From the NCBI GenBank assembly GCA_947629235.1, contig CANRCX010000002.1, forward strand, positions 20,824-84,823: a DNA stretch of 64,000 nt, read 5' to 3'. A program made the translations under genes and the position numbers. Numbering within the stretch: position 1 is the first letter of the stretch; the number at the start of each line of letters is the position of its first letter. Below, piece after piece: positions 1 through 64,000 of the stretch. The DNA comes from an uncultured Bacilli bacterium. GTDB taxonomy: Bacteria; Bacillota_I; Bacilli_A; RF39; UBA660. The notes below the pieces were generated by a model. That model was not told where the DNA came from, did no database searches, and was given only the letters and a program-made list of their open reading frames with translations.

Positions 1-1
1 T

Positions 2-493
2 ATGAATAATAATGAATATAATGTAGAAGAAGATTCTATTAGATTTAGGGTAATTGCTAATAGTAATTCTGCAAAAGATATCATAATGAAAGAAAAAGTA
101 GTTAATGAATTATCTAATATGCTTTTTGATAAAGAAAGAACATTTGATGAAACAAATAAAAATATCTATTCTAATTTAAAAAAAATTGAAAATAAAATAG
201 ATACATTATTTGAAAAAAATAATTATAATAAAGTTTATAATATTTCTTATGGATTAAATGAATTTCCTAAAAAAGAATATAGAGGTAAAACATATCCAGC
301 AGGAACTTATAAATCTCTTGTAATTGAAATAGGAGAAGCTAAAGGTAATAATTATTTTTGTATATTATATCCATCTTTATGTATGTTAGATTATAAAGAA
401 ATAAATGAAAGCTATGAAAAAGAAAAAACAAATGAAAATAAAAATATAGAATATAAATTTAAAATAGTAGATTTATTTAAAAATATGTTTTAA
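2..493 (+). CDS. spoIIR: Stage II sporulation protein R (SpoIIR), probably 5'-truncated by the window edge
   Basis: IRFRVIANSNS and YPAGTYKSLVIEIGEAKGNNYFCILYPSLCM match the SpoIIR signature (IRLHVIANSD ... GxGxNWWCVxFPPLC). No signal peptide is visible, so the true start is likely upstream of base 1. Confidence 0.8.
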   Translation: MNNNEYNVEEDSIRFRVIANSNSAKDIIMKEKVVNELSNMLFDKERTFDETNKNIYSNLKKIENKIDTLFEKNNYNKVYNISYGLNEFPKKEYRGKTYPAGTYKSLVIEIGEAKGNNYFCILYPSLCMLDYKEINESYEKEKTNENKNIEYKFKIVDLFKNMF

Positions 494-583
494 TGTCAAA
501 AAAAGGGTGAAAAAGCATATAATTCATTGATTATTCTTACTTTTAATAGTATATTATTATTAAAGAAAGGCATTAGGTGGATT

Positions 584-1837
584 ATGTCAAAAATAACTAT
601 AGAAGGTGGACATCAATTATCTGGTGAAATTAAAATAAGTGGTGCTAAAAATAGTGCAGTCGCACTTCTTCCAGCATCAATATTAGCTAATAAAAAAAGT
701 GTTATTTATAATGTACCAGAAATTAAAGATATAGATTATTTAATAAAAATAATGGAACTTTTAAATTGTAAGATAGAACATAAAGAAGATGCATTATATA
801 TAGATTCATCAGAAATAAAAAACATTCCAATTCCTGAAGAATTAAGTGTACAAATGAGAGCATCTTATTATTTTATGGGAGCATTACTTGCAAAATTTGG
901 TCATGTAGAAATATCTTTTCCAGGTGGATGTAATATAGGAGCAAGACCAATAGATATTCATATTAAAGGTTTTGAAGAATTAGGTGCTAAAGTAGAAATA
1001 AATAAAAATAGATATAGTATAACTGCTAAAAAATTAATAGGTAAAAAAATATATTTTGATTTTCCAAGTGTAGGAGCAACAATAAATATAATGTTAGCAG
1101 CAACTGGAGCAGAAGGGACAACTATTATAGAAAATGCAGCTATGGAACCTGAAATAGTTAATGTTGCTTCGTTCTTAATAAATATGGGATTTAAAGTACG
1201 TGGAGCAGGTACTAAAAGAATAGAAATAGAAGGATGTCCAAAAGTAAAAGATGGAGTAATTGAAGTATTTCCAGATAGAATAGAATGTGGAACATTTGTA
1301 ATAATGGGAGCATTACTTGGAAATAATTTAAAAATTAAAGGAATAATTAAAGAACATATAGAAGCGTTACTTATGAAATTAACAGAAATAGGTGTTAAAT
1401 ATAAAATAGAAGAAGATGTAATGACAATTTCTAAATGTGAAAATATTAAACCTACTTATATAAAGACTTTAGTATTTCCAGGTTTTCCAACAGATTTACA
1501 ACAACCAATGACAACTCTATTAACACAAGCTAAAGGTAAATCAATAATAGAAGAAACTTTATATGAAAATAGATTCAAAAATACATATGATTTAAATAGA
1601 ATGGGTGCAATTACTAATGTATTATCATTACATAAATTAGAAATAACAGGTCCTAGAAAATTAAAAGGAACAAAAGTAATAGCAACTGATCTTCGTGGTG
1701 GAGCTTCTTTGTTAATTGCAGGATTAATAGCAGAAGGGACAACAGAAATAGAAAGTTGTGATGTTATATTAAGAGGATATAGTCATATAACATCAAAATT
1801 AAAATCAATAGGTGCTAAAATAGAAATAACTGAGTAA
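584..1837 (+). CDS. murA: UDP-N-acetylglucosamine 1-carboxyvinyltransferase
   Basis: The N-terminus MSKITIEGG..GEIKISGAKNSAVALLPA and the active-site loop PGGCNIGARPIDIH (catalytic Cys) fit MurA. An AGGTGG RBS lies just upstream of ATG 584. The start at 527 in the ORF track looks like an in-frame upstream extension. Confidence 0.93.
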   Translation: MSKITIEGGHQLSGEIKISGAKNSAVALLPASILANKKSVIYNVPEIKDIDYLIKIMELLNCKIEHKEDALYIDSSEIKNIPIPEELSVQMRASYYFMGALLAKFGHVEISFPGGCNIGARPIDIHIKGFEELGAKVEINKNRYSITAKKLIGKKIYFDFPSVGATINIMLAATGAEGTTIIENAAMEPEIVNVASFLINMGFKVRGAGTKRIEIEGCPKVKDGVIEVFPDRIECGTFVIMGALLGNNLKIKGIIKEHIEALLMKLTEIGVKYKIEEDVMTISKCENIKPTYIKTLVFPGFPTDLQQPMTTLLTQAKGKSIIEETLYENRFKNTYDLNRMGAITNVLSLHKLEITGPRKLKGTKVIATDLRGGASLLIAGLIAEGTTEIESCDVILRGYSHITSKLKSIGAKIEITE

Positions 1838-1857
1838 ACTTTAATAGGTGATTATCT

Positions 1858-2454
1858 ATGAAAAGAAAAATACTAGTTATTTTTTTATTGCTTATACCAT
1901 TATCTTATCTTATATATAAAATTACTTTTAATGAAACAAAAGATATTTTAGTTTTTGGAGATAATTATTTATTAACAAAAGAAAATAGTTCATACTTAGA
2001 AAATTTAGATAGAGATAAATATAATATAAATACGTTTACTTATGATAATATAACATATAAAGAAATGCTAAAAAAAATAAAATCTAATGATTATATAATA
2101 ATTAAAAATAAAGAAGTATATTTAAATCAATTAATATCTAAAGCAGAATATATAATAATTAATGCTAATAATAAAGAATATTTTAATAAATGTAAAAAAA
2201 ATGATAATATAATAAAAAATTATAATGATTTTATAAATAATGATATAACAAATCTATATAATTTAATTAATAAAATATCAAATGCTAAAATAATAGTAAT
2301 AGGAAATTATTGTAAAATAGATAAAAATGAAGAAACAAAATTTGTAATAAAAAATAAAAAAATAGAATTTATAGACTTATTTAATAAATATAAAGATAAA
2401 AAATTACAAACACAAATATACAATAATCTAACTAATATTATAAATAAAAACTAG
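1858..2454 (+). CDS. Hypothetical N-terminally membrane-anchored or secreted protein
   Basis: It has a hydrophobic N-terminus (ILVIFLLLIPLSYLIY) and a Lys/Asn-rich body. I recognised no catalytic motif; VFGDNY only weakly recalls the SGNH block I. Confidence 0.45.
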   Translation: MKRKILVIFLLLIPLSYLIYKITFNETKDILVFGDNYLLTKENSSYLENLDRDKYNINTFTYDNITYKEMLKKIKSNDYIIIKNKEVYLNQLISKAEYIIINANNKEYFNKCKKNDNIIKNYNDFINNDITNLYNLINKISNAKIIVIGNYCKIDKNEETKFVIKNKKIEFIDLFNKYKDKKLQTQIYNNLTNIINKN

Positions 2455-2558
2455 AAAAGCAACGATTTTACTTGATTTTTAAAAAAAATGTCTGTATAAT
2501 ACTAAACGAAGTTATTTCTATAACTATCAATTAGTTATGGCGAGGAGGATAAGAAAAT

Positions 2559-2759
2559 ATGAAAAAGGGAATACATCCAGTACAAAAAGTATGTAAAGTT
2601 AAATGTGCTTGTGGAAATGAATTTGAAGTTAAATCAACAAAAGATGAAATACAATTAGAATCTTGTAATAAATGTCATTCATTCTATACAGGAAAATACA
2701 AAACAGTTAAAACTGGAAATGTACAAAAATTTAAAGACAAATATGGAATCACTGATTAA
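2559..2759 (+). CDS. rpmE: 50S ribosomal protein L31
   Basis: MKKGIHP... start, the Cys pairs KCAC and CNKC, and HSFYTGK fit L31. A GAGGAGG RBS lies upstream. Confidence 0.93.
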   Translation: MKKGIHPVQKVCKVKCACGNEFEVKSTKDEIQLESCNKCHSFYTGKYKTVKTGNVQKFKDKYGITD

Positions 2760-2772
2760 TAGTGATTTTTTA
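2748..2772 (+). terminator. Rho-independent terminator after rpmE
   Basis: ATCACT-gattaat-AGTGAT hairpin overlapping the stop codon, followed by a T run. Confidence 0.55.
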
Positions 2773-2788
2773 TTTAAGAGGTTAAAAT

Positions 2789-3052
2789 ATGAAAATTAAT
2801 AATCAAGAAGTTAATATAGATGATTTATTTAATCAAAAATATATGCATAAAGAAATAAATAAGGGTATATATTTATCAGATTATCAAATGGAAGTATTAT
2901 TAAAATATGGTATAGATGCTACTAAATGTGGGAGTATCAATGAACTTATTTATCAAATTGATGAAGTATTAGACGAAGAAGATGAAGAAGATTTAGATAT
3001 AGTATCAAGAGAAATAAATGAATTTAATTATTATCATAATACTAATAAATAA
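2789..3052 (+). CDS. Hypothetical small acidic protein
   Basis: 87-aa ORF with an AAGAGG RBS and an acidic patch (DEEDEEDLD). No family recognised. Confidence 0.45.
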   Translation: MKINNQEVNIDDLFNQKYMHKEINKGIYLSDYQMEVLLKYGIDATKCGSINELIYQIDEVLDEEDEEDLDIVSREINEFNYYHNTNK

Positions 3053-3072
3053 AATTAATCTGGGGGTAAAAT

Positions 3073-3852
3073 ATGATAGATGAAAAATTAAAATTAATAA
3101 TAGAAAAATTCTTAAATAATACAGATATTAAAGATTATATTGGAATAATAGTTTATGGTAGTTATGTTAAAGGAACTTCAAATGAATTATCAGATTTAGA
3201 TTTAATGATTATAAAAGATAATTACGATTCTATTGATTGTGGAAGTATTAATATTGATAATATTAGAGTTGAATACTTTATAGAACCAATAAAATATTTA
3301 TATGAAAAATCTAAATCAGAAGTAGAAAATAATGATCCATCACATTTAACTAAATTTAGAACTGCAAAAATATATTGTGATAAAGATGGTAAAATTGAAG
3401 AATTTTTATCTTTTATAAAAAATATTTATGAAACAAAAATAAATCAAACTTTTGACGAATATGATAAATTTTCTATATTTTCAATTAAAAATAGATTAGA
3501 AGATTTATATGTTTTAATAAATGATGTAAGTTTTTATTCAGTATATTTTTATACTTTAGAAAAAATTAGATTAGAATATTCAAAAATAAAAGGAATAATA
3601 GAACTTCCTTTTACTAAAATAGAAAGACTTTATACAGATCAAGAATATGCAAAAAAATATATTAATTCAGAAATACATAATTTACCAGATGATGAGTTTA
3701 TTTCTAAATATTTAGAATGTTTAAAAATAGATAATCCTGAACTTATGTATAACAAAATAAATGAATTATATGATTATGCATTTAATAATTTAGATTTTGA
3801 TTCATCATCATTTATATTAAAATTTAAGAAAAATCCACCATTTAAATTATAA
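3073..3852 (+). CDS. Nucleotidyltransferase-domain protein (KNTase/ANT-like architecture)
   Basis: The minimal NTase motif GIIVYGSYVKGTSNELSDLDLMII (GS..DxD) is followed by a helical C-terminal half. A GGGGG RBS is present. Confidence 0.55.
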   Translation: MIDEKLKLIIEKFLNNTDIKDYIGIIVYGSYVKGTSNELSDLDLMIIKDNYDSIDCGSINIDNIRVEYFIEPIKYLYEKSKSEVENNDPSHLTKFRTAKIYCDKDGKIEEFLSFIKNIYETKINQTFDEYDKFSIFSIKNRLEDLYVLINDVSFYSVYFYTLEKIRLEYSKIKGIIELPFTKIERLYTDQEYAKKYINSEIHNLPDDEFISKYLECLKIDNPELMYNKINELYDYAFNNLDFDSSSFILKFKKNPPFKL

Positions 3853-3895
3853 TTATTAGATTGAAAAAAATATACTTTTTTGCTATCATATAATT

Positions 3896-4699
3896 ATGAA
3901 AAATAAGAATATAATATATATAATTGGTTTTATGTTAATAACATTAATCATAGCAATAATGTATTTATTTAGATATAGTACCATTACAATCAATAAAGAT
4001 TTATTAAATACAAAATGGTATAAATATAATAATACAACTGGTTACTATGATGTTTTTGAATTAACAGAAAATAGCTTTAATTATTATAAAGCAGATAATA
4101 CAAACAATCCTAATGAATATGATAATTGTAAAAATTATAGATATAATAAAATGACAAAAACTTTTACATTAGATTGTAATAAAAAAGTAAAAATATCTAG
4201 TTATTCAAAAGATAAATTAGTACTTGAAATAGATAATAAACCACAAACATTCTTTAATAATATAAATGCATCTATTAATTATGAATTTGAACTTGTTTTT
4301 GGTAAAAGTATGATAGATTATAAAAAAGAAAAATCTCAAATATTAGAAACTATTAAAATAAATGAACAAAAATTATTAGAAGTATTAAAAGAAAATGAAT
4401 ATTCTAAAATAATATTTATGGGTGATAAATGTACAAGTGTAGATTGTGTTCTTTCACTTGATATAATAGAAAAAAATAATACTCAAACAATAAATATGTA
4501 TTATTTTGATTATTCAGACATTACAAATCAATTATTAAATAAATTAAATCAAATAGATAATAAATTTGAACGAGATTTAAATTTTTATAATGGATTATAT
4601 CCAAGAATAATTATTGTTAAAAATAATAAGTTAGTTGATACATATGAACTTCAATGTCAAGGATTTAATTGTAATAAGTATAATATTAATGAATTTTAA
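3896..4699 (+). CDS. Hypothetical membrane-anchored protein
   Basis: A single N-terminal TM (IIYIIGFMLITLIIAIMYLF) is followed by a Cys-containing extracytoplasmic domain. No family recognised. Confidence 0.45.
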   Translation: MKNKNIIYIIGFMLITLIIAIMYLFRYSTITINKDLLNTKWYKYNNTTGYYDVFELTENSFNYYKADNTNNPNEYDNCKNYRYNKMTKTFTLDCNKKVKISSYSKDKLVLEIDNKPQTFFNNINASINYEFELVFGKSMIDYKKEKSQILETIKINEQKLLEVLKENEYSKIIFMGDKCTSVDCVLSLDIIEKNNTQTINMYYFDYSDITNQLLNKLNQIDNKFERDLNFYNGLYPRIIIVKNNKLVDTYELQCQGFNCNKYNINEF

Positions 4700-4772
4700 G
4701 ATATAAACACCTTATTTTCACTAAAATTTCATAATATAATATTATATTAATTGTGTAGAGGTGAAATATAGT

Positions 4773-5435
4773 ATGAAAGTATTGATTGTTGATGATGAAA
4801 AATTAATAAGAGATGTTATAAAAGAATATTGTATTGGAAATAAATATGATATTTTAGAAGCAGAAAATGGTGTTGAAGCTGTAGAAAAAGCAGCAGATGC
4901 AGATATCATTATAATGGATATTATGATGCCTAAAATGGATGGCTTTTCTGCATATAAAATAATTAAAGAAAGATATAATACTCCAACTATAATGTTATCA
5001 GCTCGTGGTGAAGAATACGATATTCTAGCTGGATTTGATTTAGGTATAGATGATTATATGACTAAACCATTTAGCCCAAAAGAATTAATGGCTAGAATAA
5101 ATGCAGTCATCAAAAGATATAGGGGAGAAGATAGTACATTTGTATATAAAGATTTAAAAGTAGATTTTTTAGGTCATTCAGTTTATATAAAAGGTGAAGA
5201 AGTACCACTAACACCAAAAGAATACGATTTACTTGTATATTTTATAAATAATAAAGGTATAGCTTTATCAAGAGAACAATTATTAAACAATGTATGGAAT
5301 TATGATTATTTAGGTAATGATAGAACTATAGATACACATATAAAAATGTTAAGAAATAATTTAGGAGAATACAGAAATTTAATAACAACTGTAAGAAGAA
5401 TGGGGTATAAATTTGAAATCAAAGATAGTAAATAA
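4773..5435 (+). CDS. OmpR/PhoB-family response regulator
   Basis: Receiver domain (MKVLIVDDE .. IIIMDIMMPKMDG .. KPF) plus a winged-helix C-terminus (LTPKEYDLL .. VRRMGYKF). ATG 4773 sits downstream of a GAGGTG RBS; GTG 4761 lies inside that RBS. Confidence 0.9.
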   Translation: MKVLIVDDEKLIRDVIKEYCIGNKYDILEAENGVEAVEKAADADIIIMDIMMPKMDGFSAYKIIKERYNTPTIMLSARGEEYDILAGFDLGIDDYMTKPFSPKELMARINAVIKRYRGEDSTFVYKDLKVDFLGHSVYIKGEEVPLTPKEYDLLVYFINNKGIALSREQLLNNVWNYDYLGNDRTIDTHIKMLRNNLGEYRNLITTVRRMGYKFEIKDSK

Positions 5436-6816
5436 ATTTAGTAAAATAAGAAACATGATTTTAGCTTCTTTTATATGTCTTATAGCAATAATTTTATTGC
5501 TACTTTTCTTGATGCAAATTGTTTCATTAAATAAATATTATGAAGTATATAAGACAAAACAACTTTCATCTATTGTAGAAAAAATAAAGAAAGAAGATAA
5601 AATAAGTACTGAGTATTTAGAAAATATAGCTTATGATAATGGTATTTGTATATCTATAGTAGAACATGGTAATAAAACACCTATATCTACAATTTATAAC
5701 AGAGGTTGTATTTTTAGTGATAAAAAAAGTAGTTATAATTATATAGATAAATTTATAACAAGTAATAAAGAAGAAGAAACATATTTATTAGAAAATACTA
5801 GATATAATAACAAAACATTAATAAAAGCATTAAAATATGATGATGAAACATATATATTTTTAAATACATCAATAGAACCTTTAGATTCATCAATAACATT
5901 AATTAAAAGTCAATATGGATATATATTATTAGTATTATTTTTAGTATCTGTTTTAATGGCATTATATTTATCAGATAAAATTTCAAAACCAATAACTGAA
6001 CTTAGCGATTCTGCTAAAAAATTAGCAAAAGGAAAGTTTGATACTAAATTTGAAACAACAAGTGAAATAGAAGAAATAAAAGAATTATCAAATGCACTTG
6101 AACTTGCTAAAGATGAACTTTCTAAAACAGATGAATTAAGAAAAGATTTAATGGCAAATGTAGGTCATGATTTAAGGACACCGCTTACTATGATTAAAGC
6201 ATATGCTGAAATGAGTAGAGATTTAGAAACTCAAACAGAAGAAAAAAGAAAAGAAAATATGAGTATTATAATTGAAGAAACAGATAGATTGAATGTTTTA
6301 GTTAGTGATATATTAGATTTATCTAAATTACAATCTAATACTTATGAATTAAAAATAGAAGAATTTGATTTAATAGAACTAATAAAAAATATTATTAAAA
6401 GATATTATATACTTATTGATAGTGAAGGTTATATATTTGAATTTAATAATAAACAAGAGAAAATAATAGTTAGTGCTGATAAAAAAAGAATAGAACAAGT
6501 AATATATAATCTTATTAATAATGCAGTAAATTATACTGGTAAAAATAAGAAAGTATATATAAATGTAAAAGAAAATAAAAATAATGTTAGAGTTGAAATT
6601 AAGGATACAGGAAAAGGTTTAGATAAAGAAGAAATAGATAAAATATGGAATAAATATTATCATAATGAGAAAAAACATAAAAGAAATACATTTGGTACAG
6701 GACTTGGACTTTCTATTGTAAAAACAATTCTAGAAACACATGGATATAAGTATGGAGTTAATAGTGTAAAAGGAAAGGGAACAACATTTTATTTTGAGAT
6801 TAACAAATCTAAATAA
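5413..6816 (+). CDS. Sensor histidine kinase (HisKA + HATPase_c)
   Basis: Two TM segments, the H-box MANVGHDLRTPLT, an N box NLINNAVNYT, and G boxes DTGKGL / GTGLGLSIV. The TTG start overlaps the response regulator stop by 23 nt. ATG 5455 is an alternative start. Confidence 0.88.
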   Translation: MKSKIVNKFSKIRNMILASFICLIAIILLLLFLMQIVSLNKYYEVYKTKQLSSIVEKIKKEDKISTEYLENIAYDNGICISIVEHGNKTPISTIYNRGCIFSDKKSSYNYIDKFITSNKEEETYLLENTRYNNKTLIKALKYDDETYIFLNTSIEPLDSSITLIKSQYGYILLVLFLVSVLMALYLSDKISKPITELSDSAKKLAKGKFDTKFETTSEIEEIKELSNALELAKDELSKTDELRKDLMANVGHDLRTPLTMIKAYAEMSRDLETQTEEKRKENMSIIIEETDRLNVLVSDILDLSKLQSNTYELKIEEFDLIELIKNIIKRYYILIDSEGYIFEFNNKQEKIIVSADKKRIEQVIYNLINNAVNYTGKNKKVYINVKENKNNVRVEIKDTGKGLDKEEIDKIWNKYYHNEKKHKRNTFGTGLGLSIVKTILETHGYKYGVNSVKGKGTTFYFEINKSK

Positions 6817-6854
6817 TTTTGCTATAATAGAGAAAAGAATATTTAGGAGAAATT

Positions 6855-8381
6855 ATGAAGACTTATGTTTGTAAAAATTGTGGATATATTGAAACAAAAG
6901 ATGAATTAGAAGATGATTATGTTTGTCCAAAATGTAATGCTTTAAAAGACTCATTTGAAGTGTTTGAAGAAAATTTGGCAGAAAATGAAATAGATGCTAT
7001 TGTTGATTCTGTTATAGAAGATGCAATAGAAAATAACAAACCATCAAAAATAATTAATGATACAAATGAAGAAGAAAAAAGTATTAGAATTAGTGAATAT
7101 AATCATGCTATTTCTAGAATACCTGAAAAATGTATTAATTGTGGACAATGTAAAAAAACGTGTGAAAATATAGTTAATTTAAGATATGATCTAAATAAAT
7201 GTAAAGAACCAATATGTATAGCTTGTGGACAATGTATTTTAAATTGTCCAACTGGAGCATTAACACCAAAATATGATTATAAAGAAGTAAAAGAAATAGT
7301 AGATGCCAATGATAAAATAGTAGTAGCAATTATATCTCCTGCAGTTAGAGTATCAATTGGAGAATGTTTTGGATTAGAACCTGGTGCAAATTCAGAAAAA
7401 AAATTAGTAAGTGCATTAAAACAATTAGGTTTTGATTATGTATTTGATACAGCATTTGGAGCAGATTTAACTGTACTTGAAGAAGTTGCTGAATTTACAG
7501 AAAGATTAAAAAATAAAAAAGCTTTACCACAATTTACTAGTTGTTGTCCAGCATGGGTTAGATATGCAGAAATATACCATCCAGAATTATTAGAGAATTT
7601 ATCAACTTGTAAAAGTCCAATTGGTATGCAATGTGCAATTATAAAAAGCTATTTTTGTGAAAAGAAAGGATTTGATCCTGCTAAAATAGTAACAGTTGCA
7701 ATAACACCATGTACAGCTAAAAAAATGGAAGCTCGTGAATATACATTAAATATAGATTATGTATTAACAGCCAGTGAAATAGAATTATTATTGAAAGAAG
7801 AAGAAATTAAATTAGATGAACTAGAAGATAAAGACTTTGATCAAATAATGGGCGAAAGTAGTGGAGCCGGAGTAATATTTGGAGCAACTGGTGGTGTTTG
7901 TGAATCAATTATTAGAACATTATATAAAATAATGACAAAAAGAAATTTAACAAAGAATGCTCTTAGATTTGAAAGCTTAGAAGGATTTAATGGTATAAAA
8001 GAAGCAAATATAATAATTGGCAAATCAAAAATTAAAGTAGCAGTTGTACAACAAATGGAAAATTTAGAAAAATTATTAGAAAATGATTATTATAAAAATT
8101 TTCATTTAATAGAAGTTATGAATTGTAAAGGTGGATGTATTGGTGGTGGTGGACAACCATTATGTCAAATACCTAAATTAGATGAATATAGAGAAAAGAG
8201 AAGTAAAGGATTATTTAAAATAGATGAGTCAAGAGCAGTAAGAAGTGCACATGACAATACAGAAATAAAAATGCTATATAAAGAATATTTAAAAAATCCA
8301 ATGAGTGATATAAGTTTTAAATTACTTCATACTTCATTTTCAGATAAAAGTAATCTATTAAATGATAAAAATAAAAAGTAG
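6855..8381 (+). CDS. hydA: [FeFe] hydrogenase with an N-terminal rubredoxin-like Zn-ribbon/Cys4 module and two 4Fe-4S ferredoxin motifs
   Basis: H-cluster motifs TSCCPAW, ITPCTAKKMEA and EVMNCKGGCIGGGGQP are present. Ferredoxin motifs are CINCGQCKKTC and CIACGQCILNCP. The N-terminus carries CKNCGY..CPKC. Confidence 0.88.
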   Translation: MKTYVCKNCGYIETKDELEDDYVCPKCNALKDSFEVFEENLAENEIDAIVDSVIEDAIENNKPSKIINDTNEEEKSIRISEYNHAISRIPEKCINCGQCKKTCENIVNLRYDLNKCKEPICIACGQCILNCPTGALTPKYDYKEVKEIVDANDKIVVAIISPAVRVSIGECFGLEPGANSEKKLVSALKQLGFDYVFDTAFGADLTVLEEVAEFTERLKNKKALPQFTSCCPAWVRYAEIYHPELLENLSTCKSPIGMQCAIIKSYFCEKKGFDPAKIVTVAITPCTAKKMEAREYTLNIDYVLTASEIELLLKEEEIKLDELEDKDFDQIMGESSGAGVIFGATGGVCESIIRTLYKIMTKRNLTKNALRFESLEGFNGIKEANIIIGKSKIKVAVVQQMENLEKLLENDYYKNFHLIEVMNCKGGCIGGGGQPLCQIPKLDEYREKRSKGLFKIDESRAVRSAHDNTEIKMLYKEYLKNPMSDISFKLLHTSFSDKSNLLNDKNKK

Positions 8382-8438
8382 AAAATTTGACAAATATTTA
8401 CAATTTTTTACTTTTTTTAATTTTTTTTAAAAAAAGTG

Positions 8439-8467
8439 TTGACATTATAAAATATTATTGATACAAT
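8439..8467 (+). promoter_or_regulatory. Consensus-like sigma-A promoter (TTGACA, 17-nt spacer, TGaTACAAT) inside the 565-bp hydA-downstream gap
   Basis: TTGACA is at 8439-8444 and TACAAT at 8462-8467, with TG at 8459-8460 (extended -10). Confidence 0.55.
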
Positions 8468-8891
8468 AGACTTGTCCAATAGAGATAATATAAATATTTA
8501 AAATCTATATATCTTTATTAAATTTAAATATTTAATTTAGATTGATGATATTTTGATATTATATATTATCATAGTGAAAAAATTCTATAAATATTTATTA
8601 TCTTATAGATATAAATATTATAATGAATTTATATGTTTATGTTAGCATTAACTTGTTAATGTTTATATATGAATAGTTATATTATTTTAAAAAAATGTTT
8701 ATAAGAAATAAATAATCTTATTAATTTAAGATATAGAATACTTATCTACTAAGGACAAATGATATATCGTTGAGAAAGTTAAACTCAAAATGATAAGGAA
8801 TTATGCTAAATACTGATAATATTTAGGAATATTTATATTAAAGTAATAAAACTTTAATATAAATGATTATAATTGTTTTTTCAGAAACTCG

Positions 8892-8926
8892 AAGCAATCA
8901 AGTTTTATCAGGACTGGTTGCTTTTT
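8892..8926 (+). terminator. Terminator/attenuator-like hairpin about 20 nt upstream of the 8947 start codon
   Basis: AAGCAATCA ... TGGTTGCTT (one G-U pair) is followed by TTTTT. The AAGGAAG RBS of the next ORF follows directly. Confidence 0.5.
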
Positions 8927-8946
8927 GTGTATAAGGAAGTGATTTT

Positions 8947-9303
8947 ATGAGATATATTTTAATATTTGGTGTAACTATTATTTTGACATTATTAATATTA
9001 TTTTATCCACAAAAATATTTAGCAAAATATGAAAATGAAATTAATATTGAATATGATTTTAAAGATGAAGGATATAATTGGAATTATGATATTAATAATG
9101 ACAATATAGTTTTAAAAGAAAATAATGGTGATAAATGGACATTTATACCAAATAAGAATGGAACATCTACAATTACATTTACATATTCTAAAGATGATAA
9201 TATAAAATATAAAATAACATATGATTTAAAAATTAAAGGTAAAAAAATATATTGGTTAAATGGAGAAGGATCTGGATTGTTTAGTTATCCTAATCCTTAT
9301 TAA
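8947..9303 (+). CDS. Small secreted or anchored protein, possibly a chagasin-like (I42) protease inhibitor fold
   Basis: It has an N-terminal TM/signal segment. EGYNWNY and KWTFIPNKNGTSTITFTY loosely recall I42 inhibitor motifs. This is a weak call. Confidence 0.35.
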   Translation: MRYILIFGVTIILTLLILFYPQKYLAKYENEINIEYDFKDEGYNWNYDINNDNIVLKENNGDKWTFIPNKNGTSTITFTYSKDDNIKYKITYDLKIKGKKIYWLNGEGSGLFSYPNPY

Positions 9304-9389
9304 AAAGCTTATAAATATACATATTAATTTAAAAATATGTATATTTTTTTATTTAATTGTGTTATTATATAATTAGAGGTGATATGTAA

Positions 9390-10469
9390 ATGGAACCATA
9401 TAAAGCAAAAAAATTACCAATTAATTATGAATTAACACCTGAATTATTAAAACTTTTATGCGAAACAGAAGAAATATATGGTGAATATAAGGGTTTTCTA
9501 AGAAGTATGTCATATGATTATAAATCATTCTTAGAATGTGCTTTTATTAATGATACATATTATTCATTTAAATTGGATGGAAGTAAATTTGATAAAGAAT
9601 ATATGTTTCATATGCCATATATGAATGAAAGTAATGATGTAACACAAGTAAATAATTTAAAAAGGGCATTCTTATTAGGAATATCAGGTGCCGCTAATGG
9701 AAATATAGATATAGAACTTCTAAATAAAATTAATAAAATATTATTTCAAAATTGTAAAAAAGATAATAAAACTAAAGGTAGTGGAAAATTTAGAAAAATT
9801 CAAAATTATTTATTAAAACCTGGTATTGCTGGATCTAGTGTTTCATTTATTCCACCAGTATATACAGAAATAAATGACTTAATGAAAAATTTAGTTGAAT
9901 ATATAAATAATAATACTGATCCAAATTTTATATCAACAATAATTACACATTTTCAATATGAAAAAATACATCCATATGTATCAGGTAATGGTAAAATAGG
10001 TAGATTACTTATACCAATTCAATATTCATTATATAAAAAAGAACCACCAATTTTATTTATTTCTCAAAGTTTAGACAATCTTAAAAACACATATTTTACA
10101 CTTCTTAGTGGAGAAGTAGAAGAAGATATAAATAAATTTATAAAAACAATATTAGAATGTATTATCGAACAATGTACAATAAATATTAAAAAAATTAAAA
10201 AATTAAATAAAATATATGAACATGATTATGAAGAATTTAAAAGTACTATTGGTGGGTCTACAATATATAAAGTATATCCAGTAATAGTTAAAAGAATAGT
10301 ATTTACTACTAATGATTTAGTAAGTGAATGTAAATTACATATAAATTCAGTTAATAAAGTGTTAAATAAATTAGTAGAAAGTGGATATTTAATTAAAGAA
10401 AAAAAGAAAGGTACAAAACGTGTAACTTTCTGCTATAAAAATATGTATGATGTATTTATTAATAATTAA
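9390..10469 (+). CDS. Fic/DOC family protein with an atypical active-site motif and a C-terminal winged-helix-like tail
   Basis: HPYVSGNGKIGRLL aligns to the Fic motif HxFx(D/E)GNGRxxR, with Ser in place of D/E and Lys in place of Arg. SFKLDG lies where the (S/T)xxxE(G/N) inhibitory motif sits. Confidence 0.72.
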   Translation: MEPYKAKKLPINYELTPELLKLLCETEEIYGEYKGFLRSMSYDYKSFLECAFINDTYYSFKLDGSKFDKEYMFHMPYMNESNDVTQVNNLKRAFLLGISGAANGNIDIELLNKINKILFQNCKKDNKTKGSGKFRKIQNYLLKPGIAGSSVSFIPPVYTEINDLMKNLVEYINNNTDPNFISTIITHFQYEKIHPYVSGNGKIGRLLIPIQYSLYKKEPPILFISQSLDNLKNTYFTLLSGEVEEDINKFIKTILECIIEQCTINIKKIKKLNKIYEHDYEEFKSTIGGSTIYKVYPVIVKRIVFTTNDLVSECKLHINSVNKVLNKLVESGYLIKEKKKGTKRVTFCYKNMYDVFINN

Positions 10470-10980
10470 TATCTTCAAGATAAGATATTATTGGTATAAA
10501 ATAATTAATATTATTAGGAGTTATATTTTCAAAATAAATATAGACTCCTTTTTTCTTTTTATTTATATTTTCAATTAAACTTTCAAAGTTTCTTTTATTT
10601 ATATTCATATAATGTGATAAAAAATCAATATTCTTATTATATTTATACATTAACAGTTCTTTATAATTATTATCTAAATCATTAATATTGTTATCAAAAA
10701 GAAATGAATTAAATTCACTATTAATTGTTAATACTATTATATATGTAAGCTCATTTGAACTAATTTTTAAATACTTTTTTAAGTAAGTGATATAATTATC
10801 TATTTTATATAGAAACATCTCTAATTTAGTTATTTTATTGCTTTTAAATATATTAATATTAGTTTCTATTAAATAATTATCAATATTTTCTATTAATTTA
10901 CTAATATTTTCATTCTTTAAAACACTTAATAATCTTTTTTTATTTTTAATATAGGTTTTATTTAACATTTCATCAATCAT
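10459..10980 (-). CDS. Hypothetical protein co-transcribed with an XRE regulator
   Basis: Its start overlaps the XRE stop (TGA at 10973-10975). A GGAGGA RBS lies 6 nt before ATG 10980. Its 3' end overlaps the convergent Fic gene by 11 nt. No family recognised. Confidence 0.5.
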   Translation of the reverse strand: MIDEMLNKTYIKNKKRLLSVLKNENISKLIENIDNYLIETNINIFKSNKITKLEMFLYKIDNYITYLKKYLKISSNELTYIIVLTINSEFNSFLFDNNINDLDNNYKELLMYKYNKNIDFLSHYMNINKRNFESLIENINKKKKGVYIYFENITPNNINYFIPIISYLEDINY

Positions 10981-11218
10981 CATTATCCTCCAAAAACTTA
11001 TCAATTGGAACTTTAAGTATTATAGATATTTTATATAAATTAATAATTCCAATTCCTTTAATAGTTTTTTCACTTTCTAAACTACTAATTAATGAAACAG
11101 AGACATCAGCTTCTTCAGCAAGTTTTTCTTGAGTCATCTTTCCTATATTTATATTATAAAATTTTCTATATTTTTTTATGTTTTTTCCTATTATTTTATA
11201 CAATTCTTGCTGATTCAT
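10973..11218 (-). CDS. XRE-family HTH regulator (paralog A)
   Basis: IGKNIKKYRK..MTQEKLAEEADVSVSLISSLES is an HTH_3-type motif. It is a close paralog of 11579-11839. Confidence 0.8.
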   Translation of the reverse strand: MNQQELYKIIGKNIKKYRKFYNINIGKMTQEKLAEEADVSVSLISSLESEKTIKGIGIINLYKISIILKVPIDKFLEDNDD

Positions 11219-11320
11219 AAGAATTCACCTACCTAATTATAAAATATTTATCTAATAATGTATAGTATCACATTACATTAATATTTTATGAAAATGTGTA
11301 CAATTAAATTGGGTGAAAAT

Positions 11321-11578
11321 ATGACAAGATTTAAAAGAGACTTTAATTTTGATAGTGATTTTATTAAAACAGTTGCATACAATGTTATTAAATATAGAAA
11401 ATTAAATAAAATTACTCAAGAGCAATTAGCCCTAGATATAGGAGTATCACCTGAGTTTATTAGAAAATTTGAAAGTACAAAAGGAAGTGAAGGTTTATCT
11501 TTAGCTTCTTTATATAAAATATCAATAGTTTTAGATACTAGCATGGACAAGTTCTTTGAATCAATTGAAGAAGAATAA
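11321..11578 (+). CDS. XRE-family HTH regulator (paralog B), divergent from paralog A
   Basis: VIKYRKLNKITQEQLALDIGVSPEFIRKFES fits an XRE HTH. A GGGTGA RBS precedes ATG 11321; ATG 11288 is an alternative start. Confidence 0.75.
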   Translation: MTRFKRDFNFDSDFIKTVAYNVIKYRKLNKITQEQLALDIGVSPEFIRKFESTKGSEGLSLASLYKISIVLDTSMDKFFESIEEE

Positions 11579-11839
11579 TTATCTATCTATAAAAAATTTT
11601 TCTATTGGTACTTCCAATATATTACTTATTTTATACAAATTATAAATACTTATCCCTTGATAAGTTTTTTTACTTTCTAAATTACCAATTAGAGAAGTTG
11701 AAACATTAGCAATTTCAGCTAGATTTTCTTGTGTTAATTCTTTTTTATTAAGACTATATAATTTTCTATAATATCTAATATTTTTTCCAATAATGGCATA
11801 TAAATCTTTTTCATTTTTAAATATGTATTCTTTTTCCAT
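11579..11839 (-). CDS. XRE-family HTH regulator (paralog C)
   Basis: IGKNIRYYRKLYSLNKKELTQENLAEIANVSTSLIGNLES fits an XRE HTH. Its stop abuts the stop of paralog B (TAATTA at 11576-11581). Confidence 0.8.
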   Translation of the reverse strand: MEKEYIFKNEKDLYAIIGKNIRYYRKLYSLNKKELTQENLAEIANVSTSLIGNLESKKTYQGISIYNLYKISNILEVPIEKFFIDR

Positions 11840-12006
11840 TGTGTTCTCCTACTATAATATTTTGCCATTATTTAAAAATTTTAACCATTTACTGTGAGTG
11901 AGAAATTATTTTTAAGAGAAACAATTTATGTAAATATTTAAATTTTTCTTGAAAATAATATAAAAATGTTGTATTATTATTACCGCGTACCAAAGGGGAT
12001 GAAATT

Positions 12007-13809
12007 ATGGATAAAATAATTAATTTTGCAGTAGTAGCACATGTTGATGCTGGAAAAAGTACACTAGTTGATGCTTTATTAAAACAAAATGGTGTATTTA
12101 GAGAAAATGAACAAGTTGTAGATTGTGTTATGGATAGTGGAGATTTAGAAAGAGAAAGAGGAATAACTATCACTGCTAAAAACTGTGCTATTAGATACAA
12201 AGGTTACAAAATGAATATAGTAGATACTCCAGGACATGCTGATTTTTCAAGTGAAATTGAAAGAATTATTAAAACAGTTGATACTGTAGTATTATTAGTA
12301 GATTCAGCAGAAGGTCCAATGCCTCAAACAAGATTTGTATTAAAAGAAGCATTACAAAATGGACTTAAACCTATATTATTTATTAATAAAATAGATAAAA
12401 AAGATGCAAGAAGTGAAGAAGTTGTTAATATGACTTTTGATTTATTCTGTGAACTTAATGCTACAAATGAACAATTAGATTTTAAGATTATATATGGAAT
12501 TGCAAAAGAAGGTATAGCAAAGTATGAAGAAAATGATGATAATAATGATATAACACCACTTCTTGATACAATTATTGAAACAACTAAGCCATTTGAAGGA
12601 AATGAAAATGATCCATTACAATTTCAAATTTCATCATTAGACTATGATGATTACATTGGTCGTCTTGGAATTGGTAGAATTAATAAAGGTAAAATTACTA
12701 CAGGACAAAGCGTAACAATTTCTAAAAATGATGGTACTGTTGTAAAAGAGAAAATAACTAAAATATTTGTAAATGAAGGTATTAAGAAAAAAGAAGTAAA
12801 TACTGCATATTATGGAGATATCGTAACTATTGCAGGTTGTCCTGATATTTCAATTGGTGATACAATTTGTGATAATGATCATATTGATCCACTACCAAGT
12901 ATTGAAATAGAAAAACCAACTCTATCAATGAACTTCTTAGTAAATACTAGTCCTTTTGCAGGTAAAGTTGGAAAATTTGTAACATCTAGACATTTAAGAG
13001 ATAGATTAATGGCAGAACTTGAAAGAAATGTAGGACTTGAAGTAGAAGAATTACCTAATGGAGATGGATTTAAAGTTTCTGGTCGTGGTGAACTTCACTT
13101 ATCAATATTGATTGAAAATATGAGAAGAGAAGGATATGAACTTGGTGTATCAAAACCAGAAGTTATATTTAAAGAAATAGATGGTCAAAAACAAGAACCA
13201 TTTGAAAAAGTTGTTATTAACGTACCTAATGAATATTCTGGAACAATTATTAGTGATTTAAGTGAAAGAAAAGGTACTATGGAATTAATGGAACCAGCTG
13301 AAGAAAATTATGTAAGATTAGAATTTTCTGTTCCAACAAGAGGTTTAATTGGATATAGAAGTAATTTCATTACAAATACTAAAGGTGAAGGTATTATGGT
13401 TAGAAGCTTTGAATCTTATAAACCATATGCAGGTGAAATAGCTTCTAGAAAAAATGGAGTACTAGTATCTATGGAAAGTGGAAAAACATTTGGTTATGCA
13501 CTTTATAACTTATTAGATAGAGGTACTATGATAGTAGAACCATCAGTAGATGTATATTCTGGTCAAATAGTTGGTATTAATAATAGAGAAAATGATTTAA
13601 ATGTAAATCCATGCAAAAATAAAGAATTTTCAAATACACGTTCAACAAGTAGTGATGAAGCAATAGCTCTTCCAAGACCAAAAACATTTACTTTAGAAGA
13701 AGCACTTGAATTTATTGAAAGTGATGAACTTGTAGAAGTAACACCTGATGCTATTAGATTAAGAAAGAAAATTCTTGATGAAAAAGAAAGATTTAGAAGT
13801 CATAGATAA
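12007..13809 (+). CDS. typA: Translational GTPase TypA/BipA
   Basis: G1 AHVDAGKSTL, G3 DTPGHADF and G4 NKID are present, in an EF-G-like domain layout of 600 aa. Confidence 0.93.
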   Translation: MDKIINFAVVAHVDAGKSTLVDALLKQNGVFRENEQVVDCVMDSGDLERERGITITAKNCAIRYKGYKMNIVDTPGHADFSSEIERIIKTVDTVVLLVDSAEGPMPQTRFVLKEALQNGLKPILFINKIDKKDARSEEVVNMTFDLFCELNATNEQLDFKIIYGIAKEGIAKYEENDDNNDITPLLDTIIETTKPFEGNENDPLQFQISSLDYDDYIGRLGIGRINKGKITTGQSVTISKNDGTVVKEKITKIFVNEGIKKKEVNTAYYGDIVTIAGCPDISIGDTICDNDHIDPLPSIEIEKPTLSMNFLVNTSPFAGKVGKFVTSRHLRDRLMAELERNVGLEVEELPNGDGFKVSGRGELHLSILIENMRREGYELGVSKPEVIFKEIDGQKQEPFEKVVINVPNEYSGTIISDLSERKGTMELMEPAEENYVRLEFSVPTRGLIGYRSNFITNTKGEGIMVRSFESYKPYAGEIASRKNGVLVSMESGKTFGYALYNLLDRGTMIVEPSVDVYSGQIVGINNRENDLNVNPCKNKEFSNTRSTSSDEAIALPRPKTFTLEEALEFIESDELVEVTPDAIRLRKKILDEKERFRSHR

Positions 13810-13813
13810 TAAA

Positions 13814-13842
13814 AATAGGATAAATAAATTATCCTATTTTTT
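13814..13842. terminator. Bidirectional terminator between typA and the convergent membrane-protein gene
   Basis: A perfect 10-bp stem AATAGGATAA / TTATCCTATT with a 5-nt loop is flanked by an A run on one side and a T run on the other. Confidence 0.75.
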
Positions 13843-14358
13843 AAGTTTAAATTTATAAATTATTTTAGCTACTGTAAATATAATATCATCACTATTCTTT
13901 ATAGCAATTTTTTTACCAATAGCTTTTCCACCAACAGTGAGAGATGATACTATTGAACTTATTATTAATGTTGTTAAAATAGTTGAAATATTTAATGAAT
14001 TTGAAATATATATTCCAATAATAGCACTAATAGAACCACTAACTATACCACATATATCTCCAATAACATCATTACATACACTAGCAATTCTACTTGAATT
14101 TTTTATTAAATAAACTCCTTCTTTAGAGCCTTTTATCTTTTTAGAACTCATAGAGTGAAATGTAGATTCATTAGCAGTTAGTACAGCAGTACCAATTATA
14201 TCAAATATAATACCTATAAAAATAAATATAATTGCAACTAATAATAAAATAAAAATATTTTCGCATTTATTTGTAATGACATTTGATATACTATTAAAAA
14301 TTATAGCTATAAAAAAAGTCATTAAAAATGCTTTAATGATCCAATTATCTTTTTTCAT
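13834..14358 (-). CDS. Small polytopic membrane protein, possibly a stand-alone CNNM/DUF21-like transmembrane domain
   Basis: It has four hydrophobic segments. TANESTFHSMSSKKIKGSKEG..LIKNSSRIASVCNDVIGD loosely resembles the DUF21 pattern (sE.A..S.s...l..l...g). An AAGGGAG RBS is present. Confidence 0.35.
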   Translation of the reverse strand: MKKDNWIIKAFLMTFFIAIIFNSISNVITNKCENIFILLLVAIIFIFIGIIFDIIGTAVLTANESTFHSMSSKKIKGSKEGVYLIKNSSRIASVCNDVIGDICGIVSGSISAIIGIYISNSLNISTILTTLIISSIVSSLTVGGKAIGKKIAIKNSDDIIFTVAKIIYKFKLKK

Positions 14359-14399
14359 TTTTAATAAACTCCCTTTAAAAAATTTGTATGGATTATTAT

Positions 14400-14848
14400 A
14401 AATTAATTTTACGGCTTTGGTCGAGTTGAATTTCTCTAATATCTACCCTTAGTTACCTGTAGGCAATTTCTTTTTAAAGATATTAATCATAAGTTACCTT
14501 GTATGATCACTCGATCACCACTTAGTCCGCACTTCAATCTTTATAATAAAGACACACTAGAGGTTTTCCCAAACAAACATATGACACTTTTATTCGCTTT
14601 TGCAATTTATTTTTCAAAAAGTAATTATCCCAACAAATCACTCACGACATGTGCATATCATCACTTCACGGATTGAAAAAAGGATTACATATACATGCCA
14701 TTGCATATTTTCCTTAAATCTAAAATTATATATTCACCCCAATCTGGGCGAAAGAAGCAAAATATATAAAGTTCCTTCTTGCACAATTAATGGATTTTTA
14801 GCCCCATCTTCTAGTGGTATGGTTGACTAGCATAATGCTCCATACGAA
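14400..14848 (-). ncRNA. Candidate structured non-coding RNA, or a long structured 5' leader of 13834-14358 (class unassigned)
   Basis: It lies downstream of a perfect promoter, has no credible ORF, and is visibly more G+C-rich than the neighbouring spacers. There are several hairpins: 14817-14845, 14682-14715 followed by U6, 14487-14506 and 14443-14462. The last two present the same loop 8-mer, AGGUAACU. Confidence 0.4.
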
Positions 14849-14852
14849 TAAC

Positions 14853-14881
14853 ATTATATCATAAAACTCTTAAAATGTCAA
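14853..14881 (-). promoter_or_regulatory. Perfect sigma-A promoter on the minus strand (TTGACA, 17-nt spacer, TGaTATAAT)
   Basis: The reverse complement of 14876-14881 is TTGACA and that of 14853-14858 is TATAAT. The spacer is exactly 17 nt, with an extended -10 TG. Confidence 0.65.
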
Positions 14882-15052
14882 AAATCACACTATAGAGTAT
14901 AATTAATAATATTAATTTAAATTTAAAAAAATTACTAAATTATATACATTATTTAATAAAAATATAGTAAAAAAATAAAAATAATAAAATATTATATATT
15001 TAAAAATATTAAAAATCATAGTTTTTATTTATATTTTTTTCTAAAAAAAATA

Positions 15053-15081
15053 TTGTTAAATGGAACTTTGTGTGCTATAAT
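15053..15081 (+). promoter_or_regulatory. rpsF operon promoter (TTGTTA, 17-nt spacer, TGcTATAAT) followed by a short hairpin leader
   Basis: TTGTTA is at 15053-15058 and TATAAT at 15076-15081. The leader contains ACTTTCGaaCGAAAAGT before the AAGGAGG RBS, consistent with the S6:S18-binding rpsF leader described in Firmicutes. Confidence 0.5.
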
Positions 15082-15144
15082 ACTTTCGAACGAAAAGTTC
15101 CTTGCTTCATTTAGAAGCCGTTTAGACCAAAAGGAGGTGTAATA

Positions 15145-15432
15145 ATGAACAAATATGAGATAATGTTTATTGTTAAGACTGATATTGATGAAAAAGCACA
15201 AAAAGATACAGTATCTGCTTTTGAAAAAGTACTTACTGATATGAAAGCTAAAGTAGTTAATACTAAGGATATGGGACAAAAAAAATTAGCATATCCAATT
15301 AACAAACAACTAAGAGGTAATTATTATGTATTTAATGTAGAAGCATCAGCTGCTGCAGTAAAAGAATTTGATCGTAAAGCAAAAATCGATGAAAATATCT
15401 TAAGACATATTATCATAAGAGAAGAGGAGTAG
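15145..15432 (+). CDS. rpsF: 30S ribosomal protein S6
   Basis: MNKYEIMFIV.. start and the conserved rpsF-ssb-rpsR gene order. Confidence 0.93.
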   Translation: MNKYEIMFIVKTDIDEKAQKDTVSAFEKVLTDMKAKVVNTKDMGQKKLAYPINKQLRGNYYVFNVEASAAAVKEFDRKAKIDENILRHIIIREEE

Positions 15433-15435
15433 TTT

Positions 15436-15912
15436 ATGAATAAAATTATTTTAGTTGGTAGACTTACTAAAGATCCAGAATTAAGAACTACAAGTGCTGG
15501 CTTTAATACTGCAAATTTTACTGTAGCTGTAAATAGAAATTTTAAAAACAAAGATGGAAATTATGATGCAGACTTTTTACCATGTGTAGCATTTAGACAA
15601 ACAGCAGACTTTATATCTAAATATTTTAAAAAAGGAAATATGATTTGTTTAGATGGAAGAGTTCAAGTTAGAAATTATGATGCTCAAGATGGAACAAAAA
15701 GATATGTAACAGAAGTTATTGTAGAAAATGTAGAATTTGTTGGTGGAAAAAATGATTCAATGAATAGTGCAAATACAACTGATAATAGTTATGTAGATGC
15801 ACCAAGTGAACCACCAATCGATGTAATGCCAGAATTTGATATTCCAAGTTCAGATCCTTATGAGAATTACGATAAAGAAGTATCATTGAGTGACAATGAT
15901 TTACCATTTTAA
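15436..15912 (+). CDS. ssb: Single-stranded DNA-binding protein
   Basis: The OB-fold N-terminus [17 protein letters not shown] and the acidic C-terminal tip DNDLPF fit SSB. Confidence 0.93.
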
Positions 15913-15926
15913 TTAAGGAGGAAATA

Positions 15927-16139
15927 ATGGCTGAATTTTATAGAAGAAAAAAAGTATGTCAAATGTGTGCTGGAAAACCAGTAGATTATAAAGATGTTGC
16001 AATTGTATCTAAATATATTAATGAAAAAGGTAAAATTTTACCTAGAAGAATGACAGGTGCATGTGCTAAACATCAAAGACATATTGCAAATCAAATAAAA
16101 AGAGCAAGATATATGGCTTTATTACCATATACAAAATAA
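15927..16139 (+). CDS. rpsR: 30S ribosomal protein S18
   Basis: [31 protein letters not shown] fits S18. Confidence 0.92.
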
Positions 16140-16164
16140 ATATCTTAAACAATTAGCAAATAAA

Positions 16165-16195
16165 AATAATAGTTATAAAAACTATTATTTTTTTA
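16165..16195 (+). terminator. Terminator after rpsR
   Basis: The 10-bp stem AATAATAGTT / AACTATTATT with loop ATAAA is followed by a T run. Confidence 0.7.
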
Positions 16196-16202
16196 TGAAA
16201 AA

Positions 16203-16865
16203 TTAATCACGATTTCTAATTGCTATTAATCTAAGTATTTGAAGTGCCATTGCAAGGAATCCTGCAACATAAGTAAATGCAGCAGCTTTTAATACTTTAT
16301 TAGTACCTTTAGTATCATTTTTACTCATTAATCCACATTTTATTAACTCTTCTTTAGCTCTTTTAGAAGCATCAAATTCAACAGGTAATGTAATTAATTG
16401 AAATAATAAACCTACCATTAATAATAGTATACCTATATCAATCAAATTAATATAACTAGAAACAATACCTAAAATAATAAATATTGATGAAAATCTTGAT
16501 GTGAAATTAACTACTGGAACCATAGCTGTTCTAAATCTCAAAAATCCATAATTCTCTTTATCTTGAATAGCGTGTCCACATTCATGAGCAGCTACAGCTA
16601 CTGAAGCAATTGAACTTTCAGAATATATTTTATCAGATAAATTAATATGTTTAATAGCTGGATTATAATGATCTGTTAATTCTCCTTGTACTTCACCAAT
16701 ACTAATATTATTAAGTCCATTCTTATCTAAAATCATTCTAGCAACATCTTTACCAGTTAAATTCATACTATTATTTATTTTAGAATATTTTTTATAAGCT
16801 GAATTAACTCTAGCTTGAGCAATTAAAGGTATTATTAAAAAAAATAAAAAATACAATTCATCCAT
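16203..16865 (-). CDS. Membrane zinc metallopeptidase, YugP-like (Zn_peptidase_2 family)
   Basis: It carries the HExxH motif HECGHAIQD and C-terminal TM segments. ATG 16865 lies 5 nt after AGGTGA; GTG 16874 lies inside the RBS. Confidence 0.75.
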   Translation of the reverse strand: MDELYFLFFLIIPLIAQARVNSAYKKYSKINNSMNLTGKDVARMILDKNGLNNISIGEVQGELTDHYNPAIKHINLSDKIYSESSIASVAVAAHECGHAIQDKENYGFLRFRTAMVPVVNFTSRFSSIFIILGIVSSYINLIDIGILLLMVGLLFQLITLPVEFDASKRAKEELIKCGLMSKNDTKGTNKVLKAAAFTYVAGFLAMALQILRLIAIRNRD

Positions 16866-16915
16866 TTTCTTCACCTAATATTATTCTACCATTATTTTAT
16901 AAAATAATAAAGGTC

Positions 16916-18256
16916 TTAGTTAGTTTTAAATCCAATATAATTATTATTTTTAATATCAAAACATTCTTTTATAAACGTATTACTAACACTTATTTTATCT
17001 TTTTTAGCTCTTAATTTTTTTATTTCATTATTAATTTTAGTTGCTTTTTTAAAATTTTTATTTCTTATTGAATTTTCTTTTTCATTTAATAATTCTTTTA
17101 TTTTTAAATCTTTAATATAATTATTTTTATTATCATTTAATAATTTTGCTTTAGTACATATTTTATCTAATATATCTAAGCTTTTATCTGGTTCATATTT
17201 GTTTTTTAGATATTTATGTGATAAATTAACTATTAATTTTATTTGATCATTATTTATTGATACATGATGAAAATCTTCATAATATTTTTTTGTATTTTTT
17301 AATATATCAATTGTATCATTAATAGATGGTTCATTTATTTCAATTTTATAGAATCTTCTATTTAATGCTTTATCAACTAATATAGTTTTATTATATTCTT
17401 CTAAAGTAGTAGCTCCAATGCATTTAATTTTATTTCTAGCTAAATATGGTTTCATTATATTAGAAGCATCTATTGCTCCTTCAGCACCACCAGCACCTAC
17501 TAATGTATGAATTTCATCAATAAATAAAATTAAATTTGGATTTGATTCAAATTCTTTAATTAATACTTGCATTTTTTCTTCAAATTCACCCCTGTATCTA
17601 GTTCCACTAATTAATTCAGCAAGATTAACAGAAATTATTTTTTTATTTAATAATTCTTCTGGTACTTTCTTTTCATTAATTCTATATGCAAGTTCTTCTA
17701 CTAAAGCAGTTTTACCAACTCCAGCAGGACCTATTAATATTGGATTATTTTTATTCTTTCTACATAAAATTTCAATTATTTCATTTAATTCTTTTTCACG
17801 AGCTATTACATTTTCATGATATAATTTATTTTCTTCATTTAAATTAATTCCATAAGTAATTTTATTATCATTAATTAAATCTTTATATAATTTTCTTATA
17901 TCAATATTAAGATTATTTAGTATTGTAAAAGCTATTCCTTCACCATTCTCAATTAATCTTAAAAATACTTTCTTAGAGTTAATTATATTATCTTCACAAG
18001 ACATTAATAATATTCTTTTAAATAATGGTGTATATAATAGAATATCTGTATTAGATTTAACTTTAATATTTTTTACTTCATTAAAAAAGATATCATAAGT
18101 AAGATTATATTTATTGCATATCTTTTTAATTTCATTACTATTTTTTAATATAGATAAAATAAAATGTTCTGTACCAATATATTTATAATTTAAATTATTA
18201 GCTTCAATTTCACTACCTTTTAATATTTTAATTAATTCATAATCATAATTTATCAT
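16916..18256 (-). CDS. ClpC-like AAA+ ATPase with Clp N-domain, D1 ring and UVR-like motif only (no D2)
   Basis: Clp_N IGTEHFILSILKN, Walker A GPAGVGKTALVEELA, Walker B ILFIDEIHTLVGAGG, and the UVR-like NFKKATKINNEIKKLRA are present. The protein ends at 446 aa, before any second AAA module. Confidence 0.72.
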   Translation of the reverse strand: MINYDYELIKILKGSEIEANNLNYKYIGTEHFILSILKNSNEIKKICNKYNLTYDIFFNEVKNIKVKSNTDILLYTPLFKRILLMSCEDNIINSKKVFLRLIENGEGIAFTILNNLNIDIRKLYKDLINDNKITYGINLNEENKLYHENVIAREKELNEIIEILCRKNKNNPILIGPAGVGKTALVEELAYRINEKKVPEELLNKKIISVNLAELISGTRYRGEFEEKMQVLIKEFESNPNLILFIDEIHTLVGAGGAEGAIDASNIMKPYLARNKIKCIGATTLEEYNKTILVDKALNRRFYKIEINEPSINDTIDILKNTKKYYEDFHHVSINNDQIKLIVNLSHKYLKNKYEPDKSLDILDKICTKAKLLNDNKNNYIKDLKIKELLNEKENSIRNKNFKKATKINNEIKKLRAKKDKISVSNTFIKECFDIKNNNYIGFKTN

Positions 18257-18332
18257 AGTAATATTATGAGATAAAACTTGTAAAAAATTACAAAAAAAAG
18301 AATGTTTTTAAAACATTCTTAATTTATATATT

Positions 18333-19787
18333 TTATATATAAAGTGCAACTAAAGAAATAACTAATACTAGTGCTAATAATATAAGAACAAATTTCCAAG
18401 TTTTCTTAAGCCATTCTTTATAAGAAATTCCAAGATAACTTAATCCTAGTACTAATAATGCACTTGTTGGAGCAACAAACATTGTAACTCCATATATACC
18501 TTGTGATAATAATGATACAACTGCAGTATTATTTATTGTAGACATAACTGCTGGAAGTACATAATTAATGAAGTAAATAATATCTACATTAAATAATGAG
18601 CCTAAAGCAATTGATATAGTACTAGTGAAAATAGTTGCTATTTTAAATTTACTTAATAAACTTAAAATACTAGTTTCAATAGTAGTAAAGAACATTGTAT
18701 TACCACAGAAATAAACTACTGTATAAGCAAGTACAACTAGTAATGCTGGAACCATTAATTGTTTAGCTCCTTCATACATTGCTTCAAATGTACCACTTAA
18801 TTTTAACCTGTAACCAAGACCTAATATTATAGCAGCTATTATTGCTAGAACTGCCATTTCACCATAGCTCCAAGTTCCAAGTGCAGCAATACTTTTACCT
18901 AATATTGATGAGAATATAGCTGTTTCTTCCATACCATATTCAAATCCATTAGTAGTAATGTGAATAAATGGTAATTTTGGTGCAAATTCAGTAATTTTAT
19001 CATGAATATTATTGAAAAATTCAATACCAAATGTACCTTCCCAATTAGTGCATCCTAAAATTAAAAATAAACATAATACACCAAGTACTATAAATATAGG
19101 GAAAATATGATGTTTAGTTTTAACCTTTTCACCTAAAAATAAGTCAGCATCTTCAGAATTGATTTTTTTATTTCTTGTAGCTTTATATAAGAAAAATACT
19201 AAAACTACAAATGATAGTGCGAATAATACAAGTTTAAATATAATAGCATTATTAAGTTCTACACCTAACATTGAATTAATTTGTCCAGTTGTACCATATC
19301 CTATTGTACTACCAATTGTACCAACTAGCATTGCTCCAAATGTAGCTAAACAAGCAGTTATTTTATCATATCCCATTGCTAATATAATAGCTATAATGAA
19401 TGGAATAAAGATAAATAAACTAAATCCAAAATCAAATACAGAAGTTAATACAGCAATTAAGAATGCAACTATAATTAATACTGCTAACTCTCTACCTTTA
19501 AATATTTCTGCTATTCTTTCTACAAAGCTTCTATATGCACCTGATTTTTTAAGAACTCCATAAAGAGCACCTACAGATAAAATTAAAATTGCTATTTGCA
19601 TAAAGTAAGCAAATGAGAATGAACCAAATAATAGTTGGAAAAAATCAAAAAATCCAATTTTATATTCAAATCCCATTTCAGCAATATCAGCATCTACAGA
19701 TAAATAGCTTGCAGAAAAAATCCATGTTAATACCATTATTACTAATAGCATCCAAGTGATTATTTTGAATAATCCTGTTTTTTTCAT
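18333..19787 (-). CDS. Polytopic membrane transporter (YfcC/DcuC-like superfamily, tentative)
   Basis: About 12 hydrophobic segments over 484 aa, with overall resemblance to YfcC-type carriers. No diagnostic motif was checked. Confidence 0.45.
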   Translation of the reverse strand: MKKTGLFKIITWMLLVIMVLTWIFSASYLSVDADIAEMGFEYKIGFFDFFQLLFGSFSFAYFMQIAILILSVGALYGVLKKSGAYRSFVERIAEIFKGRELAVLIIVAFLIAVLTSVFDFGFSLFIFIPFIIAIILAMGYDKITACLATFGAMLVGTIGSTIGYGTTGQINSMLGVELNNAIIFKLVLFALSFVVLVFFLYKATRNKKINSEDADLFLGEKVKTKHHIFPIFIVLGVLCLFLILGCTNWEGTFGIEFFNNIHDKITEFAPKLPFIHITTNGFEYGMEETAIFSSILGKSIAALGTWSYGEMAVLAIIAAIILGLGYRLKLSGTFEAMYEGAKQLMVPALLVVLAYTVVYFCGNTMFFTTIETSILSLLSKFKIATIFTSTISIALGSLFNVDIIYFINYVLPAVMSTINNTAVVSLLSQGIYGVTMFVAPTSALLVLGLSYLGISYKEWLKKTWKFVLILLALVLVISLVALYI

Positions 19788-19872
19788 CTTCTAAATTTCC
19801 TCCTTAAAAATATTATATAATAAAAAATACTAACATTACAAGAATTTGCTAGTATTTTTCATAGAAATTTCA

Positions 19873-20853
19873 TTAAATATATTTAATATGTTCATATATT
19901 TTATTAATACATTTCATAAATTCATTTTCAGTTTTGCATGTAGCAAGTTCAACTTTAAGTTCCTTACTTTTTGGAATATATTTTAAATAAGCAAGAGCAT
20001 GAGTTTTTATATCAAGTATGGCTTTTCTCTCGCCACAATTTTCTTTTAGTATATTATAATGTCGTACAATCATATCAACTCTTTCTTTATAACTTGGTTC
20101 ATCTATTATATTATTATTTTCAACATATTCAACGCATTCTTTTATAAACCAAGGATTACCAATACATGCTCTTCCAATCATAACTGCATCACAATTAGTT
20201 TCATCTAACATTCTTTTAGCATCATAAATAGTTTTAATATCACCATTTCCAATAACAGGAATATTTACAGCTTCTTTTACTTCTTTAATCAAATTCCAAT
20301 CAGCATTTCCAGTATAACCTTGTTCTCTAGTTCTTGGATGTATAGCAATAGCACTAGCCCCAGCTTGTTCTATAACTTTAGCAACTTCTACACAATTAAT
20401 TGAATTTTTATCCCACCCAGCTCTTATTTTAACAGTAACAGGAATATTTACATTATTAACAACAGCAGAAACAATTTCATATATTTTATCAGGATTTTTA
20501 AGTAAACTAGATCCTGCTTGTGATTTTAAAGCAATTTTTGGTACAGGACATCCCATATTAATATCTAAAATATCAGGTTTAATGTTTTCACATACATATT
20601 TAGCAGCACTAACAAAAGTATCTTTATCACTTCCAAATATTTGTATACTAATAGGTCTTTCTTTATCATTTATTTTAAGTAAATCTAAAGTGTTTTTACT
20701 ATTATAAATAATACCCATATTACTTACCATTTCACTATATATAAGACCTGAACCCATTTCTTTAATTATTGTTCTAAAACTTTCATTAGAAATGCCAGCC
20801 ATTGGAGCAAATACTATTCTATTTTTAATTTCTACATTACCAATCTTCCACAT
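19873..20853 (-). CDS. dusB: tRNA-dihydrouridine synthase
   Basis: FAPMAGISNESFR, DINMGCPVPK (catalytic Cys) and AIHPRTREQ fit a Dus enzyme. Confidence 0.9.
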   Translation of the reverse strand: MWKIGNVEIKNRIVFAPMAGISNESFRTIIKEMGSGLIYSEMVSNMGIIYNSKNTLDLLKINDKERPISIQIFGSDKDTFVSAAKYVCENIKPDILDINMGCPVPKIALKSQAGSSLLKNPDKIYEIVSAVVNNVNIPVTVKIRAGWDKNSINCVEVAKVIEQAGASAIAIHPRTREQGYTGNADWNLIKEVKEAVNIPVIGNGDIKTIYDAKRMLDETNCDAVMIGRACIGNPWFIKECVEYVENNNIIDEPSYKERVDMIVRHYNILKENCGERKAILDIKTHALAYLKYIPKSKELKVELATCKTENEFMKCINKIYEHIKYI

Positions 20854-20937
20854 ATTCTTTTCCTCATAGATAATTTATCATTTAAAGAAAATAATTGCAA
20901 TAAAAAAGTTTTCATTTAAGAAAACTTATTAATTCTA

Positions 20938-22029
20938 TTATTCACTAGTATCTGTAGATGAACTTGGTTCTGGAGATTTTGCATTAGAAGTAATTTTACA
21001 ATTAATATCTTGTGTTACAGATAAGAATTTATAACTTACTGTACCATCAGCATTATTTGTTGTTTCAGGAACTACTTGTGGTGTACAACTTATACCAGAA
21101 ACAACATATCCATCACTAGCTTTTAAAGTAAATGTAACAGTTCCACCAGAAGTTATTGTAAACTCTTTAGCAGTTAATACTGATACTTCTTCAGGTATAT
21201 CAGTTAATGCAACTTTATATTCCTTAGGTGTAACTTTAGAAAAGCTAACTGTACAAGTTGTATTATCTGTTAATTTATCAATTATTAATTTATTATTTTC
21301 TACTTTTCCTTCTTGATTATTAGTACAAGTAACTGTTGGTTTTTCATATCCTTCATGTGGTTCAACTATTGCTGAAATATTACCACCATAACTAGTATTT
21401 TCAGTTGTAGTTCCTTCACCATTTTTAACATTTATATCAACTCTTAATTCTTTAATAGAAAATGAAATTGTACATGCCATATTTTCAGTAACACCATTTA
21501 TACTTAATGTATTTGTTGATTCATCCCAAGTAGCAGTTTTGTTATTTGAACAAGTAACTTCATTATCAGTGTATTCATATCCTTCATCAGGAGTTATTTT
21601 GAATTCTATATCTGAACCTCTTGCTACAACACTTGGATTAGTTGTTGTTACAACACCGCCTCTTGCATCAACTGTAACAGAATATTGTGAATTAACAAAA
21701 TATAAACTACAAACACTTTCACTTTCACTTCCAGGATTAAATTTCCAATTAGTATCATCAAATTCGCCACTTACATTATTTGTACAACTAAATCTTGAAA
21801 ATAAATATTTATTTTTACCTGTAGGATTACCTTCTTCATCTAGTAATTCTTCTTTTACAGGCATACTATCTACTTTAACATCATCTAAATAATATTCATA
21901 AGCTATTGCATTTTTATTATTAGATATATTAGCAACGTTATTTTTACTATGAACATAACCTACAGTAGCAGCTGCACTACTTGCTATAAATAATATCGAA
22001 GTAACTACTATCCCAATTTTATTCTTCAT
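20938..22029 (-). CDS. Membrane-anchored surface protein with about four tandem Ig-like repeats (InlB B-repeat / Listeria-Bacteroides-repeat-like)
   Basis: An N-terminal TM is followed by repeats of about 75 aa, each with the pattern ..P.EGYE....V.C.NN......N.L.I..(V/L)T.N..CT(I/V)SF. Confidence 0.55.
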   Translation of the reverse strand: MKNKIGIVVTSILFIASSAAATVGYVHSKNNVANISNNKNAIAYEYYLDDVKVDSMPVKEELLDEEGNPTGKNKYLFSRFSCTNNVSGEFDDTNWKFNPGSESESVCSLYFVNSQYSVTVDARGGVVTTTNPSVVARGSDIEFKITPDEGYEYTDNEVTCSNNKTATWDESTNTLSINGVTENMACTISFSIKELRVDINVKNGEGTTTENTSYGGNISAIVEPHEGYEKPTVTCTNNQEGKVENNKLIIDKLTDNTTCTVSFSKVTPKEYKVALTDIPEEVSVLTAKEFTITSGGTVTFTLKASDGYVVSGISCTPQVVPETTNNADGTVSYKFLSVTQDINCKITSNAKSPEPSSSTDTSE

Positions 22030-22186
22030 ATAATAACCTCCATATACTTGCTATTATATATCAATTTTATAATTAATCTTTTATATTGTCAAGCTTTCAA
22101 AAGGCATGGTTTTTGTCGAAAAATGTACTTAAAAATAAAAAATCAATAAAATTAGTAAAAAATATCGTAAAAATAGTAAAAAATGT

Positions 22187-22215
22187 TTGACATTAAAATA
22201 TACTTTTTATATAAT
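22187..22215 (+). promoter_or_regulatory. rplM-rpsI promoter (TTGACA, 17-nt spacer, TATAAT) with phased A-tract UP-like element
   Basis: TTGACA is at 22187-22192 and TATAAT at 22210-22215. Upstream lie GTAAAAAAT, GTAAAAAT and GTAAAAAAT, spaced about 10-11 nt apart. Confidence 0.65.
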
Positions 22216-22221
22216 ATTCAC

Positions 22222-22311
22222 GGTACATTTTAATGGAGATGCAATTTCTGTGGGATAGAAATGTCATAGTTGCAAATATGACCGCATTGATATTAAAGAA
22301 GGGAAAATATT
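22222..22311 (+). promoter_or_regulatory. Probable L13 (rplM) autoregulatory leader
   Basis: An approximately 90-nt 5' UTR richer in G+C than its surroundings contains the hairpin ATTTCT-gtgggat-AGAAAT and flanking TGCAA/TTGCA pairing. An L13 leader is known upstream of rplM in Firmicutes. Confidence 0.45.
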
Positions 22312-22743
22312 ATGAAAACATTTATGTTAAAAAAAGAAGACATTGAACATAAGTGGTATGTTATTGATGCAGAGGGTAAGAATTTAGGTAAAGTTGCTGC
22401 AGCAGCTGCTCATGTATTAAGAGGAAAAAATAAACCAACTTATACACCACATTTAGCTTGTGGAGATAATGTAATTATTATTAATGCTGAAAAAGTTAAT
22501 TTAACTGGAGACAAATTAGATAAAAAGATTTATTATAATCATAGTGGATATCCAGGTGGATTAAGAGAAAGAACAGCTAGAGTAATGAAAGAAAAATATC
22601 CAGTAGAAATGGTAGAAAGAGCTGTTAAAGGAATGCTTCCTAAAAATAGACTTGGAAGAGAAATGTTTAGACAATTATTTGTTTATGCAGGTAGTGAACA
22701 TAAACATGAAGCTCAAAAACCAGAAAGATTAGAGGTAAAGTAA
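22312..22743 (+). CDS. rplM: 50S ribosomal protein L13
   Basis: [34 protein letters not shown] fits L13. Confidence 0.94.
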
Positions 22744-22744
22744 T

Positions 22745-23140
22745 ATGGCTGAAAAAAATAAATATACTGCTATAGGTAGAAGAAAAAGAAGTGTAGCAAA
22801 AGTTACACTAACTCCTGGAAAAGGAAAAATTACTGTAAATGGTAAGGATGTTAATGAATATATGCCTTATAATACTTTAGTAATGGATTTAGTACAACCT
22901 TTAGAATTAACAGAATCAAAAGATAAATATGATATTGATGTAGTTGTTAAAGGTGGAGGTTTTTCAGGACAAACAGGAGCTATTAGATTAGGTATTACAA
23001 GAGCATTACTTCTTGCTAATGCTGAAAATAGACCAGTTTTAAAAGCTAATGGAATGGTTACTCGTGATGCTAGAATCAAAGAAAGAAAGAAATACGGACT
23101 TAAGAAAGCACGTAGAGCACCACAATTTAGTAAGCGTTAA
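22745..23140 (+). CDS. rpsI: 30S ribosomal protein S9
   Basis: [10 protein letters not shown].. and the C-terminal [12 protein letters not shown] fit S9. Confidence 0.94.
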
Positions 23141-23155
23141 TATATTCAATGTTAT

Positions 23156-23185
23156 AAAAGCTCATTTATTGAGCTTTTTTCTTTT
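23156..23185 (+). terminator. Terminator after rpsI
   Basis: AAAGCTCA-ttta-TTGAGCTTT is followed by a T run. Confidence 0.7.
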
Positions 23186-23264
23186 AGTAAAATGTTAACT
23201 TTATAAAAAAATATTTAAAAAAATAATTAATAATGTTATAATCTTATCATAGGGAGAGTGTGAT

Positions 23265-24197
23265 ATGGCAGCAAAAGTATTTAGAACTATAGAAGAACAA
23301 TTAGATATATTAAAAAGTAAAGGACTTACTATAAATGATTATGATAGTGCTAAAGAAATTTTATTAAGAGAAAATTATTTCTTTTTAAATGGATATAGAT
23401 CTCCTTTTTTAGTAAATGGATCTAAAAGATTTATAGAAGGAAGTACATTTGAAGAATTATATGCTTTATTTACTTTTGATAGATACTTTAGAAATATTAT
23501 ATTTAAAAACTTACTTATAGTAGAAAATAACTATAAATCAATATTTAGTTATGTACTTAGTAAAAAATATGGATATAAAGAAAAAGATTATTTAAATGCT
23601 GATAATTTTGATAGAAGTAAAGAAAAAAATAAGCAAATAAATGATTTAATAAGAAAAGTAAAAAGACAAATTAGAATTAATGGATATCAACATACAGCAA
23701 CATCTCACTATATTAATAATTATGGATATATTCCATTATGGGTAGGAGTTAAAGTCTTGAGTTTTGGTCTTATTGGAGAACTTTTCTCTATATTAAAACC
23801 AGATGATAGAGAAGAAATAGCTAGTTATTATAAAAATATAGATGCTGCTTCTCTTGGAGATTATTTATCAATACTTTCAAATTATAGAAATCTTTGTGCT
23901 CATGAAGATATACTTTATAATCATGAAACACAAAAAGCTATTAATGATACAAGATTTCATCTTGAACTTGATATACCTAAAGTAGAAGATGAATATATTT
24001 ATGGTAAGCATGATATTTTCGCATTAATTATTATATTAAAAGATATGCTTACATTTACTGATTTTAAAATGATGATGAATGAAATAGATTATGAAATAGA
24101 TTGGTTATCATCAAAATTAAAAAGTATAGATGTACAAAAAGTATTATATAGAATGGGATTCCCAGATAATTATAAACAAATATCTTATATAGAATAG
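23265..24197 (+). CDS. Abi-like abortive-infection protein (Abi_2 / AbiD-AbiF family)
   Basis: The N-terminus FRTIEEQLDILKSKGLTI..A...L...NYF.LNGY and the conserved SNYRNLCAHEDILYN motif (RN.cAH) fit this family. Confidence 0.7.
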   Translation: MAAKVFRTIEEQLDILKSKGLTINDYDSAKEILLRENYFFLNGYRSPFLVNGSKRFIEGSTFEELYALFTFDRYFRNIIFKNLLIVENNYKSIFSYVLSKKYGYKEKDYLNADNFDRSKEKNKQINDLIRKVKRQIRINGYQHTATSHYINNYGYIPLWVGVKVLSFGLIGELFSILKPDDREEIASYYKNIDAASLGDYLSILSNYRNLCAHEDILYNHETQKAINDTRFHLELDIPKVEDEYIYGKHDIFALIIILKDMLTFTDFKMMMNEIDYEIDWLSSKLKSIDVQKVLYRMGFPDNYKQISYIE

Positions 24198-24204
24198 GAG
24201 GACT

Positions 24205-25293
24205 ATGAAAAAAACATTATCATATATTTTAAGTGGTGTAATATCTGCAATACTAGGTGCAGGAATAATGTATGTATTAATTTTATACGTTCCTTTTGGT
24301 AAAGAAGAATCACAAGAAGTTACAAATAAAGTAATAAGAGATGTTACAGTTACTGATAGTGGTATATCAGAAGGTATAGAAAATGTATATGATTCAGTAG
24401 TAGTAGTTGAAAATTTTCAAAAATCGCAACTAGCAGGAATAGGTTCTGGATTTATTTATAGTGATGAAGGATATATAATGACTAATCATCATGTTGTAGA
24501 AGATGCTAGTGAATTAAAAGTTATATTAATGAATGGTGAAACTTTAGAAGCAACATTAGTTGGAAGTGATGAATATGCAGATATAGCTGTAATTCAAATA
24601 GACAAAAAATATGCAACAAGTGTTGCTAAAATAGGTAGTAGTGAAAAAACAAAACTTGGAGATACTGTATTTACTATTGGTTCTCCTATGAGTGCAGATT
24701 ATTATGGAACAGTTACTAGGGGAATACTTAGTGGTAAAAATAGAATGGTAGAAGTATCAGTAAGTTCATCTTCTAATGATTGGATAATGAATGTTATGCA
24801 AACAGATGCAGCAATTAATCCAGGAAATAGTGGTGGACCACTTTGTAATGTTAATGGTGAAGTAATTGGTATAAATTCAATGAAAATAGTACAATCTGAA
24901 ATAGAAGGAATAGGCTTTGCAATCCCAATTGAAGATGCTATGGAATATGCAAATAAAATAGTAAATAAAGAAGAAATAAAAAGAGCTTATTTAGGTATTA
25001 GTATGGCAGATATATCAACTCCATCATATTATTTAAAAAGAGAAGGTATTACATTAGATAAATCTGTAACTTCAGGAGTAATAGTTTTAGAAGCAACATC
25101 TAATGGACCATCAGCAAAAGCTGGTATTCAAAAAGGCGATGTTATAGTAAAAATTGGTGATGTAGAAGTTAGTAATGTAGCAGAACTTAGATATTATTTA
25201 TATAAACATGAACCAAATGAAACTGTTGATATTACAGTTATTAGGGGTACAGAATCAAAAGTATTTAAAGTAACTTTAGGAGAAAGCAATTAA
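24205..25293 (+). CDS. htrA: HtrA/DegP-family serine protease with PDZ domain
   Basis: An N-terminal TM, the catalytic triad context TNHHVV / DIAVIQ / GNSGGPL, and a C-terminal PDZ (GIQKGDVIVKIGD) are present. Confidence 0.9.
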   Translation: MKKTLSYILSGVISAILGAGIMYVLILYVPFGKEESQEVTNKVIRDVTVTDSGISEGIENVYDSVVVVENFQKSQLAGIGSGFIYSDEGYIMTNHHVVEDASELKVILMNGETLEATLVGSDEYADIAVIQIDKKYATSVAKIGSSEKTKLGDTVFTIGSPMSADYYGTVTRGILSGKNRMVEVSVSSSSNDWIMNVMQTDAAINPGNSGGPLCNVNGEVIGINSMKIVQSEIEGIGFAIPIEDAMEYANKIVNKEEIKRAYLGISMADISTPSYYLKREGITLDKSVTSGVIVLEATSNGPSAKAGIQKGDVIVKIGDVEVSNVAELRYYLYKHEPNETVDITVIRGTESKVFKVTLGESN

Positions 25294-25374
25294 TAATAAT
25301 TGCTTTTTTTAATTAAATACAAAACTAGTTTTTGCCTTAATAATGTTGTATAATTTAATTAGTAGGTGAAGTAT

Positions 25375-26475
25375 ATGAAAAAAGCATTAATGTACTCAAT
25401 ATTAATTTTTATAATTTTAATAATTATTAAATATGGATTTTCAAATTATACTATTTCTTATAAATTAAATAATTATGAAATAAAAGAAGTTTATAAAAAC
25501 AAAAGATTTTATTATGAAATAAAAGATGAAAATAATACATTATATAATTTTGATATTTATTCAAAAAGAAAATTCTTTAAAACAAAAATTAGTAAAATAG
25601 ATGTAATAGAAGATGAGAATTTTAAATGTATATATCCAACTATAAATGGTCAAAATACATATCCATTATGTTATTCTAATAATGAGTATATAGATTATAA
25701 TTTAATTGATTCCCCATTATTATTAGAATACAAGCAAGAATTAATAAATGTAGATAAAGCTAATAAAGATTTTGTTTATTATAATAACTTATCTAATAAT
25801 GAATATATTGCATTATGGAATTATAAAGGTTATATTGTAATGAATGGAAAATCTTATCAAAATGTTGAATTATTTAAAAAAGATAAATATGATAATTCAC
25901 TAGCATATTTATTAAATGATACAATTTATATGGCAAATAATGATGAAGAGCATGAATATACATCATTAATAACATTAAATTTAACTAATCTTAATAAAGA
26001 TAAAATTGATTTAGGATATACATTAGATTTTGATTCTTATATAGTAGGTAGTATTAAAAATAATTTATATATATTTGATAATAAATATTCAATTCTTTAT
26101 GAAATTAATACTAAAAATAAAAAAGTTAAAATAATAGCTAATAATGAAAAAGGCTATGTAAAATATGAAAATGGTGAATTTGTAAGTTGTAGTAAAAATG
26201 AATATAAGGTTAATAAAATTAAATATAATACAAATACTTCTAAATATAAATATACAATAAATAATGGAACTTATAAAACTATTAATGAAAATAAAAATTT
26301 ATTACAAAAAATTAATAATAATGATATAAATATAATAAAAGAAAAAGATAATAAAATATATTATAATTTTGAAGATAATTTTTATACTTATGAACCATCC
26401 AATAATAATTTAATATTTTATAATTATGAACTTACTTTTAATAACAATAATACAATGTTTGTTTATATTAAATAA
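25375..26475 (+). CDS. Hypothetical membrane-anchored protein
   Basis: An N-terminal TM is followed by an Asn/Tyr-rich, beta-propeller-like repetitive body. AGGTGA lies 5 nt before ATG 25375. Confidence 0.45.
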   Translation: MKKALMYSILIFIILIIIKYGFSNYTISYKLNNYEIKEVYKNKRFYYEIKDENNTLYNFDIYSKRKFFKTKISKIDVIEDENFKCIYPTINGQNTYPLCYSNNEYIDYNLIDSPLLLEYKQELINVDKANKDFVYYNNLSNNEYIALWNYKGYIVMNGKSYQNVELFKKDKYDNSLAYLLNDTIYMANNDEEHEYTSLITLNLTNLNKDKIDLGYTLDFDSYIVGSIKNNLYIFDNKYSILYEINTKNKKVKIIANNEKGYVKYENGEFVSCSKNEYKVNKIKYNTNTSKYKYTINNGTYKTINENKNLLQKINNNDINIIKEKDNKIYYNFEDNFYTYEPSNNNLIFYNYELTFNNNNTMFVYIK

Positions 26476-26516
26476 CCTAATTTAACATTTAACATATAAT
26501 ACTTTAGGTGATTTAA

Positions 26517-26849
26517 ATGTTTGAAAAAGATATTAAAAAAGAATTAGAAAGTCCTTTTTATACAACATATGAAATAAAAAAAGGAGATACTTTATATAAA
26601 ATATCTAAATATTATGATGTTAATACAAAGTTACTTGCAGAACTTAATGGCCTTAATTTAGATGATTATATTTATCCAGGACAAACTTTATTAGTACCTA
26701 AAAAAGATGTAAGTTACTATATTACTAAAGAAGGGGACACATTATATAATGTTAGTAATATATTTGATGTAAAAGAAAATGACATAGTTGAGCAAAATAA
26801 AACAATATATTTAATGCCAGGACAAATGATTTACTATAAAAGAGATTAG
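26517..26849 (+). CDS. Protein with two LysM domains
   Basis: The motif is repeated: Y.IKKGDTLYKISKYYDV....L...N and YITKEGDTLYNVSNIFDV. Confidence 0.8.
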   Translation: MFEKDIKKELESPFYTTYEIKKGDTLYKISKYYDVNTKLLAELNGLNLDDYIYPGQTLLVPKKDVSYYITKEGDTLYNVSNIFDVKENDIVEQNKTIYLMPGQMIYYKRD

Positions 26850-26909
26850 TTATACTAGTCTTTTTTTTAAACTCGTGTTATAATTCTTATAGTAGGGAGT
26901 TGATTAAGT

Positions 26910-28493
26910 GTGGTAATAAAGAAACCATATGCTTTTTTGATAAGAAACTTTAGGATAATACATGCCGTACTTTTTGCCATGCTTTTATATTTGACAATAA
27001 GTACTTTTGGTATTTATTCATTCTTTAGTGATTATGCAACTAACCATTATTATATAAATACAGGTAATTTAGCTAGTGATAATATTAGCTTTTTTATGTA
27101 TTTAGCAGCACTAGTAGCACTTGGTGTATCATCACTAATTTATTTTATATTAGCTTTAAAGAAAAAGAGTACAAAGATATATTTGATTGTTGCTATATAT
27201 TGTGTAATTTTAATGGTTTATTTTGCATATATGACATCTGTATTTAATGGTTTAGCAGTAGAATCATTAGATGTCGAAAGTGTAAGAGCATTAAGAGATA
27301 TAGGTTTAATAATTTTATTACCGCAAATAGTATTTTTATTTATAATATTAGGTAGAACTTTAGGATTTAATTTAAAACAATTTGATTTTAAAAAAGATTT
27401 AGAAGAATTACAAATAGATCAAAGTGATTATGAAGAAGTTGAAGTAACACTAGGAACAGATACTTATAAAATAGCAAGAACTATTAGAAAAGCAATTAGA
27501 TATTTGAAATATATAATGATAGAAAACAAATTATTTATGATAGGCTTAATATCAGTTTTTATATTAGGAATTTCAATATTTGTTATAGCTAAAATAGATA
27601 TTCCAGATGTAGAATATTCTAATGGAGAATTTTATGCTAATAATGCATTCTTTACTGTTCAAGATAGTTATATAACAGATACTGATATGAACAATAATGT
27701 AATAAATAATGGAAAATATTATTTAATAATTAATATTAAAATAAGTAATAAATATAGTAATCTTGTTTCACTTAATAGAGACACATTTAGAATAGATGTT
27801 AATAGTAAATTGTTATTACCAAGTTTTAATTATAATGATAAATTTATGGATATGGGAACAACATTCACACCTAGTGATATAATGCCAGGTGAAGAAAAAG
27901 ACTATGTAGTTATATTTGAAATAGATGAAAGTGATAAGAAAAAAGAATATATTTTAAAAATTAATAATATAACTAGTAGTGAACCATATAAAGATGTATT
28001 AGTTAATCCAACAGATTTAACTAAGATTAGTGATAAAGGTACTTTACTTTTACCAAATGATGCTGATTTTAAAGATACAGTACTTGGTAATTCAAAATTA
28101 ACTATTAGATCTTATGAAATTGCAAATAAATTCAAAGAAAAATATAATTATTGTATAGAAGATAAATGTAATACAGCTGTTTATTCAATAGCTCCAAAAT
28201 CTAATAATAAAGGTGGCTTATCAGTTTTAAAATTACAAACATCACTTAATATGGATAAAACAGTATATGTAAATAAATTTATTACATATCCAGAAGACTT
28301 ATTAAATTATTATGGATTTCTTAGATATAGAATATCAGGTAAATATAAAACAACTAGTTTAAATAAATTAGATGTTGATATTGAAAAGAATGAATATGCA
28401 TACTTTGAAATACCATCTGAACTTGAAAATGCAACAAAAATTGAATTAATTTTATTAATTAGGGGCATAAAATATACATTTGTGTTGAAATAA
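26910..28493 (+). CDS. Polytopic membrane protein with extracytoplasmic DUF4352-like beta domains (tentative)
   Basis: It has a GTG start 10 nt after AGGGAG and five TM segments. The segment ..YYLIINIKISNK..LNRDTFRIDV..MPGEEKDYVVIFEI.. resembles DUF4352. Confidence 0.45.
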   Translation: MVIKKPYAFLIRNFRIIHAVLFAMLLYLTISTFGIYSFFSDYATNHYYINTGNLASDNISFFMYLAALVALGVSSLIYFILALKKKSTKIYLIVAIYCVILMVYFAYMTSVFNGLAVESLDVESVRALRDIGLIILLPQIVFLFIILGRTLGFNLKQFDFKKDLEELQIDQSDYEEVEVTLGTDTYKIARTIRKAIRYLKYIMIENKLFMIGLISVFILGISIFVIAKIDIPDVEYSNGEFYANNAFFTVQDSYITDTDMNNNVINNGKYYLIINIKISNKYSNLVSLNRDTFRIDVNSKLLLPSFNYNDKFMDMGTTFTPSDIMPGEEKDYVVIFEIDESDKKKEYILKINNITSSEPYKDVLVNPTDLTKISDKGTLLLPNDADFKDTVLGNSKLTIRSYEIANKFKEKYNYCIEDKCNTAVYSIAPKSNNKGGLSVLKLQTSLNMDKTVYVNKFITYPEDLLNYYGFLRYRISGKYKTTSLNKLDVDIEKNEYAYFEIPSELENATKIELILLIRGIKYTFVLK

Positions 28494-28527
28494 TGCATAT
28501 AATTTGATATAATCATTTATATGCGAT

Positions 28528-28601
28528 GGAACCATAGCCAAGTGGTAAGGCCCCGGTCTGCAACACCGTCATCGCCAGTTCGAATCTGGCTGGTTCCTCC
28601 A
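28528..28601 (+). tRNA. tRNA-Cys (GCA)
   Basis: The 74-nt cloverleaf has acceptor GGAACCA/TGGTTCC, anticodon loop CTGCAAC, T arm GCCAG-TTCGAAT-CTGGC and an encoded CCA. It is preceded by TTGAAA, a 17-nt spacer and TATAAT, and followed by a hairpin plus T run at 28611-28641. Confidence 0.9.
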
Positions 28602-28766
28602 AGAGAAAATAAGGGTTTATGATTACTCATAAGCCTTTTTATTTTGATTTAGTGACGGATTTGTGACGAATTAACTAAAAAAACTCAAAAAAATTTATAA
28701 AAAAATTCTTACAATATGATATAATAATTTTGAAAATAAAATAGAAATAAATATATGAGGTAATTT

Positions 28767-29414
28767 ATGATTGAATCTAAAAATATTATTATAAAATATG
28801 ATATGTATGAAGAATATTTTAATACTTTAATTAATGATTTAGAAAAGAATATCTTAAGAGTTTTTGATTTTTTTAAAATAGATAAAATAGATAATAAAAT
28901 TACTATAGAAATTATATCTAAAAAGGAAAAATTTGATGAATTATTTTTTGATATACATAAATTCAAACCAGACTTAAATGCTATTGGATTTTATCATAAT
29001 AATAGAGTAATATATTTATCATTTTCAGACTTTAAAAATACTAATCATATTAATGATACATATGAAGATTATATAAATATATTAATCCATGAATGTACTC
29101 ATTATGTTCATTCGCAATATACTAATGATAAAATGTCATTAAGATGTATAAATGAAGGGCTTGCTTTATTTATAGGTCATCAATATTCAGAAATAGATTA
29201 TAATAAATTTAATTGTAAAATTGATAGTTTATTAAATCAAGAAAATATAGATTATTATAATTACTACTTATTATTTAATTTTATATATGAAAATTATGAT
29301 AGAGAAACATTATTTAAATTTATTAGTGATAAACAATATGCAATTGATAATATGGAAAAAGTATACAAAGATATAATAAATAAGTATAATTTAAATACCA
29401 CTATTACTATGTAA
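28767..29414 (+). CDS. Hypothetical protein with HExxH motif (possible metallopeptidase)
   Basis: LIHECTHYVH is present. No family was confidently recognised. Confidence 0.4.
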   Translation: MIESKNIIIKYDMYEEYFNTLINDLEKNILRVFDFFKIDKIDNKITIEIISKKEKFDELFFDIHKFKPDLNAIGFYHNNRVIYLSFSDFKNTNHINDTYEDYINILIHECTHYVHSQYTNDKMSLRCINEGLALFIGHQYSEIDYNKFNCKIDSLLNQENIDYYNYYLLFNFIYENYDRETLFKFISDKQYAIDNMEKVYKDIINKYNLNTTITM

Positions 29415-29493
29415 TATAAATTAATTAAAATATTTGATACATTTTATTAATTTTATAGTATACTATTATAAATATTTAAAAAGGTGTTAGTTT

Positions 29494-30099
29494 ATGAATG
29501 AATCATATTATAAATTAGAATTAGAAGAATTAAATAAAATAAAAGAGCCCAAAAAACTACTTTTACATAGTTGTTGTGCTCCTTGTAGTAGTCATGTTAT
29601 AACATATTTAACTAAATATTTTGATATAACAATATTTTATTATAATCCAAATATATCTCCTAAAGAAGAATATGATAAAAGAAAAGAAGAACAAATTAGA
29701 TTAATTAGTGAATTAAAAACAGAAAATAAATTAGATATAATTGATTGTGATTATGATAATGATTTGTATGAAAAATCTATTAAAGGTTATGAAAATTGTC
29801 CTGAAAGGGGCGATAGATGTACTATATGTTTTAAATTAAGACTTGATAAAACTGCTAAAATAGCAAAAGAATTAAACTATGATTATTTTTGTTCAACACT
29901 TAGTGTAAGCCCATATAAGAATTCAAAATTAATAAATGAAATAGGAAAAGAAATGGAAGAAAAATATAATATTAAATGGTTATATAGTGATTTTAAAAAA
30001 GAAGATGGATATAAAAAATCAATTGAATTATCTAAAAAATATAATTTATATAGACAAGATTATTGTGGATGTAAATATTCAATTAGAAAGAAAGATTAA
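29494..30099 (+). CDS. queH: Epoxyqueuosine reductase QueH (DUF208)
   Basis: LLLHSCCAPCSS, the CTICF region and the C-terminal DYCGC fit QueH. Confidence 0.85.
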   Translation: MNESYYKLELEELNKIKEPKKLLLHSCCAPCSSHVITYLTKYFDITIFYYNPNISPKEEYDKRKEEQIRLISELKTENKLDIIDCDYDNDLYEKSIKGYENCPERGDRCTICFKLRLDKTAKIAKELNYDYFCSTLSVSPYKNSKLINEIGKEMEEKYNIKWLYSDFKKEDGYKKSIELSKKYNLYRQDYCGCKYSIRKKD

Positions 30100-30153
30100 A
30101 ACTTTCTTTTTTATTTTAAAAAAATAATATATAATATATTTAGGAGAATAATT

Positions 30154-30855
30154 ATGAAATTAGCAGTTTTTACAGATATACATGGAAATTATGAAGCATT
30201 AAATATAATAATTAATCATATTAATAAAAATAATTATGATAAAGTTATATTTTTAGGTGACGCGATAGGCCTTGGTGTAGATAGTGATTTATGTTTAAAA
30301 TTAATTAAAAAAAATAATATTAAGTTTATAATTGGTAATCATGAATATTATTTTATTAAAGGTATAGAAAATATTAAAAGTTTAGATAAAAATAGATTAG
30401 AACATGAAATATGGACAAGAAATAATATTAAAACTAATATTAATAATTTAAAAGATTATAAATATGAATTAGAAATCAATAATATTAAATTTACATTTTT
30501 GCATTATTTTATGAATAATGATGAAGATTATCCATATGAACATTTATCAATATTAAGAAATAACGAATATAAAAAAGTTTTTGATAAAATAGATAGTGAT
30601 TATACATTTTATGGTCATTTACATGATGATAGATATGATGAAATAAATAATAAAAAGTATTATGGTTTAAATAGTAGTGGATGCGTAAAAGATGATAAAA
30701 CTTTTTATTATGAAATTAATATTTCAGAATATGTAAAAGTTAAAAAAATATATTTAAAATTTGATAGAAAACAATTAGAAAATAAACTTTTAAATACTGA
30801 ATTTCCTGATAAAAAGAAAATATTAAATGAGTGCTATGGAATTAGTATAAAATAA
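30154..30855 (+). CDS. Metallophosphoesterase (YfcE/MJ0936-like)
   Basis: MKLAVFTDIHGN, LGDAIG, GNHE and GHLH fit a metallophosphoesterase. Confidence 0.8.
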   Translation: MKLAVFTDIHGNYEALNIIINHINKNNYDKVIFLGDAIGLGVDSDLCLKLIKKNNIKFIIGNHEYYFIKGIENIKSLDKNRLEHEIWTRNNIKTNINNLKDYKYELEINNIKFTFLHYFMNNDEDYPYEHLSILRNNEYKKVFDKIDSDYTFYGHLHDDRYDEINNKKYYGLNSSGCVKDDKTFYYEINISEYVKVKKIYLKFDRKQLENKLLNTEFPDKKKILNECYGISIK

Positions 30856-30874
30856 AAAACTGATTTCTCAGTTT

Positions 30875-31849
30875 TTAACATTTTTTATTATCACATTTTT
30901 CACTTGAATACTCAATTTCTAATGTTGCATGGTGTATATCGTATGATAATAATTTCTTTTTAATTTCTTTTTTTAATGCTATAATTTCATCTTTATTTAA
31001 TTCTTTATTTAAATGAATATGTGCAGTCATACAATTATTAATACCATCTAAAGACCAAACATGTATATGATGAATATCTTTAATAGAATCTTTATAGTTT
31101 TCAATATCTTTTGTAATTGCTTCAATATTAATATTTTTTGGTACTTTTTCCATAAATATATCAAATACTTCTTTAATATTTCTATAAACATGATATAAAA
31201 TATATAAAGCTATTAATATTGATAAAATAGGATCAATAATTATCCAATTATATAATTTAATAAATATACTTCCAATAAGTACTGCTATCCATCCAAGTAC
31301 ATCTTCTAACATATGAAGATTAATTGATTTTTCATTATGATTGTGACTTCTAGAAGTCTTATATGCAGCATAACCATTAATAAATACACCAAATATAGCA
31401 AATATAATCATAGCATCATGATTAATTTCTTCTGGATGAATAAGTCTCGGAATAGCATTATATAAAACAACAATTGATCCAGTAATTAATACCATAGATG
31501 TTATAATAGCACCAAGAAGAGAATATCTTAAATAACCAAATGTATATGTATTATCAGCAGATTTTTGACTTTTCTTTTCAAGTAAATATGAAATACCTAT
31601 TGAAAAAGAATCTCCTAAATCATGTATTGAATCAGTAAATATTGAAATACTATTTGTAAGAAAACCACCAATTGCTTCTAAAGCAGAAAATATTAAATTA
31701 AGAAAGAATGCAATCTTAATATTTTCTTTTGAATCATTATGATCATGTATATGACTATCTTCATGAGTACTTATATTTTCAATTTTCTCTTTTGAATCTA
31801 CTTCATTTATATCTTTATCTATATTATCTTTTTGTTTATTTTTTTTCAT
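30875..31849 (-). CDS. Cation diffusion facilitator (CzcD/ZitB-like) metal efflux transporter
   Basis: It has a His-rich N-terminus (HEDSHIHDHND), six TM segments with the HDLGDS and HMLEDVLG motifs, and a C-terminal cytoplasmic domain. Confidence 0.88.
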   Translation of the reverse strand: MKKNKQKDNIDKDINEVDSKEKIENISTHEDSHIHDHNDSKENIKIAFFLNLIFSALEAIGGFLTNSISIFTDSIHDLGDSFSIGISYLLEKKSQKSADNTYTFGYLRYSLLGAIITSMVLITGSIVVLYNAIPRLIHPEEINHDAMIIFAIFGVFINGYAAYKTSRSHNHNEKSINLHMLEDVLGWIAVLIGSIFIKLYNWIIIDPILSILIALYILYHVYRNIKEVFDIFMEKVPKNINIEAITKDIENYKDSIKDIHHIHVWSLDGINNCMTAHIHLNKELNKDEIIALKKEIKKKLLSYDIHHATLEIEYSSEKCDNKKC

Positions 31850-31947
31850 TTTTACCTCCTTAATAATTATAGCACGTTTGATATAATTTCGTTAATATTT
31901 ATTGAATAAATACATAAATTTTAGTATAATATCGTTGGTGAAAACAA

Positions 31948-32085
31948 ATGGCAGAATTAATAAAAACTTTAGCAGCAACAAATCCTGATTTTACATTAGA
32001 AGTTTCTATATTATTAGGTATAGTAGTATTTTTATTAATTGCAATTATTATGCTTACTATAGTTAAAAAAATGAAAGATAAATAA
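31948..32085 (+). CDS. Unlisted 45-aa single-TM micro-protein immediately upstream of the LtaS-like gene
   Basis: ATG 31948 follows a GGTGA RBS and encodes MAELIKTLAATNPDFTLEVSILLGIVVFLLIAIIMLTIVKKMKDK. The TAA stop at 32083-32085 lies 2 nt before ATG 32088. It is absent from the ORF track, presumably because of a length cut-off. Confidence 0.5.
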   Translation: MAELIKTLAATNPDFTLEVSILLGIVVFLLIAIIMLTIVKKMKDK

Positions 32086-32087
32086 AA

Positions 32088-34028
32088 ATGAATAAAAAAA
32101 TAAATATTTTATATTGGTGGATTTTTCTAATTATATATTTAGAAGTTATTTATAAGTTTTTTATTATGAATAACTTATTTTCTTATACAACAATTTCAGT
32201 TATTATATTTTGTATTCCATTAATATTAATATTTGCATTATTTAGTAGTTTATTTAATGAAAAGATAAATAGAATAATTACATATTTAATATCAATATTT
32301 TTAATTATAATAGTACTCTCTCAAATAGTATATTTTAAATTTTATAGTTCAATATTTTCAATATTTTCACTAACAGCTGGTGGTACAGGACAAATAATGG
32401 AATTTTATAATGCTATTATTAAGGTAATACTTAGAATATGGTATATATTTATATTAGTATTTATTCCTTTTATATTATTTATTGCTTTTAATAAATATTT
32501 TAGCTATAAAAAAATTAATCTAAAAAATACTTTTAAATATTTATTAACTTTTATTATTTCATTACTTTTAATTATATTAGATATTAAATTAGATAAAGAT
32601 TATTATTCATTAAATAAACTTTTATATAAGACACACTCACCAGTACTTACTATAAATAAAGTTGGTTTATTAAATATGGAAATAATAGATTTATATAGAT
32701 ATATATTTAAATTTGAAGAAAAAATAAATGATAGTATAATAAATAAATCTATTTATGATGAAAATAAATATAATGTAATTAATATTGATTTTGATGAATT
32801 AATTAAAAATGATAATGATAAAACTATTAATAATATGCATAAATATTTTAGTAATCAAATTCCAACAAATAAAAATGAATATACAGGATTATTAAAAAAT
32901 AAAAATTTAATATTTATAACAGCTGAATCATTTGATACAATTGGTATTAATGAAGAATTAACACCAACATTATATAAACTTAAAAATAATTCATTTGTAT
33001 TTAACAATTATTATCAACCATTATATCCAATATCTACATTTGATGGTGAATATATGAATTTAACTAGTTTAATACCTAAAGAAGGAACATGGAGTTTATC
33101 ACAAACAAAAGATATGAATATGTTTTTATCTTTTGGAAATATATTTAATAAAATGAATTATAATACTTATGCTTTTCATAATTATAAATATGATTTTTAT
33201 GATAGACAATTATCACATAAAAATTTAGGATTTAATTATATGGGATGTGGAAATGGACTTGAAAAATTAATGGATTGTAATAATTGGCCTAATAGTGACT
33301 ATGAATTAATTGATTCAACTAGTGATATTTATTTAAAAGATGATAAGAATTTTGCTATTTATTATATGACTGTTAGTGGACATTTAGATTATAATTTTAA
33401 ATTAAATGATATAGCTAATAAAAATAAAAAATTAGTAGAAGATTTAAATTATAGAGATGCTGTTAAGGCTTATATAGCAACTCAAATTGAATTAGATAGA
33501 GCAGTAGAATTATTAATTAATAAATTAGAGTCATTAAATAAATTAAATGATACTTTAATAGTAATTGCACCTGATCATTATCCTTATGGTTTATCTTATA
33601 ATGAATTAAATGAAGTAAGTGAATCTGATAGAAGTGATATATTTGAAAATTATCATACAACACTTATTATGTATAATCCTACTATTGAAAGAACTGAAAT
33701 TAATAAATATGTAAGTGGAATAGATATAATTCCAACTTTATATAATTTATTTGGTATAGAGTATGATTCTAGATTATTTATGGGAAGTGATGTATTTAGT
33801 GATAGTGAAGGATTAGTAATGCTTTCTAATAGAAGTTTTATTACTGATAAAATAAAGTATAATTCTATTAATAAAAAATATATAAATTTAACTGATGAAA
33901 AAATAGATGACAATTATATAAAAGAAATAAATGATAAAGTAAATGATAAGTTTGCAATATCTTCATTAATACTTGATAAAAAGTATTATAATTTAATAGG
34001 AGAATATTATGAAAATAGAAGTAAATAA
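32088..34028 (+). CDS. LTA synthase-family sulfatase-domain membrane protein (LtaS-like phosphoglycerol transferase)
   Basis: Five N-terminal TM segments are followed by an extracellular sulfatase fold (FITAESFDT .. VSGHLDY .. APDHYPYG). Confidence 0.8.
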   Translation: MNKKINILYWWIFLIIYLEVIYKFFIMNNLFSYTTISVIIFCIPLILIFALFSSLFNEKINRIITYLISIFLIIIVLSQIVYFKFYSSIFSIFSLTAGGTGQIMEFYNAIIKVILRIWYIFILVFIPFILFIAFNKYFSYKKINLKNTFKYLLTFIISLLLIILDIKLDKDYYSLNKLLYKTHSPVLTINKVGLLNMEIIDLYRYIFKFEEKINDSIINKSIYDENKYNVINIDFDELIKNDNDKTINNMHKYFSNQIPTNKNEYTGLLKNKNLIFITAESFDTIGINEELTPTLYKLKNNSFVFNNYYQPLYPISTFDGEYMNLTSLIPKEGTWSLSQTKDMNMFLSFGNIFNKMNYNTYAFHNYKYDFYDRQLSHKNLGFNYMGCGNGLEKLMDCNNWPNSDYELIDSTSDIYLKDDKNFAIYYMTVSGHLDYNFKLNDIANKNKKLVEDLNYRDAVKAYIATQIELDRAVELLINKLESLNKLNDTLIVIAPDHYPYGLSYNELNEVSESDRSDIFENYHTTLIMYNPTIERTEINKYVSGIDIIPTLYNLFGIEYDSRLFMGSDVFSDSEGLVMLSNRSFITDKIKYNSINKKYINLTDEKIDDNYIKEINDKVNDKFAISSLILDKKYYNLIGEYYENRSK

Positions 34029-34824
34029 TTTAAATGTAGAAGAAGTATTATTTAGTGGTGAATGTTTTAGAGCAAGAAAAGAAAGTGATGGTTCTATTAC
34101 TAATATTTTAAAAGATAGAGTTATTAATATTAAACAAGACGGTAATATACTAACTATAGAATCTTCTAATTATGATAATTTAAAAGAAGTTATATATGAA
34201 TATTTTGATTTAAATAGAGATTATAATAAAATAAATTCTATCTTAGCAAGTAAAGATAAAAATATGAAAAATATGATAGATAAATGTTTAAATTTTAAAA
34301 TACTTAATCAAGATTCATTTGAAATGTGTATAAGTTATATAATAAGTCAAAATAATAATGTTAAAAGAATTAGTAATTCTGTTGAACAAATTGCTTTAAA
34401 ATATGGAAAAGAAGTAAAATTTAAAGATAAAATTTATCATTTATTTCCAACTTATGAAGAATTAAAAAATGTAACCAGTGAAGAATTTAAAACATTTGGA
34501 GTAGGTTTTAGAGATAAATATATAGTAAATTATTTAAATAGTTATAATGATTTAAAAGATATAGACAAGTTATCAACAGAAGATGCTTTAAAAGAATTAA
34601 TGAAAGTAAAAGGTATTGGTTTAAAAGTAGCTTCATGTATATTATTATTTGGATATAAAAGATTAGATGTATTTCCAATAGATACATGGGTAAAACAATA
34701 TATGATAGAACATTATAATATTAAAGATAGTCAAAAAGAAATAGAAAAGTTTGCTAGAGAAAAATTTGGTGAATATTCAGGATTAGTAATTCAATATATG
34801 TTTCATAGTCAAAGAAATATGTAA
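34009..34824 (+). CDS. ogg: 8-oxoguanine DNA glycosylase (HhH-GPD, clostridial Ogg type)
   Basis: HhH-GPD VKGIGLKVASCILLFGY..DVFPIDTWV, with the catalytic Lys and Asp in the OGG1-like positions. It overlaps the upstream gene by 20 nt. Confidence 0.75.
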   Translation: MKIEVNNLNVEEVLFSGECFRARKESDGSITNILKDRVINIKQDGNILTIESSNYDNLKEVIYEYFDLNRDYNKINSILASKDKNMKNMIDKCLNFKILNQDSFEMCISYIISQNNNVKRISNSVEQIALKYGKEVKFKDKIYHLFPTYEELKNVTSEEFKTFGVGFRDKYIVNYLNSYNDLKDIDKLSTEDALKELMKVKGIGLKVASCILLFGYKRLDVFPIDTWVKQYMIEHYNIKDSQKEIEKFAREKFGEYSGLVIQYMFHSQRNM

Positions 34825-34875
34825 AAATGATTGAAATAAAAAGTATATTATGATATTTTAATATTGAGGTATGAT

Positions 34876-35502
34876 ATGAAAGAAATTGTTTTAAATCATC
34901 CATTGATTACTCATAAGTTATCTATTTTAAGAGATAAAAATACAGGCACTAAAAAATTTAGAGAATTGATTAGTGAAATATCAATATTACTTTGTTATGA
35001 AGCTATGAAAGATGCAAAACTAAATAAAGTAACTATTGAAACACCACTTGAGAAGTATGAAACAAAATGTTTAAATGAGGACAATTATGCATTTGTTCCA
35101 ATATTAAGAGCTGGTATGAGTATGGTAGAAGGTATTATTAAAGTAGTACCAAATGCAAAAATAGGACACATTGGTTTATATAGAGATGAGAAAACTTTAG
35201 AACCAGTTGAATATTATTATAAAATGCCAGAAAATATTAATAAAAGAGAAGTATTCGTATTAGATCCAATGCTTGCAACTGGTGGAAGTGCAATCGCGAC
35301 AATTGATAGATTAAAAAAAGATGGTGTAAAGAAAATTAAATTTTTATGTGTAATAGCTAGTCCTATTGGCATAGAAAATTTAAAGAAAGCACATAGTGAT
35401 GTTGAAATATATTGTGCATCTGTAGATAGATGTTTAAATGATGTTGGTTATATACTTCCAGGACTAGGAGATGCTGGAGATAGAGTATATGGTACAAAGT
35501 AA
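34876..35502 (+). CDS. upp: Uracil phosphoribosyltransferase
   Basis: LRDKNT..FREL, ILRAG, the PRPP loop VLDPMLATGGSA and YILPGLGDAGDR fit Upp. ATG 34876 lies 5 nt after TGAGGT. Confidence 0.93.
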   Translation: MKEIVLNHPLITHKLSILRDKNTGTKKFRELISEISILLCYEAMKDAKLNKVTIETPLEKYETKCLNEDNYAFVPILRAGMSMVEGIIKVVPNAKIGHIGLYRDEKTLEPVEYYYKMPENINKREVFVLDPMLATGGSAIATIDRLKKDGVKKIKFLCVIASPIGIENLKKAHSDVEIYCASVDRCLNDVGYILPGLGDAGDRVYGTK

Positions 35503-35551
35503 CACTATTAATTAGTGTTCTTTTTATTTGTATTTGTGTTATAATTTATTT

Positions 35552-36184
35552 ATGATAAAGAAAATTATAAAAGAAAATAAGTGGTATTTATTATGTATTG
35601 TTTTAATAATAACAATATTGATAATATTAATGAGATCATCATTTAGTAATACTATTATGGCAATAGATAATAAAGTTATTAAATTAATGAATAATTCTGT
35701 TTACGATTTATTAACTAGTATATTTAAAATAATAACATTTTTTGGAGATTTTTATATACCAATTATAATAATCGTGTGTATATTAATATTTTTAAAGAAT
35801 AGATGGTATTTTTATTTATTAACTAGTGGATACGCAATTTCTGGAATAATTACTTATCTTTCAAAGCTATTAATTGGAAGGGCAAGACCTATTAGTGCAT
35901 TAATTGATATACCAAAAAGTTTTAGTTTTCCAAGTGGACATACTTTAACATCATTAGTTTTTTATATTTTACTTTGTTACTTATTAGTTTGTAATAAAGA
36001 TAAAAAAACAAAAACAATATTTATGTTAATAACAAGTTTATTTGTATTATTAATCGCAATATCAAGAATATATTTGGGTGTACATTATTTTTCTGATGTA
36101 ATAGGTGGATTTATAATTGGAATACCATATATATTATTTGTAATAAATGTAGTAAAAAAGAATTTTAAGGAGAAGTTATTATGA
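35552..36184 (+). CDS. PAP2-family phosphatase (BcrC/undecaprenyl-diphosphatase-like)
   Basis: KLLIGRARP, SFPSGHT and SRIYLGVHYFSDV fit PAP2. ATG 35552 lies 6 nt after the extended -10 TGtTATAAT, so the mRNA is possibly leaderless. TTG 35528 is an alternative start. Confidence 0.8.
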   Translation: MIKKIIKENKWYLLCIVLIITILIILMRSSFSNTIMAIDNKVIKLMNNSVYDLLTSIFKIITFFGDFYIPIIIIVCILIFLKNRWYFYLLTSGYAISGIITYLSKLLIGRARPISALIDIPKSFSFPSGHTLTSLVFYILLCYLLVCNKDKKTKTIFMLITSLFVLLIAISRIYLGVHYFSDVIGGFIIGIPYILFVINVVKKNFKEKLL

Positions 36185-37242
36185 AAGCATTAATTTTAGA
36201 AGGTGGTGGCGGTAAAGGAGCTTACGAAGCAGGTGCTATAAAAGCTTTAAATAAAAGAAAAATATTTTTTGATGGTGTAGGTGGAACATCAATCGGAGCT
36301 ATTAATGCTGTTTGTTACGCTGCTAGAAGTTGTGATGTAATGTATAAAATATGGCTTACTACTAATAGTGATGAACTATTTGGAATAGAAACTGAAATAT
36401 TAACAAATTTTTATAATAAAACATTTACAAGAGAAGATATAAAAAAGGGGCTAAAATCAGTTCATAATATAATTAAAAATAAAGGAATAGATACTGCTAA
36501 TATAAGAAATGTTCTAACTAAAAATATAAGTGAGAAAAAATTTAGAAAAAGTAAAATAGATTTTGGACTTAATACATTTAGTTTAAGTGATTTAAAGCCA
36601 GTTGAAGTATTTAAAGAAGATATACCAGAAGGTAAACTAATTGATTATGTTTTATCTAGTGCTTATTTACCATTCTTTAAATTTGAAAAAATAATAGATG
36701 ATAAATATTATGTAGATGGTGGAGTATATAGAAATACACCAATTGATATGTTTATTGATAAAGGTTATGATGAAATATTTGTTGTTAAAGCATGGAGAAC
36801 AAAATTAAAATATAAACATAAAAAGGGATTAAAAATAAATATAATTACTCCAAGAGAAAGTTTAGGATCAGTAGTTTTATTTGAACCTAGTGTTTCTGAG
36901 TATAGAATGAATTTAGGTTATTATGATACTTTAAAATTTTTAGATAATTTAGATGGAAATAAATATTATTTTAAAAATTATAGTGAAAAATATTATGATG
37001 GTTTATTTGATAAAGCAACATTAAAAAGAATGATAAAAAAATATAATAATGGACTAAATCCAAAATCAAATAAAATATTTATTTTAAAAATAATAGAAAG
37101 GATATGTAAAGAACAAAAATTAAATAGATTTAAAGTATATAATATGCCTTATTTAATTACTAAGTTAAAATATATATTATCAGGTAAAAGAAAAAATCAA
37201 TATTATGATTTTGTTAAGAATATAAAAGTAGATTTTGAATAA
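36181..37242 (+). CDS. Patatin-like phospholipase
   Basis: The oxyanion hole GGGGKGAYEAG, nucleophile GTSIGA and catalytic DGG are present. Confidence 0.85.
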   Translation: MKALILEGGGGKGAYEAGAIKALNKRKIFFDGVGGTSIGAINAVCYAARSCDVMYKIWLTTNSDELFGIETEILTNFYNKTFTREDIKKGLKSVHNIIKNKGIDTANIRNVLTKNISEKKFRKSKIDFGLNTFSLSDLKPVEVFKEDIPEGKLIDYVLSSAYLPFFKFEKIIDDKYYVDGGVYRNTPIDMFIDKGYDEIFVVKAWRTKLKYKHKKGLKINIITPRESLGSVVLFEPSVSEYRMNLGYYDTLKFLDNLDGNKYYFKNYSEKYYDGLFDKATLKRMIKKYNNGLNPKSNKIFILKIIERICKEQKLNRFKVYNMPYLITKLKYILSGKRKNQYYDFVKNIKVDFE

Positions 37243-37307
37243 AAATCTACTTTTTTGAATAAATATATTGAAAAATAATTATAATATGTTAAAATATTAT
37301 TACCAAT

Positions 37308-37382
37308 GCAGGTATAGTTCAACGGTTAGAATGTGGCCTTGCCAAGGCTAAGATGCCGGTTCGATTCCGGTTACTTGCTCCA
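37308..37382 (+). tRNA. tRNA-Gly (GCC)
   Basis: The 75-nt cloverleaf has acceptor GCAGGTA/TACTTGC, anticodon loop TTGCCAA, T arm GCCGG-TTCGATT-CCGGT and an encoded CCA. Confidence 0.9.
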
Positions 37383-37423
37383 GTGACGAATCTGTTCGAA
37401 CTTTTCGGACATTCAAATATATT

Positions 37424-37448
37424 TCATCTCAATTTGAGATGATTTTTT
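37424..37448 (+). terminator. Terminator after tRNA-Gly
   Basis: TCATCTC-aattt-GAGATGA is followed by TTTTTT. Confidence 0.7.
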
Positions 37449-37647
37449 GTTACATAAAAAATAATCATAGAATTATTTTGATACATTGGTCAAAATATCT
37501 AGTGGGTTAAGTATTTTGTCATAAACAAAATACTCAAAAACTGAGAGATATTAACATTGTTTGGCAGTTTATATGATAAAATATTAGTAGTATTTTATTT
37601 TAAAGAAATTTCCAGACGCATCTGACTAATTTCAGAAAGGAGCAATT

Positions 37648-38676
37648 ATGTTAGAAAAAAGCAATAATAAAATCATTCAAGAAATTAAAGATATTATTTT
37701 GAGCAGCAGAAAAAAGGTGGCTTATGAAGTAAATAATACTATGTTATATGCATATTGGAATGTTGGAAGAATTATTGTTGAAAATGAACAAAATGGTAAT
37801 ATTAAAGCAGAATATGGAAAACAAATTATGAAGGAACTTTCTAAGGAATTAAGAAAAAGTTTAGGATCAGGTTTCTCAGTTAGCAATTTATTTAATATGC
37901 GTAAACTTTATATAACTTATCCAAAATTCCAGACAGTGTCTGGAAAATTAAGCTGGTCTCATTATTGTGAATTATTAAGTATTGAGAACGTTGATGAACG
38001 TAACTTTTATGAAAAGGAATGCTTAAATTCTAATTGGAGTGTACGAGAATTAAAAAGACAATTAGAAACTTCTTTATTTGAAAGATTACTACTTTCTGAA
38101 GGAAAAAATAATAAGAAAAAAGTTTATGAATTATCAAAAGTTGGACAAACACTTAATGCACCGGAAGATGTATTAAAAGAACCTTATGTGTTTGAATTTT
38201 TAGGAGTTAAAGAAAATAAACCAATTTTAGAAAAAGATTTAGAACAAAAGTTAGTAAAACATATTGAAGAATTTTTACTTGAGTTAGGTAAAGGTTTTAT
38301 GTTTGTTGGGACTCAACAAAGAATTACCTTAGGAAATACTCATTATTATGTTGATATGGTGTTTTATAATAAAATATTAAAATGTTATGTTTTAATTGAT
38401 TTAAAAATTGGACAAATGAAAGCTGAATATGCAGGTCAAATGAATATGTATCTAAATTACTATAATGAAGAAATAAATGATAAAGATGATAATAAACCAA
38501 TAGGAATAATTCTTTGTAAAAGTAAAAAAGATATTGCAATTGATTATGCTCTAGGTGGACTTTCCAATAATGTTTTTTCTTCAACTTATACTTACTATAT
38601 TCCTAATAAAGAACAATTAATTAATGAAGTAGAAAAAGTTTTAAATGAAACTGAAAAAGATGATATTGAGCATTAA
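37648..38676 (+). CDS. DUF1016 / YhcG-family PD-(D/E)XK nuclease-domain protein
   Basis: It has the family-typical N-terminal helical region ending in ..FQTVSGKLSWSHY.. and a C-terminal nuclease core (YYVDMVFYN..LKCYVLIDLKIG), i.e. D..(D/E)xK. Confidence 0.78.
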   Translation: MLEKSNNKIIQEIKDIILSSRKKVAYEVNNTMLYAYWNVGRIIVENEQNGNIKAEYGKQIMKELSKELRKSLGSGFSVSNLFNMRKLYITYPKFQTVSGKLSWSHYCELLSIENVDERNFYEKECLNSNWSVRELKRQLETSLFERLLLSEGKNNKKKVYELSKVGQTLNAPEDVLKEPYVFEFLGVKENKPILEKDLEQKLVKHIEEFLLELGKGFMFVGTQQRITLGNTHYYVDMVFYNKILKCYVLIDLKIGQMKAEYAGQMNMYLNYYNEEINDKDDNKPIGIILCKSKKDIAIDYALGGLSNNVFSSTYTYYIPNKEQLINEVEKVLNETEKDDIEH

Positions 38677-38792
38677 TTTGAATAAAAACTGTAGATATCT
38701 ATAACACTCGCTTTAAATTGATAATAATTGTGCTAACAGAAATGTTAGTTTTTTATTACAAAAAATCTATGAATCTTGAAGTTAAAAATTAA

Positions 38793-39512
38793 TTATATTA
38801 TATTTTTATAAACTTCATTAATCTTTTTAATAACCATATTAACACAATTATCCATAAGTTCATCTAATTCATTTTTAGTAAAAACTTTATAATTATGTTT
38901 AAATAATTTTTCTTTAAGACTTAACTTATTAAATTTTGCAAATTCATTTTTTAAATAATTAATTCTATATTCAACTAAATCATCATTTAAAAAGTTTCCA
39001 TATAAATCATTAATATTCTTTTTTATTAATTTATCATCAGTAGGAATTGTAATTAAATTATCATTAAATAAATATTTTCCATATAATTCAAAGTCATAAT
39101 GTTTATATTTTCTTTTTAATCTTTTTTTATCTTCAATATCAATTTTTAATACTTTGTTATTTTTTAATTTAATTCCAACTATATTATTGTCATCATCTTG
39201 AACCCATTTAGTGGTATAAATTTTTTCATTATAAAATAAATCAGTTAATAAGTGAGCATAATATCCTAATATTAATGGATTATTTAATTTGTTTTTGTAT
39301 GTGTTTAAAAATTTATTTATATCTATCATTTTTTCTTGTGGTACAGTTGGAAATGGTAAATTTTCATTATAATAATGAGCTTCATATCTTGTTATAGGAG
39401 TTCCTTTATCTACATCTGGAATTAAATTGCCATATAAAAATAATTCTTCATTTAATTTAAGCTCTTTATTTGCTTTTTTAGCAATAGCTAAATGTACTGA
39501 CCAACTTGGCAT
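38793..39512 (-). CDS. Zinc-dependent phospholipase C-like / metal-dependent hydrolase family protein (tentative)
   Basis: The N-terminal SWSVHLAIA (a W..H metal-ligand pattern), NLIPDVD and GYYAHLLTDLFYN suggest this family. ATG 39512 lies 10 nt after AGGA. Confidence 0.4.
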   Translation of the reverse strand: MPSWSVHLAIAKKANKELKLNEELFLYGNLIPDVDKGTPITRYEAHYYNENLPFPTVPQEKMIDINKFLNTYKNKLNNPLILGYYAHLLTDLFYNEKIYTTKWVQDDDNNIVGIKLKNNKVLKIDIEDKKRLKRKYKHYDFELYGKYLFNDNLITIPTDDKLIKKNINDLYGNFLNDDLVEYRINYLKNEFAKFNKLSLKEKLFKHNYKVFTKNELDELMDNCVNMVIKKINEVYKNII

Positions 39513-39676
39513 AATAATCACATCCTATTATTTTAGAATTCATTATAAAATAATTATAACATAATATTAGTTAAAATATATTTTATATTAATTTAGTATA
39601 GCAAATAAAAATATTTATAACTGACATAAATATTTCCTTTTCTTTTGATATTATTAATTTAGAAAGGAGAATTATT

Positions 39677-40702
39677 ATGAAACATACACATACTGAAACA
39701 ACAGAAATTAATTTTTCTAATTTAGAAAAAAGATTACTACAAATAAATGATGAGTTTACATACATTCGTTTTAAAGATTTTATAGAAAAACCAACTTTAA
39801 TTGTTGGTACTGGTGGATCTAAAGCAGTTACATATTACATAAAAATGTATTTAGAATCTAAAGGAGTTTTATGTGAAGTAATTGAACCAAGAGACTATTT
39901 TTATAAAGAAAATATTAAACAATTTGATAGTTTAATTGCTATTTCTAATAGTGGAAAAACAAATGGTATAATGGAAATACTTAAACACTTTAATAATAAT
40001 TATTCAGGTAAATGTTATTTGATTAATAGTGAACTAGATGAAAAGTTAAATACCTTTAATAATATTAATTGGGGTAATAATAAATATAATAATCATGAAA
40101 AAAGTTTTATTTCAATTATTCCGACACTTGCACCTATGTTAATGATTTTAGATTTAAATGTTTTAAATGAATTACAAAAGACAGAATTATCACGTAAAGA
40201 TTTAATCAAAATAAATAATAAAATAAAACAATTAATAGAAAAAAGTAAAGAAACAATTAATAATTTTAACTTCAATTTTAAAGATACAAATTTAATACAA
40301 ATTTTATCAGGATATGATACTATGACTTCATCTTCAATTTTAGAATCTAATATGATAGAAACAGGAACTTCTAGTGTTGTTGTACATGATAAGGGTTCTT
40401 ATTGTCATGGTAGAAGTAATCTTATATTTCAAAATCAAGAAAGTCCTATTATTTATTTAACACATAAAATGAAAGAATTAGATAATGAAATATTATCAAT
40501 ACTTAGACAAGAATATCCTAATATTTTTCTTTTTCATACTTTAGATGAAGATGCAAATATTTTTTGGAAAGAATATTATTTAGCTTTACAAATGTATTTT
40601 TTATCTAAAAAAATAGCTGATGATAAAAAAATTGATCTTACAATGCCTGAATATAATTCAAAAGTAGTACAAAAATTATACAAATATAAAGGTGAAATGT
40701 AA
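39677..40702 (+). CDS. Double SIS (sugar isomerase/phosphosugar-binding)-like protein
   Basis: The first half has LIVGTGGSKAV..AISNSGKTNG (SxSGxT). The second half has a similar Rossmann-like layout with YCHGRSN. Its size of about 340 aa matches AgaS/FrlB/GlmS-isomerase-type double-SIS proteins. Confidence 0.45.
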   Translation: MKHTHTETTEINFSNLEKRLLQINDEFTYIRFKDFIEKPTLIVGTGGSKAVTYYIKMYLESKGVLCEVIEPRDYFYKENIKQFDSLIAISNSGKTNGIMEILKHFNNNYSGKCYLINSELDEKLNTFNNINWGNNKYNNHEKSFISIIPTLAPMLMILDLNVLNELQKTELSRKDLIKINNKIKQLIEKSKETINNFNFNFKDTNLIQILSGYDTMTSSSILESNMIETGTSSVVVHDKGSYCHGRSNLIFQNQESPIIYLTHKMKELDNEILSILRQEYPNIFLFHTLDEDANIFWKEYYLALQMYFLSKKIADDKKIDLTMPEYNSKVVQKLYKYKGEM

Positions 40703-40711
40703 TAATTATTA

Positions 40712-41650
40712 CTAATTAATATTCCATTTTGGTGGATAAATATAATTTATTTTTTCTTTTTTTGGAATATAGTGCTTTTTGATTTTAGTTCTATTAGATT
40801 TTAATTCAGGTATAGCTTGTCTACAATATTTATCTAATTCACAAAATATATTTTGACAATCTATAAGTTGTAGTGGCCTATTACCAATTCTTTTAAAGTT
40901 TAAGTTAAGTCTTTTAAATTCTTCATCTTGATGTTCATACATATATTTAATAATATCTTCATTACTCATTTTACCTTTATCAATAAAACATTTTTTAATT
41001 CCACGAAGTGATCCAGGTCCAGCTATTGTAAATTCATCTTCTTTCCAATTTATGACTTCACTATAATTAATATCAGTTACTAATTGATAAGCCATAAAAT
41101 TTCCAATTAAAGGATAACTTTTAATTATATTAAATGCTTCTTCCATAGTTTTACATTTAATAATTTTATTTTGTATTTTATCTTCATTAAACATTTTATT
41201 AAGAAGTGCTAAATGATTATCATGCTTTCTATCAAATCCAAATGCTTTATTTGCACAACTTATGTATGCATCATTATATATTTTAATACCATTTGATATA
41301 GCTTTCTCTAACACTTTAGAAAAATTTTTAATATCAAATGTTTTTAAAGTAATATCTTCAAAATTATTTAATAACAATTCCCATGTAGATTCTTTATTAA
41401 ATAGTTTAAATAATAATATTCTAAATAACATATCTTCATTAGAATATGTTTTACCATTATATATTACATTTCTTAGTAAATATTGACTAACTCTATCATT
41501 AACTCTATAACTATTACAAAATTTATATTCTTGTAGAATTTTATCATTTGTCCAAGGAGACTTATCTCCATTTAATTTTTTCCAAAATATATTTTGTCTT
41601 TCACATGCAAAATACCAATATAAATCATATACTTCTTGTCTTTTTTTCAT
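40712..41650 (-). CDS. aGPT-Pplase-like / 5-hmdU-DNA-kinase helical-domain family protein (putative DNA base hypermodification protein). Assigned from motif recall only.
   Basis: The N-terminus VYDLYWYFACERQNIFWKK..SPWTNDKILQEYKFCNSYRVNDRVSQYL and the later AGPGSLRGI match my recollection of this family. There is no P-loop. The start codon lies 3 nt after the radical SAM stop, with the GAGGTG RBS spanning that stop. Confidence 0.45.
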   Translation of the reverse strand: MKKRQEVYDLYWYFACERQNIFWKKLNGDKSPWTNDKILQEYKFCNSYRVNDRVSQYLLRNVIYNGKTYSNEDMLFRILLFKLFNKESTWELLLNNFEDITLKTFDIKNFSKVLEKAISNGIKIYNDAYISCANKAFGFDRKHDNHLALLNKMFNEDKIQNKIIKCKTMEEAFNIIKSYPLIGNFMAYQLVTDINYSEVINWKEDEFTIAGPGSLRGIKKCFIDKGKMSNEDIIKYMYEHQDEEFKRLNLNFKRIGNRPLQLIDCQNIFCELDKYCRQAIPELKSNRTKIKKHYIPKKEKINYIYPPKWNIN

Positions 41651-41653
41651 AAA

Positions 41654-42658
41654 TCACCTCATACATTTTGGATCTCTTGAGTTAATACATTTTTTTAAAG
41701 TTAAAACTTTATCTTCATTATCAGTATAATTAGCAATTATTTTTTGACCAATACATCCACTTTTACATATAGAATATTGTTCACAAGAAGAGCAAGTATT
41801 ATTTGTATTAAATTTTCTTATATTACTAAAATATTCTGAATTATATATATCATTTAATGAATTTTCTTTTATATTTCCACTAATACCTAATTTAGTAAAA
41901 TATTTTATTGAATCACAAGGATATGCTATACCATCAAATCCAATTATCATTATTTCATCAGCAATAATACAAGGCGTATTTTTAATTCCTAATATATTCC
42001 AAGGTGTTCCTAATCTTATTTTATCTTTATCATTTGAATTCAAATAAAGATTTTTAATAGCTAATAATTCATCTTTAGATAAATCCATATTAGTTGTACC
42101 TTTTCCATGTGGAACAAATCTTAATAAACTAATTTTATCAAAATAATTTTTATATTTGAAAGTATTAATAGTTTCATTTACTACTTTTTCTAATTTGGAA
42201 AATGAATCTTTTGAAACTGTATAATGAAATCCTAACTTTGCATTATTTCTATCAAAAACCTTATCAAAAAATTGTTCATTGTTATAAATAGAAATATCTT
42301 TTTCATTAGATAATGAATCAGCTAATGAATAAACTATTTTATTAAGACCAAGATTTATTAATTCTCTATATTTATTTAAAGTTTCATCTGTTCTATATGC
42401 AAAAGTATAAATAGTTGATTTCATTTTTAATTTTGAAGTTAATTCTACAAGTTCTGGAAGTTTATCATACATTAAAGGTTCTCCACCAGTAAAAACAATA
42501 GTATCAGCACCCATAATTTTTGCTTCTTTAATAACTCTAGATACATCTTCAAAATCTAATTCTTTTAAATTACTAATATTACTAGTAGCATTACTAGAAC
42601 AATGCTTACAATTTCTAGAACATCTATTTGTTAATTCTATTTTTACTTCTTTTAACAT
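41654..42658 (-). CDS. Radical SAM enzyme with C-terminal SPASM/twitch-like Cys cluster
   Basis: CSRNCKHC (CxxxCxxC), the GGEPL SAM-binding motif and the C-terminal CSSCEQYSICKSGCIG are present. ATG 42658 lies 8 nt after GGAG; the longer ORF starting at 42700 is unlikely. Confidence 0.85.
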   Translation of the reverse strand: MLKEVKIELTNRCSRNCKHCSSNATSNISNLKELDFEDVSRVIKEAKIMGADTIVFTGGEPLMYDKLPELVELTSKLKMKSTIYTFAYRTDETLNKYRELINLGLNKIVYSLADSLSNEKDISIYNNEQFFDKVFDRNNAKLGFHYTVSKDSFSKLEKVVNETINTFKYKNYFDKISLLRFVPHGKGTTNMDLSKDELLAIKNLYLNSNDKDKIRLGTPWNILGIKNTPCIIADEIMIIGFDGIAYPCDSIKYFTKLGISGNIKENSLNDIYNSEYFSNIRKFNTNNTCSSCEQYSICKSGCIGQKIIANYTDNEDKVLTLKKCINSRDPKCMR

Positions 42659-42761
42659 ACTACCAGCTCCATAAAGAATAAATATATAAATATTATACAA
42701 TAAATGTTAATAATTCTCTATCATATAATAAAAAAGTTAAACAAATTTGAAATGTTTAACT

Positions 42762-43421
42762 TTACTTTAAAATTTTAGTATATTCACTTTCTTTATTAAT
42801 ATTATTAACTTCACAATATTTCTTTTTAAATTCTTCTTTATTTTCTGCTAGAAGTGAAATATCTTCTAAAAATTTTTGATAATCTTTATCTTCAAAATAC
42901 ATTTTTTCTGTTGCATAACCTTTTTTACCAAATTTATTAATTATGTGTTGTCTTGATTCTTCTATTATTTGATCAAAAGTATAATTAGGAAAATGTTTTA
43001 ATCTATAAGCATATGTTCTTTTTAATGGAACTTCTACTAATGTATTTCTATCAGCAGAAGAAACAATTTTACCATAAATACTTCTAGGATCACCTTCCAT
43101 ACTTGCTCTATGATCATAAACAGCTTCTGACATTATTTTAATTTCGTTTTCACTAAAAAAATTTCTTAAATTTTTATCGTCACTTAACATATTTGCTGAA
43201 ATTTTTTCATGATTTTTAGCATCAATAAAATGACCTATATCATGATAAGCCGCTATTGTATAAACCATATCATAATTAATATCTTTAACTTCATTAGCAA
43301 ATTTTAAACTTCTATTAATAACATATTTAATATGGTCTAAATTATGACCTAAATCATTTTTACTATAACTAGGAAAAATATTTTCTTCTATATATTTTTG
43401 TAAATCTTTATTTAATTTCAT
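42762..43421 (-). CDS. HD-domain phosphohydrolase
   Basis: HNLDHIKYV .. AAYHDIGH .. DHR .. SSADR give an H..HD..D metal-ligand pattern. Confidence 0.75.
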   Translation of the reverse strand: MKLNKDLQKYIEENIFPSYSKNDLGHNLDHIKYVINRSLKFANEVKDINYDMVYTIAAYHDIGHFIDAKNHEKISANMLSDDKNLRNFFSENEIKIMSEAVYDHRASMEGDPRSIYGKIVSSADRNTLVEVPLKRTYAYRLKHFPNYTFDQIIEESRQHIINKFGKKGYATEKMYFEDKDYQKFLEDISLLAENKEEFKKKYCEVNNINKESEYTKILK

Positions 43422-43443
43422 ATTATCTCACCTAAAAAATATT

Positions 43444-43740
43444 TTATTTATGTTGTTCATTTCCTTTTAATGATTCATAAAATGATCTATTAGCCGCTAC
43501 AACTTGATCAACAGTTTCCCATTCTTGACCATCTGCAGATTTTAAATTCGCAGTTTTAGTATAATTTGTTTGTGTATTAAATTTAGATTCCATTCCATTT
43601 CCATAAGGAGTTCTAGAATCAAAATTAGATTTCATTCCATTTTCGTAAGGTGTTCTAGGATTAATTTTAGGCTCATATATCTTTCCAAATGAATTTAAGT
43701 TATTAATATTTTGGCCATTATTTAAATAATCATTATACAT
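43444..43740 (-). CDS. Hypothetical small Asn/Gln-rich protein with an internal tandem repeat
   Basis: RTPYENGMKSNFDS and RTPYGNGMESKFNT are tandem repeats. ATG 43740 lies 7 nt after AAGGAA. Confidence 0.45.
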   Translation of the reverse strand: MYNDYLNNGQNINNLNSFGKIYEPKINPRTPYENGMKSNFDSRTPYGNGMESKFNTQTNYTKTANLKSADGQEWETVDQVVAANRSFYESLKGNEQHK

Positions 43741-43861
43741 AATATTATTTCCTTTCAAAAATATTATATCATTTTGCTAATAATTTTTATAGTATATTAC
43801 TAAAAACATATAAAATATGCTATACTCATATTAGATAATAAAATAGTTTAGGTGATTTAAA

Positions 43862-44314
43862 ATGCAGAAAGACATATTAGATAAATATATTAAATTATCA
43901 AGAATTATTATAACTTTTTTAGTATTTATAGTTTTAAATATATGTTTTTTATATGAAAATGATCCACAATGGATTATTTCAATTATAATTTCTAGTATAG
44001 TATTAATTATTAGTTCTCCAAGTTCTAAAATATGTAAATTTTTAATAAATATTGGAGATAAAATAGATAGAATAATATTAAAAATATTATATTACTTTTT
44101 ACTTTTACCAATTATTTTTATAATACTTCTTTTTATAGTAGGATTAATTTGTTCCTTAATTGTTATGCTATTTGAATATATGGGTTCAATAAGTTTAGGT
44201 TTTGCACTTTTAATTGCATTTACAGGAGTTGGTATTTTTACTTGTGTTTTAGTTCCATATTTTCAAACTTTAATTATATTGATTCTTAGATATATTTATA
44301 AAGTTAAAAAATAA
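43862..44314 (+). CDS. Hypothetical polytopic membrane protein
   Basis: Four hydrophobic segments. No family recognised. Confidence 0.45.
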   Translation: MQKDILDKYIKLSRIIITFLVFIVLNICFLYENDPQWIISIIISSIVLIISSPSSKICKFLINIGDKIDRIILKILYYFLLLPIIFIILLFIVGLICSLIVMLFEYMGSISLGFALLIAFTGVGIFTCVLVPYFQTLIILILRYIYKVKK

Positions 44315-44394
44315 AAATTTTAATATTTTATAGATTTTGTATCAATAATAATATTTGTGCTATAATTGAAATAGAAAATTAGAAAGGAGTAGTT

Positions 44395-44961
44395 ATGTAT
44401 AAAAATTTAAAAAGATATATCTATACATCACTTATAAGTTCTGCTTTATTTATTATACTTGGTTTAATATTAATAATATTCCCAGAAACATCACTTAATA
44501 TTATAAGATGGGTAATAGTAATATTACTAATGCTTATTGGTATTTATTCATTAATTGTTGATACTAATAAAACATGGCTTTCATTTAATGCATTTTCAAC
44601 AGATGTATTATCAATAATATTTGCTGTTATATTAATTGCTTATCCTAAAACACTATCAATGTTATTACCAATTGTACTTGGTATTTGGATTATATCTTTT
44701 AGTAGTTTTGGATTAAAATTATCACTAACTTTAAGAAAATTTGAAGAAATAAATTGGTTAGTTCCATTATTTATATCACTTTTATCAATCGCATGTGGTA
44801 TTATCTTAATAATTAATCCATTAGGAAGTATGATTACAATAACTAAATTTATAGGAATAGTAATGATATCATTTTCAATAACTAATATAGTAAATATGAT
44901 ATTATTTAAAAGACATGTAGAGAATATATCTAAATATTTAATGGATTTATTTTCTTTATAA
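44395..44961 (+). CDS. HdeD/DUF308-like membrane protein
   Basis: It has six TM segments with the typical repeated layout (..ALFIILGLILIIFPE....W.I.I.L...G). Confidence 0.55.
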   Translation: MYKNLKRYIYTSLISSALFIILGLILIIFPETSLNIIRWVIVILLMLIGIYSLIVDTNKTWLSFNAFSTDVLSIIFAVILIAYPKTLSMLLPIVLGIWIISFSSFGLKLSLTLRKFEEINWLVPLFISLLSIACGIILIINPLGSMITITKFIGIVMISFSITNIVNMILFKRHVENISKYLMDLFSL

Positions 44962-45007
44962 AAATAAAAAATCTCTTTTGAGATTTTTTTAATGTTTTAA
45001 ATTTTTA

Positions 45008-47356
45008 TTACCAAGAGCTGCCTCCGCCACCACCAGAGCCACCACCTGATGATCCACCGCCAGAAGATCCTCCACCACCAGAGCTGCCACCTGAGCTAGA
45101 TGGACTTGAAGTCATAGCATTTTGAATAGAATACATTGTAGAATGCATAAAATTATTAAATGTTATTATACTAAATGTATCCGTACTATCATACCAATCT
45201 GGTGATTTTATTGCAATAGATTCAAATTTATTAATCCATTCATCTGATACATCTAAGGCATAAGCATAAGGCAATATATTATAAAAGTATTCTGGATCTT
45301 TATGAACTAATGCTTCTAATTTTTCTTTTTCAACTGTTTCTAAAAAATCTTTAAATCCTAATAATTTACCTAACATTTCATTACCAAATTTTGTTCTTTT
45401 TGGTATATATATCAAGCAAATAACTAGTCCACAAATACAACATAAACCAAATATATAAGCAACTAAGTAAACTATATTTTGTGTAAGTATTGGTAATAGA
45501 AAATATATAAATGGAAGAATACCAAACATTATACCCATTAGTATTCCAAATATTTTTGAAAATCCATTTGAAACACTACTGTATAAACCTTTTGTACTTG
45601 GTGTTAAATTTTGAAACAAACAATAAAACATAAATGTAAATCCAATAGCTGGGAATAACGTAAAAATTATCATAGCATATTGTTCAGCATAATCTAATAC
45701 AGGTGGTAATGAAATAAGTAAATAAGATATAATAATCATTATTCTAACAAGATTTAATTTGTTTTCTGCAGATTTTTCAAATATTTTATATTTTTCATTA
45801 AGTTTAATTTGTAATAATATTGAATTTATTGTGTGATAAAAATTATTTTCTAAATCTTTTGATGTAACTTCGTTAAGATTTTCTGTTTCAGTATCATCAA
45901 CTAATGAAAATAATGAAAATTTCTTTCTAAATAATCCTTCTAAGAATTCTTTTTCATATATATTTTTACCATCATAATCTTTTAATTTAGTTATTTTAAA
46001 ATCTTTTGATTTGAAAAATAAACCTTCTTTTTCATATTCAGTAATTTTAATATAACCTTTATTTGCTAAATATATTAAAAGTGATACTACATTTTTATAA
46101 TTTGCTTCACCTTTAAAATAATATGCAATTTCTAAACTATTGAATCCTTCAGGTGGATAAAATTCAACAGTTTTAACTACTAAATCATCACGACCATATT
46201 TATTCCACCAGTATATAGAAATTCCTAAAAATGATAAGGGCAATAGAAATATAATAATGTAAAAATAGTTAAATGCTAATTTTGCATTTTTAAAATATCC
46301 CTCTTCAAGTTCACACCTAACAGTTAATCCTTCACCAGGTTTAAGAATACCATCATAATTACCAGTTATTTTATTACCAACAACATTATATTTTATATTA
46401 CTATTATCAGTTGAACCTTTAAAGCCAGATGAAAATCCTAATTTACTGGAATTAAAAGATTTAGGCATAGTTATTGTAAATGTAACGTTACCAATGTATG
46501 TATCCCATTCAGTACCAATTATATTGTAATAAAGTTCATCATAATTTTTCATAGGATCTTTTCCTAAATTATATGTGTATTTTATTACATAAGTTTTTTT
46601 ACCAGTTAATGTTCTATTTGCATTTCCTATTTTAATTGTATAATCATTACTATTTTTAGATTTAGAAAAAGTATCATCAACACTTACATTTGTTATTTGA
46701 ACTCTATTTTTAGTTATTGTACCATCTAATCTACTAATCTCATTTCTAAGTGGAATAGTTCTAATTATTCCATGCTTAGGAGTATTAAAATATGCAGTAA
46801 TTGTTTCTGTAATATCAAATGTATTATTTTCATTAACTATTATATTTATATCATAATTATCAATTACATAACCATTAGAACTATATAGTCCAATTTCACT
46901 AGGCGTATTTGATGTTGTATCTGTTTTTGAATCATCTACTTCAATTGATAAAGTGTAATAATATATTTCACTAATATCATGTCCATTTAAAATACTTAAA
47001 TTAGACATTAAATTAAAATCACTTGTACCAACAACTGCAGTTTCTTGATTATAACTATTAGCAATTAAATTATAATTATAATCATAATAAGTTACATTTG
47101 ATTTATAATCAATTTCTTCATTTGATTTATTAATAATTGTACCAGTTAAACCAAAAGCTTGAGTAGAAGTAGAAGAATAATCTTTAAAAGATATATCAGA
47201 AAAATATAAATTTTCAATAGTTAATGATTGATTATCTTCTTTAATATCTTTAAATTCTAATTCATTTGATATAGCATAAGAATTTAATGGACAAAATAAA
47301 AATAGAGATAATACAATTATTAAAAATAAAAATAATTTATTAATAATATTTCTCAT
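45008..47356 (-). CDS. DUF2207-domain membrane protein with C-terminal Gly/Ser-rich tail
   Basis: A signal peptide and large extracellular domain are followed by TM clusters, and the protein ends in SSGGSSGGGGSSGGGSSGGGSGGGGGSSW. It sits immediately downstream of LemA, the classic LemA-DUF2207 pair. Confidence 0.7.
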   Translation of the reverse strand: MRNIINKLFLFLIIVLSLFLFCPLNSYAISNELEFKDIKEDNQSLTIENLYFSDISFKDYSSTSTQAFGLTGTIINKSNEEIDYKSNVTYYDYNYNLIANSYNQETAVVGTSDFNLMSNLSILNGHDISEIYYYTLSIEVDDSKTDTTSNTPSEIGLYSSNGYVIDNYDINIIVNENNTFDITETITAYFNTPKHGIIRTIPLRNEISRLDGTITKNRVQITNVSVDDTFSKSKNSNDYTIKIGNANRTLTGKKTYVIKYTYNLGKDPMKNYDELYYNIIGTEWDTYIGNVTFTITMPKSFNSSKLGFSSGFKGSTDNSNIKYNVVGNKITGNYDGILKPGEGLTVRCELEEGYFKNAKLAFNYFYIIIFLLPLSFLGISIYWWNKYGRDDLVVKTVEFYPPEGFNSLEIAYYFKGEANYKNVVSLLIYLANKGYIKITEYEKEGLFFKSKDFKITKLKDYDGKNIYEKEFLEGLFRKKFSLFSLVDDTETENLNEVTSKDLENNFYHTINSILLQIKLNEKYKIFEKSAENKLNLVRIMIIISYLLISLPPVLDYAEQYAMIIFTLFPAIGFTFMFYCLFQNLTPSTKGLYSSVSNGFSKIFGILMGIMFGILPFIYFLLPILTQNIVYLVAYIFGLCCICGLVICLIYIPKRTKFGNEMLGKLLGFKDFLETVEKEKLEALVHKDPEYFYNILPYAYALDVSDEWINKFESIAIKSPDWYDSTDTFSIITFNNFMHSTMYSIQNAMTSSPSSSGGSSGGGGSSGGGSSGGGSGGGGGSSW

Positions 47357-47367
47357 TATTACCTCCA

Positions 47368-47925
47368 TTATAATTTAATATCAATATTTTCTTTTTCGTT
47401 TTCATTAGCTTCAAACATTTCTTTTGTTTTATAGCCAAGTAGTTTAGCTACTATATTACTTGGAAACATTTCAACTTTATTATTATAAATTCTAATTGTT
47501 CCATTATAATATTTTCTTGAATTAGCAATATCTTCTTCAACTTTAGTAAGCTTATTACCTAAATCAATAAAATTTTGATTAGCTTTTAAATCAGGGTAAG
47601 ATTCAGCTAAAGCTATAAGTTTATTGAGATCTTTTGATAATTGCTCATTAGTTTTTAATTTTTCATCGTCAGATAATTTTTCATAAATACTATTTCTTAA
47701 TTCAGTAATTTCTTTTAAAGTATCTTTTTCATGTTTAGCATATTCTTTAACTATTTCAACCATGTTTGGTATTAAATCCCATCTTTTCTTTAAATATACA
47801 TCCATTGTTGAAAAAGCTTCTTTAACTTTATTATTTAATTGTACAAAGCTATTATATATAACTAAAAAAGCTATTAGTAATATAAAAATTAATGCTATAA
47901 TACCATAAAGTATAAAATAACTCAT
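47368..47925 (-). CDS. lemA: LemA family protein
   Basis: An N-terminal TM is followed by ..YNSFV.L...V.EAFS..DV.LKRR.DLIPN.V..VK.YA.HE...L.. Confidence 0.85.
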   Translation of the reverse strand: MSYFILYGIIALIFILLIAFLVIYNSFVQLNNKVKEAFSTMDVYLKKRWDLIPNMVEIVKEYAKHEKDTLKEITELRNSIYEKLSDDEKLKTNEQLSKDLNKLIALAESYPDLKANQNFIDLGNKLTKVEEDIANSRKYYNGTIRIYNNKVEMFPSNIVAKLLGYKTKEMFEANENEKENIDIKL

Positions 47926-48045
47926 ATGACCAATATTTACCTCCTTTACTATTTATTATATTTTAACATATATTTATTTATTTTAATATGCTTTTTTTAA
48001 AATATATATGTTAATTATGTGTTAAAATATTAATAGGTGGTTAAT

Positions 48046-48477
48046 ATGAAACCTATAAGAAAAGCTGTAAGAACATTTTTAATAAATAATAACAAAGTAT
48101 TAACAATAAAATATAATGATGGATTTTATGATGTTCCTGGTGGAAAAATTGAAGATAATGAAAATTCTATTGAAGCAGCATTAAGAGAATTTAAAGAAGA
48201 AACATTAATTGAAATTAAAAATCCAAAATATGCTGGTAATTTAATAATTGAATATCCTGATCGTATATATGATTTAGATATTTATTTAACTTGTGAATAT
48301 ATAAAAACTGATTTAAATGATAATTGGATAGAAATTAATGAACTTTTAAATAATGATAAATTATTACCTGTTATACATTTATTGGAAAAATCATATTATA
48401 ATGAATTAATTAATTTAACAAATTTTAAATTTCATTTTATATCTGATTTAAATCACAATATAATAAATAAATTTTAA
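48046..48477 (+). CDS. NUDIX hydrolase
   Basis: The Nudix box is GGKIEDNENSIEAALREFKEETLIE. ATG 48046 lies 5 nt after AGGTGG. Confidence 0.85.
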   Translation: MKPIRKAVRTFLINNNKVLTIKYNDGFYDVPGGKIEDNENSIEAALREFKEETLIEIKNPKYAGNLIIEYPDRIYDLDIYLTCEYIKTDLNDNWIEINELLNNDKLLPVIHLLEKSYYNELINLTNFKFHFISDLNHNIINKF

Positions 48478-48512
48478 CATAATAAAAAGAGCAAAAGCTC
48501 TTTTATTAGTAC

Positions 48513-49466
48513 TTAAAGTGTAAATATTAATGCATAATATACTGCAAATGTTAATAATAATATAATTCCTTGATTTTTAGTTATAGTTCTTTTAGTTTCT
48601 GCAAATACAAATAGTAAAAATGAAGATAAAATTAACATAATTAAATCTAACATTTGAAAACTTGTTGGAGTAATAGTTCCAAATATAACAACAGGTATTC
48701 CAAGAACTATACATATATCAAATATATTGCTACCAATAATATTTCCAAGTAATAAATCTTGTTCACCTTTTCTAGCTGATACAATTGTTGTTACTAATTC
48801 AGGTAATGATGTACCAATAGCTATAATTGTAAGCCCAATTAATCTTTCACTTAATCCTAATCTTGTAGCAATACTAGTTGCATTATCAACAACTAAGTCA
48901 CTACCAAAAATAATACCAGCTAATCCAATTGCTACAAATAGTAAAGATTTACCTAATTTAAATTTGGGTTTTTCATCTTTATCAGTTTCTTTTTTTTGTC
49001 TTGTTAATGAAATTAAATAATATAAGAATATTAAGAAAAATAATAATATTATAATACCATCACTTCTTGTTATTTGATTTATTGTTCCATTTGCAAGACT
49101 AACATCTAAGAATAATACAACTAAAGCTGTAGAAAATAATAAACATAAAGGTAATTCTTTTCTTACTGTATTAACTTTTACTCTAATAGGTTTAATAACA
49201 GCAGCTATACCAAGAATTAATAATGAATTAGTAATACAACTACCAATTACATTTCCAAGTACCATATCAGTACTTCCTGATGATAAAGCTTGTAAAGAAA
49301 CTGCAAGTTCTGGTGCAGATGTTCCGAATGCTATAATTGTAAGACCAATTAACATTTTAGAAACTTTAAAGTTTTGTGCTGTAGAAGAAGCACCATCAAC
49401 AAATATATCTGCTCCTTTTATTAAAAGTACAAAACCTAGTATTAATAATAATATATCAACTATCAT
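48513..49466 (-). CDS. Calcium/cation antiporter (CaCA, YrbG-like)
   Basis: Two alpha-repeat motifs, GTSAPELAVS and GTSLPELVTT, sit within about 10 TM segments. Confidence 0.88.
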   Translation of the reverse strand: MIVDILLLILGFVLLIKGADIFVDGASSTAQNFKVSKMLIGLTIIAFGTSAPELAVSLQALSSGSTDMVLGNVIGSCITNSLLILGIAAVIKPIRVKVNTVRKELPLCLLFSTALVVLFLDVSLANGTINQITRSDGIIILLFFLIFLYYLISLTRQKKETDKDEKPKFKLGKSLLFVAIGLAGIIFGSDLVVDNATSIATRLGLSERLIGLTIIAIGTSLPELVTTIVSARKGEQDLLLGNIIGSNIFDICIVLGIPVVIFGTITPTSFQMLDLIMLILSSFLLFVFAETKRTITKNQGIILLLTFAVYYALIFTL

Positions 49467-49563
49467 ATATACCAACTCCTATGATAACATTATAGCATAT
49501 AATTATAAATTTTTTTATACTTTTAAAGTATAGTTTGTTATAATTGATTTATAAAGAAAGAGA

Positions 49564-50073
49564 ATGATATGTATGGATAATTATGTATGTAAAATTGCTA
49601 CTCTTGAAGAAATGAATATAAAATGGGATTATGAAATAGAACATAATATAGAAGATAGAAACAATTATATTATCTGGAAAGAAAATAATATAGAAAAATT
49701 TAAGAGTGGATATATAACTCCATATTATGGAATACTTAATGGTAAAATAATATGTGAAGCAACTGCTTGTTTTAATAAAGATATTGTGCAAAATAGTTTG
49801 GGACTAGTAGATGAAAATACTGTTTACTTATCTGCATTTAGAACTATCACAGAATATCAAGGAAAAGGTTATTTTTCTAAATTAATGAAATATATGTTAA
49901 ATGATTTAAAAAATAAAGGTTATAAAAGAGTAACATTAGGAATAGAACCACAAGAAGAAAAAAATAAGCAAATTTATGATCATTTTGGTTTTAATGAATA
50001 TATAAAAAGTGGAGTAGAAGAATATCCTGATGGAACTAAAATAGATGTTATATACTATGCAAAGAATCTTTAA
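49564..50073 (+). CDS. GNAT-family N-acetyltransferase
   Basis: The acetyl-CoA motif region is FRTITEYQGKGYFSKLMKYMLNDLK. The start is ambiguous (ATG 49564 or 49573). Confidence 0.75.
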   Translation: MICMDNYVCKIATLEEMNIKWDYEIEHNIEDRNNYIIWKENNIEKFKSGYITPYYGILNGKIICEATACFNKDIVQNSLGLVDENTVYLSAFRTITEYQGKGYFSKLMKYMLNDLKNKGYKRVTLGIEPQEEKNKQIYDHFGFNEYIKSGVEEYPDGTKIDVIYYAKNL

Positions 50074-50078
50074 AAAAA

Positions 50079-50720
50079 TCAGTATTTTATTTTTTTACTT
50101 ATTTCATTGTTAATAGCATAATTTGATACAGCCATAAAATTCTCATCATATGGGTAAGTTTGTTGTCCAAATTTAAGCCACATTGTTGACCAAGAATTAC
50201 TTTCATTAAGTAATTCTTTAACTTTATCATTTATGGTATTATTATTTTCTTGTTTAGTTAAATCAACACATTTTTCTTCATCATATAATTTACATTGTAA
50301 ATCACATTCTAATTTATCACATTGATATGCAAATAAAGATTCTTTAGTATTATGTGAATCAAATTCTAAAAATAATTCTTCAATTTGATTTCCATTTAAT
50401 AAATCATCTAATATTTTATGTACTGCTTCATGTTCTATTATTTCTTTTTCTTCTCTAGATATTTGAAATTGAGTTAAATCTCCAATAACAGTTTCCCCAA
50501 GTTCATGAATTGCTAACATAAATATTACTTTCATAAGATTTATATCATATTGATATTCAGATGCCATAGCAATAGCTAACATTTGAACTCCAAATATATG
50601 TTCAGCAACACTTTCAATTCTATCTCTTTGAACATTCCAATTTTTCCAACCAGTTCTAATAATATTTTTAAGTTTGTTACATAGTACATAATATTTAATA
50701 ACATTTTCTTCTTTTGACAT
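50079..50720 (-). CDS. HD-domain 5'-deoxynucleotidase-like protein (YfbR/HD_3 type)
   Basis: ESVAEHIFGV .. HELGETVIGDLT fits this type. ATG 50720 lies 4 nt after GAGGG. Confidence 0.7.
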   Translation of the reverse strand: MSKEENVIKYYVLCNKLKNIIRTGWKNWNVQRDRIESVAEHIFGVQMLAIAMASEYQYDINLMKVIFMLAIHELGETVIGDLTQFQISREEKEIIEHEAVHKILDDLLNGNQIEELFLEFDSHNTKESLFAYQCDKLECDLQCKLYDEEKCVDLTKQENNNTINDKVKELLNESNSWSTMWLKFGQQTYPYDENFMAVSNYAINNEISKKIKY

Positions 50721-50886
50721 AAAACCCTCATTTCGAAAAAATATTATAATATTTGAATAATTTTTAGTCAATAATAAAAAATATTCATAAATTTATTGTA
50801 AATCAAATATAATTTATTGATAAACGATAAAAATATATTGAAAAAGATAAAATAATGTGTTATATTTTTTATAGGAAGTGAAGAAA

Positions 50887-51348
50887 ATGAAAAATAATTT
50901 AAAAAGTTTAGGATCTGCTTTAAAAATAATATTACAAGTTTTTAGTGTACTAGGAATTATATTTTTATTAGGACTTTATAGCATAACAAAATTATTAAAT
51001 TTACATTATGACTTATTTATTATAATGATTTATCCATGTGGAATATGCTTTCTATATTTAGTTTATCAATTTATTAATTTATTTGATAGTTTAAAAAATA
51101 ATAATCCTTTTTGTCATGAAAATGTTAAAAGACTTAATAATAGTATGGTATGTTCATTATTAATTTGTATTTTAGTTTTAATAGCATTACTTGTTAGTTT
51201 GTTTTATGAATATTATAGCTTACAATTAAAAGTAGCTATTGGTTTTATATCAGCATTATTCTTTGCAATTAGTATTGCTTTACTAATATTAAGTGAATTA
51301 TTTAAACAAGCAACTATATACAAAGAAGAAAATGATTTAACAATATAG
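50887..51348 (+). CDS. DUF2975-like membrane protein
   Basis: Four TM segments and the motif NNPFCHENVKRL (family-typical ..PF...N...L) sit immediately upstream of a YozG-type HTH gene. Confidence 0.6.
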   Translation: MKNNLKSLGSALKIILQVFSVLGIIFLLGLYSITKLLNLHYDLFIIMIYPCGICFLYLVYQFINLFDSLKNNNPFCHENVKRLNNSMVCSLLICILVLIALLVSLFYEYYSLQLKVAIGFISALFFAISIALLILSELFKQATIYKEENDLTI

Positions 51349-51356
51349 GAGGTATT

Positions 51357-51572
51357 ATGGCAATAATAGTTAATTTAGATGTAATGATGGCTAAAAAGAA
51401 AATATCATCACAGGAACTAGCAGAAAAAATTGGAATAACTCAAGCTAATTTATCAATATTAAAAACTAATAAATGTAAAGCAATAAGATTTAGTACTTTA
51501 GAAAAATTATGCGAAGTATTAGATTGTAAACCAGGAGATATTTTAGATTATGAAAAGGAGAGTAAAAAATGA
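51357..51572 (+). CDS. Small XRE/YozG-type HTH transcriptional regulator
   Basis: MAIIVNLDVMMAKKKISSQELAEKIGITQANLSILKTNK..IRFSTLEKLCEVLDCKPGDIL fits this type. Confidence 0.85.
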   Translation: MAIIVNLDVMMAKKKISSQELAEKIGITQANLSILKTNKCKAIRFSTLEKLCEVLDCKPGDILDYEKESKK

Positions 51573-52975
51573 TAAATTTTATTTTATATATTTTTATTCT
51601 TGCTTTATGGAATGTTGTATTATTTTATGATAAATCTTATGGAATATCAGTATTATTATTTATAATTCCACTTCTTATATTAATTTATAATGTATTAAAA
51701 AAGAATAATAAAATTAAAAATAAATATGGATTATTATTTATGATACCAATAATATTATTATCAAGTACATATTTTATATTTGACAGTTCAGTGTTTAAAG
51801 AATTAAATTTTTTAGCAATAATTTTATTATTTATACTTATGTATATATTTACAATAAAACCTAATTATAATTTATTTTCATTAATTAAAGAATCGTTTGA
51901 TTTATTATTTAAACCTTTTTCATTAATTGGAGATTATTTTGAATTAGTAATTAATAAAATAAGTAAAAAAATTAAAATAGGTAGTAAAAGTAAAAAAATA
52001 ATTAAATCAATATTAATATGTACTCCAGTAGTAATTGTAGTATTAGCTTTATTATCTAGTGCTGATATGATATTTGATAAAATATTTTCAAATATATTTA
52101 ATAAATTCTTTAATTTATTTGATAGTAGTATATTTGGTAAATTTATATTATTTATAATTATATTTTTCTTAATTGGTGATACTTTATTATATTTAATAAA
52201 AAAATATCCTAAAGAAGATGAATTTAAAATAGAAAAAGATATATTAGATATTTCTACTATTAAAATACTTATTACTACACTTAATATAATTTATTTAATA
52301 TTTGATTTTATACAAATTAAATCATTAATATTTCATTATGGACTTGATAGTATAAATTATGCTGAATATGCAAGACAAGGATTCTTTGAACTTATGATAG
52401 TATCAGTAATTAATATAAGTGTATTATTACTAGCTAAAAATAGTAAAAGTAATAAAAAAGATCAAAAGTATATAAATATAATGAGTATATTTATGGTATT
52501 CTTAACTCTTATAATAATTATATCTTCATTTTTAAGAATGAATTTATATGAACAAGCTTATGGATATACTACATTAAGATTATTAGTTTATATTAGTTTA
52601 ATAACAGAAATTATATTATTAATACCAACTATACTTTATATATTTAAAGAAAACTTTAATGTTTTAAAATATTATTTAATTATAATATTAAGTGTATATA
52701 CAATAATTAATTTTATTAATATTGACTATATAATAGCAAGAAGAAATGTTAATAGATATTATGAAGGAAAAGAAATAGATATTAGTTATTTAGAAAATTA
52801 TCATACTGATAATTTAAAAGTATTAAGTGAATTATATAAAAATTGTGATAATGAGACAAAAGAAAGTTTAAATACATATTTTAATAATCTTGAAGATTAT
52901 AATTCTAATATGAAATGGCAAGAATTTAATATATCAAAAAATAGTAATTTAAAACAAATCAAAAAAGTGGATTGA
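51569..52975 (+). CDS. Large polytopic membrane protein (DUF4153/DUF4173-like, tentative)
   Basis: About 12 TM segments. Its start overlaps the HTH gene stop by 4 nt. Confidence 0.45.
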   Translation: MINFILYIFILALWNVVLFYDKSYGISVLLFIIPLLILIYNVLKKNNKIKNKYGLLFMIPIILLSSTYFIFDSSVFKELNFLAIILLFILMYIFTIKPNYNLFSLIKESFDLLFKPFSLIGDYFELVINKISKKIKIGSKSKKIIKSILICTPVVIVVLALLSSADMIFDKIFSNIFNKFFNLFDSSIFGKFILFIIIFFLIGDTLLYLIKKYPKEDEFKIEKDILDISTIKILITTLNIIYLIFDFIQIKSLIFHYGLDSINYAEYARQGFFELMIVSVINISVLLLAKNSKSNKKDQKYINIMSIFMVFLTLIIIISSFLRMNLYEQAYGYTTLRLLVYISLITEIILLIPTILYIFKENFNVLKYYLIIILSVYTIINFINIDYIIARRNVNRYYEGKEIDISYLENYHTDNLKVLSELYKNCDNETKESLNTYFNNLEDYNSNMKWQEFNISKNSNLKQIKKVD

Positions 52976-53003
52976 TCCACTTTTTTTAAAAAATTAAAAA
53001 TTG

Positions 53004-53270
53004 TTAGAATATTAATTTATATAATAATCCTAAGAAAACAGCTACCGCGATAATTCCCATTATAATTAGAAAAATAAATAAACCTTTTTTCTCTTTATAT
53101 TTAATAATAGAACGAATAATACCAACTATTAATATAACAAAACCTGCTAGTACAAAAATTTTTTCAATCATCATTCCACTGCTAAAACTATTAAGACTAA
53201 TAAGAATACTTCCAAGTACTATTTCTAGTATATTATCATCTAATTGTTTTTCTTTTTTCAAAATGCCCAC
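53004..53270 (-). CDS. Hypothetical small membrane protein
   Basis: 88 aa with three hydrophobic segments and a GGAGGTGGGC-type RBS. Confidence 0.45.
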   Translation of the reverse strand: MGILKKEKQLDDNILEIVLGSILISLNSFSSGMMIEKIFVLAGFVILIVGIIRSIIKYKEKKGLFIFLIIMGIIAVAVFLGLLYKLIF

Positions 53271-53376
53271 CTCCTTATTATTAAATTCTAAATTAATTAT
53301 ATAAAATATTATAAATAAAATCTATCATAAGTGTAAAATAAATTAGTCATGTGATATAATTAAATGAGAGGTTTAT

Positions 53377-55731
53377 ATGAAAATAGATTATTTAAATAAT
53401 AAAATAATTATAGTAAAAGATGGTACTAAAAATAGTTTACTTGATTTAATTAATTCAAATAAAAAATTATTAAATATTAAAATAATTACATTAAATGAAT
53501 TAAAAAGAAAATATTGTTTTGATTATAATAAAGAAACTATTTATTACATAGTTAAAAATTATAATGTAAATATGTCTATTGCTAATAAATATATAGAAAA
53601 TTTATATTATATAAATAATGATGAAATAGATGATGATAAAGTTAAATTTTTATATTCTTTAAAAAAAGATTTAATAGATAAAAATTTAATTATAGAAAAT
53701 AATTTATTTAAGAATTTTTTAACAAATAAAAATATTATTTTATATAATTTAAAATATGTTGATAAATTTTATAAAAATATATTTAATGAATTAAAAGAAT
53801 CAAATAATATAGAAGAAATTAATAATGAACATGAGACTAGTATTAAAGAAATATATATGGCACAAAATTCTGAAGAAGAAGTTTCTTTTGTAGCAAGTAA
53901 AATATGTGAACTTATTAAAAGTGGAGTTAATATTAATAATATAAAACTTGCTAATGTTAAAAAGGAATATTCATTTATTATAAATAAAACACTTAAAATG
54001 TTTAATATTCCTGTTACATTACCTAGTTTTAGTACTATAAAGGGTACTAATATAGTAAAAAGTTTTAAAGAATTATATAGTAATGATATAAATACTACTA
54101 TTGAAGAATTAAAAAAATTAGTAAAAACTAATAGTGATAAAAAAATATTTAAACAAATTATTAACATATTAAATTCATATTCATTTGAAAATTATGATAA
54201 TGTAAAAGAATTAATATTTGAAGAATTAGATAATATTAAAACAGAAAATATTAAATATAAAAATTCTGTTAAAGTAGTAGATATAACAGATGAAATAATT
54301 AGTGATAATGATTATGTGTTTTTAATTAATTTTAATGAAGGAATTATTCCAATAAACTATAAAGATGAAGATTATTTAAATGATAAAATTAAAGATAAAT
54401 TAAATATTAGTGTGTCTTCTGAATTAAATAAAAATGCTAATCTTGAATTAAAAGAATGTATTAGTAAAATTAAAAATTTAATAGTTACTTATAGTAAATA
54501 TGATACTAATAATGAAATATATGTATCACTTTCTTATGATGATAAATTATTTATAAATAAAGATATAGATATTAACTATAATAATTCTGATTTATATAAT
54601 AAAATAAAATTAGTTAGTGATATGGATGAATTAAATAAATATGGTGTTATATCAAATGAACTTGTTTTATTAAATAATCATTATAAAGATATTAAATATT
54701 TAGATTATAATAATAAATTTAAAGGTATTGATATTAAATCTTTACATGAATATTTAACTAAAGGATTAACTTTATCTTATACAAGTATTAATTCATATTA
54801 TGAATGCGCTTTTAAATATTATTTAAATTATATATTAAGATTAAATAAATATGAAGATAATTTTAGTACAGTAATTGGTAATATATTTCATGAAGTATTA
54901 TCTTATGCTTTTAATGATGACTTTGACTTTGATAGTAAATGGAAAGAATCAGTAGAAAAAGAAAATACTAGATATTCTTTTAATAATATGGAAAAGTTTT
55001 TTCTAAATAATCTAAAAGATGAACTTATTTTAATAATTGAAACTATAAAAGAACAATTGAAATACACATCACTTAAGAAATCTATGTATGAAAAAGAAGT
55101 AAAAATTGAAATAAATAAAGATTTAAATATTATATTTACAGGTAAAATAGATAAAGTTTTATATGATGAATTTGATGGTGAAACTATATGTGCAATTATT
55201 GATTATAAAACAGGATCTACTAGTATGGATTTAAAATATGTTCCATTTGGTTTAAAAATGCAATTACCAGTATATATTTATTTACTTAAAAATTCTAATA
55301 TTATTGGTAATGTAAAAGTTGGTGGATTTTATTTACAAAAAATTATTAATAATGATAGAGATGTTAGTACAAGAATATCTAATTTAAAATTACAAGGTTA
55401 TACAAATAGTGATGAAAAAATAATTGAAAAAGTAGATTCATCTTATGCAGATTCTAAAATTATAAAAAATTTAAAATTAACTAATAGTGGTTTTTATAAA
55501 TATTCTAAATTGTTATCAGAAGATGAAATAAATGAATTATCTACTTTAGTTGAAACTAATGTAAAAATAGCATCAGATAATATAGTAAATGGTAAATTTG
55601 ATATTAATCCAAAAATTGTTAACAATAATAATCTTGGATGTAATTATTGTAAATTTAAAGATATTTGTTATATGAAATATGAAGATACCGTTAAACTTAA
55701 TATTGAAAGTGAGGTAGAAGAAAATGCCTAA
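53377..55731 (+). CDS. addB: AddB/RexB-type helicase-nuclease subunit (short form)
   Basis: The C-terminal PD-(D/E)XK core (GKIDKV .. IIDYKTG) is flanked by an Fe-S Cys set (C in SYYECAFKYY plus CNYCKFKDIC). It overlaps addA by 8 nt. Confidence 0.8.
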   Translation: MKIDYLNNKIIIVKDGTKNSLLDLINSNKKLLNIKIITLNELKRKYCFDYNKETIYYIVKNYNVNMSIANKYIENLYYINNDEIDDDKVKFLYSLKKDLIDKNLIIENNLFKNFLTNKNIILYNLKYVDKFYKNIFNELKESNNIEEINNEHETSIKEIYMAQNSEEEVSFVASKICELIKSGVNINNIKLANVKKEYSFIINKTLKMFNIPVTLPSFSTIKGTNIVKSFKELYSNDINTTIEELKKLVKTNSDKKIFKQIINILNSYSFENYDNVKELIFEELDNIKTENIKYKNSVKVVDITDEIISDNDYVFLINFNEGIIPINYKDEDYLNDKIKDKLNISVSSELNKNANLELKECISKIKNLIVTYSKYDTNNEIYVSLSYDDKLFINKDIDINYNNSDLYNKIKLVSDMDELNKYGVISNELVLLNNHYKDIKYLDYNNKFKGIDIKSLHEYLTKGLTLSYTSINSYYECAFKYYLNYILRLNKYEDNFSTVIGNIFHEVLSYAFNDDFDFDSKWKESVEKENTRYSFNNMEKFFLNNLKDELILIIETIKEQLKYTSLKKSMYEKEVKIEINKDLNIIFTGKIDKVLYDEFDGETICAIIDYKTGSTSMDLKYVPFGLKMQLPVYIYLLKNSNIIGNVKVGGFYLQKIINNDRDVSTRISNLKLQGYTNSDEKIIEKVDSSYADSKIIKNLKLTNSGFYKYSKLLSEDEINELSTLVETNVKIASDNIVNGKFDINPKIVNNNNLGCNYCKFKDICYMKYEDTVKLNIESEVEENA

Positions 55732-58700
55732 TTGGACTAAAGAACAAAAAGAAGCTATTACTAAAAGTGGATGTAATATTATAGTTAGTGCTGGTGCTGG
55801 AAGTGGAAAAACTGCAGTATTATCTGAAAGAGTTCTTGAAAAAATTAAAAAAGGTATACATATAAATGAATTATTAATTTTAACATTTACTAAAGCAGCT
55901 GCTGCTGAAATGAAAGATAGAATAAGAAAAAATCTTATTAAAGAAAACTTAACAGATGAATTAAATTTACTTTCATCATCTTATATTACAACATTTGATT
56001 CATTTGCATTATCAGTTGTAAAAAAATATTATTATTTACTTGGAATTTCACCTAATATATCAATAACAGATGAATCTTTAGTAAAAATAGAAGAACATAA
56101 AATAATGGATAATATATTTGAAAATTATTATATAAGTAATAATTCTAATTTTGAAAATTTAATAAAAAATTATTGTGTTAAAAATGATAATAATTTAAGA
56201 AAATTAGTTTTAAAGATTGCAAATCAAATAAATGGATATATTGATTCAGATGAATATATTAATTATTTAGAAAGTGAATTTTATAGTGATGAAAATATTA
56301 GTAAAATACTTGATGAATATGAAAATTTCATAAATGAAAAGAAACAAATAATAAAATTAGAACTTAATAATATGAAATTTTATTTTAATGAAGATTATAT
56401 GGAAAATGTACATAGTCTTTTAGATAATTTATTAAATTCTGATGTTTATGATATAAAATTATATGGTAATATTAGTCTTCCAAGAGTTCCAAATGGAACA
56501 GTAGAAGAAGCAAAACAATTAAAAGAAAGAGTTAAAAATTTAGTTAAAAATTTATTATCATATGGTAATTATGGAAGTAAAGATGATATAAAATATAGTA
56601 TTTTAAATACTAAATCAATTGTATTTTCAATATTAGATATTGTTAAAATTTATATTGAAGAATTAAAAAAATATAAAGAAGAAAATAATATTTATACATT
56701 TAATGATATAGCAAAAAATGCAATTAAAATATTAAAAGAAAATGAAAGTGCCAGAAATGAACTTAAATATTCTTTTAAAGAAATAATGATAGATGAATAT
56801 CAGGATACTAATGATGTACAAGATATATTTATGAGTTATATTGAAAATAATAATGTATATATGGTAGGTGACATTAAACAATCTATCTATAAATTTAGAG
56901 GTTCAAATCCTAATATATTTAAAGATAAATATGATAAATATTTTAATAATGATGGTGGATATAAAATAGATTTAGTAAAGAACTTTAGAAGTAGAAATGA
57001 AGTACTTAATAATATTAATAAAATATTTGAATTACTTATGGATGATGAAATAGGTGGTGCTAATTATAAATTAAGTCATGAAATGATTTATGGTCTTACT
57101 ACATATGATGAAGAAAAAATAAATGATTTTAATTATAATGTTAATATATTAGAATATGAAAATGAAAAAAATAGTAAATTTAGTGATAGTGAAATAGAAA
57201 TATTTGCTATTGCAAAAGATATAAAAGAAAAACTAGATTCAAAATTAAAAGTATATGATAAAAATACAAATAAACTAAGACAAGCAACCTATAGTGATTT
57301 TGTTATTATATTAGATAGAAGTAAATATTTTAATGATTATAAAAAAATATTTGAATATATGGGTATTCCACTTACTGTACTTAGAGATGATAAATTAAAT
57401 GTAAGTAATGATATATTAATTTTAAAGAATATAATTGATTTTATAATAAGAATTCATAATAATGATTATGGAATTGAATTTAAATATGATTTTATGAGTA
57501 TAGGAAGAAGTTTCTTATATGAGTATAATGATAAAGAATTATTTGATTATTTTAAAAATAATAACTTTAATGATAGTAATTTATTTAAAGATTTTAGTAA
57601 TTTTGATTCATTAAATTCTATGTCATGTAGTGAAATATTAGATAAAATATTAGATATTACTGATTTTTATTCTAAGATATATAAAATAGGTAATTATGAA
57701 GATGTTAATGTTAGAATTAAATCTATTTATAATTTATCAATTGATTTAAATAATATTGGATATACTATATTAGAATTTAGAGATTATTTAAATGAAATAT
57801 TAGATTATGGAATAGATATAAAATATAAAACTTATAATTCAAATAATGATAGTGTTAAAATAATGACTATTCATGCATCTAAAGGACTTGAATATCCAAT
57901 TTGTTATTTTGCAGATTTAGATCATACATTTAATACTGAAGATATAAAAAAATTATTTATTGTTGATAAAAAATATGGTTTAATTGTACCAAATGAAATA
58001 AATAATAGTGATCAAAATGATACTAGTATATTAAAAGAATTATATAAAAATAATTTAAATAAAGAAGAAATAAGTGAAAGATTAAGATTATTTTATGTAG
58101 CACTTACAAGAGCAAGAGAAAAAATGATAATTGTAGTACCTAATAAAGAAGTTCAACCATTAGAAAAAGATGAAAATGGTGTTATTGATAAAATAAGAAG
58201 ATTAAGCTTTAATAAATTATCAGATTTTATAATAATGGAAAAACCTTATTTGAAAGAATACTTTAATGAAATAGATATAAATTCATTAAATTTAACTAAA
58301 GATTATTTATTACAAAAAAATAAAATAAATAATATAGATAAAGATAGTGAAGAATTTAAAGTAGAAGAAATTAATATTGAAAATGAAGAAGTAGAAGAAG
58401 AACATTTTTCAAAAGAATCAATAGAAATTATAAGTCATGAAGAAGTACAAAATATGGAATTTGGTACTAATGTACATGAAGTATTTGAATTAATTGATTT
58501 TAAAAATTATGATGAAAATATTATTAAAAATAAATTTATTCGTGAAAAAGTTAGTAAATTTATGAAGAGTAAATTATTAAATAATATTGAAGATGCAAAT
58601 ATTTATCATGAATATGAATTTATATATGAAAAAGATAATACTGAGTATCATGGTATTATAGATTTAATGATTGAACATGATGATTATATAGATTTAGTAG

Positions 58701-58840
58701 ATTTTAAACTAAAAAATACTAAAGATGAAAAGTATATAAAACAATTAAATGGTTATAAAGATTATATAAATAGTATTAGTGATAAAAAAGTTAATTTATA
58801 TTTATATTCAATAATTAATGAAAGTATTGATGAAATATAG
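55724..58840 (+). CDS. addA: AddA helicase-nuclease subunit (UvrD/PcrA-type SF1 helicase + RecB nuclease)
   Basis: Walker A AGAGSGKT, IDEYQDTN, NFRS, MTIHASKGLEYP, YVALTRAR, and the C-terminal nuclease GIIDLMIE..IDLVDFK are present. Confidence 0.9.
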   Translation: MPNWTKEQKEAITKSGCNIIVSAGAGSGKTAVLSERVLEKIKKGIHINELLILTFTKAAAAEMKDRIRKNLIKENLTDELNLLSSSYITTFDSFALSVVKKYYYLLGISPNISITDESLVKIEEHKIMDNIFENYYISNNSNFENLIKNYCVKNDNNLRKLVLKIANQINGYIDSDEYINYLESEFYSDENISKILDEYENFINEKKQIIKLELNNMKFYFNEDYMENVHSLLDNLLNSDVYDIKLYGNISLPRVPNGTVEEAKQLKERVKNLVKNLLSYGNYGSKDDIKYSILNTKSIVFSILDIVKIYIEELKKYKEENNIYTFNDIAKNAIKILKENESARNELKYSFKEIMIDEYQDTNDVQDIFMSYIENNNVYMVGDIKQSIYKFRGSNPNIFKDKYDKYFNNDGGYKIDLVKNFRSRNEVLNNINKIFELLMDDEIGGANYKLSHEMIYGLTTYDEEKINDFNYNVNILEYENEKNSKFSDSEIEIFAIAKDIKEKLDSKLKVYDKNTNKLRQATYSDFVIILDRSKYFNDYKKIFEYMGIPLTVLRDDKLNVSNDILILKNIIDFIIRIHNNDYGIEFKYDFMSIGRSFLYEYNDKELFDYFKNNNFNDSNLFKDFSNFDSLNSMSCSEILDKILDITDFYSKIYKIGNYEDVNVRIKSIYNLSIDLNNIGYTILEFRDYLNEILDYGIDIKYKTYNSNNDSVKIMTIHASKGLEYPICYFADLDHTFNTEDIKKLFIVDKKYGLIVPNEINNSDQNDTSILKELYKNNLNKEEISERLRLFYVALTRAREKMIIVVPNKEVQPLEKDENGVIDKIRRLSFNKLSDFIIMEKPYLKEYFNEIDINSLNLTKDYLLQKNKINNIDKDSEEFKVEEINIENEEVEEEHFSKESIEIISHEEVQNMEFGTNVHEVFELIDFKNYDENIIKNKFIREKVSKFMKSKLLNNIEDANIYHEYEFIYEKDNTEYHGIIDLMIEHDDYIDLVDFKLKNTKDEKYIKQLNGYKDYINSISDKKVNLYLYSIINESIDEI

Positions 58841-58969
58841 TTTATAAAGATATATAGAAATATATATCTTTTTTAAAAAGTGTAAACTAATAAGTATATA
58901 AGTAATTTTTTTAACTTTTTTAAAATATCTCTATGGTATAATAATTTATAGTAAGGATAGGTGTTTAAA

Positions 58970-59563
58970 ATGAAAAAAGAAAAAAAGGAAAAGAAAGAAA
59001 AAGCTGAAAAGTTAGATATTGATAATATTAATTTAAAAGAACTAGTACTTTCTGTAAAATTATTTTCAATAGTTGGAGTTGTTCTTGGATTTATATTTTT
59101 AATATTAACAGGATACTATTTTGTAGTATCTACTGATAATATAATTAATTATTCACCAGCAGAAATTCAAAATGATAGATTAACTATTAATTATATGTCA
59201 AATTTAAATGATTATTCACGTGAAGAAGCAATAGAAGCACTTAGCAATATTGGAAATAAAACTCTATTTATAGTAACTAATGTAGCTTTACCAACATTAA
59301 TACTTGTTATAGTAATTGTGTTAATAATTATATCTTGTAAAATAGCGTACGATATAGTTAAAAATGTCAAAGAAAATAAAAATTTATTTACAAATAAAAA
59401 ATTAGAAATGGTTAAGAAACTTAGAACAACATTAATAGTTGCATTGTTAATATCTTTTTTAGCTTTTGGATTTTCTCTTATAAGTATATTATTTATAGAA
59501 TTAGCTTTAGAAATTATTATATATTTATTTGAAAATTGTGTTGAAAGAGAAAATAAAAGTTAA
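58970..59563 (+). CDS. Hypothetical membrane protein with Lys/Glu-rich N-terminus
   Basis: MKKEKKEKKEKAEK is followed by three TM segments. ATG 58970 lies 6 nt after AGGTG. Confidence 0.45.
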   Translation: MKKEKKEKKEKAEKLDIDNINLKELVLSVKLFSIVGVVLGFIFLILTGYYFVVSTDNIINYSPAEIQNDRLTINYMSNLNDYSREEAIEALSNIGNKTLFIVTNVALPTLILVIVIVLIIISCKIAYDIVKNVKENKNLFTNKKLEMVKKLRTTLIVALLISFLAFGFSLISILFIELALEIIIYLFENCVERENKS

Positions 59564-59667
59564 ATTTATTTTCTTTTTTTTATGCTTATGTTATAATTAA
59601 CAAAGAATAGTAGAAAAAATATGTGTGGGAATAACGAAAAAAGAATAATTAAAGGTAGTGGTGTAGT

Positions 59668-62202
59668 ATGAAAATATTTATAAAACATATATTAAGAAAT
59701 ATTAAGGAAAATAAAGGAAGAACATTTTTAATATTAACATCTTTATTTGGGACAGCAATAGTTGTTTCTATATTGTTTGCATTTATTTTTTCTCTCAATG
59801 AATTGATAAATTCTTTTATTAGTGGAATAGTCACATTTGATTATCAAGTTTTTAGCTCTAATGAAGAAAATTTGACTTTTGATAGGATAAAAAATGTAGA
59901 TTCAAATTTTGATTATTTAGGACTTCCAGATTATAATTATGGATACATTAAAGACTCAAAAGATAATTTTGTTAAAACAAATTTAACTGGATTAAATGTA
60001 GAAAATGCTAAAAAATTAAAATTAATTAAATTAGAAAATGATGATATAGATTCATTAAAAGATAATGAAATAATTATATCTAAAAAATATGCTGATGAAA
60101 ATAAATTAGATATAAATTCAGTTATAAATTATTATAGTGAAGATAAAATTAAATATGAACTAACTGTAAAAGGAATTGCAGAAACAACAGGTATATTATT
60201 TGCCAAAAATAATTACACTATAGTATCAAATGAAAATACTTTATTAACAATTTCAAAAGAAAATGAAATAAAATATGATGAATTCCTTTTAAAATATACA
60301 GGCAATAAAGATAAAAAGAAATTAACTGAATATATATATTCTGTAGAAGATGATTATGGTTTAGATTTTTATGATTCTATGGAAGACATTTCTGATGTAT
60401 GGGGAATGCTTAAACCATTTCTTATTTTTCCAATTATATGTATTTTCCTTATAATTTTAGTATTCTTTACTGTTAATTCAATAGTAAAAATAATTATAGA
60501 AGAAAGAATTCCAATTATTGGAACATTTAGAAGTCTTGGTGCAACACAAAGACAAATGAATTTAATATTACTAGCTGAAATGTCAACTTATGGTTTGATA
60601 GGTGGAATATTTGGTGGACTGGTTGGTAGTGCAGTAGCAAAATTGATATTTGCATTATTTGAAGATATGTCAAGTTCAATAGGAATAGAAATTTCAATGA
60701 ATTATGGAAATGTTGCAATATATATAATGATTTTAACAATACTATTTATGGTTTCATTCCAAATTGCACTTTCAATAGCAGAAATAATAAAATCTAATAA
60801 ATTAAGTATAAAAGATTGTATATTTAATAAAAATGAAAAAATATATAAATATAGTATTATTAAAATATTAATAGGTATTGCGTTCTTAATTATTTCAATT
60901 ATAACATTAGTTTTAAATTCAAAAGTTACTATAATTCATGTAATTATAGGTATTTTATCAATATTTATATCAATTGCATTTTTAGTACCATTTATAACAA
61001 AATTGATTAGTGATTATATTATAAAAAAAGATAACCCAGTAATTGAAATGGCAAAAAATACAATAAAAAATAATAGATTACAAATTGGTAGTAATATAAT
61101 TATGGGTGTAATGTTATGTATTTCATTAATTGCATTTTCGGTACTAAATTATATAAAAGCAGGAAATGAAGAAAAAATAAATATGATTAAATCTGATATA
61201 TATGTTGACTCAACAAATGAAAGCATGAATCTTTTAAGTGAAATAGCTTCATTAAATAATGTAAAAGAAGCCGGTGCATTATATTATTCAAATTTAGACA
61301 TTGGATATAGTGAAATGACATTTGCGAATAATAAAATAAATAATTTAACTATTATATATAGTGATGATTATGAAAAAATAGAAAAAAATAGTAATATAAT
61401 AAAATTCGATGGCAAACTAGCAAATAATTTAAAGAATGATGAAGTTATAATTAGTAATTATTTAAAAGAAAAATATAACCTTAAATTAGGAGATGTTATT
61501 GTACTTAATGGTAGAACTAAAAGTAAAAGATTTACAGTAGATACTCCTTATAATTTAAAAATTGTAGGTTTTATGGATAGCGATAATATTGAAAATTCAT
61601 CTATAATCTTAAGTGATAAAATAGCATTACAAGAAAGTATAAGATTTTTAGGATTTTCTTATATGATATATCTTGTAAATGTACAAGATGAAAATAAAAT
61701 AAACGAAACAAAAGAAGATATATCAAAATTATTAACAAGTAATGATTTTGAACTTTATACAAATAAAGAATATAAAGAAGAAGTACAAAGTCAAATAGAT
61801 TCAAATTTTATAAAACTTTCAGCAATTTTATTTATAATAATATCAATATCATTAATAGGTATTATTAATAATCAATCAGTAAGCTTTTTAGAAAGAAAAA
61901 AAGAATTAGCAATTTTATATTCAACTTCTATGAGTAGAAAACAAATTAATAATATGATAATGATTGAAATGTTATTATCATACATAATTTGTGGTTTATT
62001 ATCATTAATATTTACATTTATGTTAATTGAATTAATAAAATGTGCAACTGATTTATCAGAAATGTATATGCAAATAAAATTTAGTTTTTCAGGAATAATA
62101 ATTATATTTGTTGTTATAGCAATTATAATGTTTATTATATATTTAGTTATGAAGAAAAAAATTAAAAAAATGAATATTGTGGAGGAACTTAAGTATGAAT
62201 AA
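59668..62202 (+). CDS. ABC transporter permease with two FtsX domains (MacB/YxdM-like)
   Basis: It is 844 aa with two 4-TM FtsX-type modules separated by large extracytoplasmic domains. It overlaps the ATPase gene. Confidence 0.8.
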   Translation: MKIFIKHILRNIKENKGRTFLILTSLFGTAIVVSILFAFIFSLNELINSFISGIVTFDYQVFSSNEENLTFDRIKNVDSNFDYLGLPDYNYGYIKDSKDNFVKTNLTGLNVENAKKLKLIKLENDDIDSLKDNEIIISKKYADENKLDINSVINYYSEDKIKYELTVKGIAETTGILFAKNNYTIVSNENTLLTISKENEIKYDEFLLKYTGNKDKKKLTEYIYSVEDDYGLDFYDSMEDISDVWGMLKPFLIFPIICIFLIILVFFTVNSIVKIIIEERIPIIGTFRSLGATQRQMNLILLAEMSTYGLIGGIFGGLVGSAVAKLIFALFEDMSSSIGIEISMNYGNVAIYIMILTILFMVSFQIALSIAEIIKSNKLSIKDCIFNKNEKIYKYSIIKILIGIAFLIISIITLVLNSKVTIIHVIIGILSIFISIAFLVPFITKLISDYIIKKDNPVIEMAKNTIKNNRLQIGSNIIMGVMLCISLIAFSVLNYIKAGNEEKINMIKSDIYVDSTNESMNLLSEIASLNNVKEAGALYYSNLDIGYSEMTFANNKINNLTIIYSDDYEKIEKNSNIIKFDGKLANNLKNDEVIISNYLKEKYNLKLGDVIVLNGRTKSKRFTVDTPYNLKIVGFMDSDNIENSSIILSDKIALQESIRFLGFSYMIYLVNVQDENKINETKEDISKLLTSNDFELYTNKEYKEEVQSQIDSNFIKLSAILFIIISISLIGIINNQSVSFLERKKELAILYSTSMSRKQINNMIMIEMLLSYIICGLLSLIFTFMLIELIKCATDLSEMYMQIKFSFSGIIIIFVVIAIIMFIIYLVMKKKIKKMNIVEELKYE

Positions 62203-62959
62203 TGAAATAATATTAGAAGTTAAAAATTTAAGAAAAGTATTTGAAGATAATTTAGCAACACCATTAGAAGTATTAAAAAATATTAATTTAAAAGTTAGTA
62301 AAGGTGAATTTATTTCATTAATGGGTGAAAGTGGTTCTGGTAAATCAACATTACTATATCAAATAGGCTTTTTGGATACTCCAACGGAAGGAAATGTAAT
62401 TATAGATGGTGTAGATGTAAATACATTGAATGATAATAAAAAATCTCAATTAAGAAGAGAAAAAATAGGATTTGTATTTCAATTTTATAATTTAATTCCT
62501 AATCTATCTGTTGAAGATAATATTTTACTTCCTGTTATAATGTCAAATAAAAAGAAAAAAGATTATGAAGAAAAATTAAATAAATTATTAGAAATTATAG
62601 GCCTTCAAGATAAAAGAAAATATCTTCCTAAACAATTATCAGGTGGACAGCAACAAAGAGTAGCAATAGCAAGAGCAGTAATTATGAGTCCATCATTGAT
62701 ACTAGCAGATGAACCAACTGGAAACTTAGATAGTGCTTCTACAGCTGAAATTATGAATTTATTTAAAAAATTAAATGAAGAAGAAAAAATTACTATTATA
62801 CAGGTTACTCACTCAAAAAAAGTTGCAGAATATACAGATAAAATAATTTATTTGAAAGATGGTCAAATTGTTTCTACTTTAGATGATACTGTAAATAATG
62901 AAAATACAGCAGTAAAAGAAGAAATTCAAGTTATAGAAGGTGGAAATAATAATGAATAA
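62195..62959 (+). CDS. ABC transporter ATP-binding protein (MacB/LolD-like)
   Basis: Walker A GESGSGKST, Q-loop, signature LSGGQQQRVAIARA and Walker B LILADEPTGNLD are present. ATG 62195 follows a GGAGGA RBS. Confidence 0.92.
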   Translation: MNNEIILEVKNLRKVFEDNLATPLEVLKNINLKVSKGEFISLMGESGSGKSTLLYQIGFLDTPTEGNVIIDGVDVNTLNDNKKSQLRREKIGFVFQFYNLIPNLSVEDNILLPVIMSNKKKKDYEEKLNKLLEIIGLQDKRKYLPKQLSGGQQQRVAIARAVIMSPSLILADEPTGNLDSASTAEIMNLFKKLNEEEKITIIQVTHSKKVAEYTDKIIYLKDGQIVSTLDDTVNNENTAVKEEIQVIEGGNNNE

Positions 62960-64000
62960 TAAGAAAATATATATAATTGTTTCTCTTATATTATTTGTTA
63001 TATTATATACCATAAGTATCCTTGTTTTTGGAATTAAAGATAATACTATAATTAATAAACCAGTAAGTAATCTATTAACTAAACAGCCAAGATTAGAAGA
63101 TGATTTCTATGATTACGTTAATTATAAATATTTAAGTGAAAATCATTTAGATGATGATACTGAACAATGGATGTATTTATATAGTGACGCTGGTAAAAAA
63201 ATAAAAGAAGAGAAAAAAAATATAATTAATACTATTTTAAATAAATGTGATTCTTATAAAAAAGGATCAATAAATAATAAAATTTGTATTATATATAATA
63301 ATTATAATGAATCTAAAAATAATAATAAAAATAAAGAAGATATAGATAAATATATAAATCAAATAAATAATTTACAAACATTAGATGAATATTTAAATTA
63401 TATATACAAATTAGACTATGATTTAAGTGAAGATATTGTAACTAATGTAGGAATTTATTTCCAACCAAGTAATTATAAAAAGCCTTATTTTACTATGAAT
63501 TTATTAAGTTATGATTATGGTGTTACAGATAAAGATTATTATAATAATGATGATTATATACAAGAATTAAATAAATTTAAAAAATATGATATTAATATTT
63601 TAACTACTTATGGATATACAGAATCAGAAGCAAATAAAATGGTAGAAAGTGTTCAAAGCATGTATAAAGAAATATCTAGATTTGCTATTAATTCTATTAA
63701 ATTAGAAGAAAAAGGTTACAAAATTTATAAAAAAGCTGAGTTACAATCTATGCTTAAAAATATAAAAATAGATAATATTACAAAGTATTATTCAAATTTA
63801 TATAATGGAAAAGATAATATATTAGTTACAGATATTAATCAATTATTATCAATGGACGAATATTTAATAGAAGAAAATTTAAATACATTAAAAAATTATG
63901 CAATACTAAAAATATTAACAGATTATTCAAAATATATAAATGATGAATTTTATACAATAAATAGTAAATTTGAAAATGATATGAGTGGTAACTTAAATTA
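62952..64000 (+). CDS. M13-family (PepO/neprilysin-like) peptidase, N-terminal part, running off the window
   Basis: The frame is open from ATG 62952 to the window end. An N-terminal TM is followed by DDFYDYVNYKYL (M13 N-domain hallmark DDFY.YVN..W/YL). It is not in the ORF track because it has no stop within the window. Confidence 0.55.
   Translation, partial: MNNKKIYIIVSLILFVILYTISILVFGIKDNTIINKPVSNLLTKQPRLEDDFYDYVNYKYLSENHLDDDTEQWMYLYSDAGKKIKEEKKNIINTILNKCDSYKKGSINNKICIIYNNYNESKNNNKNKEDIDKYINQINNLQTLDEYLNYIYKLDYDLSEDIVTNVGIYFQPSNYKKPYFTMNLLSYDYGVTDKDYYNNDDYIQELNKFKKYDINILTTYGYTESEANKMVESVQSMYKEISRFAINSIKLEEKGYKIYKKAELQSMLKNIKIDNITKYYSNLYNGKDNILVTDINQLLSMDEYLIEENLNTLKNYAILKILTDYSKYINDEFYTINSKFENDMSGNLN

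Follow-up and report, generated by a model that had tools for sequence, protein, structure and literature searches.

A 460-nt intergenic RNA directly upstream of oapA in an uncultured gut Bacilli genome matches the OLE RNA family

The minus-strand region 14386..14845 of the window, the whole 64-kb stretch of DNA that was analysed, was identified with a probability of roughly 0.93 as an ole gene that encodes a short OLE RNA of the 'variant 2' type, in an AT-rich gut anaerobe belonging to the uncultured Bacilli. The surroundings of the gene include typA and rpsF-ssb-rpsR. A short OLE form is already known from gut Bacilli, and the case in the window is an ordinary one, not a new RNA. Because the short form has already been reported for such organisms, nothing new needs explaining. 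What had looked like an orphan, 'riboswitch-like' transcript turns out to belong to a curated RNA family and is found by a routine Rfam scan.

Rfam assigned positions 14372-14859 of the minus strand to OLE RNA (RF01071) with 214.7 bits, the gathering threshold of this family being 50 bits, and an E-value of 5e-61, which rules out a chance match. The match is 488 nt long, covers model positions 1-616 and is not truncated. The first-pass annotation had described the RNA as unmatched and had proposed a scan of Rfam including the large ornate classes ROOL, GOLLD, OLE and raiA; the assignment supersedes the former statement, and the family found is one of the four that were named. From the 5' strand to the 3' strand of helix P1 the RNA core comprises 460 nt (14386..14845). 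In OLE RNAs about 25% of the positions belong to near-invariant nucleotide blocks. The blocks CUAGUCA, CUAAAAAUCC, GCCCAG, AAUGGCAU, GGACUAAGUGGU and GACCAAAGCCG are all present in the window RNA, and the same blocks are invariant across an alignment of 19 sequences. A permissive scan (E<=1; 14250-15000 and 14860-15200) detected no riboswitch, T-box or other family beyond OLE, the extras being chance-level hits to SNORD45 (E 0.46) and the GmglnB1 5'UTR (E 0.22). ROOL, GOLLD, raiA, M-box and ydaO, which are likewise large or structured non-coding RNAs of Bacillota and in some cases lie upstream of transporter genes, gave no Rfam match to the region at E<=1. An earlier impression of similarity to ydaO did not hold, the UUGGGGUGAAU stretch concerned being the 3' strand of P5.1.

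The RNA is preceded by a sigma-70-type promoter, correctly recognised on the minus strand in the first-pass annotation. Its -35 hexamer TTGACA (14876..14881), 17-nt spacer and extended -10 element TGaTATAAT (14853..14861) represent a 12/12 consensus match with TG, and a promoter scan of 13700-15200 returned no other perfect site. This promoter is conserved: about 25 related loci carry the same -35 hexamer at an equal distance from the RNA 5'-end, and in most of them the -35 hexamer, the 17-nt spacer and the TG-extended -10 element are kept 7 nt before P1. From the sequence, transcription is predicted to start about 7 nt past the -10 element, at or beside G14845, the first base of P1. Over 14400-14899 the G+C content is 30-34%; the spacer 14800-15099 has 10-18% and the adjoining part of oapA 16-21%. 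The longest stop-free runs on the sense strand of the RNA region are 31-35 codons. The description of a G+C-enriched transcript free of open reading frames therefore stands, with a length of about 460 nt, no long sense-strand ORF and a higher G+C content than the flanks.

As had been proposed, this stretch reaches the ribosome binding site (RBS) of a membrane-protein gene on the same strand (13834..14358), which encodes the 174-aa OLE-associated membrane protein A, OapA. The RBS AAAGGGAG (14369..14376) lies 9 nt past the end of P1 and 10 nt before the ATG, and oapA begins 27 nt after P1; related loci show the same arrangement. The promoter/terminator scan called no terminator between the RNA and oapA. 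A bidirectional intrinsic terminator at 13806..13836 (UAGGAUAA-UUUAU-UUAUCCUA followed by a U run) is common to oapA on the minus strand (-13.1 kcal/mol, z -4.9) and typA on the plus strand (-11.7 kcal/mol, z -3.9). Linkage of ole and oapA extends beyond the window: all 18 complete close loci (18/18) carry an OLE match of 479-492 nt and 202-232 bits directly upstream of an oapA homologue, and among the 80 loci retrieved with OapA, a nucleotide profile search showed the majority to have OLE-like sequence immediately upstream of their oapA homologue.

The oapA product matched CNNM (PF01595) with 24.2 bits, below the Pfam cutoff of 28.4, and NCBIfam held no family for it. Weak sub-threshold similarity to CNNM, below that of true MpfA proteins, has been published for OapA. 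The protein carries the DxxxD motif D97-V-I-G-D101, invariant in 22 homologues, contains no proline and has four hydrophobic segments. Since a PDB sequence search with OapA gave nothing at E<=10, a fold search was used instead. With an AlphaFold2 model (pLDDT 82.3), the top five Foldseek PDB matches were to 7M1T, 7M1U and 7CFF, transmembrane domains of CorB/CorC (probability 1.00, TM-score 0.50-0.58); 7M1U has also been reported as the top match of H. halodurans OapA (PMC11332333). The earlier reading of a promoter-driven, structured RNA that is co-transcribed with a CNNM/DUF21-like membrane-protein gene was right in this respect. MpfA/CorB/CorC, Mg2+ transporters of the CNNM family, have the fold closest to the transmembrane part of OapA. 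In contrast to them, OapA is devoid of CBS/CorC domains and of the conserved proline, possesses DxxxD and has four instead of three transmembrane helices. A functional overlap between OapA and these transporters was proposed in PMC11332333, and it is a hypothesis in the literature that OLE RNA replaces the missing CBS/CorC domains of OapA.

This gene order also fits a cis-acting leader of the riboswitch or attenuator type, which would sense a ligand such as Mg2+ and control the CNNM-like gene. RNA and gene form a single transcription unit that no terminator interrupts, the RBS starts close behind P1, the downstream protein is related to Mg2+ transporters, and OLE knock-outs are Mg2+-sensitive (PMC12265935). 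However, no riboswitch family was found at E<=1, and the RBS is situated outside the structured core. The sole terminator-like element, P6/P6.1 with six U, has a weak stem and a non-conserved U-run, and P6/P6.1 belongs to a helix that is conserved across the whole OLE family. Moreover, OLE is documented as an abundant, stable component of a ribonucleoprotein that binds OapA (PMC12265935, PMC9723947); in the literature it is a trans-acting ribonucleoprotein partner of OapA and not a riboswitch leader. In the absence of an aptamer match and of a conserved terminator platform, and with the region assigned to OLE, the leader that had been suggested for this transcript is improbable, and we read the region as ole.

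The fold was examined in 19 related sequences from uncultured gut Bacilli, in which 123 pairs were defined and 99.3% of the cells were paired. Compensatory changes occurred in 44/123 pairs; shuffled alignments gave 19.5 +/- 2.7, and controls with slid partners gave 6-10. Covariation among relatives, which had been put forward as a check on the RNA, is thus present above both controls. Purifying selection acts on the locus: identity of the RNA to its relatives averages 84%, and in oapA the second codon positions reach 88% and the third positions 60%.

Helices were named by inference, following the element order of the published description, and all elements lie on the minus strand. P1 joins the two ends of the core (GUAUGGA, 14845-14839, with UCCAUAC, 14392-14386); it is 100% kept throughout the 19-sequence alignment and recurs in distant OLEs. 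P2 (14834-14827 with 14560-14553), which covaries in the alignment, spans 14553..14834 and encloses P3 (14825-14818 with 14581-14574) and P3.1 (14816-14813 with 14588-14585; CACU/AGUG), the latter covarying in 4/4 pairs. With about 12 bp in total, P3 and P3.1 are the counterpart of the stem that has been proposed to span the membrane, for which PMC12265935 gives the same 12-bp total. Two pairings read from the sequence earlier were retained as complementarities and not as conserved pairings. The local 5' helix of a hairpin at 14817-14845 is only 79% paired in the alignment, its GUAUGGA pairing with the 3'-terminal UCCAUAC in P1. A long-range helix CACUAGA/UCUAGUG is 83% paired, shows no compensatory change and performs no better than shuffles; here UCUAGUG pairs with UAUGCUAG in P2 and CACU with AGUG in P3.1. 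As parts of the conserved fold, the local 5' hairpin and this 7-bp helix were rejected by these explicit alignment tests.

The P4 hairpin (14789..14808) exposes an A-rich loop, GCUAAAAA (14802-14795), which is invariant in the 19 sequences; the P4 loop is a dimer contact in cryo-EM models (PMC12265935). P5/P5.1 (14726..14769) carries the loop GCCCA (14749-14745) and has 16 pairs, 5 of them with compensatory change. P6 and P6.1 (14680..14715) consist of an AAGGA/UCCUU mimic of the SD/anti-SD pairing and a P6.1 loop AUGGCA (14701-14696), and the bS21 site was mapped to P6 in H. halodurans (PMC12054373). A k-turn of the OapC type was sought by hand in J4a/5 and J5/6, where the GA/AG signature of the 3'-strand varies (AGA, AGU, AGG, AAA); because it is not conserved among the relatives, no OapC k-turn was called. 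Where the model has the roughly 87 positions of J6/7-P7-P8, the window RNA has a variable 25-nt linker (14655..14679); 10 nt stand in for the model segment [44] and 8 nt for [36]. The alignment shows no sequence conservation in this linker. The distance from the P6.1 loop to P9 is 47-55 nt in the short forms versus 99-157 nt in longer OLEs. Proximal P9 (14594..14647) keeps the conserved GGGAU...UGAAA internal-loop motif and is capped directly by the 10 nt AAUUACUUUU, where longer OLEs have 48-51 nt; the distal P9 arm and the palindromic L9.3 loop, described as a GGCC/GAUC dimer bridge in PMC12286853, are absent. Palindromes of the AAUU type are frequent in the short P9 cap, and we make no claim of a kissing loop since such palindromes are expected by chance in loops composed of A and U only. 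A 12-nt hairpin at OLE model positions 424-435 is also missing from the window RNA.

The 3' domain (14395..14547) contains P12, P12.1, P12.2, P13, P14, P14.1 and a P15-like element. Two hairpins noted there before (14487-14506 and 14443-14462), with an enclosing helix of 7-8 bp, proved real and covarying. Their twin AGGUAACU loops represent the tetraloops of P13 (GUAA, 14497-14494) and P14.1 (GUAA, 14456-14453), both of the GNRA type, and 7/8 pairs of P14 show compensatory changes. In H. halodurans the P13 GNRA loop together with a bulge forms the OapB site (PMC7936274), and these features are conserved in the 19-sequence alignment.

Full-length OLE RNAs of Halalkalibacterium halodurans, Clostridium acetobutylicum and C. 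botulinum share P1-P6.1, proximal P9 and P12-P15 with the window RNA, as well as the invariant loops CUAAAAAU, GCCCA and AUGGCA, the P13/P14.1 GNRA loops, the SD/anti-SD mimic in P6 and the downstream oapA. They measure about 577-640 nt, whereas the window RNA, with about 460-490 nt, is about 120 nt shorter, lacks P7, P8 and the L9.3 dimer bridge and has a score below half that of full-length members, which reach 317-558 bits. The full-length RNAs arise by processing of a long polycistronic operon transcript that also covers isoprenoid, DNA-repair and other genes, whereas the window RNA has its own promoter at the 5'-end. Lack of the ~600-nt length, of P7 and P8 and of the long P9 arch is the mark of the published short variants and not a ground for exclusion from OLE. 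As described by Fernando & Breaker 2024 (PMC11332333), OLE variant 2 of the RF39 clade likewise lacks P7 and P8 and keeps the conserved OLE nucleotides; it also has in common with the window RNA an oapA immediately downstream, occurrence in uncultured gut Bacilli with reduced genomes and low family-model scores. Variant 2 reaches 235-310 bits against the authors' own OLE model (PMC11332333); our values of 202-232 bits for the window clade and 317-558 bits for longer OLEs refer to a different model, that of Rfam. The window RNA shows in addition the loss of the distal P9 arm (10 nt versus 48-51) and of the 12-nt hairpin 424-435. The wording of the paper attributes a shortened P9 to variant 1 and not explicitly to variant 2 (PMC11332333); both losses may already fall within the published variant 2 model. 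Variant 1, from the TANB77 clade, is shortened too, including P9. It has short P7/P8 stems, which are absent from the window RNA, and in many cases no OapB site at the P13 end, where the window RNA retains the GNRA loop and bulge.

The relatives are metagenome-assembled genomes from the gut, assigned to uncultured Bacilli, 'Tenericutes' and Clostridia. Among them is Candidatus Coprovivens (L066), which carries the same short OLE form and was assigned to RF39 (PMC8035907); by this indirect route the host of the window RNA probably belongs to this order as well. OLE hosts are anaerobic or extremophilic Bacillota, and an Fe-only hydrogenase is encoded within the window. No domain of the KOW type (OapB) or the L7Ae type (OapC, YbxF) was present among 10 small ORFs scanned within the 64 kb, and RF39 genomes largely lack OapB and OapC according to PMC11332333. 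The published scarcity of these partners and the loss of P7, P8, the distal P9 arm and the small hairpin could be taken to mean that the RNA is a decaying OLE relic that has ceased to function in a reduced genome. Yet loci with 50-80% OapA identity all keep this short architecture, the RNA combines its 84% identity with compensatory changes and a conserved consensus promoter, and oapA is intact with invariant signature residues. Neither disrupted helices nor a frameshifted oapA were seen in a limited check of 35 short-form loci. Decay is therefore very improbable, and a maintained short OLE RNA remains the preferred reading.

The hairpin at 14676-14715, six U following it in the window sequence, had been likened to a terminator or attenuator, and a separate RNA ending there had been considered. 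On that reading the small RNA would measure ~170 nt and the remainder would be an unrelated leader. The hairpin itself is real and covaries as P6/P6.1; the terminator or attenuator role fell away. It is weak (-8.7 kcal/mol, z -1.85), its U6 tail is specific to the window sequence, with relatives reading UCCUUUUAUU, UCCUUAAUUC and similar, so that the U-run is missing in most of them, and the promoter/terminator scan made no call at this position. In addition, P1, P2, P3, P3.1 and P4a join both sides of the hairpin, with compensatory changes, and the division into two RNAs can hardly be upheld against a single ole transcript. A decayed protein gene, finally, for which a 33-codon stop-free run on the minus strand and an open frame of 76-81 codons on the plus strand might speak, is refuted to the point of being negligible by substitutions that are compensatory within RNA helices and by the absence of any conserved ORF, as the open frames of 18 relatives vary in length, none being kept in position or in frame, and the 76-aa antisense ORF (14600-14830, plus strand), rightly judged not protein-like before, has no Pfam match.

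For the ole-oapA locus we propose a working model in which the consensus sigma-70-type promoter would start transcription at or beside the first P1 nucleotide and the transcript would cover the 460-nt RNA, continue into oapA without an intervening terminator and end at the hairpin common with typA. The RNA adopts the two-domain OLE architecture, with P1-P6 and proximal P9 in one domain and P12-P15 in the other. OLE is described as a membrane-localised ribonucleoprotein with an RNA dimer and with stress phenotypes on deletion (PMC12265935, PMC12286853), and H. halodurans is the only species for which OapA binding and membrane tethering of OLE RNA were demonstrated (as cited in PMC12265935). It is from this literature that RNA-protein binding, membrane localisation, dimerisation and a physiological role may be ascribed to the window RNA. 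By analogy with H. halodurans and the clostridial cryo-EM structures, the CNNM-like OapA would bind the RNA, and an OLE dimer could form via the P4 and P5.1/P6.1 loops. Dimerisation cannot simply be assumed here because L9.3, which provides one of four RNA-RNA contacts between the protomers of the cryo-EM dimers (PMC12286853), is deleted. The membrane-embedded OLE-OapA ribonucleoprotein would aid in coping with alcohols, cold, excess Mg2+ and poor carbon sources, probably via modulation of a divalent-cation function linked to OapA.

To our knowledge, OLE is among the largest bacterial RNAs without known biochemical function. With considerable reservation, we suggest that the subclade of the window represents the most reduced natural OLE architecture in this analysis, with a core of ~460 nt that is devoid of P7, P8, the distal P9 arm and L9.3, retains the P4, P5.1 and P6.1 contact loops together with the OapB-site GNRA loops, and has its 5'-end set by a conserved promoter and not by processing. 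It would then be a natural 'minimal OLE' if it lies outside the published variant models, which we consider rather doubtful. If true, this form would show that the P9 arch and its bridge are dispensable, and it would be a handy construct for structural and OapA-binding studies. More generally, reduced OLEs with an intact oapA show which parts of the RNA are dispensable, namely P7, P8, the P9 arch and the small hairpin, and which are under strong selection, namely P1-P6.1, proximal P9 and the whole 3' domain.

The 786-bp gap between the 174-aa membrane-protein ORF (13834-14358) and rpsF (15145-15432, plus strand) contains a member of a known RNA family. A whole-window Rfam scan at gathering threshold (50 bits for RF01071) identified 14372-14859 on the minus strand as OLE (ornate, large, extremophilic) RNA, RF01071, with 214.7 bits over model positions 1-616. 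In a permissive Rfam scan of 14250-15000 this match had an E value of 5.4e-61 and was the only noteworthy one; riboswitches, T-boxes, 6S RNA, tmRNA and the other large ornate RNAs gave no match. The first-pass annotation, which had suggested such a comparison with the large ornate classes included, was correct in describing a G+C-enriched, ORF-free stretch behind the promoter; its view of the RNA as unmatched does not hold. G+C content is 30-34% over 14400-14899 compared to 10-18% in the rpsF-side spacer, and stop-free runs on the sense strand do not exceed 35 codons. No conserved ORF was found on either strand in the window RNA and its relatives, and the antisense 76-aa ORF, already suspected of not being protein-like, has no Pfam match.

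The protein collection holds more than 3,800 homologues of OapA, the product of the downstream gene, and the best 80 OapA loci are from uncultured gut 'Bacilli', 'Tenericutes', 'Mycoplasmatota' and Clostridia MAGs. A 479-492-nt OLE match (202-232 bits) lies directly upstream of oapA in every complete close locus; the OLE RNAs of more distant loci span 548-673 nt (317-558 bits). Conservation and covariation in homologous intergenic regions, proposed beforehand as a check, were assessed by aligning the window RNA to 18 relatives; in the consensus fold of 123 pairs, 99.3% of the alignment cells (19 sequences, 123 pairs) are paired. Compensatory changes occur in 44 of the 123 pairs. Column shuffling gave 19.5 +/- 2.7 such pairs, with none of 500 shuffles reaching the observed 44, and sliding the partners by 1-3 columns gave 6-10. 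Mean RNA identity to the relatives is 84%, which approaches the 88% of oapA codon position 2 and greatly exceeds the 60% of position 3. This is a genuine structured RNA subject to purifying selection; these properties, like family membership, fold and gene linkage, are observations of the window analysis itself.

The textbook minus-strand promoter claimed for this RNA scored 12/12 plus the TG extension in a promoter scan, with the -35 TTGACA (14876-14881) separated by a 17-nt spacer from the extended -10 TGaTATAAT (14853-14861). This site (14881-14853) is the sole perfect promoter in 13700-15200, where the count of weaker sites, 14, does not exceed that in shuffled sequence. TTGACA-17-TGnTATAAT recurs in about 25 relatives, in most of them 7 nt ahead of helix P1; the RNA thus probably begins as a primary transcript, at G14845 or an adjacent nucleotide. 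No terminator was found between P1 and the oapA RBS AAAGGGAG (14369-14376, minus strand). A strong hairpin with a U-run at 13806-13836, 3' of oapA, also serves the convergent typA; this single A/U-rich, bidirectional terminator, which carries the oapA stop codon inside its 5' arm, was missed by the terminator scan because it contains fewer than three G-C pairs in its stem. The closest relatives have the locus flanked by typA and the rpsF-ssb-rpsR operon, frequently with additional genes intervening, whereas H. halodurans has a large mixed operon (PMC12265935). The spacer between the divergent ole and rpsF promoters (14900-15099) has 10% G+C over 200 nt and no detected Rfam leader motif, and a plus-strand TTGTTA-17-TGnTATAAT (15053-15081) probably drives rpsF-ssb-rpsR.

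The gene downstream of the RNA is oapA. Its 174-aa product matched Pfam CNNM (PF01595) with 24.2 bits, under the 28.4 cutoff, and has no NCBIfam family. This sub-cutoff match is exactly as reported for OapA, which in a PF01595 search clusters as the next-best group beneath true MpfA proteins, according to Fernando and Breaker (PMC11332333). The distinguishing marks of OapA given there are all present: DxxxD (D97VIGD101, invariant across 22 homologues), zero proline and four hydrophobic helices; furthermore, loops and tail are lysine-rich. The five best PDB matches of the AlphaFold2 model (pLDDT 82.3) are transmembrane domains of archaeal and bacterial CNNM proteins (7M1T, 7M1U, 7CFF; probability 1.00, TM-score 0.50-0.58), and 7M1U is the top structural match reported for H. 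halodurans OapA in that paper.

Helices were named from the element order in published descriptions, and the coordinates of the OLE elements are on the minus strand. P1 (14845-14839 with 14392-14386) closes the RNA, followed by P2 (14834-14827 with 14560-14553), P3 (14825-14818 with 14581-14574) and P3.1 (14816-14813 with 14588-14585); P3 and P3.1 total about 12 bp, like the proposed membrane-spanning stem of published OLE RNA (PMC12265935). Within these lie P4 (14808-14803 with 14794-14789, loop GCUAAAAA), a P4a-like helix (14785-14781 with 14654-14650), P5/P5.1 (14769-14750 with 14744-14726, loop GCCCA), P6/P6.1 (14715-14680, AAGGA/UCCUU stem, loop AUGGCA), a non-conserved 25-nt linker (14679-14655) and proximal P9 (14647-14632 with 14611-14594, cap GGGAUAAUUACUUUUUGAAA). 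A small GGGAAAACC hairpin (14570-14562) precedes the 3' domain (14547-14395), which consists of P12, P12.1, P12.2, P13, P14, P14.1 and a P15-like element.

This fold retains part of the structures initially read from the sequence. The two hairpins presenting the same loop, AGGUAACU, were confirmed as P13 and P14.1 with GNRA (GUAA) tetraloops (14497-14494 and 14456-14453), enclosed by P14, in which 7 of 8 pairs show compensatory changes. The OapB site of H. halodurans consists of the P13 GNRA loop together with a bulge, and that loop also docks into P12.2 (PMC7936274). Both loops and the P13 bulge are conserved in the window clade, and yet RF39 genomes reportedly lack OapB (PMC11332333); the loops may be kept for intramolecular tetraloop-P12.2 docking. 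The hairpin at 14676-14715 exists as P6/P6.1, but its proposed role as an attenuator is not sustained, the U6 tail being non-conserved and the stem weak. The AAGGA/UCCUU stem of P6 corresponds to the SD/anti-SD mimic to which bS21 binding was mapped in H. halodurans (PMC12054373). The local GUAUGG/CCAUAC hairpin was not upheld as the fold: its 5' strand instead pairs with the 3'-terminal UCCAUAC as P1, which is 100% kept and holds in distant OLE RNAs, e.g. at loci L065 and L078, where the local partner is missing. Pairing in the local helix reaches 79%, and one of its column pairs covaries (AU 12, GC 5, GU 2), more tightly than the matching P1 pair. As GUAUG/CAUAC (14845-14841 with 14821-14817) the helix competes with P1 and upper P3 and is absent from distant OLE RNAs, and may represent a clade-specific alternative, a folding intermediate or a co-transcriptional fold. 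The long-range CACUAGA/UCUAGUG helix is unsupported in the alignment, where covariation favours P2 and P3.1; several pairings look possible because the region holds three CUAG palindromes.

Compared to the Rfam model, 18 unaligned nt stand in for J6/7-P7-P8 (about 87 model positions) and 6 nt for the 48-nt distal part of P9, and model positions 424-435, a 12-nt hairpin, have no counterpart. Motif-anchored measurement across loci gave 47-55 nt from the P6.1 loop to P9 in the window clade vs 99-157 nt in longer OLE RNAs, and a distal P9 arm of 4-16 nt (window 10 nt) vs 48-51 nt. In longer OLE RNAs this arm is centred on a GGCC palindrome, whereas the window clade has no G/C palindrome. Loss of the arm is graded among short forms, with 39 nt at L035, 22 nt at L050, 15-16 nt at L019-L023 and 4-10 nt in most others, including the window (cap region 14612-14631, minus strand); L035 lacks P7/P8, yet retains a GAUC palindrome in its arm. 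In the OLE dimer, intermolecular bridge B3 is made by the L9.3 loop, to which the GGCC/GAUC palindrome corresponds (PMC12286853). The remaining bridges use the loops of P4, P5.1 and P6.1, all invariant in the 19-sequence alignment. From a GTDB search, Fernando and Breaker (2024) described full-length OLE, variant 1, mostly from TANB77, with shorter P7, P8 and P9 and an often missing OapB site, and variant 2, common in RF39, in which P7 and P8 are entirely missing; these gut lineages have reduced genomes largely missing OapB and OapC (PMC11332333). The window RNA fits variant 2 in lacking P7/P8, and one relative sharing this short form, L066 (Candidatus Coprovivens), is placed in RF39 (PMC8035907). 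The available text of PMC11332333 does not explicitly assign P9-arm loss to variant 2, and the window RNA is possibly a minor sub-variant of it. The feature belongs to a known RNA family and takes a short form that has been described before; possible novelty is confined to the extent of reduction (P9 arch lost) together with the promoter-defined 5' end.

Elsewhere in the window, a PGK RNA motif (RF03040, 8734-8826, plus strand, 81.9 bits vs threshold 50.8), also present in related locus L002 (7671-7763), lies upstream of a 118-aa ORF (8947-9303) with no confident Pfam family. Adjoining typA, a cluster at 9390-11839 comprising a Fic-domain gene (9390-10469), an unassigned 181-aa ORF and three small HTH genes of XRE type (10973-11218, 11288-11578, 11579-11839) possibly represents a toxin-antitoxin or mobile-element remnant. 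An Fe-only hydrogenase with an N-terminal rubredoxin-like domain (6855-8381, plus strand) is consistent with an anaerobic fermentative host.

We favour a reading in which the RNA is co-transcribed with oapA and adopts the OLE two-domain architecture. By analogy with work in H. halodurans and clostridia, from which binding, localisation, dimerisation and physiology are carried over, an OapA dimer in the membrane would bind the RNA, which probably dimerises via P4 and P5.1/P6.1 contacts. The complex would represent a stress-adaptation RNP tied to divalent-cation handling, of a minimal composition, RNA and OapA, typical of reduced gut Bacilli.

Follow-up and report, generated by a model that had tools for sequence, protein, structure and literature searches.

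In the wider HMUDK_hel family, the domain is fused to thymidylate-kinase-like, MazG/MazG_C and glycosyltransferase domains, and its genes are accompanied by those for TIR, LOG-like, Nmad2, thymidylate synthase, dCTP deaminase and CapV-like proteins. Distant relatives of the protein considered here (up to 57% identity) belong to nucleotide-centred conflict systems; those sharing 44-55% identity have TIR, ThsB, LOG-like, Nmad2, MazG, ImmA/IrrE, CapV-like and ABC-3C genes around them. An hmU cassette encoded on gut phage contigs combines genes for a kinase and a thymidylate-synthase-like protein with an HD gene, and a system with a 5-hmU-kinase domain and thymidylate synthase shielded E. coli from phage (PMC13092281). 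In a clade of spore-forming bacteria, where HMUDK_hel is 71-73% identical to the present one, the gene adjoins NUDIX and lies near Ham1. Radical SAM enzymes with a SPASM domain mostly modify peptides. The pairing of a radical SAM enzyme (rSAM) with HMUDK_hel, found at the locus reported here, was not described in the literature searched.

The stretch of DNA analysed (the window) comprises 64,000 nt from an uncultured Bacilli bacterium (RF39; UBA660), assembly GCA_947629235.1, contig CANRCX010000002.1, positions 20,824-84,823 of the forward strand. Its tRNA-Gly(GCC) (37308-37382, plus strand; ARAGORN, Rfam 64.3 bits) is followed on the 3' side by a predicted intrinsic-terminator-like hairpin with an 8-bp stem and a T-run tail, TTTTTTGTTA (37424-37450, plus strand; hairpin with T-run predicted at 37424-37442). 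The tRNA gene is the final element of a conserved left-hand synteny block: uracil phosphoribosyltransferase (upp), PAP2, patatin and tRNA-Gly are kept together in 24-33 related metagenomic contigs, with the patatin to tRNA-Gly order seen in more than 20 relatives, and tRNA-Cys, sulfatase and ogg are additionally retained in several of them. Synteny breaks exactly at tRNA-Gly in at least 24 relatives, the very point at which an earlier note on this DNA had seen the gene content change. None of the window genes from 37.6 to 48 kb was found to the right of tRNA-Gly in the 24-33 left-syntenic relatives, where the content differs by lineage. Two relatives (L105 and L119) have a large serine recombinase 0.5-1 kb past the same tRNA-Gly, and relaxase and TnpV domains were also seen at this position in relatives, which indicates that the site receives mobile DNA in this clade. 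The 3' flank of tRNA-Gly is thus a true boundary, and the 6.4 kb that follow it are the start of a flexible chromosome stretch whose cargo differs between relatives.

The tRNA, its terminator and the seven genes of this patch lie where the earlier note had placed them (ARAGORN, Rfam, Pfam). The first gene encodes a YhcG/DUF1016 PD-(D/E)XK nuclease-family protein (37648-38676, plus strand; Pfam YhcG_C E 2.7e-56, DUF1016_N E 8.6e-45) with matches to phrog_22762 and to PDC-S02 (1.9e-134), an unvalidated PADLOC candidate. It is followed by a Zn-dependent phospholipase-C-like protein (38793-39521, minus strand), weakly matched by Pfam Zn_dep_PLPC (28.8 bits, cut-off 26.8) and lineage-specific, found only in two contigs of the same species (L002 and L003). 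The SIS-domain gene (39677-40702, plus strand) converges on that of HMUDK_hel; its product has an N-terminal SIS domain (24.1 bits, just under the Pfam cut-off of 25; PDB MurR/RpiR SIS match, 4e-4), and the only hint of the second SIS domain that had been proposed is a match in PDB to 2dec, a double-SIS protein (E 0.22). The protein probably carries two such domains. Among the 80 species loci considered below, only one close relative (L024) has a homologue, 70% identical, in the vicinity of the pair. On the other side of the pair are an HD phosphohydrolase (42762-43421, minus strand; Pfam HD 3.6e-10, phrog_3921 8e-30, PDB 5dqv 5e-3), which is its same-strand upstream neighbour in this species only, and a repeat ORF of 98-104 aa (43444-43758, minus strand) in which a repeat of 42 nt (family D6) gives two 14-aa copies; for the latter, no family match and no relatives outside this species were found. 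It should be added that HD and NUDIX genes both lie nearby in the window.

The two remaining genes form the pair. The first encodes a radical SAM/SPASM enzyme (41654-42658, minus strand; Pfam Radical_SAM and SPASM) of 334 aa counted from M15; the ORF as listed spans 41654-42700, and M15, at which the start is called in L001, is probably the true start. The second encodes a standalone HMUDK_hel protein of 312 aa (40712-41650, minus strand), matched over its full length by PF18723 (E 5.9e-107). The earlier label "Pplase-like" needs correcting as to family, which is HMUDK_hel and not aGPT-Pplase, although the fold is indeed related to Pplase1. The two genes are translationally coupled in the window, with the rSAM stop codon 3 nt ahead of the HMUDK_hel start codon and the HMUDK_hel Shine-Dalgarno GAGGTG within the last codons of rSAM. 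The 103-nt spacer between HD and rSAM contains a sequence that resembles a promoter, by consensus match only, and includes an extended -10, TGTATAAT (42692-42720, minus strand); the bicistron may possibly have a promoter of its own.

The species-representative genomes yielded 293 confirmed HMUDK_hel stretches, and the 80 species loci listed among them were compared. In these 80, rSAM was the sole recurrent neighbour of HMUDK_hel, and it lay beside it, always directly upstream, in about half of the informative species loci (39 of 74). Its ORF ended 3-4 nt ahead of the HMUDK_hel start in 28 species loci, and the other paired loci showed small overlaps or short gaps resulting from ORF start choice or frameshifts. 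A locus retrieved by way of rSAM, which forms 421 clusters in total, was likewise paired with HMUDK_hel, and one copy adjoins Mob_Pre and recombinase genes. The remainder of the neighbourhood was inconstant: 126 genes flanking the module span 129 Pfam families, mostly housekeeping, and none of the 80 species had a Zn-PLC-like, HD, repeat-protein, TM150 or DUF308 gene within 10 kb of HMUDK_hel. The pair is the only linked functional unit of the patch and is strongly conserved across many uncultured gut bacteria. The earlier fallback, that the genes are simply unrelated neighbours, holds for five of the seven and fails for rSAM and HMUDK_hel, which recur together.

The pair is under purifying selection. 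Its identity between species is 66-92% with dN/dS of about 0.1 (HMUDK_hel dN 0.064, dS 0.66; rSAM dN 0.12, dS 0.58), and HMUDK_hel by itself is 75-92% identical in the 80 loci listed of the 293. In L030, the one rSAM-bearing locus with LemA and DUF2207, these two genes and the pair are all kept with different genes in between; the pair is 84-88% identical as against 54-65% for LemA and DUF2207, and its dS is 0.5-0.66 as against 1.14 and 0.95, respectively. The pair may accordingly have spread horizontally, given its somewhat lower dS in L030; in two other loci the dS of DUF2207 was about equal to or under that of HMUDK_hel. The adjacent rSAM gene is missing in about half of the species, rSAM-bearing and rSAM-less states are interspersed in the HMUDK_hel tree, and pseudogene remnants of rSAM precede an intact HMUDK_hel in three loci (L029, L044 and L066). 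The rSAM gene is dispensable, and HMUDK_hel must work without it, since it stays intact where rSAM has decayed.

The AF2 model of HMUDK_hel (pLDDT 94) matched in BFVD the SP10 5-hmdU DNA kinase (TM 0.84), PhiW-14 and Pplase1 (TM 0.6-0.7) and amino acid:DNA transferase (AADT) proteins (TM about 0.5). Its best PDB fold matches were all HhH-GPD glycosylases and were weak (TM 0.3-0.49, E at least 0.3), and no Pfam HhH-GPD match was obtained even at E up to 10. Of its 56 invariant columns, which are common to the kinase-fused relatives, many are Asp, Glu, Arg, Lys or His. The rSAM translation contains CxxxCxxC and then the full SPASM set of seven cysteines. Its best PDB sequence matches include BlsE and MoaA, which act on nucleosides or nucleotides. 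PqqE, SuiB, SkfB and YydG are among its top NCBIfam and PDB hits, all NCBIfam scores being far under the family cut-offs. The rSAM structure model is unreliable (pLDDT 64, below 50 in the SPASM part) and its structural matches are generic.

We read the patch as genuine but unremarkable, a mixture of accessory genes that have nothing to do with one another, inherited independently and native in composition. That this is a mosaic flexible region with a single linked pair we consider highly probable; the whole explanation, in which the pair is moreover directed at a base, is our preferred one and somewhat better than evenly supported.

Two other views of the pair are each unlikely, if by no means negligible. 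According to the first, it is an anti-phage system recognising 5-hydroxymethyluracil-type phage DNA or nucleotide and either damaging it or turning it into a replication poison; prokaryotic viperins and the thymidylate-kinase/MazG/HMUDK_hel conflict systems would be its analogues. The conflict-gene surroundings of the 44-55% relatives, the hmU cassette on gut phage contigs and the protection observed in E. coli speak for such a role, as do the variable chromosomal position, the occasional Abi_alpha, ORF6N, NERD and mobile-element neighbours and the repeated loss of rSAM. Identity and dN/dS as constrained as those given above are, however, unusual for defence genes; the flanking genes are mostly housekeeping; no conserved sensor, effector or toxin partner accompanies the pair; in PADLOC just the generic rSAM core matched, to pVip, and no specific model; and no rSAM was detected among 2.9 million viral contigs.

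The second, to which we give a similarly low probability, assigns HMUDK_hel to the housekeeping of these reduced-genome Bacilli, as an enzyme that repairs DNA or sanitises nucleotides, such as a glycosylase directed at an oxidised or deaminated pyrimidine, with rSAM as an optional oxygen-independent helper for one lesion class. This would suit the very strong conservation, the native composition, the mostly housekeeping neighbours and the persistence of HMUDK_hel by itself in roughly half of the species; it also gains from the HhH-GPD fold matches, the OGG-type glycosylase gene adjoining HMUDK_hel in L056 and L058, the NUDIX and Ham1 neighbours in the spore-former clade and the HD and NUDIX genes near the pair in the window. 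Yet the glycosylase likeness is weak, the other members of the family are linked with conflict systems and phage hypermodification, and a core repair gene would not usually lack a fixed place in the chromosome.

The idea that the whole stretch is an old, immobilised genomic or defence island at tRNA-Gly, in which YhcG and an rSAM/HMUDK_hel modifier act in a restriction-modification-like manner, appears very improbable. The synteny break and the serine recombinases, relaxase and TnpV of relatives fit it, so that the boundary and the receptive site proposed earlier stand, and YhcG, through its PDC-S02 match, is the only gene recognised in the PADLOC check for a known defence system. A single integrated island was nevertheless rejected: GC (0.20-0.25) matches the remainder of the window and tetranucleotide z-scores range from -0.02 to -1.4, with no compositional deviation; neither a serine recombinase nor a repeat of the tRNA-Gly 3' end (15-25 nt, up to 3 mismatches) was found in the window, and Pfam scans of the ORFs from 37.6 to 58.8 kb gave no integrase or transposase, in agreement with the earlier note; and the genes are not co-inherited, rSAM alone staying with HMUDK_hel across the 80 species, while L030 has other genes between LemA-DUF2207 and the pair. 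Nor do we read the stretch as a defence operon. A nuclease-modifier unit, as once suggested, is not supported either: just 3 of 80 species (L028, L046 and L059) have a YhcG homologue within 10 kb of HMUDK_hel, and that of the window is on the opposite strand, 2 kb from the pair behind two unrelated genes, and is best regarded as an independent accessory gene.

That rSAM is a peptide (RiPP) maturase for the 104-aa repeat protein, and only incidentally adjacent to HMUDK_hel, can be practically dismissed: most SPASM enzymes and several of the best matches (PqqE, SuiB, SkfB, YydG) are in its favour, as is the small repeat ORF on the same strand 0.8 kb upstream, but that ORF is confined to this species, the rSAM genes of 39 other species have no conserved small ORF next to them, the rSAM core begins at about residue 7 and so leaves no room for an N-terminal peptide-recognition domain, the NCBIfam scores are far below cut-offs, and this reading would not account for the tight coupling to HMUDK_hel.

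For the pair itself, our best guess, held with low confidence, is an enzyme of two parts whose target is a 5-substituted pyrimidine, either in DNA or in nucleotides. The chance that it acts on a pyrimidine base or nucleotide at all we put near even, and any specific chemistry must be rated as rather improbable; substrate, division of labour, chemistry and a role in maintaining host DNA or nucleotides or against phage are what we infer from the data above. HMUDK_hel would bind and extrude a 5-substituted pyrimidine of the thymine type, located in DNA or possibly in a free nucleotide, and must have an activity of its own, independent of rSAM, which may be non-essential to the function of the pair, about half of the species having no adjacent copy. 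Of the partner enzymes in the phage pathway, no 5-hydroxymethyluracil source, kinase or transferase was found among the ORFs scanned (37.6-58.8 kb). Alternatively, rSAM might supply a small-molecule co-substrate, or its target might be something quite different. As modelled, HMUDK_hel shares its fold both with phage 5-hmdU DNA kinases, in their helical domain, and with Pplase1, and rSAM would fill the position held in phage and conflict-system relatives by a P-loop kinase, applying a 5'-deoxyadenosyl radical to the C5 substituent of the bound base. It might make or break a C-C or C-N bond there, or else oxidise a hydroxymethyl group to formyl, a reaction that would be analogous to the chemistry of anSME and BtrN.

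Downstream of tRNA-Gly(GCC) (37308-37382), which is followed by a hairpin with a T-run (37424-37442), ORF and family identifications matched the gene list that an earlier note had drawn up from the sequence. The first gene, YhcG/DUF1016 (37648-38676, + strand), was identified strongly, while the next two matches lie close to the limit, namely a Zn-phospholipase-C-like gene (38793-39521, -; 28.8 bits, barely above the cut-off) and a SIS protein gene (39677-40702, +; 24.1 bits, just below the cut-off), in which a second SIS domain is merely hinted at. These are followed by a full-length member of PF18723 (40712-41650, -; E 5.9e-107), HMUDK_hel, a helical domain named from phage 5-hmdU DNA kinases, and by a radical SAM (rSAM)/SPASM enzyme (41654-42658, -) that probably starts at M15 and would then have 334 aa. 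The last two genes encode an HD phosphohydrolase (42762-43421, -; phrog_3921 8e-30), with a weak match to PDB 5dqv, which we take to be the B. subtilis nucleotide pyrophosphohydrolase YpgQ, and an ORF of 98-104 aa (43444-43758, -) with a 14-aa repeat in two copies and no relatives. The label 'Pplase-like' of the earlier note is better replaced by HMUDK_hel, which is a Pfam family of its own even though its fold is related to Pplase1. Apart from the tRNA, Rfam returned nothing over 36-46 kb.

Small genes of nucleotide-hydrolase type occur three times within 8 kb: the HD gene, a NUDIX gene (48037-48477) and an HD_3/YfbR-like 5'-deoxynucleotidase gene (50079-50771), homologues of the last (36-49% identity) being located upstream of upp in nine relatives. 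It should be added that a 786-aa DUF2207 membrane protein (45008-47368, -) is paired with LemA (47368-47925), and that a repeat of 15-nt period at 45023-45094 corresponds to the Gly/Ser-rich C-terminal tail of the DUF2207 protein.

The boundary at tRNA-Gly was analysed with upp as an anchor, by which 80 related metagenomic loci were retrieved, with PAP2 in 33, patatin in 24 and the tRNA in about 23 of them. The order upp-PAP2-patatin-tRNA-Gly is kept in relatives with 80-92% identity in upp and 58-66% in patatin, some of which additionally keep tRNA-Cys, sulfatase and ogg. To the right of tRNA-Gly, the window genes from 37.6-48 kb were present in none of the relatives with the left block (24-33); their content 3' of the tRNA varies by lineage and comprises three different conserved sub-blocks, each beginning only after one to five variable genes, and none of these post-tRNA blocks was found anywhere in the 64-kb window. 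An apparent match of the window gene at 50079 to a post-tRNA block was rejected as that of a paralogue located upstream of upp. Large serine recombinases with Resolvase and Recombinase domains lie 0.5-1 kb after the orthologous tRNA-Gly(GCC) in two loci (L105:12992-14767 and L119:13376-15289), and relaxase and TnpV domains were seen at the same position in relatives. Since synteny is confined to the left side, the content on the right is variable and relatives carry recombinases, relaxase and TnpV at this place, tRNA-Gly is a true synteny breakpoint and a landing place of mobile DNA in this clade. Two metagenome contigs of the same species with an identical patatin gene (L183:2946-3134 and L184:1924-2064) end 140-190 nt after patatin, at tRNA-Gly; their coverage is low (about 3x for L183), and the break could have a trivial cause or be due to strain variation at this site.

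The earlier note had further considered the patch as a possible old island. It is like tRNA-adjacent islands and hotspots in that conserved synteny stops at the 3' side of the tRNA with the other flank kept, the cargo is variable and two relatives carry recombinases, but three of the four marks looked for, i.e. integrase, direct repeat and composition shift, are absent, and the cargo genes are not co-inherited. A six-frame phmmer search of the window gave no serine recombinase, and Pfam scans of the ORFs at 37.6-58.8 kb gave no integrase domain. Likewise, no direct repeat of the tRNA 3' end (15-25 nt, up to three mismatches) exists in the whole window, in agreement with the earlier reading, which had found neither an integrase nor such a repeat, and no partial repeats of it occur downstream of the tRNA in 18 relatives. 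Searches for direct and inverted repeats over 36.5-48.5 kb gave AT-rich chance matches only. The composition expected to set an island apart does not deviate from the rest of the window: GC is flat at 0.20-0.25 (the window overall having about 21% GC), and the tetranucleotide distance in 3-kb windows over 36-45 kb does not exceed the window mean (z -0.02 to -1.4). The sole tetranucleotide outliers in the window are 19000-25000 (z 1.7-2.6, GC 0.24-0.28) and 51000-55000 (z 2.3-2.7, GC 0.16), the latter overlapping a DUF4153 gene and the first part of an AddB-like one (AddB/AddA-like genes, 53377-58840).

As to synteny, the segment next to tRNA-Gly proved variable, and its genes are not inherited together. 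HMUDK_hel loci were collected from GTDB species-representative genomes, and the best 80 of 293 confirmed stretches (75-92% protein identity) were compared. The only recurrent neighbour in these was the rSAM/SPASM gene, always directly upstream and on the same strand, which stood beside HMUDK_hel in 39 of the 74 informative loci. A YhcG-family gene was located within 10 kb of HMUDK_hel in just three of the 80 species loci (30-48% identity), and the suggested restriction-modification-like unit of nuclease and modifier is not supported. A SIS gene was near HMUDK_hel in L024 alone, a close relative, and one locus had an HD gene nearby; of the Zn-PLC-like gene, TM150, DUF308 and the repeat ORF, none was near it in any of the 80 loci. 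The 126 module-flanking genes yielded 129 Pfam families, mainly housekeeping (aminoacyl-tRNA synthetases, NusG, ribosomal protein S2, pseudouridine synthases, for example), with Abi_alpha, ORF6N and NERD in a few. Locus L030 has the LemA-DUF2207 genes and the pair of rSAM and HMUDK_hel in common with the window, with different genes between them. Nor did PADLOC reveal a described defence system: only YhcG matched, as candidate PDC-S02 (1.9e-134), the HD protein had a marginal Cas3-HD match (E 0.0039), and the HMUDK_hel, SIS and Zn-PLC-like proteins were without match. Because rSAM alone recurs beside HMUDK_hel, the flanks otherwise differ and L030 has other intervening genes, the patch is a mosaic that arose by small gains and losses independent of one another, and we are highly confident that its structure is that of a mosaic flexible region with one linked pair. 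Flexible flanks of tRNA genes are nothing unusual and the patch overall adds little new; its noteworthy part is a distinct, extremely conserved HMUDK_hel clade coupled to a radical SAM/SPASM enzyme.

The two genes of the pair are tightly joined. In 28 of the 80 loci compared, 3-4 nt separate the end of the rSAM ORF from the start of HMUDK_hel, the remaining paired loci having small overlaps or short gaps that result from the choice of ORF start or from frameshifts. In the window, the rSAM gene ends with ...ATG AGG TGA, followed by ttt and the ATG of HMUDK_hel, so that the Shine-Dalgarno GAGGTG for HMUDK_hel is located within the rSAM gene; a predicted extended -10 element, TGTATAAT, is present in the 103-nt spacer upstream of the latter. 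A locus retrieved via the rSAM protein had the same pairing with HMUDK_hel.

Compared with the window copies, median dN and dS were 0.064 and 0.66 for HMUDK_hel (80 loci) and 0.12 and 0.58 for rSAM (33 loci). In L030 the pair is 84-88% identical to that of the window, and LemA (dN 0.215, dS 1.14) and DUF2207 (dN 0.357, dS 0.95) of the same locus are 54-65% identical. This pattern fits long-term strong purifying selection on the pair, and its somewhat lower dS leaves room for some horizontal exchange. A synonymous divergence of 0.5-0.9 is not recent; Nei-Gojobori estimates at 21% GC are too noisy to date the pair against the host genomes. In another species (L179-L182, 5001-11005), the pair adjoins a CHAT protease, a Mob_Pre relaxase and a large serine recombinase, and may there be at the edge of a mobilisable element. 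Furthermore, the MAG CALXCA01 contains two copies of the pair on separate contigs (L023, L039), for which duplication, strain mixture or a binning artefact are possible.

With 421 clusters at 90% identity (E <= 1e-10), the family of the rSAM is a narrow one, and no relatives of it were found in 2.9 million viral contigs scanned at close-relative sensitivity. Decayed rSAM remnants, with stops and in several frames, are located directly upstream of intact HMUDK_hel genes in three loci (L029:9263-9979, L044:9510-9970 and L066:2-719), and states with and without rSAM are interspersed on the HMUDK_hel tree; rSAM has repeatedly been lost. Since HMUDK_hel stayed intact through these losses, the pattern argues that it must have an rSAM-independent activity. 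Among positions of HMUDK_hel conserved only where rSAM is present, D205 alone stood out, which is insufficient to define an interface. Frameshifted rSAM copies in L032, L043 and L054 are possibly MAG assembly errors.

To our knowledge, HMUDK_hel has so far been met in two settings only, as the helical portion of those DNA kinases with which phages initiate thymidine hypermodification, and within predicted conflict systems based on nucleotides; the family was reportedly defined in Iyer et al. 2013. At E <= 1e-3 it comprises 4,293 clusters at 50% identity, with the window's clade corresponding to about one of them and the next relatives being at most 57% identical. The hosts of this clade are, in our judgement from the record labels alone ('uncultured Tenericutes', 'Bacilli', 'Clostridium sp. 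CAG:492/710/343'), RF39/RFN20-like Bacilli; to judge by these relatives, the window derives from a low-GC, uncultured gut bacterium within the Bacilli. A sister group with 68-73% identity belongs to spore-forming bacteria and has housekeeping-like settings, e.g. TspO-HMUDK_hel-NUDIX. In one spore-forming relative (L170:4134-6945, HMUDK_hel 71%), a different rSAM of the PqqE/MoaA-like branch is located upstream, with a small GNAT acetyltransferase between; it is 26% identical to the window's rSAM over 164 residues, and no SPASM hit is on record for it.

Some distant members of the family carry a fused thymidylate-kinase-like P-loop domain, MazG and MazG_C or a glycosyltransferase, and others, on chromosomes and plasmids, neighbour TIR, ThsB, LOG-like, Nmad2, MazG, ImmA/IrrE, thymidylate synthase, dCTP deaminase and CapV-like genes. 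These contexts look like nucleotide-centred conflict systems, and the distant members point to nucleotide chemistry. On a gut phage contig (L085:6456-8996, also L086), the HMUDK_hel homologue (39% identity) is the second half of a split kinase/helical pair: an ORF for a GIY-YIG/NUMOD3 homing endonuclease stands between it and the 5-hmdU kinase gene (HMUD2), and the genes that come next are thymidylate-synthase-like and HD/YfbR-like, as in a classical hmU cassette.

An AlphaFold2 model of HMUDK_hel, built on a diverse alignment, is all-helical and of high confidence (pLDDT 94, pTM 0.91). Among viral models it matched best the SP10 5-hmdU DNA kinase (TM 0.84, E 2.5e-15), then PhiW-14 and Pplase1 (TM 0.6-0.7) and, more weakly, amino-acid:DNA transferases (TM about 0.5). 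Nothing in the PDB matched the model significantly, the top seven entries all being HhH-GPD DNA glycosylases (Ogg, EndoIII, AlkA) with TM 0.22-0.49 and E >=0.3; by sequence, neither the HhH-GPD nor the Pplase model of Pfam matched at E <=10, and no solved structure did. Across 139 sequences 56 columns are invariant, including D36, R49, D52, R53, K142, H143, D193, E204, D264, E271, K274 and G211-P-G213, which together with the likewise invariant G217 lies at a helix start. The pattern resembles that of an active site or of a highly specific binding pocket rather than that of a passive scaffold, and the predicted structure supports a possible base-handling role.

The partner belongs to the radical SAM/SPASM superfamily (Pfam Radical_SAM 1.7e-17, SPASM 3.9e-10). 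In its translation the CxxxCxxC motif is C27-x3-C31-x2-C34, and the SPASM pattern CX2CX5CX3C with flanking cysteines is represented by C244, C261, C303-x2-C306-x5-C312-x3-C316 and C338. No family cut-off of NCBIfam was reached, and the best solved relatives by sequence (GDGT-MAS, BlsE, MoaA, BtrN, SuiB, PqqE) are generic. The model is poor (pLDDT 64, SPASM half <50) and its fold matches do not discriminate functions.

We propose that the ligand of HMUDK_hel would be a pyrimidine of thymine type, substituted at position 5, within DNA or possibly as a nucleotide, and that the rSAM/SPASM enzyme would take the catalytic place held by the P-loop kinase in phage and conflict-system relatives, performing radical chemistry at the C5 substituent; where rSAM is lost, HMUDK_hel would retain its own activity. 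We give even chances to a pyrimidine or nucleotide being the substrate, and consider any specific chemistry highly improbable. It is conceivable, if rather doubtful, that the bicistron represents a previously undescribed oxygen-independent system of abundant uncultured gut Bacilli, which chemically changes the C5 position of a thymine-type base, be it part of DNA or of the nucleotide pool, with rSAM replacing the phage kinase, and would thus be a new DNA modification or repair route or an antiviral nucleotide chemistry. TET/JBP thymine-oxidising enzymes are oxygen-dependent and these gut Bacilli are anaerobes, therefore TET/JBP thymine oxidation could not work in them.

The role of the pair could be the maintenance of host DNA or nucleotides, which agrees with its conservation, native composition and housekeeping neighbours. 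It could also be anti-phage defence, to which the history of the family, the variable location and the repeated loss of the partner point. Should the pair act on DNA or nucleotides, it would provide the second radical SAM enzyme in DNA base chemistry and a function for a family of >4,000 clusters at 50% identity; should HMUDK_hel alone be a repair or reader protein, the job of the domain in phage kinases would be clarified. A full-text literature search found no paper naming PF18723 or the bacterial rSAM/HMUDK_hel pair.

Three other assignments were dropped. Maturation of the 104-aa ORF product as a RiPP was rejected, as that ORF is not conserved; moreover, no small ORF is conserved beside rSAM in 39 species, and the radical SAM core begins at about residue 7 of 334, which leaves no room for an N-terminal peptide-recognition element. 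Viperin (pVip) was also rejected, since its models match only the rSAM core (residues 19-177) and the protein carries a SPASM domain; the viperin model was absent among the best 25 NCBIfam matches listed, all far below the cut-off. For the third, salvage of queuosine by a Qng1-like protein together with a QueL-like rSAM, there was no evidence of any kind.

Among known systems, the phage 5-hmdU DNA kinases (SP10, Salmonella phage ViI, Pseudomonas phage M6) are like the window's HMUDK_hel protein in belonging to the same Pfam family over the full length, in fold (TM 0.84 to SP10) and in many polar residues that are invariant in both groups. Unlike them, the window protein has no P-loop kinase domain, fused or adjacent, and its gene is chromosomal and bacterial, with a radical SAM/SPASM partner; among the members listed from isolated phages (493 records with HMUDK_hel relatives), none exceeds 30% identity. 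Of a phage thymidine-hypermodification cluster the window thus contains the HMUDK_hel/Pplase-fold protein, as the helical domain only (residues 6-284 of 312), and the ORFs at 37.6-58.8 kb include neither a P-loop 5-hmdU DNA kinase domain nor a thymidylate-synthase-like dUMP hydroxymethylase nor a Pplase2/AADT transferase, the last two being present in the phage locus L085. The aGPT-Pplase, AADT and DADT enzymes share a related all-helical fold (Pplase1 TM 0.66, AADT-domain proteins TM about 0.5) but fall into another Pfam family. These enzymes of thymidine hypermodification are described as DNA-glycosylase-like, with a helix-hairpin-helix fold (PMC8989533, PMC13458397). The transferases need kinase-made 5-phosphomethyl-dU, and no kinase was detected beside the window's pair.

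M6 gp53 is the radical SAM isomerase of 5-NedU synthesis and, according to its authors, the first radical SAM enzyme installing a DNA modification; it resembles spore-photoproduct lyase and has no SPASM domain (PMC8989533). In the literature searched, this SPL-like protein is the sole radical SAM enzyme tied to the thymidine-hypermodification pathway. Like it, the window's rSAM has a genetic link with a protein of the HMUDK/Pplase fold group, but it falls into the PqqE/MoaA/BtrN-like SPASM branch and its relatives were not found in viral contigs. Conflict systems that combine a thymidylate-kinase-like domain, HMUDK_hel and MazG/MazG_C, with or without TIR, thymidylate synthase or Nmad2, have HMUDK_hel domains of 44-57% identity with invariant residues in common; the window's clade differs in being a separate tight group without their partners, having either rSAM in their place or none. 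The conflict systems include one of E. coli, validated by DefensePredictor, whose 5-hmU-kinase and thymidylate-synthase domains occur together and which was recently shown to give protection from phage (PMC13092281). As for the enzyme itself, anSME, BtrN, BlsE, MoaA and viperin are among its best sequence or fold matches, with CxxxCxxC and auxiliary-cluster cysteines, a compact build and no peptide-recognition domain, but these matches are generic only (E 1e-8 or weaker, identity <=20%). The pair lies outside five systems, namely the phage thymidine-hypermodification cluster, RiPP maturases, viperins, restriction-modification-like units and PADLOC-described defence, and its common ground with known proteins is a fold family shared with 5-HMUDK/Pplase proteins and a superfamily shared with SPASM enzymes.

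Follow-up and report, generated by a model that had tools for sequence, protein, structure and literature searches.

Which reaction might a radical-SAM/SPASM enzyme catalyse together with a relative of phage 5-hmdU DNA kinases that is encoded by the next gene of a bacterial chromosome? The pair lies in a stretch of 64,000 nucleotides (64 kb), referred to as the window, from an uncultured gut Bacilli lineage with a GC content of roughly 20 %, probably of the RF39 type. Both open reading frames are present on the minus strand, that of the radical-SAM enzyme (rSAM) at 41654–42658(-) and that of its partner at 40712–41650(-), in a chromosomal setting with no phage genes beside them. The coupling of the two genes had been described to the exact nucleotide in an earlier note on this DNA. 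Within the junction (41648–41660(-)) the TGA stop codon of rSAM (41656–41654) sits inside the GAGGTG ribosome-binding site (41660–41655), and a TTT spacer (41653–41651) leads to the ATG of the downstream gene (41650–41648), 3 nt behind the rSAM stop. Tight spacing is also found in 20 genome loci (mostly 1–12 nt) and in 73 of 75 metagenome loci (tblastn offsets of 6–8 nt). The intergenic region 5′ of rSAM (42659–42761(-)) spans 103 nt, lacks a small open reading frame on the same strand and contains the ribosome-binding site GGAG (42670–42667) in front of the true rSAM start, ATG 42658. A TTG at 42700, listed as the start by the ORF tool, was rejected as an upstream artefact because all rSAM homologues begin with MLKE. 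The same region carries the promoter-like hexamers TAGAGA-17-TATAAT (42720–42692(-)), a kind of site not above chance in AT-rich DNA; promoter prediction at 20 % GC was uninformative, with 46 sites observed versus 49.9 expected.

The upstream gene product (334 aa) is a radical-SAM enzyme with a SPASM domain, as had been read earlier from its motifs. Pfam matches exceed the cut-offs for both Radical_SAM (PF04055; 64.7 versus 29.5 bits, E 1.5e-17) and SPASM (PF13186; 40.4 versus 21.5 bits, E 3.7e-10, residues 230–293), and further matches were obtained to Fer4_12 (Pfam, E 1.9e-7) and TIGR04085 (NCBIfam, 36.1 bits versus a cut-off of 27). The CxxxCxxC cluster motif CSRNCKHC (C13, C17 and C20; 42599–42622(-)) is invariant in 13 of 13 aligned homologues, and GGEPL, the SAM-binding GGEP motif, is likewise invariant in this alignment. 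The radical-SAM core begins at residue 6 without a preceding N-terminal recognition domain, and no RRE domain was found by Pfam profile search. The C-terminal SPASM domain (41663–41971(-)) contains seven cysteines in the arrangement C230-x17-C248 ... C289-x2-C292-x5-C298-x3-C302 ... C332, which conforms to the signature CX9-15GX4C ... CX2CX5CX3C ... C. Judged over homologues of 57–87 % identity, Gx4C, CX2CX5CX3C and the final cysteine are invariant or nearly so, and, of the seven cysteines, six are invariant while C292 is lacking in a single homologue. This pattern implies two auxiliary [4Fe-4S] clusters. The enzyme nevertheless belongs to an orphan family: 71 NCBIfam family matches all remain far below their cut-offs, so that no named rSAM/SPASM equivalog is reached (top equivalog PqqE, 68.8 bits versus 381), the top match of a PDB sequence search (1.3e-8) covers the rSAM core only, and no homologue was found in phages or IMG/VR. 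Its AF2 model, built from a shallow alignment of 80–87 % identity, is poor (pLDDT 59.6) and leaves the SPASM part disordered.

The downstream gene (40712–41650(-)) encodes a stand-alone HMUDK_hel protein of 312 aa. The PF18723 profile covers it practically completely (profile positions 2–280 of 281, 357.7 bits versus a cut-off of 25, E 5.9e-107), and Pfam and NCBIfam searches revealed neither a P-loop nor a kinase domain, HMUDK_hel alone accounting for the protein. The lack of a P-loop and the membership in the helical family common to 5-hmdU DNA kinases and aGPT-Pplases, both proposed in the earlier note, are thereby borne out. At 50 % identity, the HMUDK_hel proteins fall into more than 4000 clusters. 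These families were reportedly defined in two papers of the Aravind laboratory, by Iyer in 2013 and by Burroughs in 2015 (cited through PMC8989533, PMC5889632 and PMC13092281). The AF2 model (pLDDT 94.3, pTM 0.92) shows a helical, HhH, DNA-glycosylase-like fold. In BFVD it superimposes on the SP10 5-hmdU DNA kinase (E 1.5e-14, TMq 0.84, rmsd 2.8); a PhiW-14 HMUDK_hel protein is also matched, as are Pplase1 proteins (E 4.5e-9 and 9.9e-5, TMq 0.66–0.69) and, more weakly, AADT (Pplase2) proteins (E 0.014–0.09, prob 0.99–1.0, TMq 0.50–0.54). The earlier suggestion of a likeness to aGPT-Pplases thus applies at the level of the fold and does not extend to the Pfam families, since an aGPT-Pplase match was found neither for the 312-aa protein (E ≤ 0.01) nor for any of 30 HMUDK_hel family members, even at E ≤ 5. 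Foldseek against the PDB gave weak yet consistent matches, dominated by HhH-GPD glycosylases (Ogg, AlkA, EndoIII) at non-significant E-values of 0.6–3 and taken as a hint rather than as proof. At the sequence level, the HMUDK_hel profile retrieved only chance aquaporin matches from the PDB.

Two stretches of the protein stand out. In an alignment of ten bacterial and phage sequences, composed of the window protein, cyanobacterial, kinase-fused and MazG-fused proteins and four phage members (one of them an M6-type 5-HMUDK), the residues R18, F44, N46, R49, D52, G183, F185, D193, G211, G213, G217, C270, E271, K274, Y275 and R277 are invariant. The N-terminal motif and AGPGSLRGI, on which the earlier assignment was based, occupy the family-invariant positions R18, F44, R49, D52, R53, G211, G213 and G217. 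AGPGSLRGI (G211-P212-G213 ... G217; 41000–41020(-)) forms a GPG hairpin, with glycines invariant in bacterial and phage members, between helices 184–195 and 212–221 of the model. It is a probable helix-hairpin-helix contact to the DNA backbone, an assignment based on the glycosylase-like fold matches and the published Pplase2 structures (PMC11472151, PMC13458397). The most conserved stretch of the family, C270-E271-x-x-K274-Y275-x-R277 (FCELDKYCR; 40820–40843(-)), is a candidate active site. An hhalign comparison with a 25-sequence Pplase2 alignment, weak at E 0.038 and a probability of 1.4 % (E 0.17 with a single Pplase2 sequence), places C270 on PUGT Cys247, the proposed attacker of C6, and Q266/N267 on the metal ligands E243/T244 (PMC11472151). 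The non-significant glycosylase matches, the weak PUGT cysteine alignment and the poor rSAM model have been counted against the explanation favoured below.

The two genes have been kept as neighbours. In rSAM-centred metagenome loci with sequence downstream, the HMUDK_hel gene directly follows rSAM in 75 of 75 cases, an unpaired rSAM being encountered in none, while rSAM identities range from 59 to 87 % and the flanks vary. The pair is also adjacent in 23 species genomes, mostly at 1–12 nt and again between differing flanking genes, and the pairwise identities of the two proteins correlate with r = 0.91. The linkage is one-way, as rSAM implies HMUDK_hel and not the reverse. Among 80 species genomes with an HMUDK_hel gene, 23 have rSAM (counted as an adjacent rSAM) and about 55 contain the HMUDK_hel gene solo; its core function therefore does not need rSAM. 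The solo gene is vertically conserved across many species (64–90 % identity) among housekeeping genes, with variable neighbours that sometimes include IleRS or alanine racemase, and shows no compositional anomaly. The presence of rSAM is patchy, with loss among close relatives, and a decayed rSAM remnant precedes an intact HMUDK_hel gene in genome L016. After rSAM loss, HMUDK_hel orthologues are kept under strong constraint at a conservation level like that of ordinary housekeeping genes, and no residues separate paired from unpaired orthologues apart from one weak position, 156. The asymmetric linkage together with the decayed remnant identifies rSAM as a later, lineage-specific accessory, dependent on a solo gene that is older and strongly conserved. 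The earlier picture of a two-gene system consequently stands for a coupled and co-inherited pair and has to be modified with respect to the unequal age of its members. The solo occurrence, the lack of pairing-specific residues and the rSAM decay in L016 were also counted against the explanation favoured below.

The surroundings offer no further partner. As stated in the earlier note, the pair has no phage genes, 5-hmdU DNA kinase or dUMP hydroxymethylase beside it; tblastn with seeds from related loci detected no TS-like enzyme (two seeds), kinase, Nmad2, MazG_C, DUF1643, dCTP-deaminase-like enzyme, M6-type rSAM or PLP enzyme in the 64-kb window. Nor was a conserved precursor peptide found next to the pair; among the small ORFs in the flanks, the largest cluster comprises 17 of 91 loci. 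An upstream HD phosphohydrolase, a 104-aa protein and a convergent SIS-like gene were considered as parts of the module and rejected, as they accompany the pair only within the same species.

Based on these data, we tentatively favour as a possible explanation that the pair combines HMUDK_hel, as a base-flipping protein directed at pyrimidine C5, with an rSAM whose radical chemistry would modify the C5 substituent once the base has been flipped, the two genes constituting a lineage-specific module of uncultured gut Bacilli. HMUDK_hel would bind nucleic acid, most likely DNA, and receive the flipped base, a thymine or a 5-substituted uracil, in a pocket formed by the invariant residues Cys270, Glu271, Lys274 and Tyr275. 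Translational coupling would ensure that rSAM is made in fixed proportion to its partner, with which it may form a physical complex, and rSAM would then act on the C5 substituent by a radical and probably oxidative reaction. This reaction might be an accessory tailoring or activation, superimposed on a protein that in most related genomes functions by itself. A bolder version, which we consider improbable, is an oxygen-independent functionalisation of the thymine C5-methyl group in the DNA of strict anaerobes. After thymine has been flipped out by HMUDK_hel, rSAM would remove a hydrogen from its methyl group and the auxiliary SPASM clusters would accept the second electron, yielding the very electrophilic intermediate, an exocyclic methylene, to which dUMP hydroxymethylase, 5-HMUDK and Pplase2 lead in phages. 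Its trapping by water or another nucleophile would produce 5-hmU or a hypermodified thymine in the bacterial chromosome.

Several other explanations have to be weighed against the favoured radical step on a flipped base. The rSAM might be a maturase of HMUDK_hel itself, which it would cross-link, subject to a formylglycine-type oxidation or modify in some other way, comparable to the action of anSME on sulfatases or of QhpD on QhpC. Characterised SPASM enzymes mostly act on peptides or proteins, the top family matches of rSAM are PqqE and sactipeptide and ranthipeptide maturases, its PDB matches are peptide-modifying rSAMs, and the coupled, strictly adjacent single partner contains invariant cysteines while a separate precursor peptide is lacking. 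However, paired and rSAM-less orthologues are indistinguishable in sequence and the latter are retained under strong constraint, so that no modification is required for function; an anSME-type C/S-x-P/A-x-R motif is also absent from the HMUDK_hel sequence, and we regard maturation as hardly probable. Alternatively, HMUDK_hel might bind a free pyrimidine nucleotide or nucleoside which is converted by rSAM in a viperin-like or MoaA-like manner to an antimetabolite or salvage intermediate. HMUDK_hel relatives of 45–52 % identity are indeed fused to a dTMP-kinase-like domain (Thymidylate_kin) or to MazG+MazG_C and adjoin TS-like, Nmad2, DUF1643 and dCTP-deaminase-like genes, which all encode nucleotide-level enzymes, and rSAM has weak matches to pVip and MoaA models. 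The nucleotide-level partners of these relatives (dTMP-kinase-like, MazG/MazG_C, TS-like and dCTP-deaminase-like) also count against a DNA base as the substrate. The pVip and MoaA matches, however, reflect the generic rSAM core far below cut-off, viperins have no seven-Cys SPASM domain, and the fold neighbours of HMUDK_hel are DNA glycosylases. Moreover, the only biochemically characterised proteins with a PF18723 domain act on bases in polymeric DNA (PMC8989533) and the related Pplase2/PUGT flips its target nucleotide out of the dsDNA that it binds (PMC11472151), which makes a free substrate rather improbable.

A function in anti-phage defence, in which HMUDK_hel recognises phage 5-hmU or hypermodified T or marks DNA itself and rSAM acts as an effector or upgrade, appears unlikely as well. 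It is suggested by a 52 %-identical relative from a cassette of Nmad2, kinase-HMUDK_hel and TS that is located in a TIR-SLATT-nuclease island and whose architecture has reportedly been validated by experiment in defence (PMC13092281), by another relative in a TIR/SLATT island, by the patchy presence and loss of rSAM among close relatives and by a PDC-S02/YhcG candidate defence gene 2 kb from the pair. PADLOC 2.0, on the other hand, gave no match for HMUDK_hel and only generic pVip cross-matches of 30–45 bits for rSAM, the genome loci compared have no nuclease or other effector as a constant neighbour, and the solo gene has the housekeeping setting and vertical inheritance described above. Defence is a role rather than a mechanism and is compatible with the favoured explanation. 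It is distinctly improbable that the substrate is a C5-modified uridine of tRNA or rRNA (m5U or xm5U-type) in a housekeeping modification. The solo gene, as conserved as ordinary housekeeping genes, adjoins translation genes in some genomes: in two it immediately follows IleRS, and in five Clostridia genomes it lies 0–10 nt downstream of a YbaK-type tRNA-editing gene. In addition, tRNA and rRNA are frequent substrates of radical-SAM enzymes. But this synteny is not kept across the lineage, HhH motifs typically contact the DNA backbone, and the characterised relatives all act on DNA (PMC8989533, PMC11472151). Finally, the two genes might be merely co-transcribed and devoid of any functional link, as HMUDK_hel works without rSAM in most genomes and displays no adaptation to it. 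The invariable adjacency from the rSAM side across the given range of identities and varying flanks, the conserved stop-in-RBS coupling and the co-divergence of both proteins render this very improbable.

To our knowledge, thymidine hypermodification chemistry has so far been known from phages, where it always begins with 5-hmdU, which is either made as a nucleotide or generated through O2-dependent dioxygenases, and continues with a kinase. The present data reveal the DNA-recognition domain of this chemistry as a conserved chromosomal gene in an abundant uncultured gut lineage, one sub-lineage of which has captured a dedicated SPASM rSAM partner found nowhere else. The pair suggests that a DNA (or RNA) base undergoes a so far undescribed chemistry that does not depend on oxygen, and, if it acts on DNA, this would be a cellular, anaerobic base modification or repair of a new type. 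If the substrates are nucleotides or HMUDK_hel itself, it still provides the first context for the orphan rSAM family and for stand-alone HMUDK_hel proteins. Close relatives whose genomes contain the pair, the solo gene alone or a decayed rSAM constitute natural controls, so that existing long-read gut metagenomes allow a direct test of the question.

Several characterised systems are comparable to the module. The phage 5-hmdU DNA kinases (M6 gp54, SP10, ViI gp67/gp243) share PF18723, the GPG hairpin and C-E-x2-K-Y-x-R with the window protein, which corresponds to the C-terminal part of M6-type 5-HMUDK; the latter was shown experimentally to phosphorylate 5-hmdU within DNA (PMC8989533). In contrast to these proteins, to which it is about 25 % identical, the window protein lacks the P-loop kinase domain and is cellular, chromosomal and vertically inherited, and its locus is without dUMP hydroxymethylase, Pplase2 and PLP enzyme. 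aGPT-Pplase2 and PaMx11 gp46 PUGT (PF18724) display a similar two-bundle, all-helical, HhH and base-flipping architecture (match probability at least 0.99; structures in PMC11472151 and PMC13458397), a likeness that rests on the fold and the weak profile alignment and not on a Pfam match; aGPT-Pplase2 acts on the phosphorylated product of 5-HMUDK, whereas the window has no 5-HMUDK to supply it. The closest non-orthologous relative, at 52 % identity, is the HMUDK_hel domain of the Nmad2 / dNMP-kinase-5hmdUk / thymidylate-synthase architecture, whose defence function was reported as experimentally validated (DefensePredictor, PMC13092281). Kinase fusion, Nmad2 and TS are absent from the window, the pair does not lie in a defence island, and rSAM is unique to the present module.

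On the rSAM side, the SPASM oxidases and cross-linkers (anSME, BtrN, PqqE, sactisynthases) likewise consist of an rSAM core and a C-terminal SPASM domain with two-cluster cysteines, but the window enzyme stays far below their curated cut-offs, has neither RRE nor precursor peptide and is partnered with a nucleic-acid-type protein. Spore photoproduct lyase, a single, SPASM-free protein without detectable similarity to the window rSAM, applies radical-SAM chemistry to the carbon that stems from the methyl group of thymine in DNA (PMC8989533). The parallel to phage M6 drawn in the earlier note holds insofar as a radical-SAM gene is also located directly upstream of the HMUDK gene in M6-type phages, gp53 adjoining the HMUDK_hel-containing gene as rSAM does in the window. 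It is an analogy only, because gp53 (480 aa) is spore-photoproduct-lyase-like and SPASM-free (PMC8989533), while the window rSAM carries a seven-Cys SPASM domain and has no phage homologue, tblastn of M6-type rSAM against the window detecting no sequence similarity between the two. As a radical-SAM isomerase acting on N-alpha-glycinylthymidine in DNA, M6 gp53 nonetheless sets a precedent for directing rSAM chemistry at a substituent on C5 of thymidine within DNA (PMC8989533).

The two open reading frames that an earlier note had placed at 41654–42658(−) and 40712–41650(−) are both present on the minus strand of the window. The upstream gene starts with an ATG at 42658, just downstream of a GGAG, and encodes a radical SAM (rSAM) enzyme of 334 aa; a longer TTG-initiated version was rejected as an artefact because MLKE forms the N-terminus of every homologue. 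The downstream gene encodes a protein of 312 aa which matches the Pfam model HMUDK_hel (PF18723), the helical domain of phage 5-hmdU DNA kinases, end to end (E 5.9e-107). Pfam and NCBIfam profile searches revealed no kinase domain in this protein. The overlap previously described for the junction was also recovered: the TGA stop of the rSAM gene (41656–41654) lies within the GAGGTG ribosome binding site (41660–41655), and the ATG of the HMUDK_hel gene (41650) is located three bases past that stop in the sequence read.

The window has a GC content of about 20 % without a compositional break at the gene pair. Its closest genomic relatives are uncultured gut MAGs with contigs of up to 647 kb, labelled as Bacilli, 'Tenericutes', Erysipelotrichaceae, Acholeplasma sp. 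CAG:878 or Coprobacillus sp. CAG:605; judged by these labels, the host probably belongs to a lineage of RF39 type. The postulated non-phage chromosomal context agrees with the neighbourhood of the pair, which consists of ordinary cellular genes and two tRNAs. A thymidylate-synthase(TS)-like enzyme and a P-loop kinase were not detected in the 64 kb by tblastn with seeds from related loci, nor were Nmad2, MazG_C, DUF1643, a dCTP-deaminase-like protein, an M6-type rSAM or a PLP enzyme. Among the surrounding genes, one for a YhcG/DUF1016 PD-(D/E)xK nuclease (37648–38676(+)), directly after tRNA-Gly (37308–37382), matches the PADLOC candidate defence family PDC-S02 (E 1.9e-134) and, in 4 of 80 metagenome loci, accompanies the pair only within the same species. 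The gene at 39677–40702(+), for a protein of 341 aa whose match to the SIS domain stays below threshold, converges on the HMUDK_hel gene, with 9 nt between the stops. A homologue in a distant genome (L055, 10089–11114; 50 % identity) is encoded downstream of a solo HMUDK_hel gene, at a distance of about 1.1 kb. The 104-aa protein encoded at 43444–43758(−) carries an internal repeat (RTPYENGMKSNFDS / RTPYGNGMESKFNT), has no Pfam match and is restricted to the window's own species. At 45008–47925(−), a LemA gene (47368–47925) overlaps by one base with the gene for a 786-aa multi-pass membrane protein, whose C-terminus is drawn out into a long Gly/Ser tail (SSPSSSGGSSGGGGSSGGGSSGGGSGGGGGSSW) and for which the precomputed Pfam annotation lists no match.

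Whether the two genes stay neighbours in other genomes, a question raised by the earlier note, was analysed from both sides. Eighty metagenome loci were centred on rSAM homologues of 59–87 % identity; five are cut by a contig end, and all 75 with downstream sequence carry HMUDK_hel directly after the rSAM gene, leaving no unpaired rSAM among them. From the other side, 80 species-representative genomes with HMUDK_hel orthologues of 55–91 % identity contain the rSAM gene immediately upstream in 23 loci, including the window's species and one copy cut by a contig end. No rSAM gene occurs within 8 kb of HMUDK_hel in the remaining genomes, where its neighbours are unrelated and include IleRS and alanine racemase. 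The genes flanking the pair vary between species; an HD gene and the genes for the 104-aa and SIS-like proteins go with it in no species other than that of the window. Between the two proteins, pairwise identities are correlated (r = 0.91), the rSAM diverging about 1.45 times faster, and 439 relatives of the rSAM compare with 5676 of its partner in a collection of 5.8 billion proteins. In one genome (L016, 7510–7970) rSAM remnants corresponding to residues 13–177 lie directly upstream of an intact HMUDK_hel gene; they are split over three reading frames and thus represent a pseudogene. The rSAM of another genome (L010) lacks the first 24 residues, the CxxxCxxC motif among them. Genomes with the pair make up a crown group and a few patches in a tree of HMUDK_hel, a distribution consistent with a single acquisition and repeated loss thereafter. 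Conservation of the solo HMUDK_hel gene exceeds that of the rSAM in 96 % of genome pairs and that of neighbouring proteins in 81 % of comparisons; paralogues may be included in some of the latter. No residues separate rSAM-paired from unpaired orthologues in the alignment. We conclude that the rSAM depends on the HMUDK_hel protein and not vice versa.

The rSAM assignment itself rests on the CxxxCxxC motif (C13/C17/C20), the GGEPL motif and matches to both Radical_SAM and SPASM above the Pfam threshold, in line with the initial reading. Alignment of the homologues revealed a complete signature of SPASM, the C-terminal auxiliary Fe-S cluster domain (C230-x17-C248 with Gx4C; C289-x2-C292-x5-C298-x3-C302; C332). 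Typically, two auxiliary clusters are found in rSAM enzymes which finish a two-electron oxidation or bond formation after H-atom abstraction (anSME, BtrN, sactisynthases). The enzyme falls into no named family, every NCBIfam match being far under cut-off, and its best PDB sequence match (1.3e-8) is limited to the core. Since, in addition, no homologue is present among 50,697 phage genomes or in IMG/VR, a Pfam profile search found no N-terminal recognition domain and no conserved small ORF flanks the pair in the related loci compared, a classical RiPP role is unlikely. Radical SAM chemistry on the C5 substituent of thymine in DNA has a precedent in the rSAM isomerase gp53 of phage M6 (PMC8989533).

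The 312-aa protein had been assigned to the helical family shared by 5-hmdU DNA kinases and aGPT-Pplases. Its membership of HMUDK_hel holds; that of the Pfam aGPT-Pplases does not, as none of 30 HMUDK_hel family members matched these models, and the Pplases are therefore relatives only at the superfamily level. The AF2 model is all-helical (pLDDT 94.3) and, among predicted viral structures, matches the SP10 5-hmdU DNA kinase proposed for comparison in the earlier note (E 1.5e-14, TMq, the query-normalised TM score, 0.84) as well as a PhiW-14 HMUDK_hel protein, two Pplase1 proteins (E 4.5e-9 and 1e-4) and three amino-acid:DNA transferases (E 0.014–0.09, prob >= 0.99). A fold search of the PDB gave no significant match; most of its top 50 entries, all non-significant, are HhH-GPD glycosylases (Ogg, AlkA, EndoIII, Mag2), which agrees with reports that describe the Pplases as base-flipping enzymes of the HhH, glycosylase-like kind (PMC5889632, PMC8989533, PMC11472151, PMC13458397). 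Conservation is highest in the segment LIDCQN(I/L)FCExDKYxR, which is invariant in members as far apart as those of gut Bacilli and the phage kinases. When the profile was aligned with that of Pplase2, C270 fell on Cys247 of PaMx11 PUGT, for which a role as C6 nucleophile was proposed, and Q266/N267 on E243/T244, which bind a metal contacting O4 of the flipped thymine (PMC11472151); because the statistics are weak (E 0.038), this possible equivalence is taken as a lead only.

The HMUDK_hel family comprises 4293 clusters at 50 % identity (E <= 0.001). Architectures among close relatives are solo proteins of about 310–350 aa, fusions in which a thymidylate-kinase-like domain precedes HMUDK_hel, and fusions with MazG and MazG_C after HMUDK_hel. 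In an M6-type Pseudomonas phage the domain forms the C-terminal part of a protein encoded directly after the PLP and rSAM genes, the position of gp54, for which phosphorylation of 5-hmdU in DNA has been demonstrated (PMC8989533). Solo versions occur in Microbacterium phages, annotated 'pyrophosphorylase'. In Brevibacterium phage LuckyBarnes (L085, 1828–5843), genes for a 517-aa TS-like protein, two glycosyltransferases and a solo 284-aa HMUDK_hel are consecutive and no kinase is present, which suggests that solo HMUDK_hel also works with non-kinase partners in phages.

Other arrangements of the domain were also found. L088 (2716–6508) contains in a row a ThsB-type TIR, Nmad2, a thymidylate-kinase-like/HMUDK_hel fusion and a thymidylate-synthase-like gene, flanked by SLATT, PLD-nuclease/helicase and SNF2-type helicases as a defence island. 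At L090 (5380–7032) a solo HMUDK_hel (51 % identical) is arranged divergently, 3 nt from the gene for a 205-aa AAA_28 P-loop protein, within a TIR/SLATT/metallophosphatase island; the two may correspond to the kinase fusion, split into separate genes. Eight cyanobacterial genomes (Nostocales, L075–L082, e.g. L076 8001–11421) share a four-gene array in which HMUDK_hel (390–426 aa, with 55–58 % identity to the window protein) is accompanied by DUF1643, MazG+MazG_C and a gene for a dCTP-deaminase-like protein that ends in a hydrophobic tail, resembling nucleotide-centred candidate defence systems mentioned in PMC13092281. Five genomes of Clostridia MAGs (L069–L074) conserve the order metallo-beta-lactamase-fold, unknown gene, YbaK-type tRNA-editing, HMUDK_hel, YgjP-like metallohydrolase and another unknown gene, with gaps of 0–10 nt around HMUDK_hel, which may merely reflect shared ancestry.

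Beyond the family, fold, translational coupling, dependence and co-inheritance described, we infer the following scenario. Its homology to 5-HMUDK and Pplase2 would make HMUDK_hel a DNA-binding protein that holds a flipped-out thymine or 5-substituted uracil in a pocket with invariant Cys, Glu, Lys and Tyr residues. As the rSAM is made in step with HMUDK_hel and found only with it, it should act on whatever this pocket holds. Since genomes without the rSAM keep the solo protein, it must have its own activity or partner; candidates are glycosylase-like repair, 5-hmU recognition or an unlinked partner, and the rSAM would be an additional step confined to one sub-lineage.

Five other explanations of the pair were weighed. 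A role in defence is unlikely; an rSAM serving as a maturase of its HMUDK_hel partner protein appears rather doubtful, and so, to the same degree, does action of the pair on a free nucleotide. RNA as the substrate is still less probable. Co-transcription by chance, which would deny any functional connection, is very improbable and the only one of these explanations that is clearly disfavoured.

The systems nearest to the proposed rSAM–HMUDK_hel module are the phage thymidine-hypermodification pathways and the Nmad2 / kinase-HMUDK_hel / TS cassette, which lies in a TIR/SLATT island, has an architecture reported as validated in defence (PMC13092281) and contains an HMUDK_hel domain with 52 % identity to the window protein. 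This domain is the sole common part: the pair lacks the kinase, hydroxymethylase and transferase by which those systems are defined, and adds an rSAM family absent from them and from everywhere else seen. As, moreover, no description of such a pair was found in the searchable literature, we regard it as a variant on known HMUDK_hel systems with a putative function.
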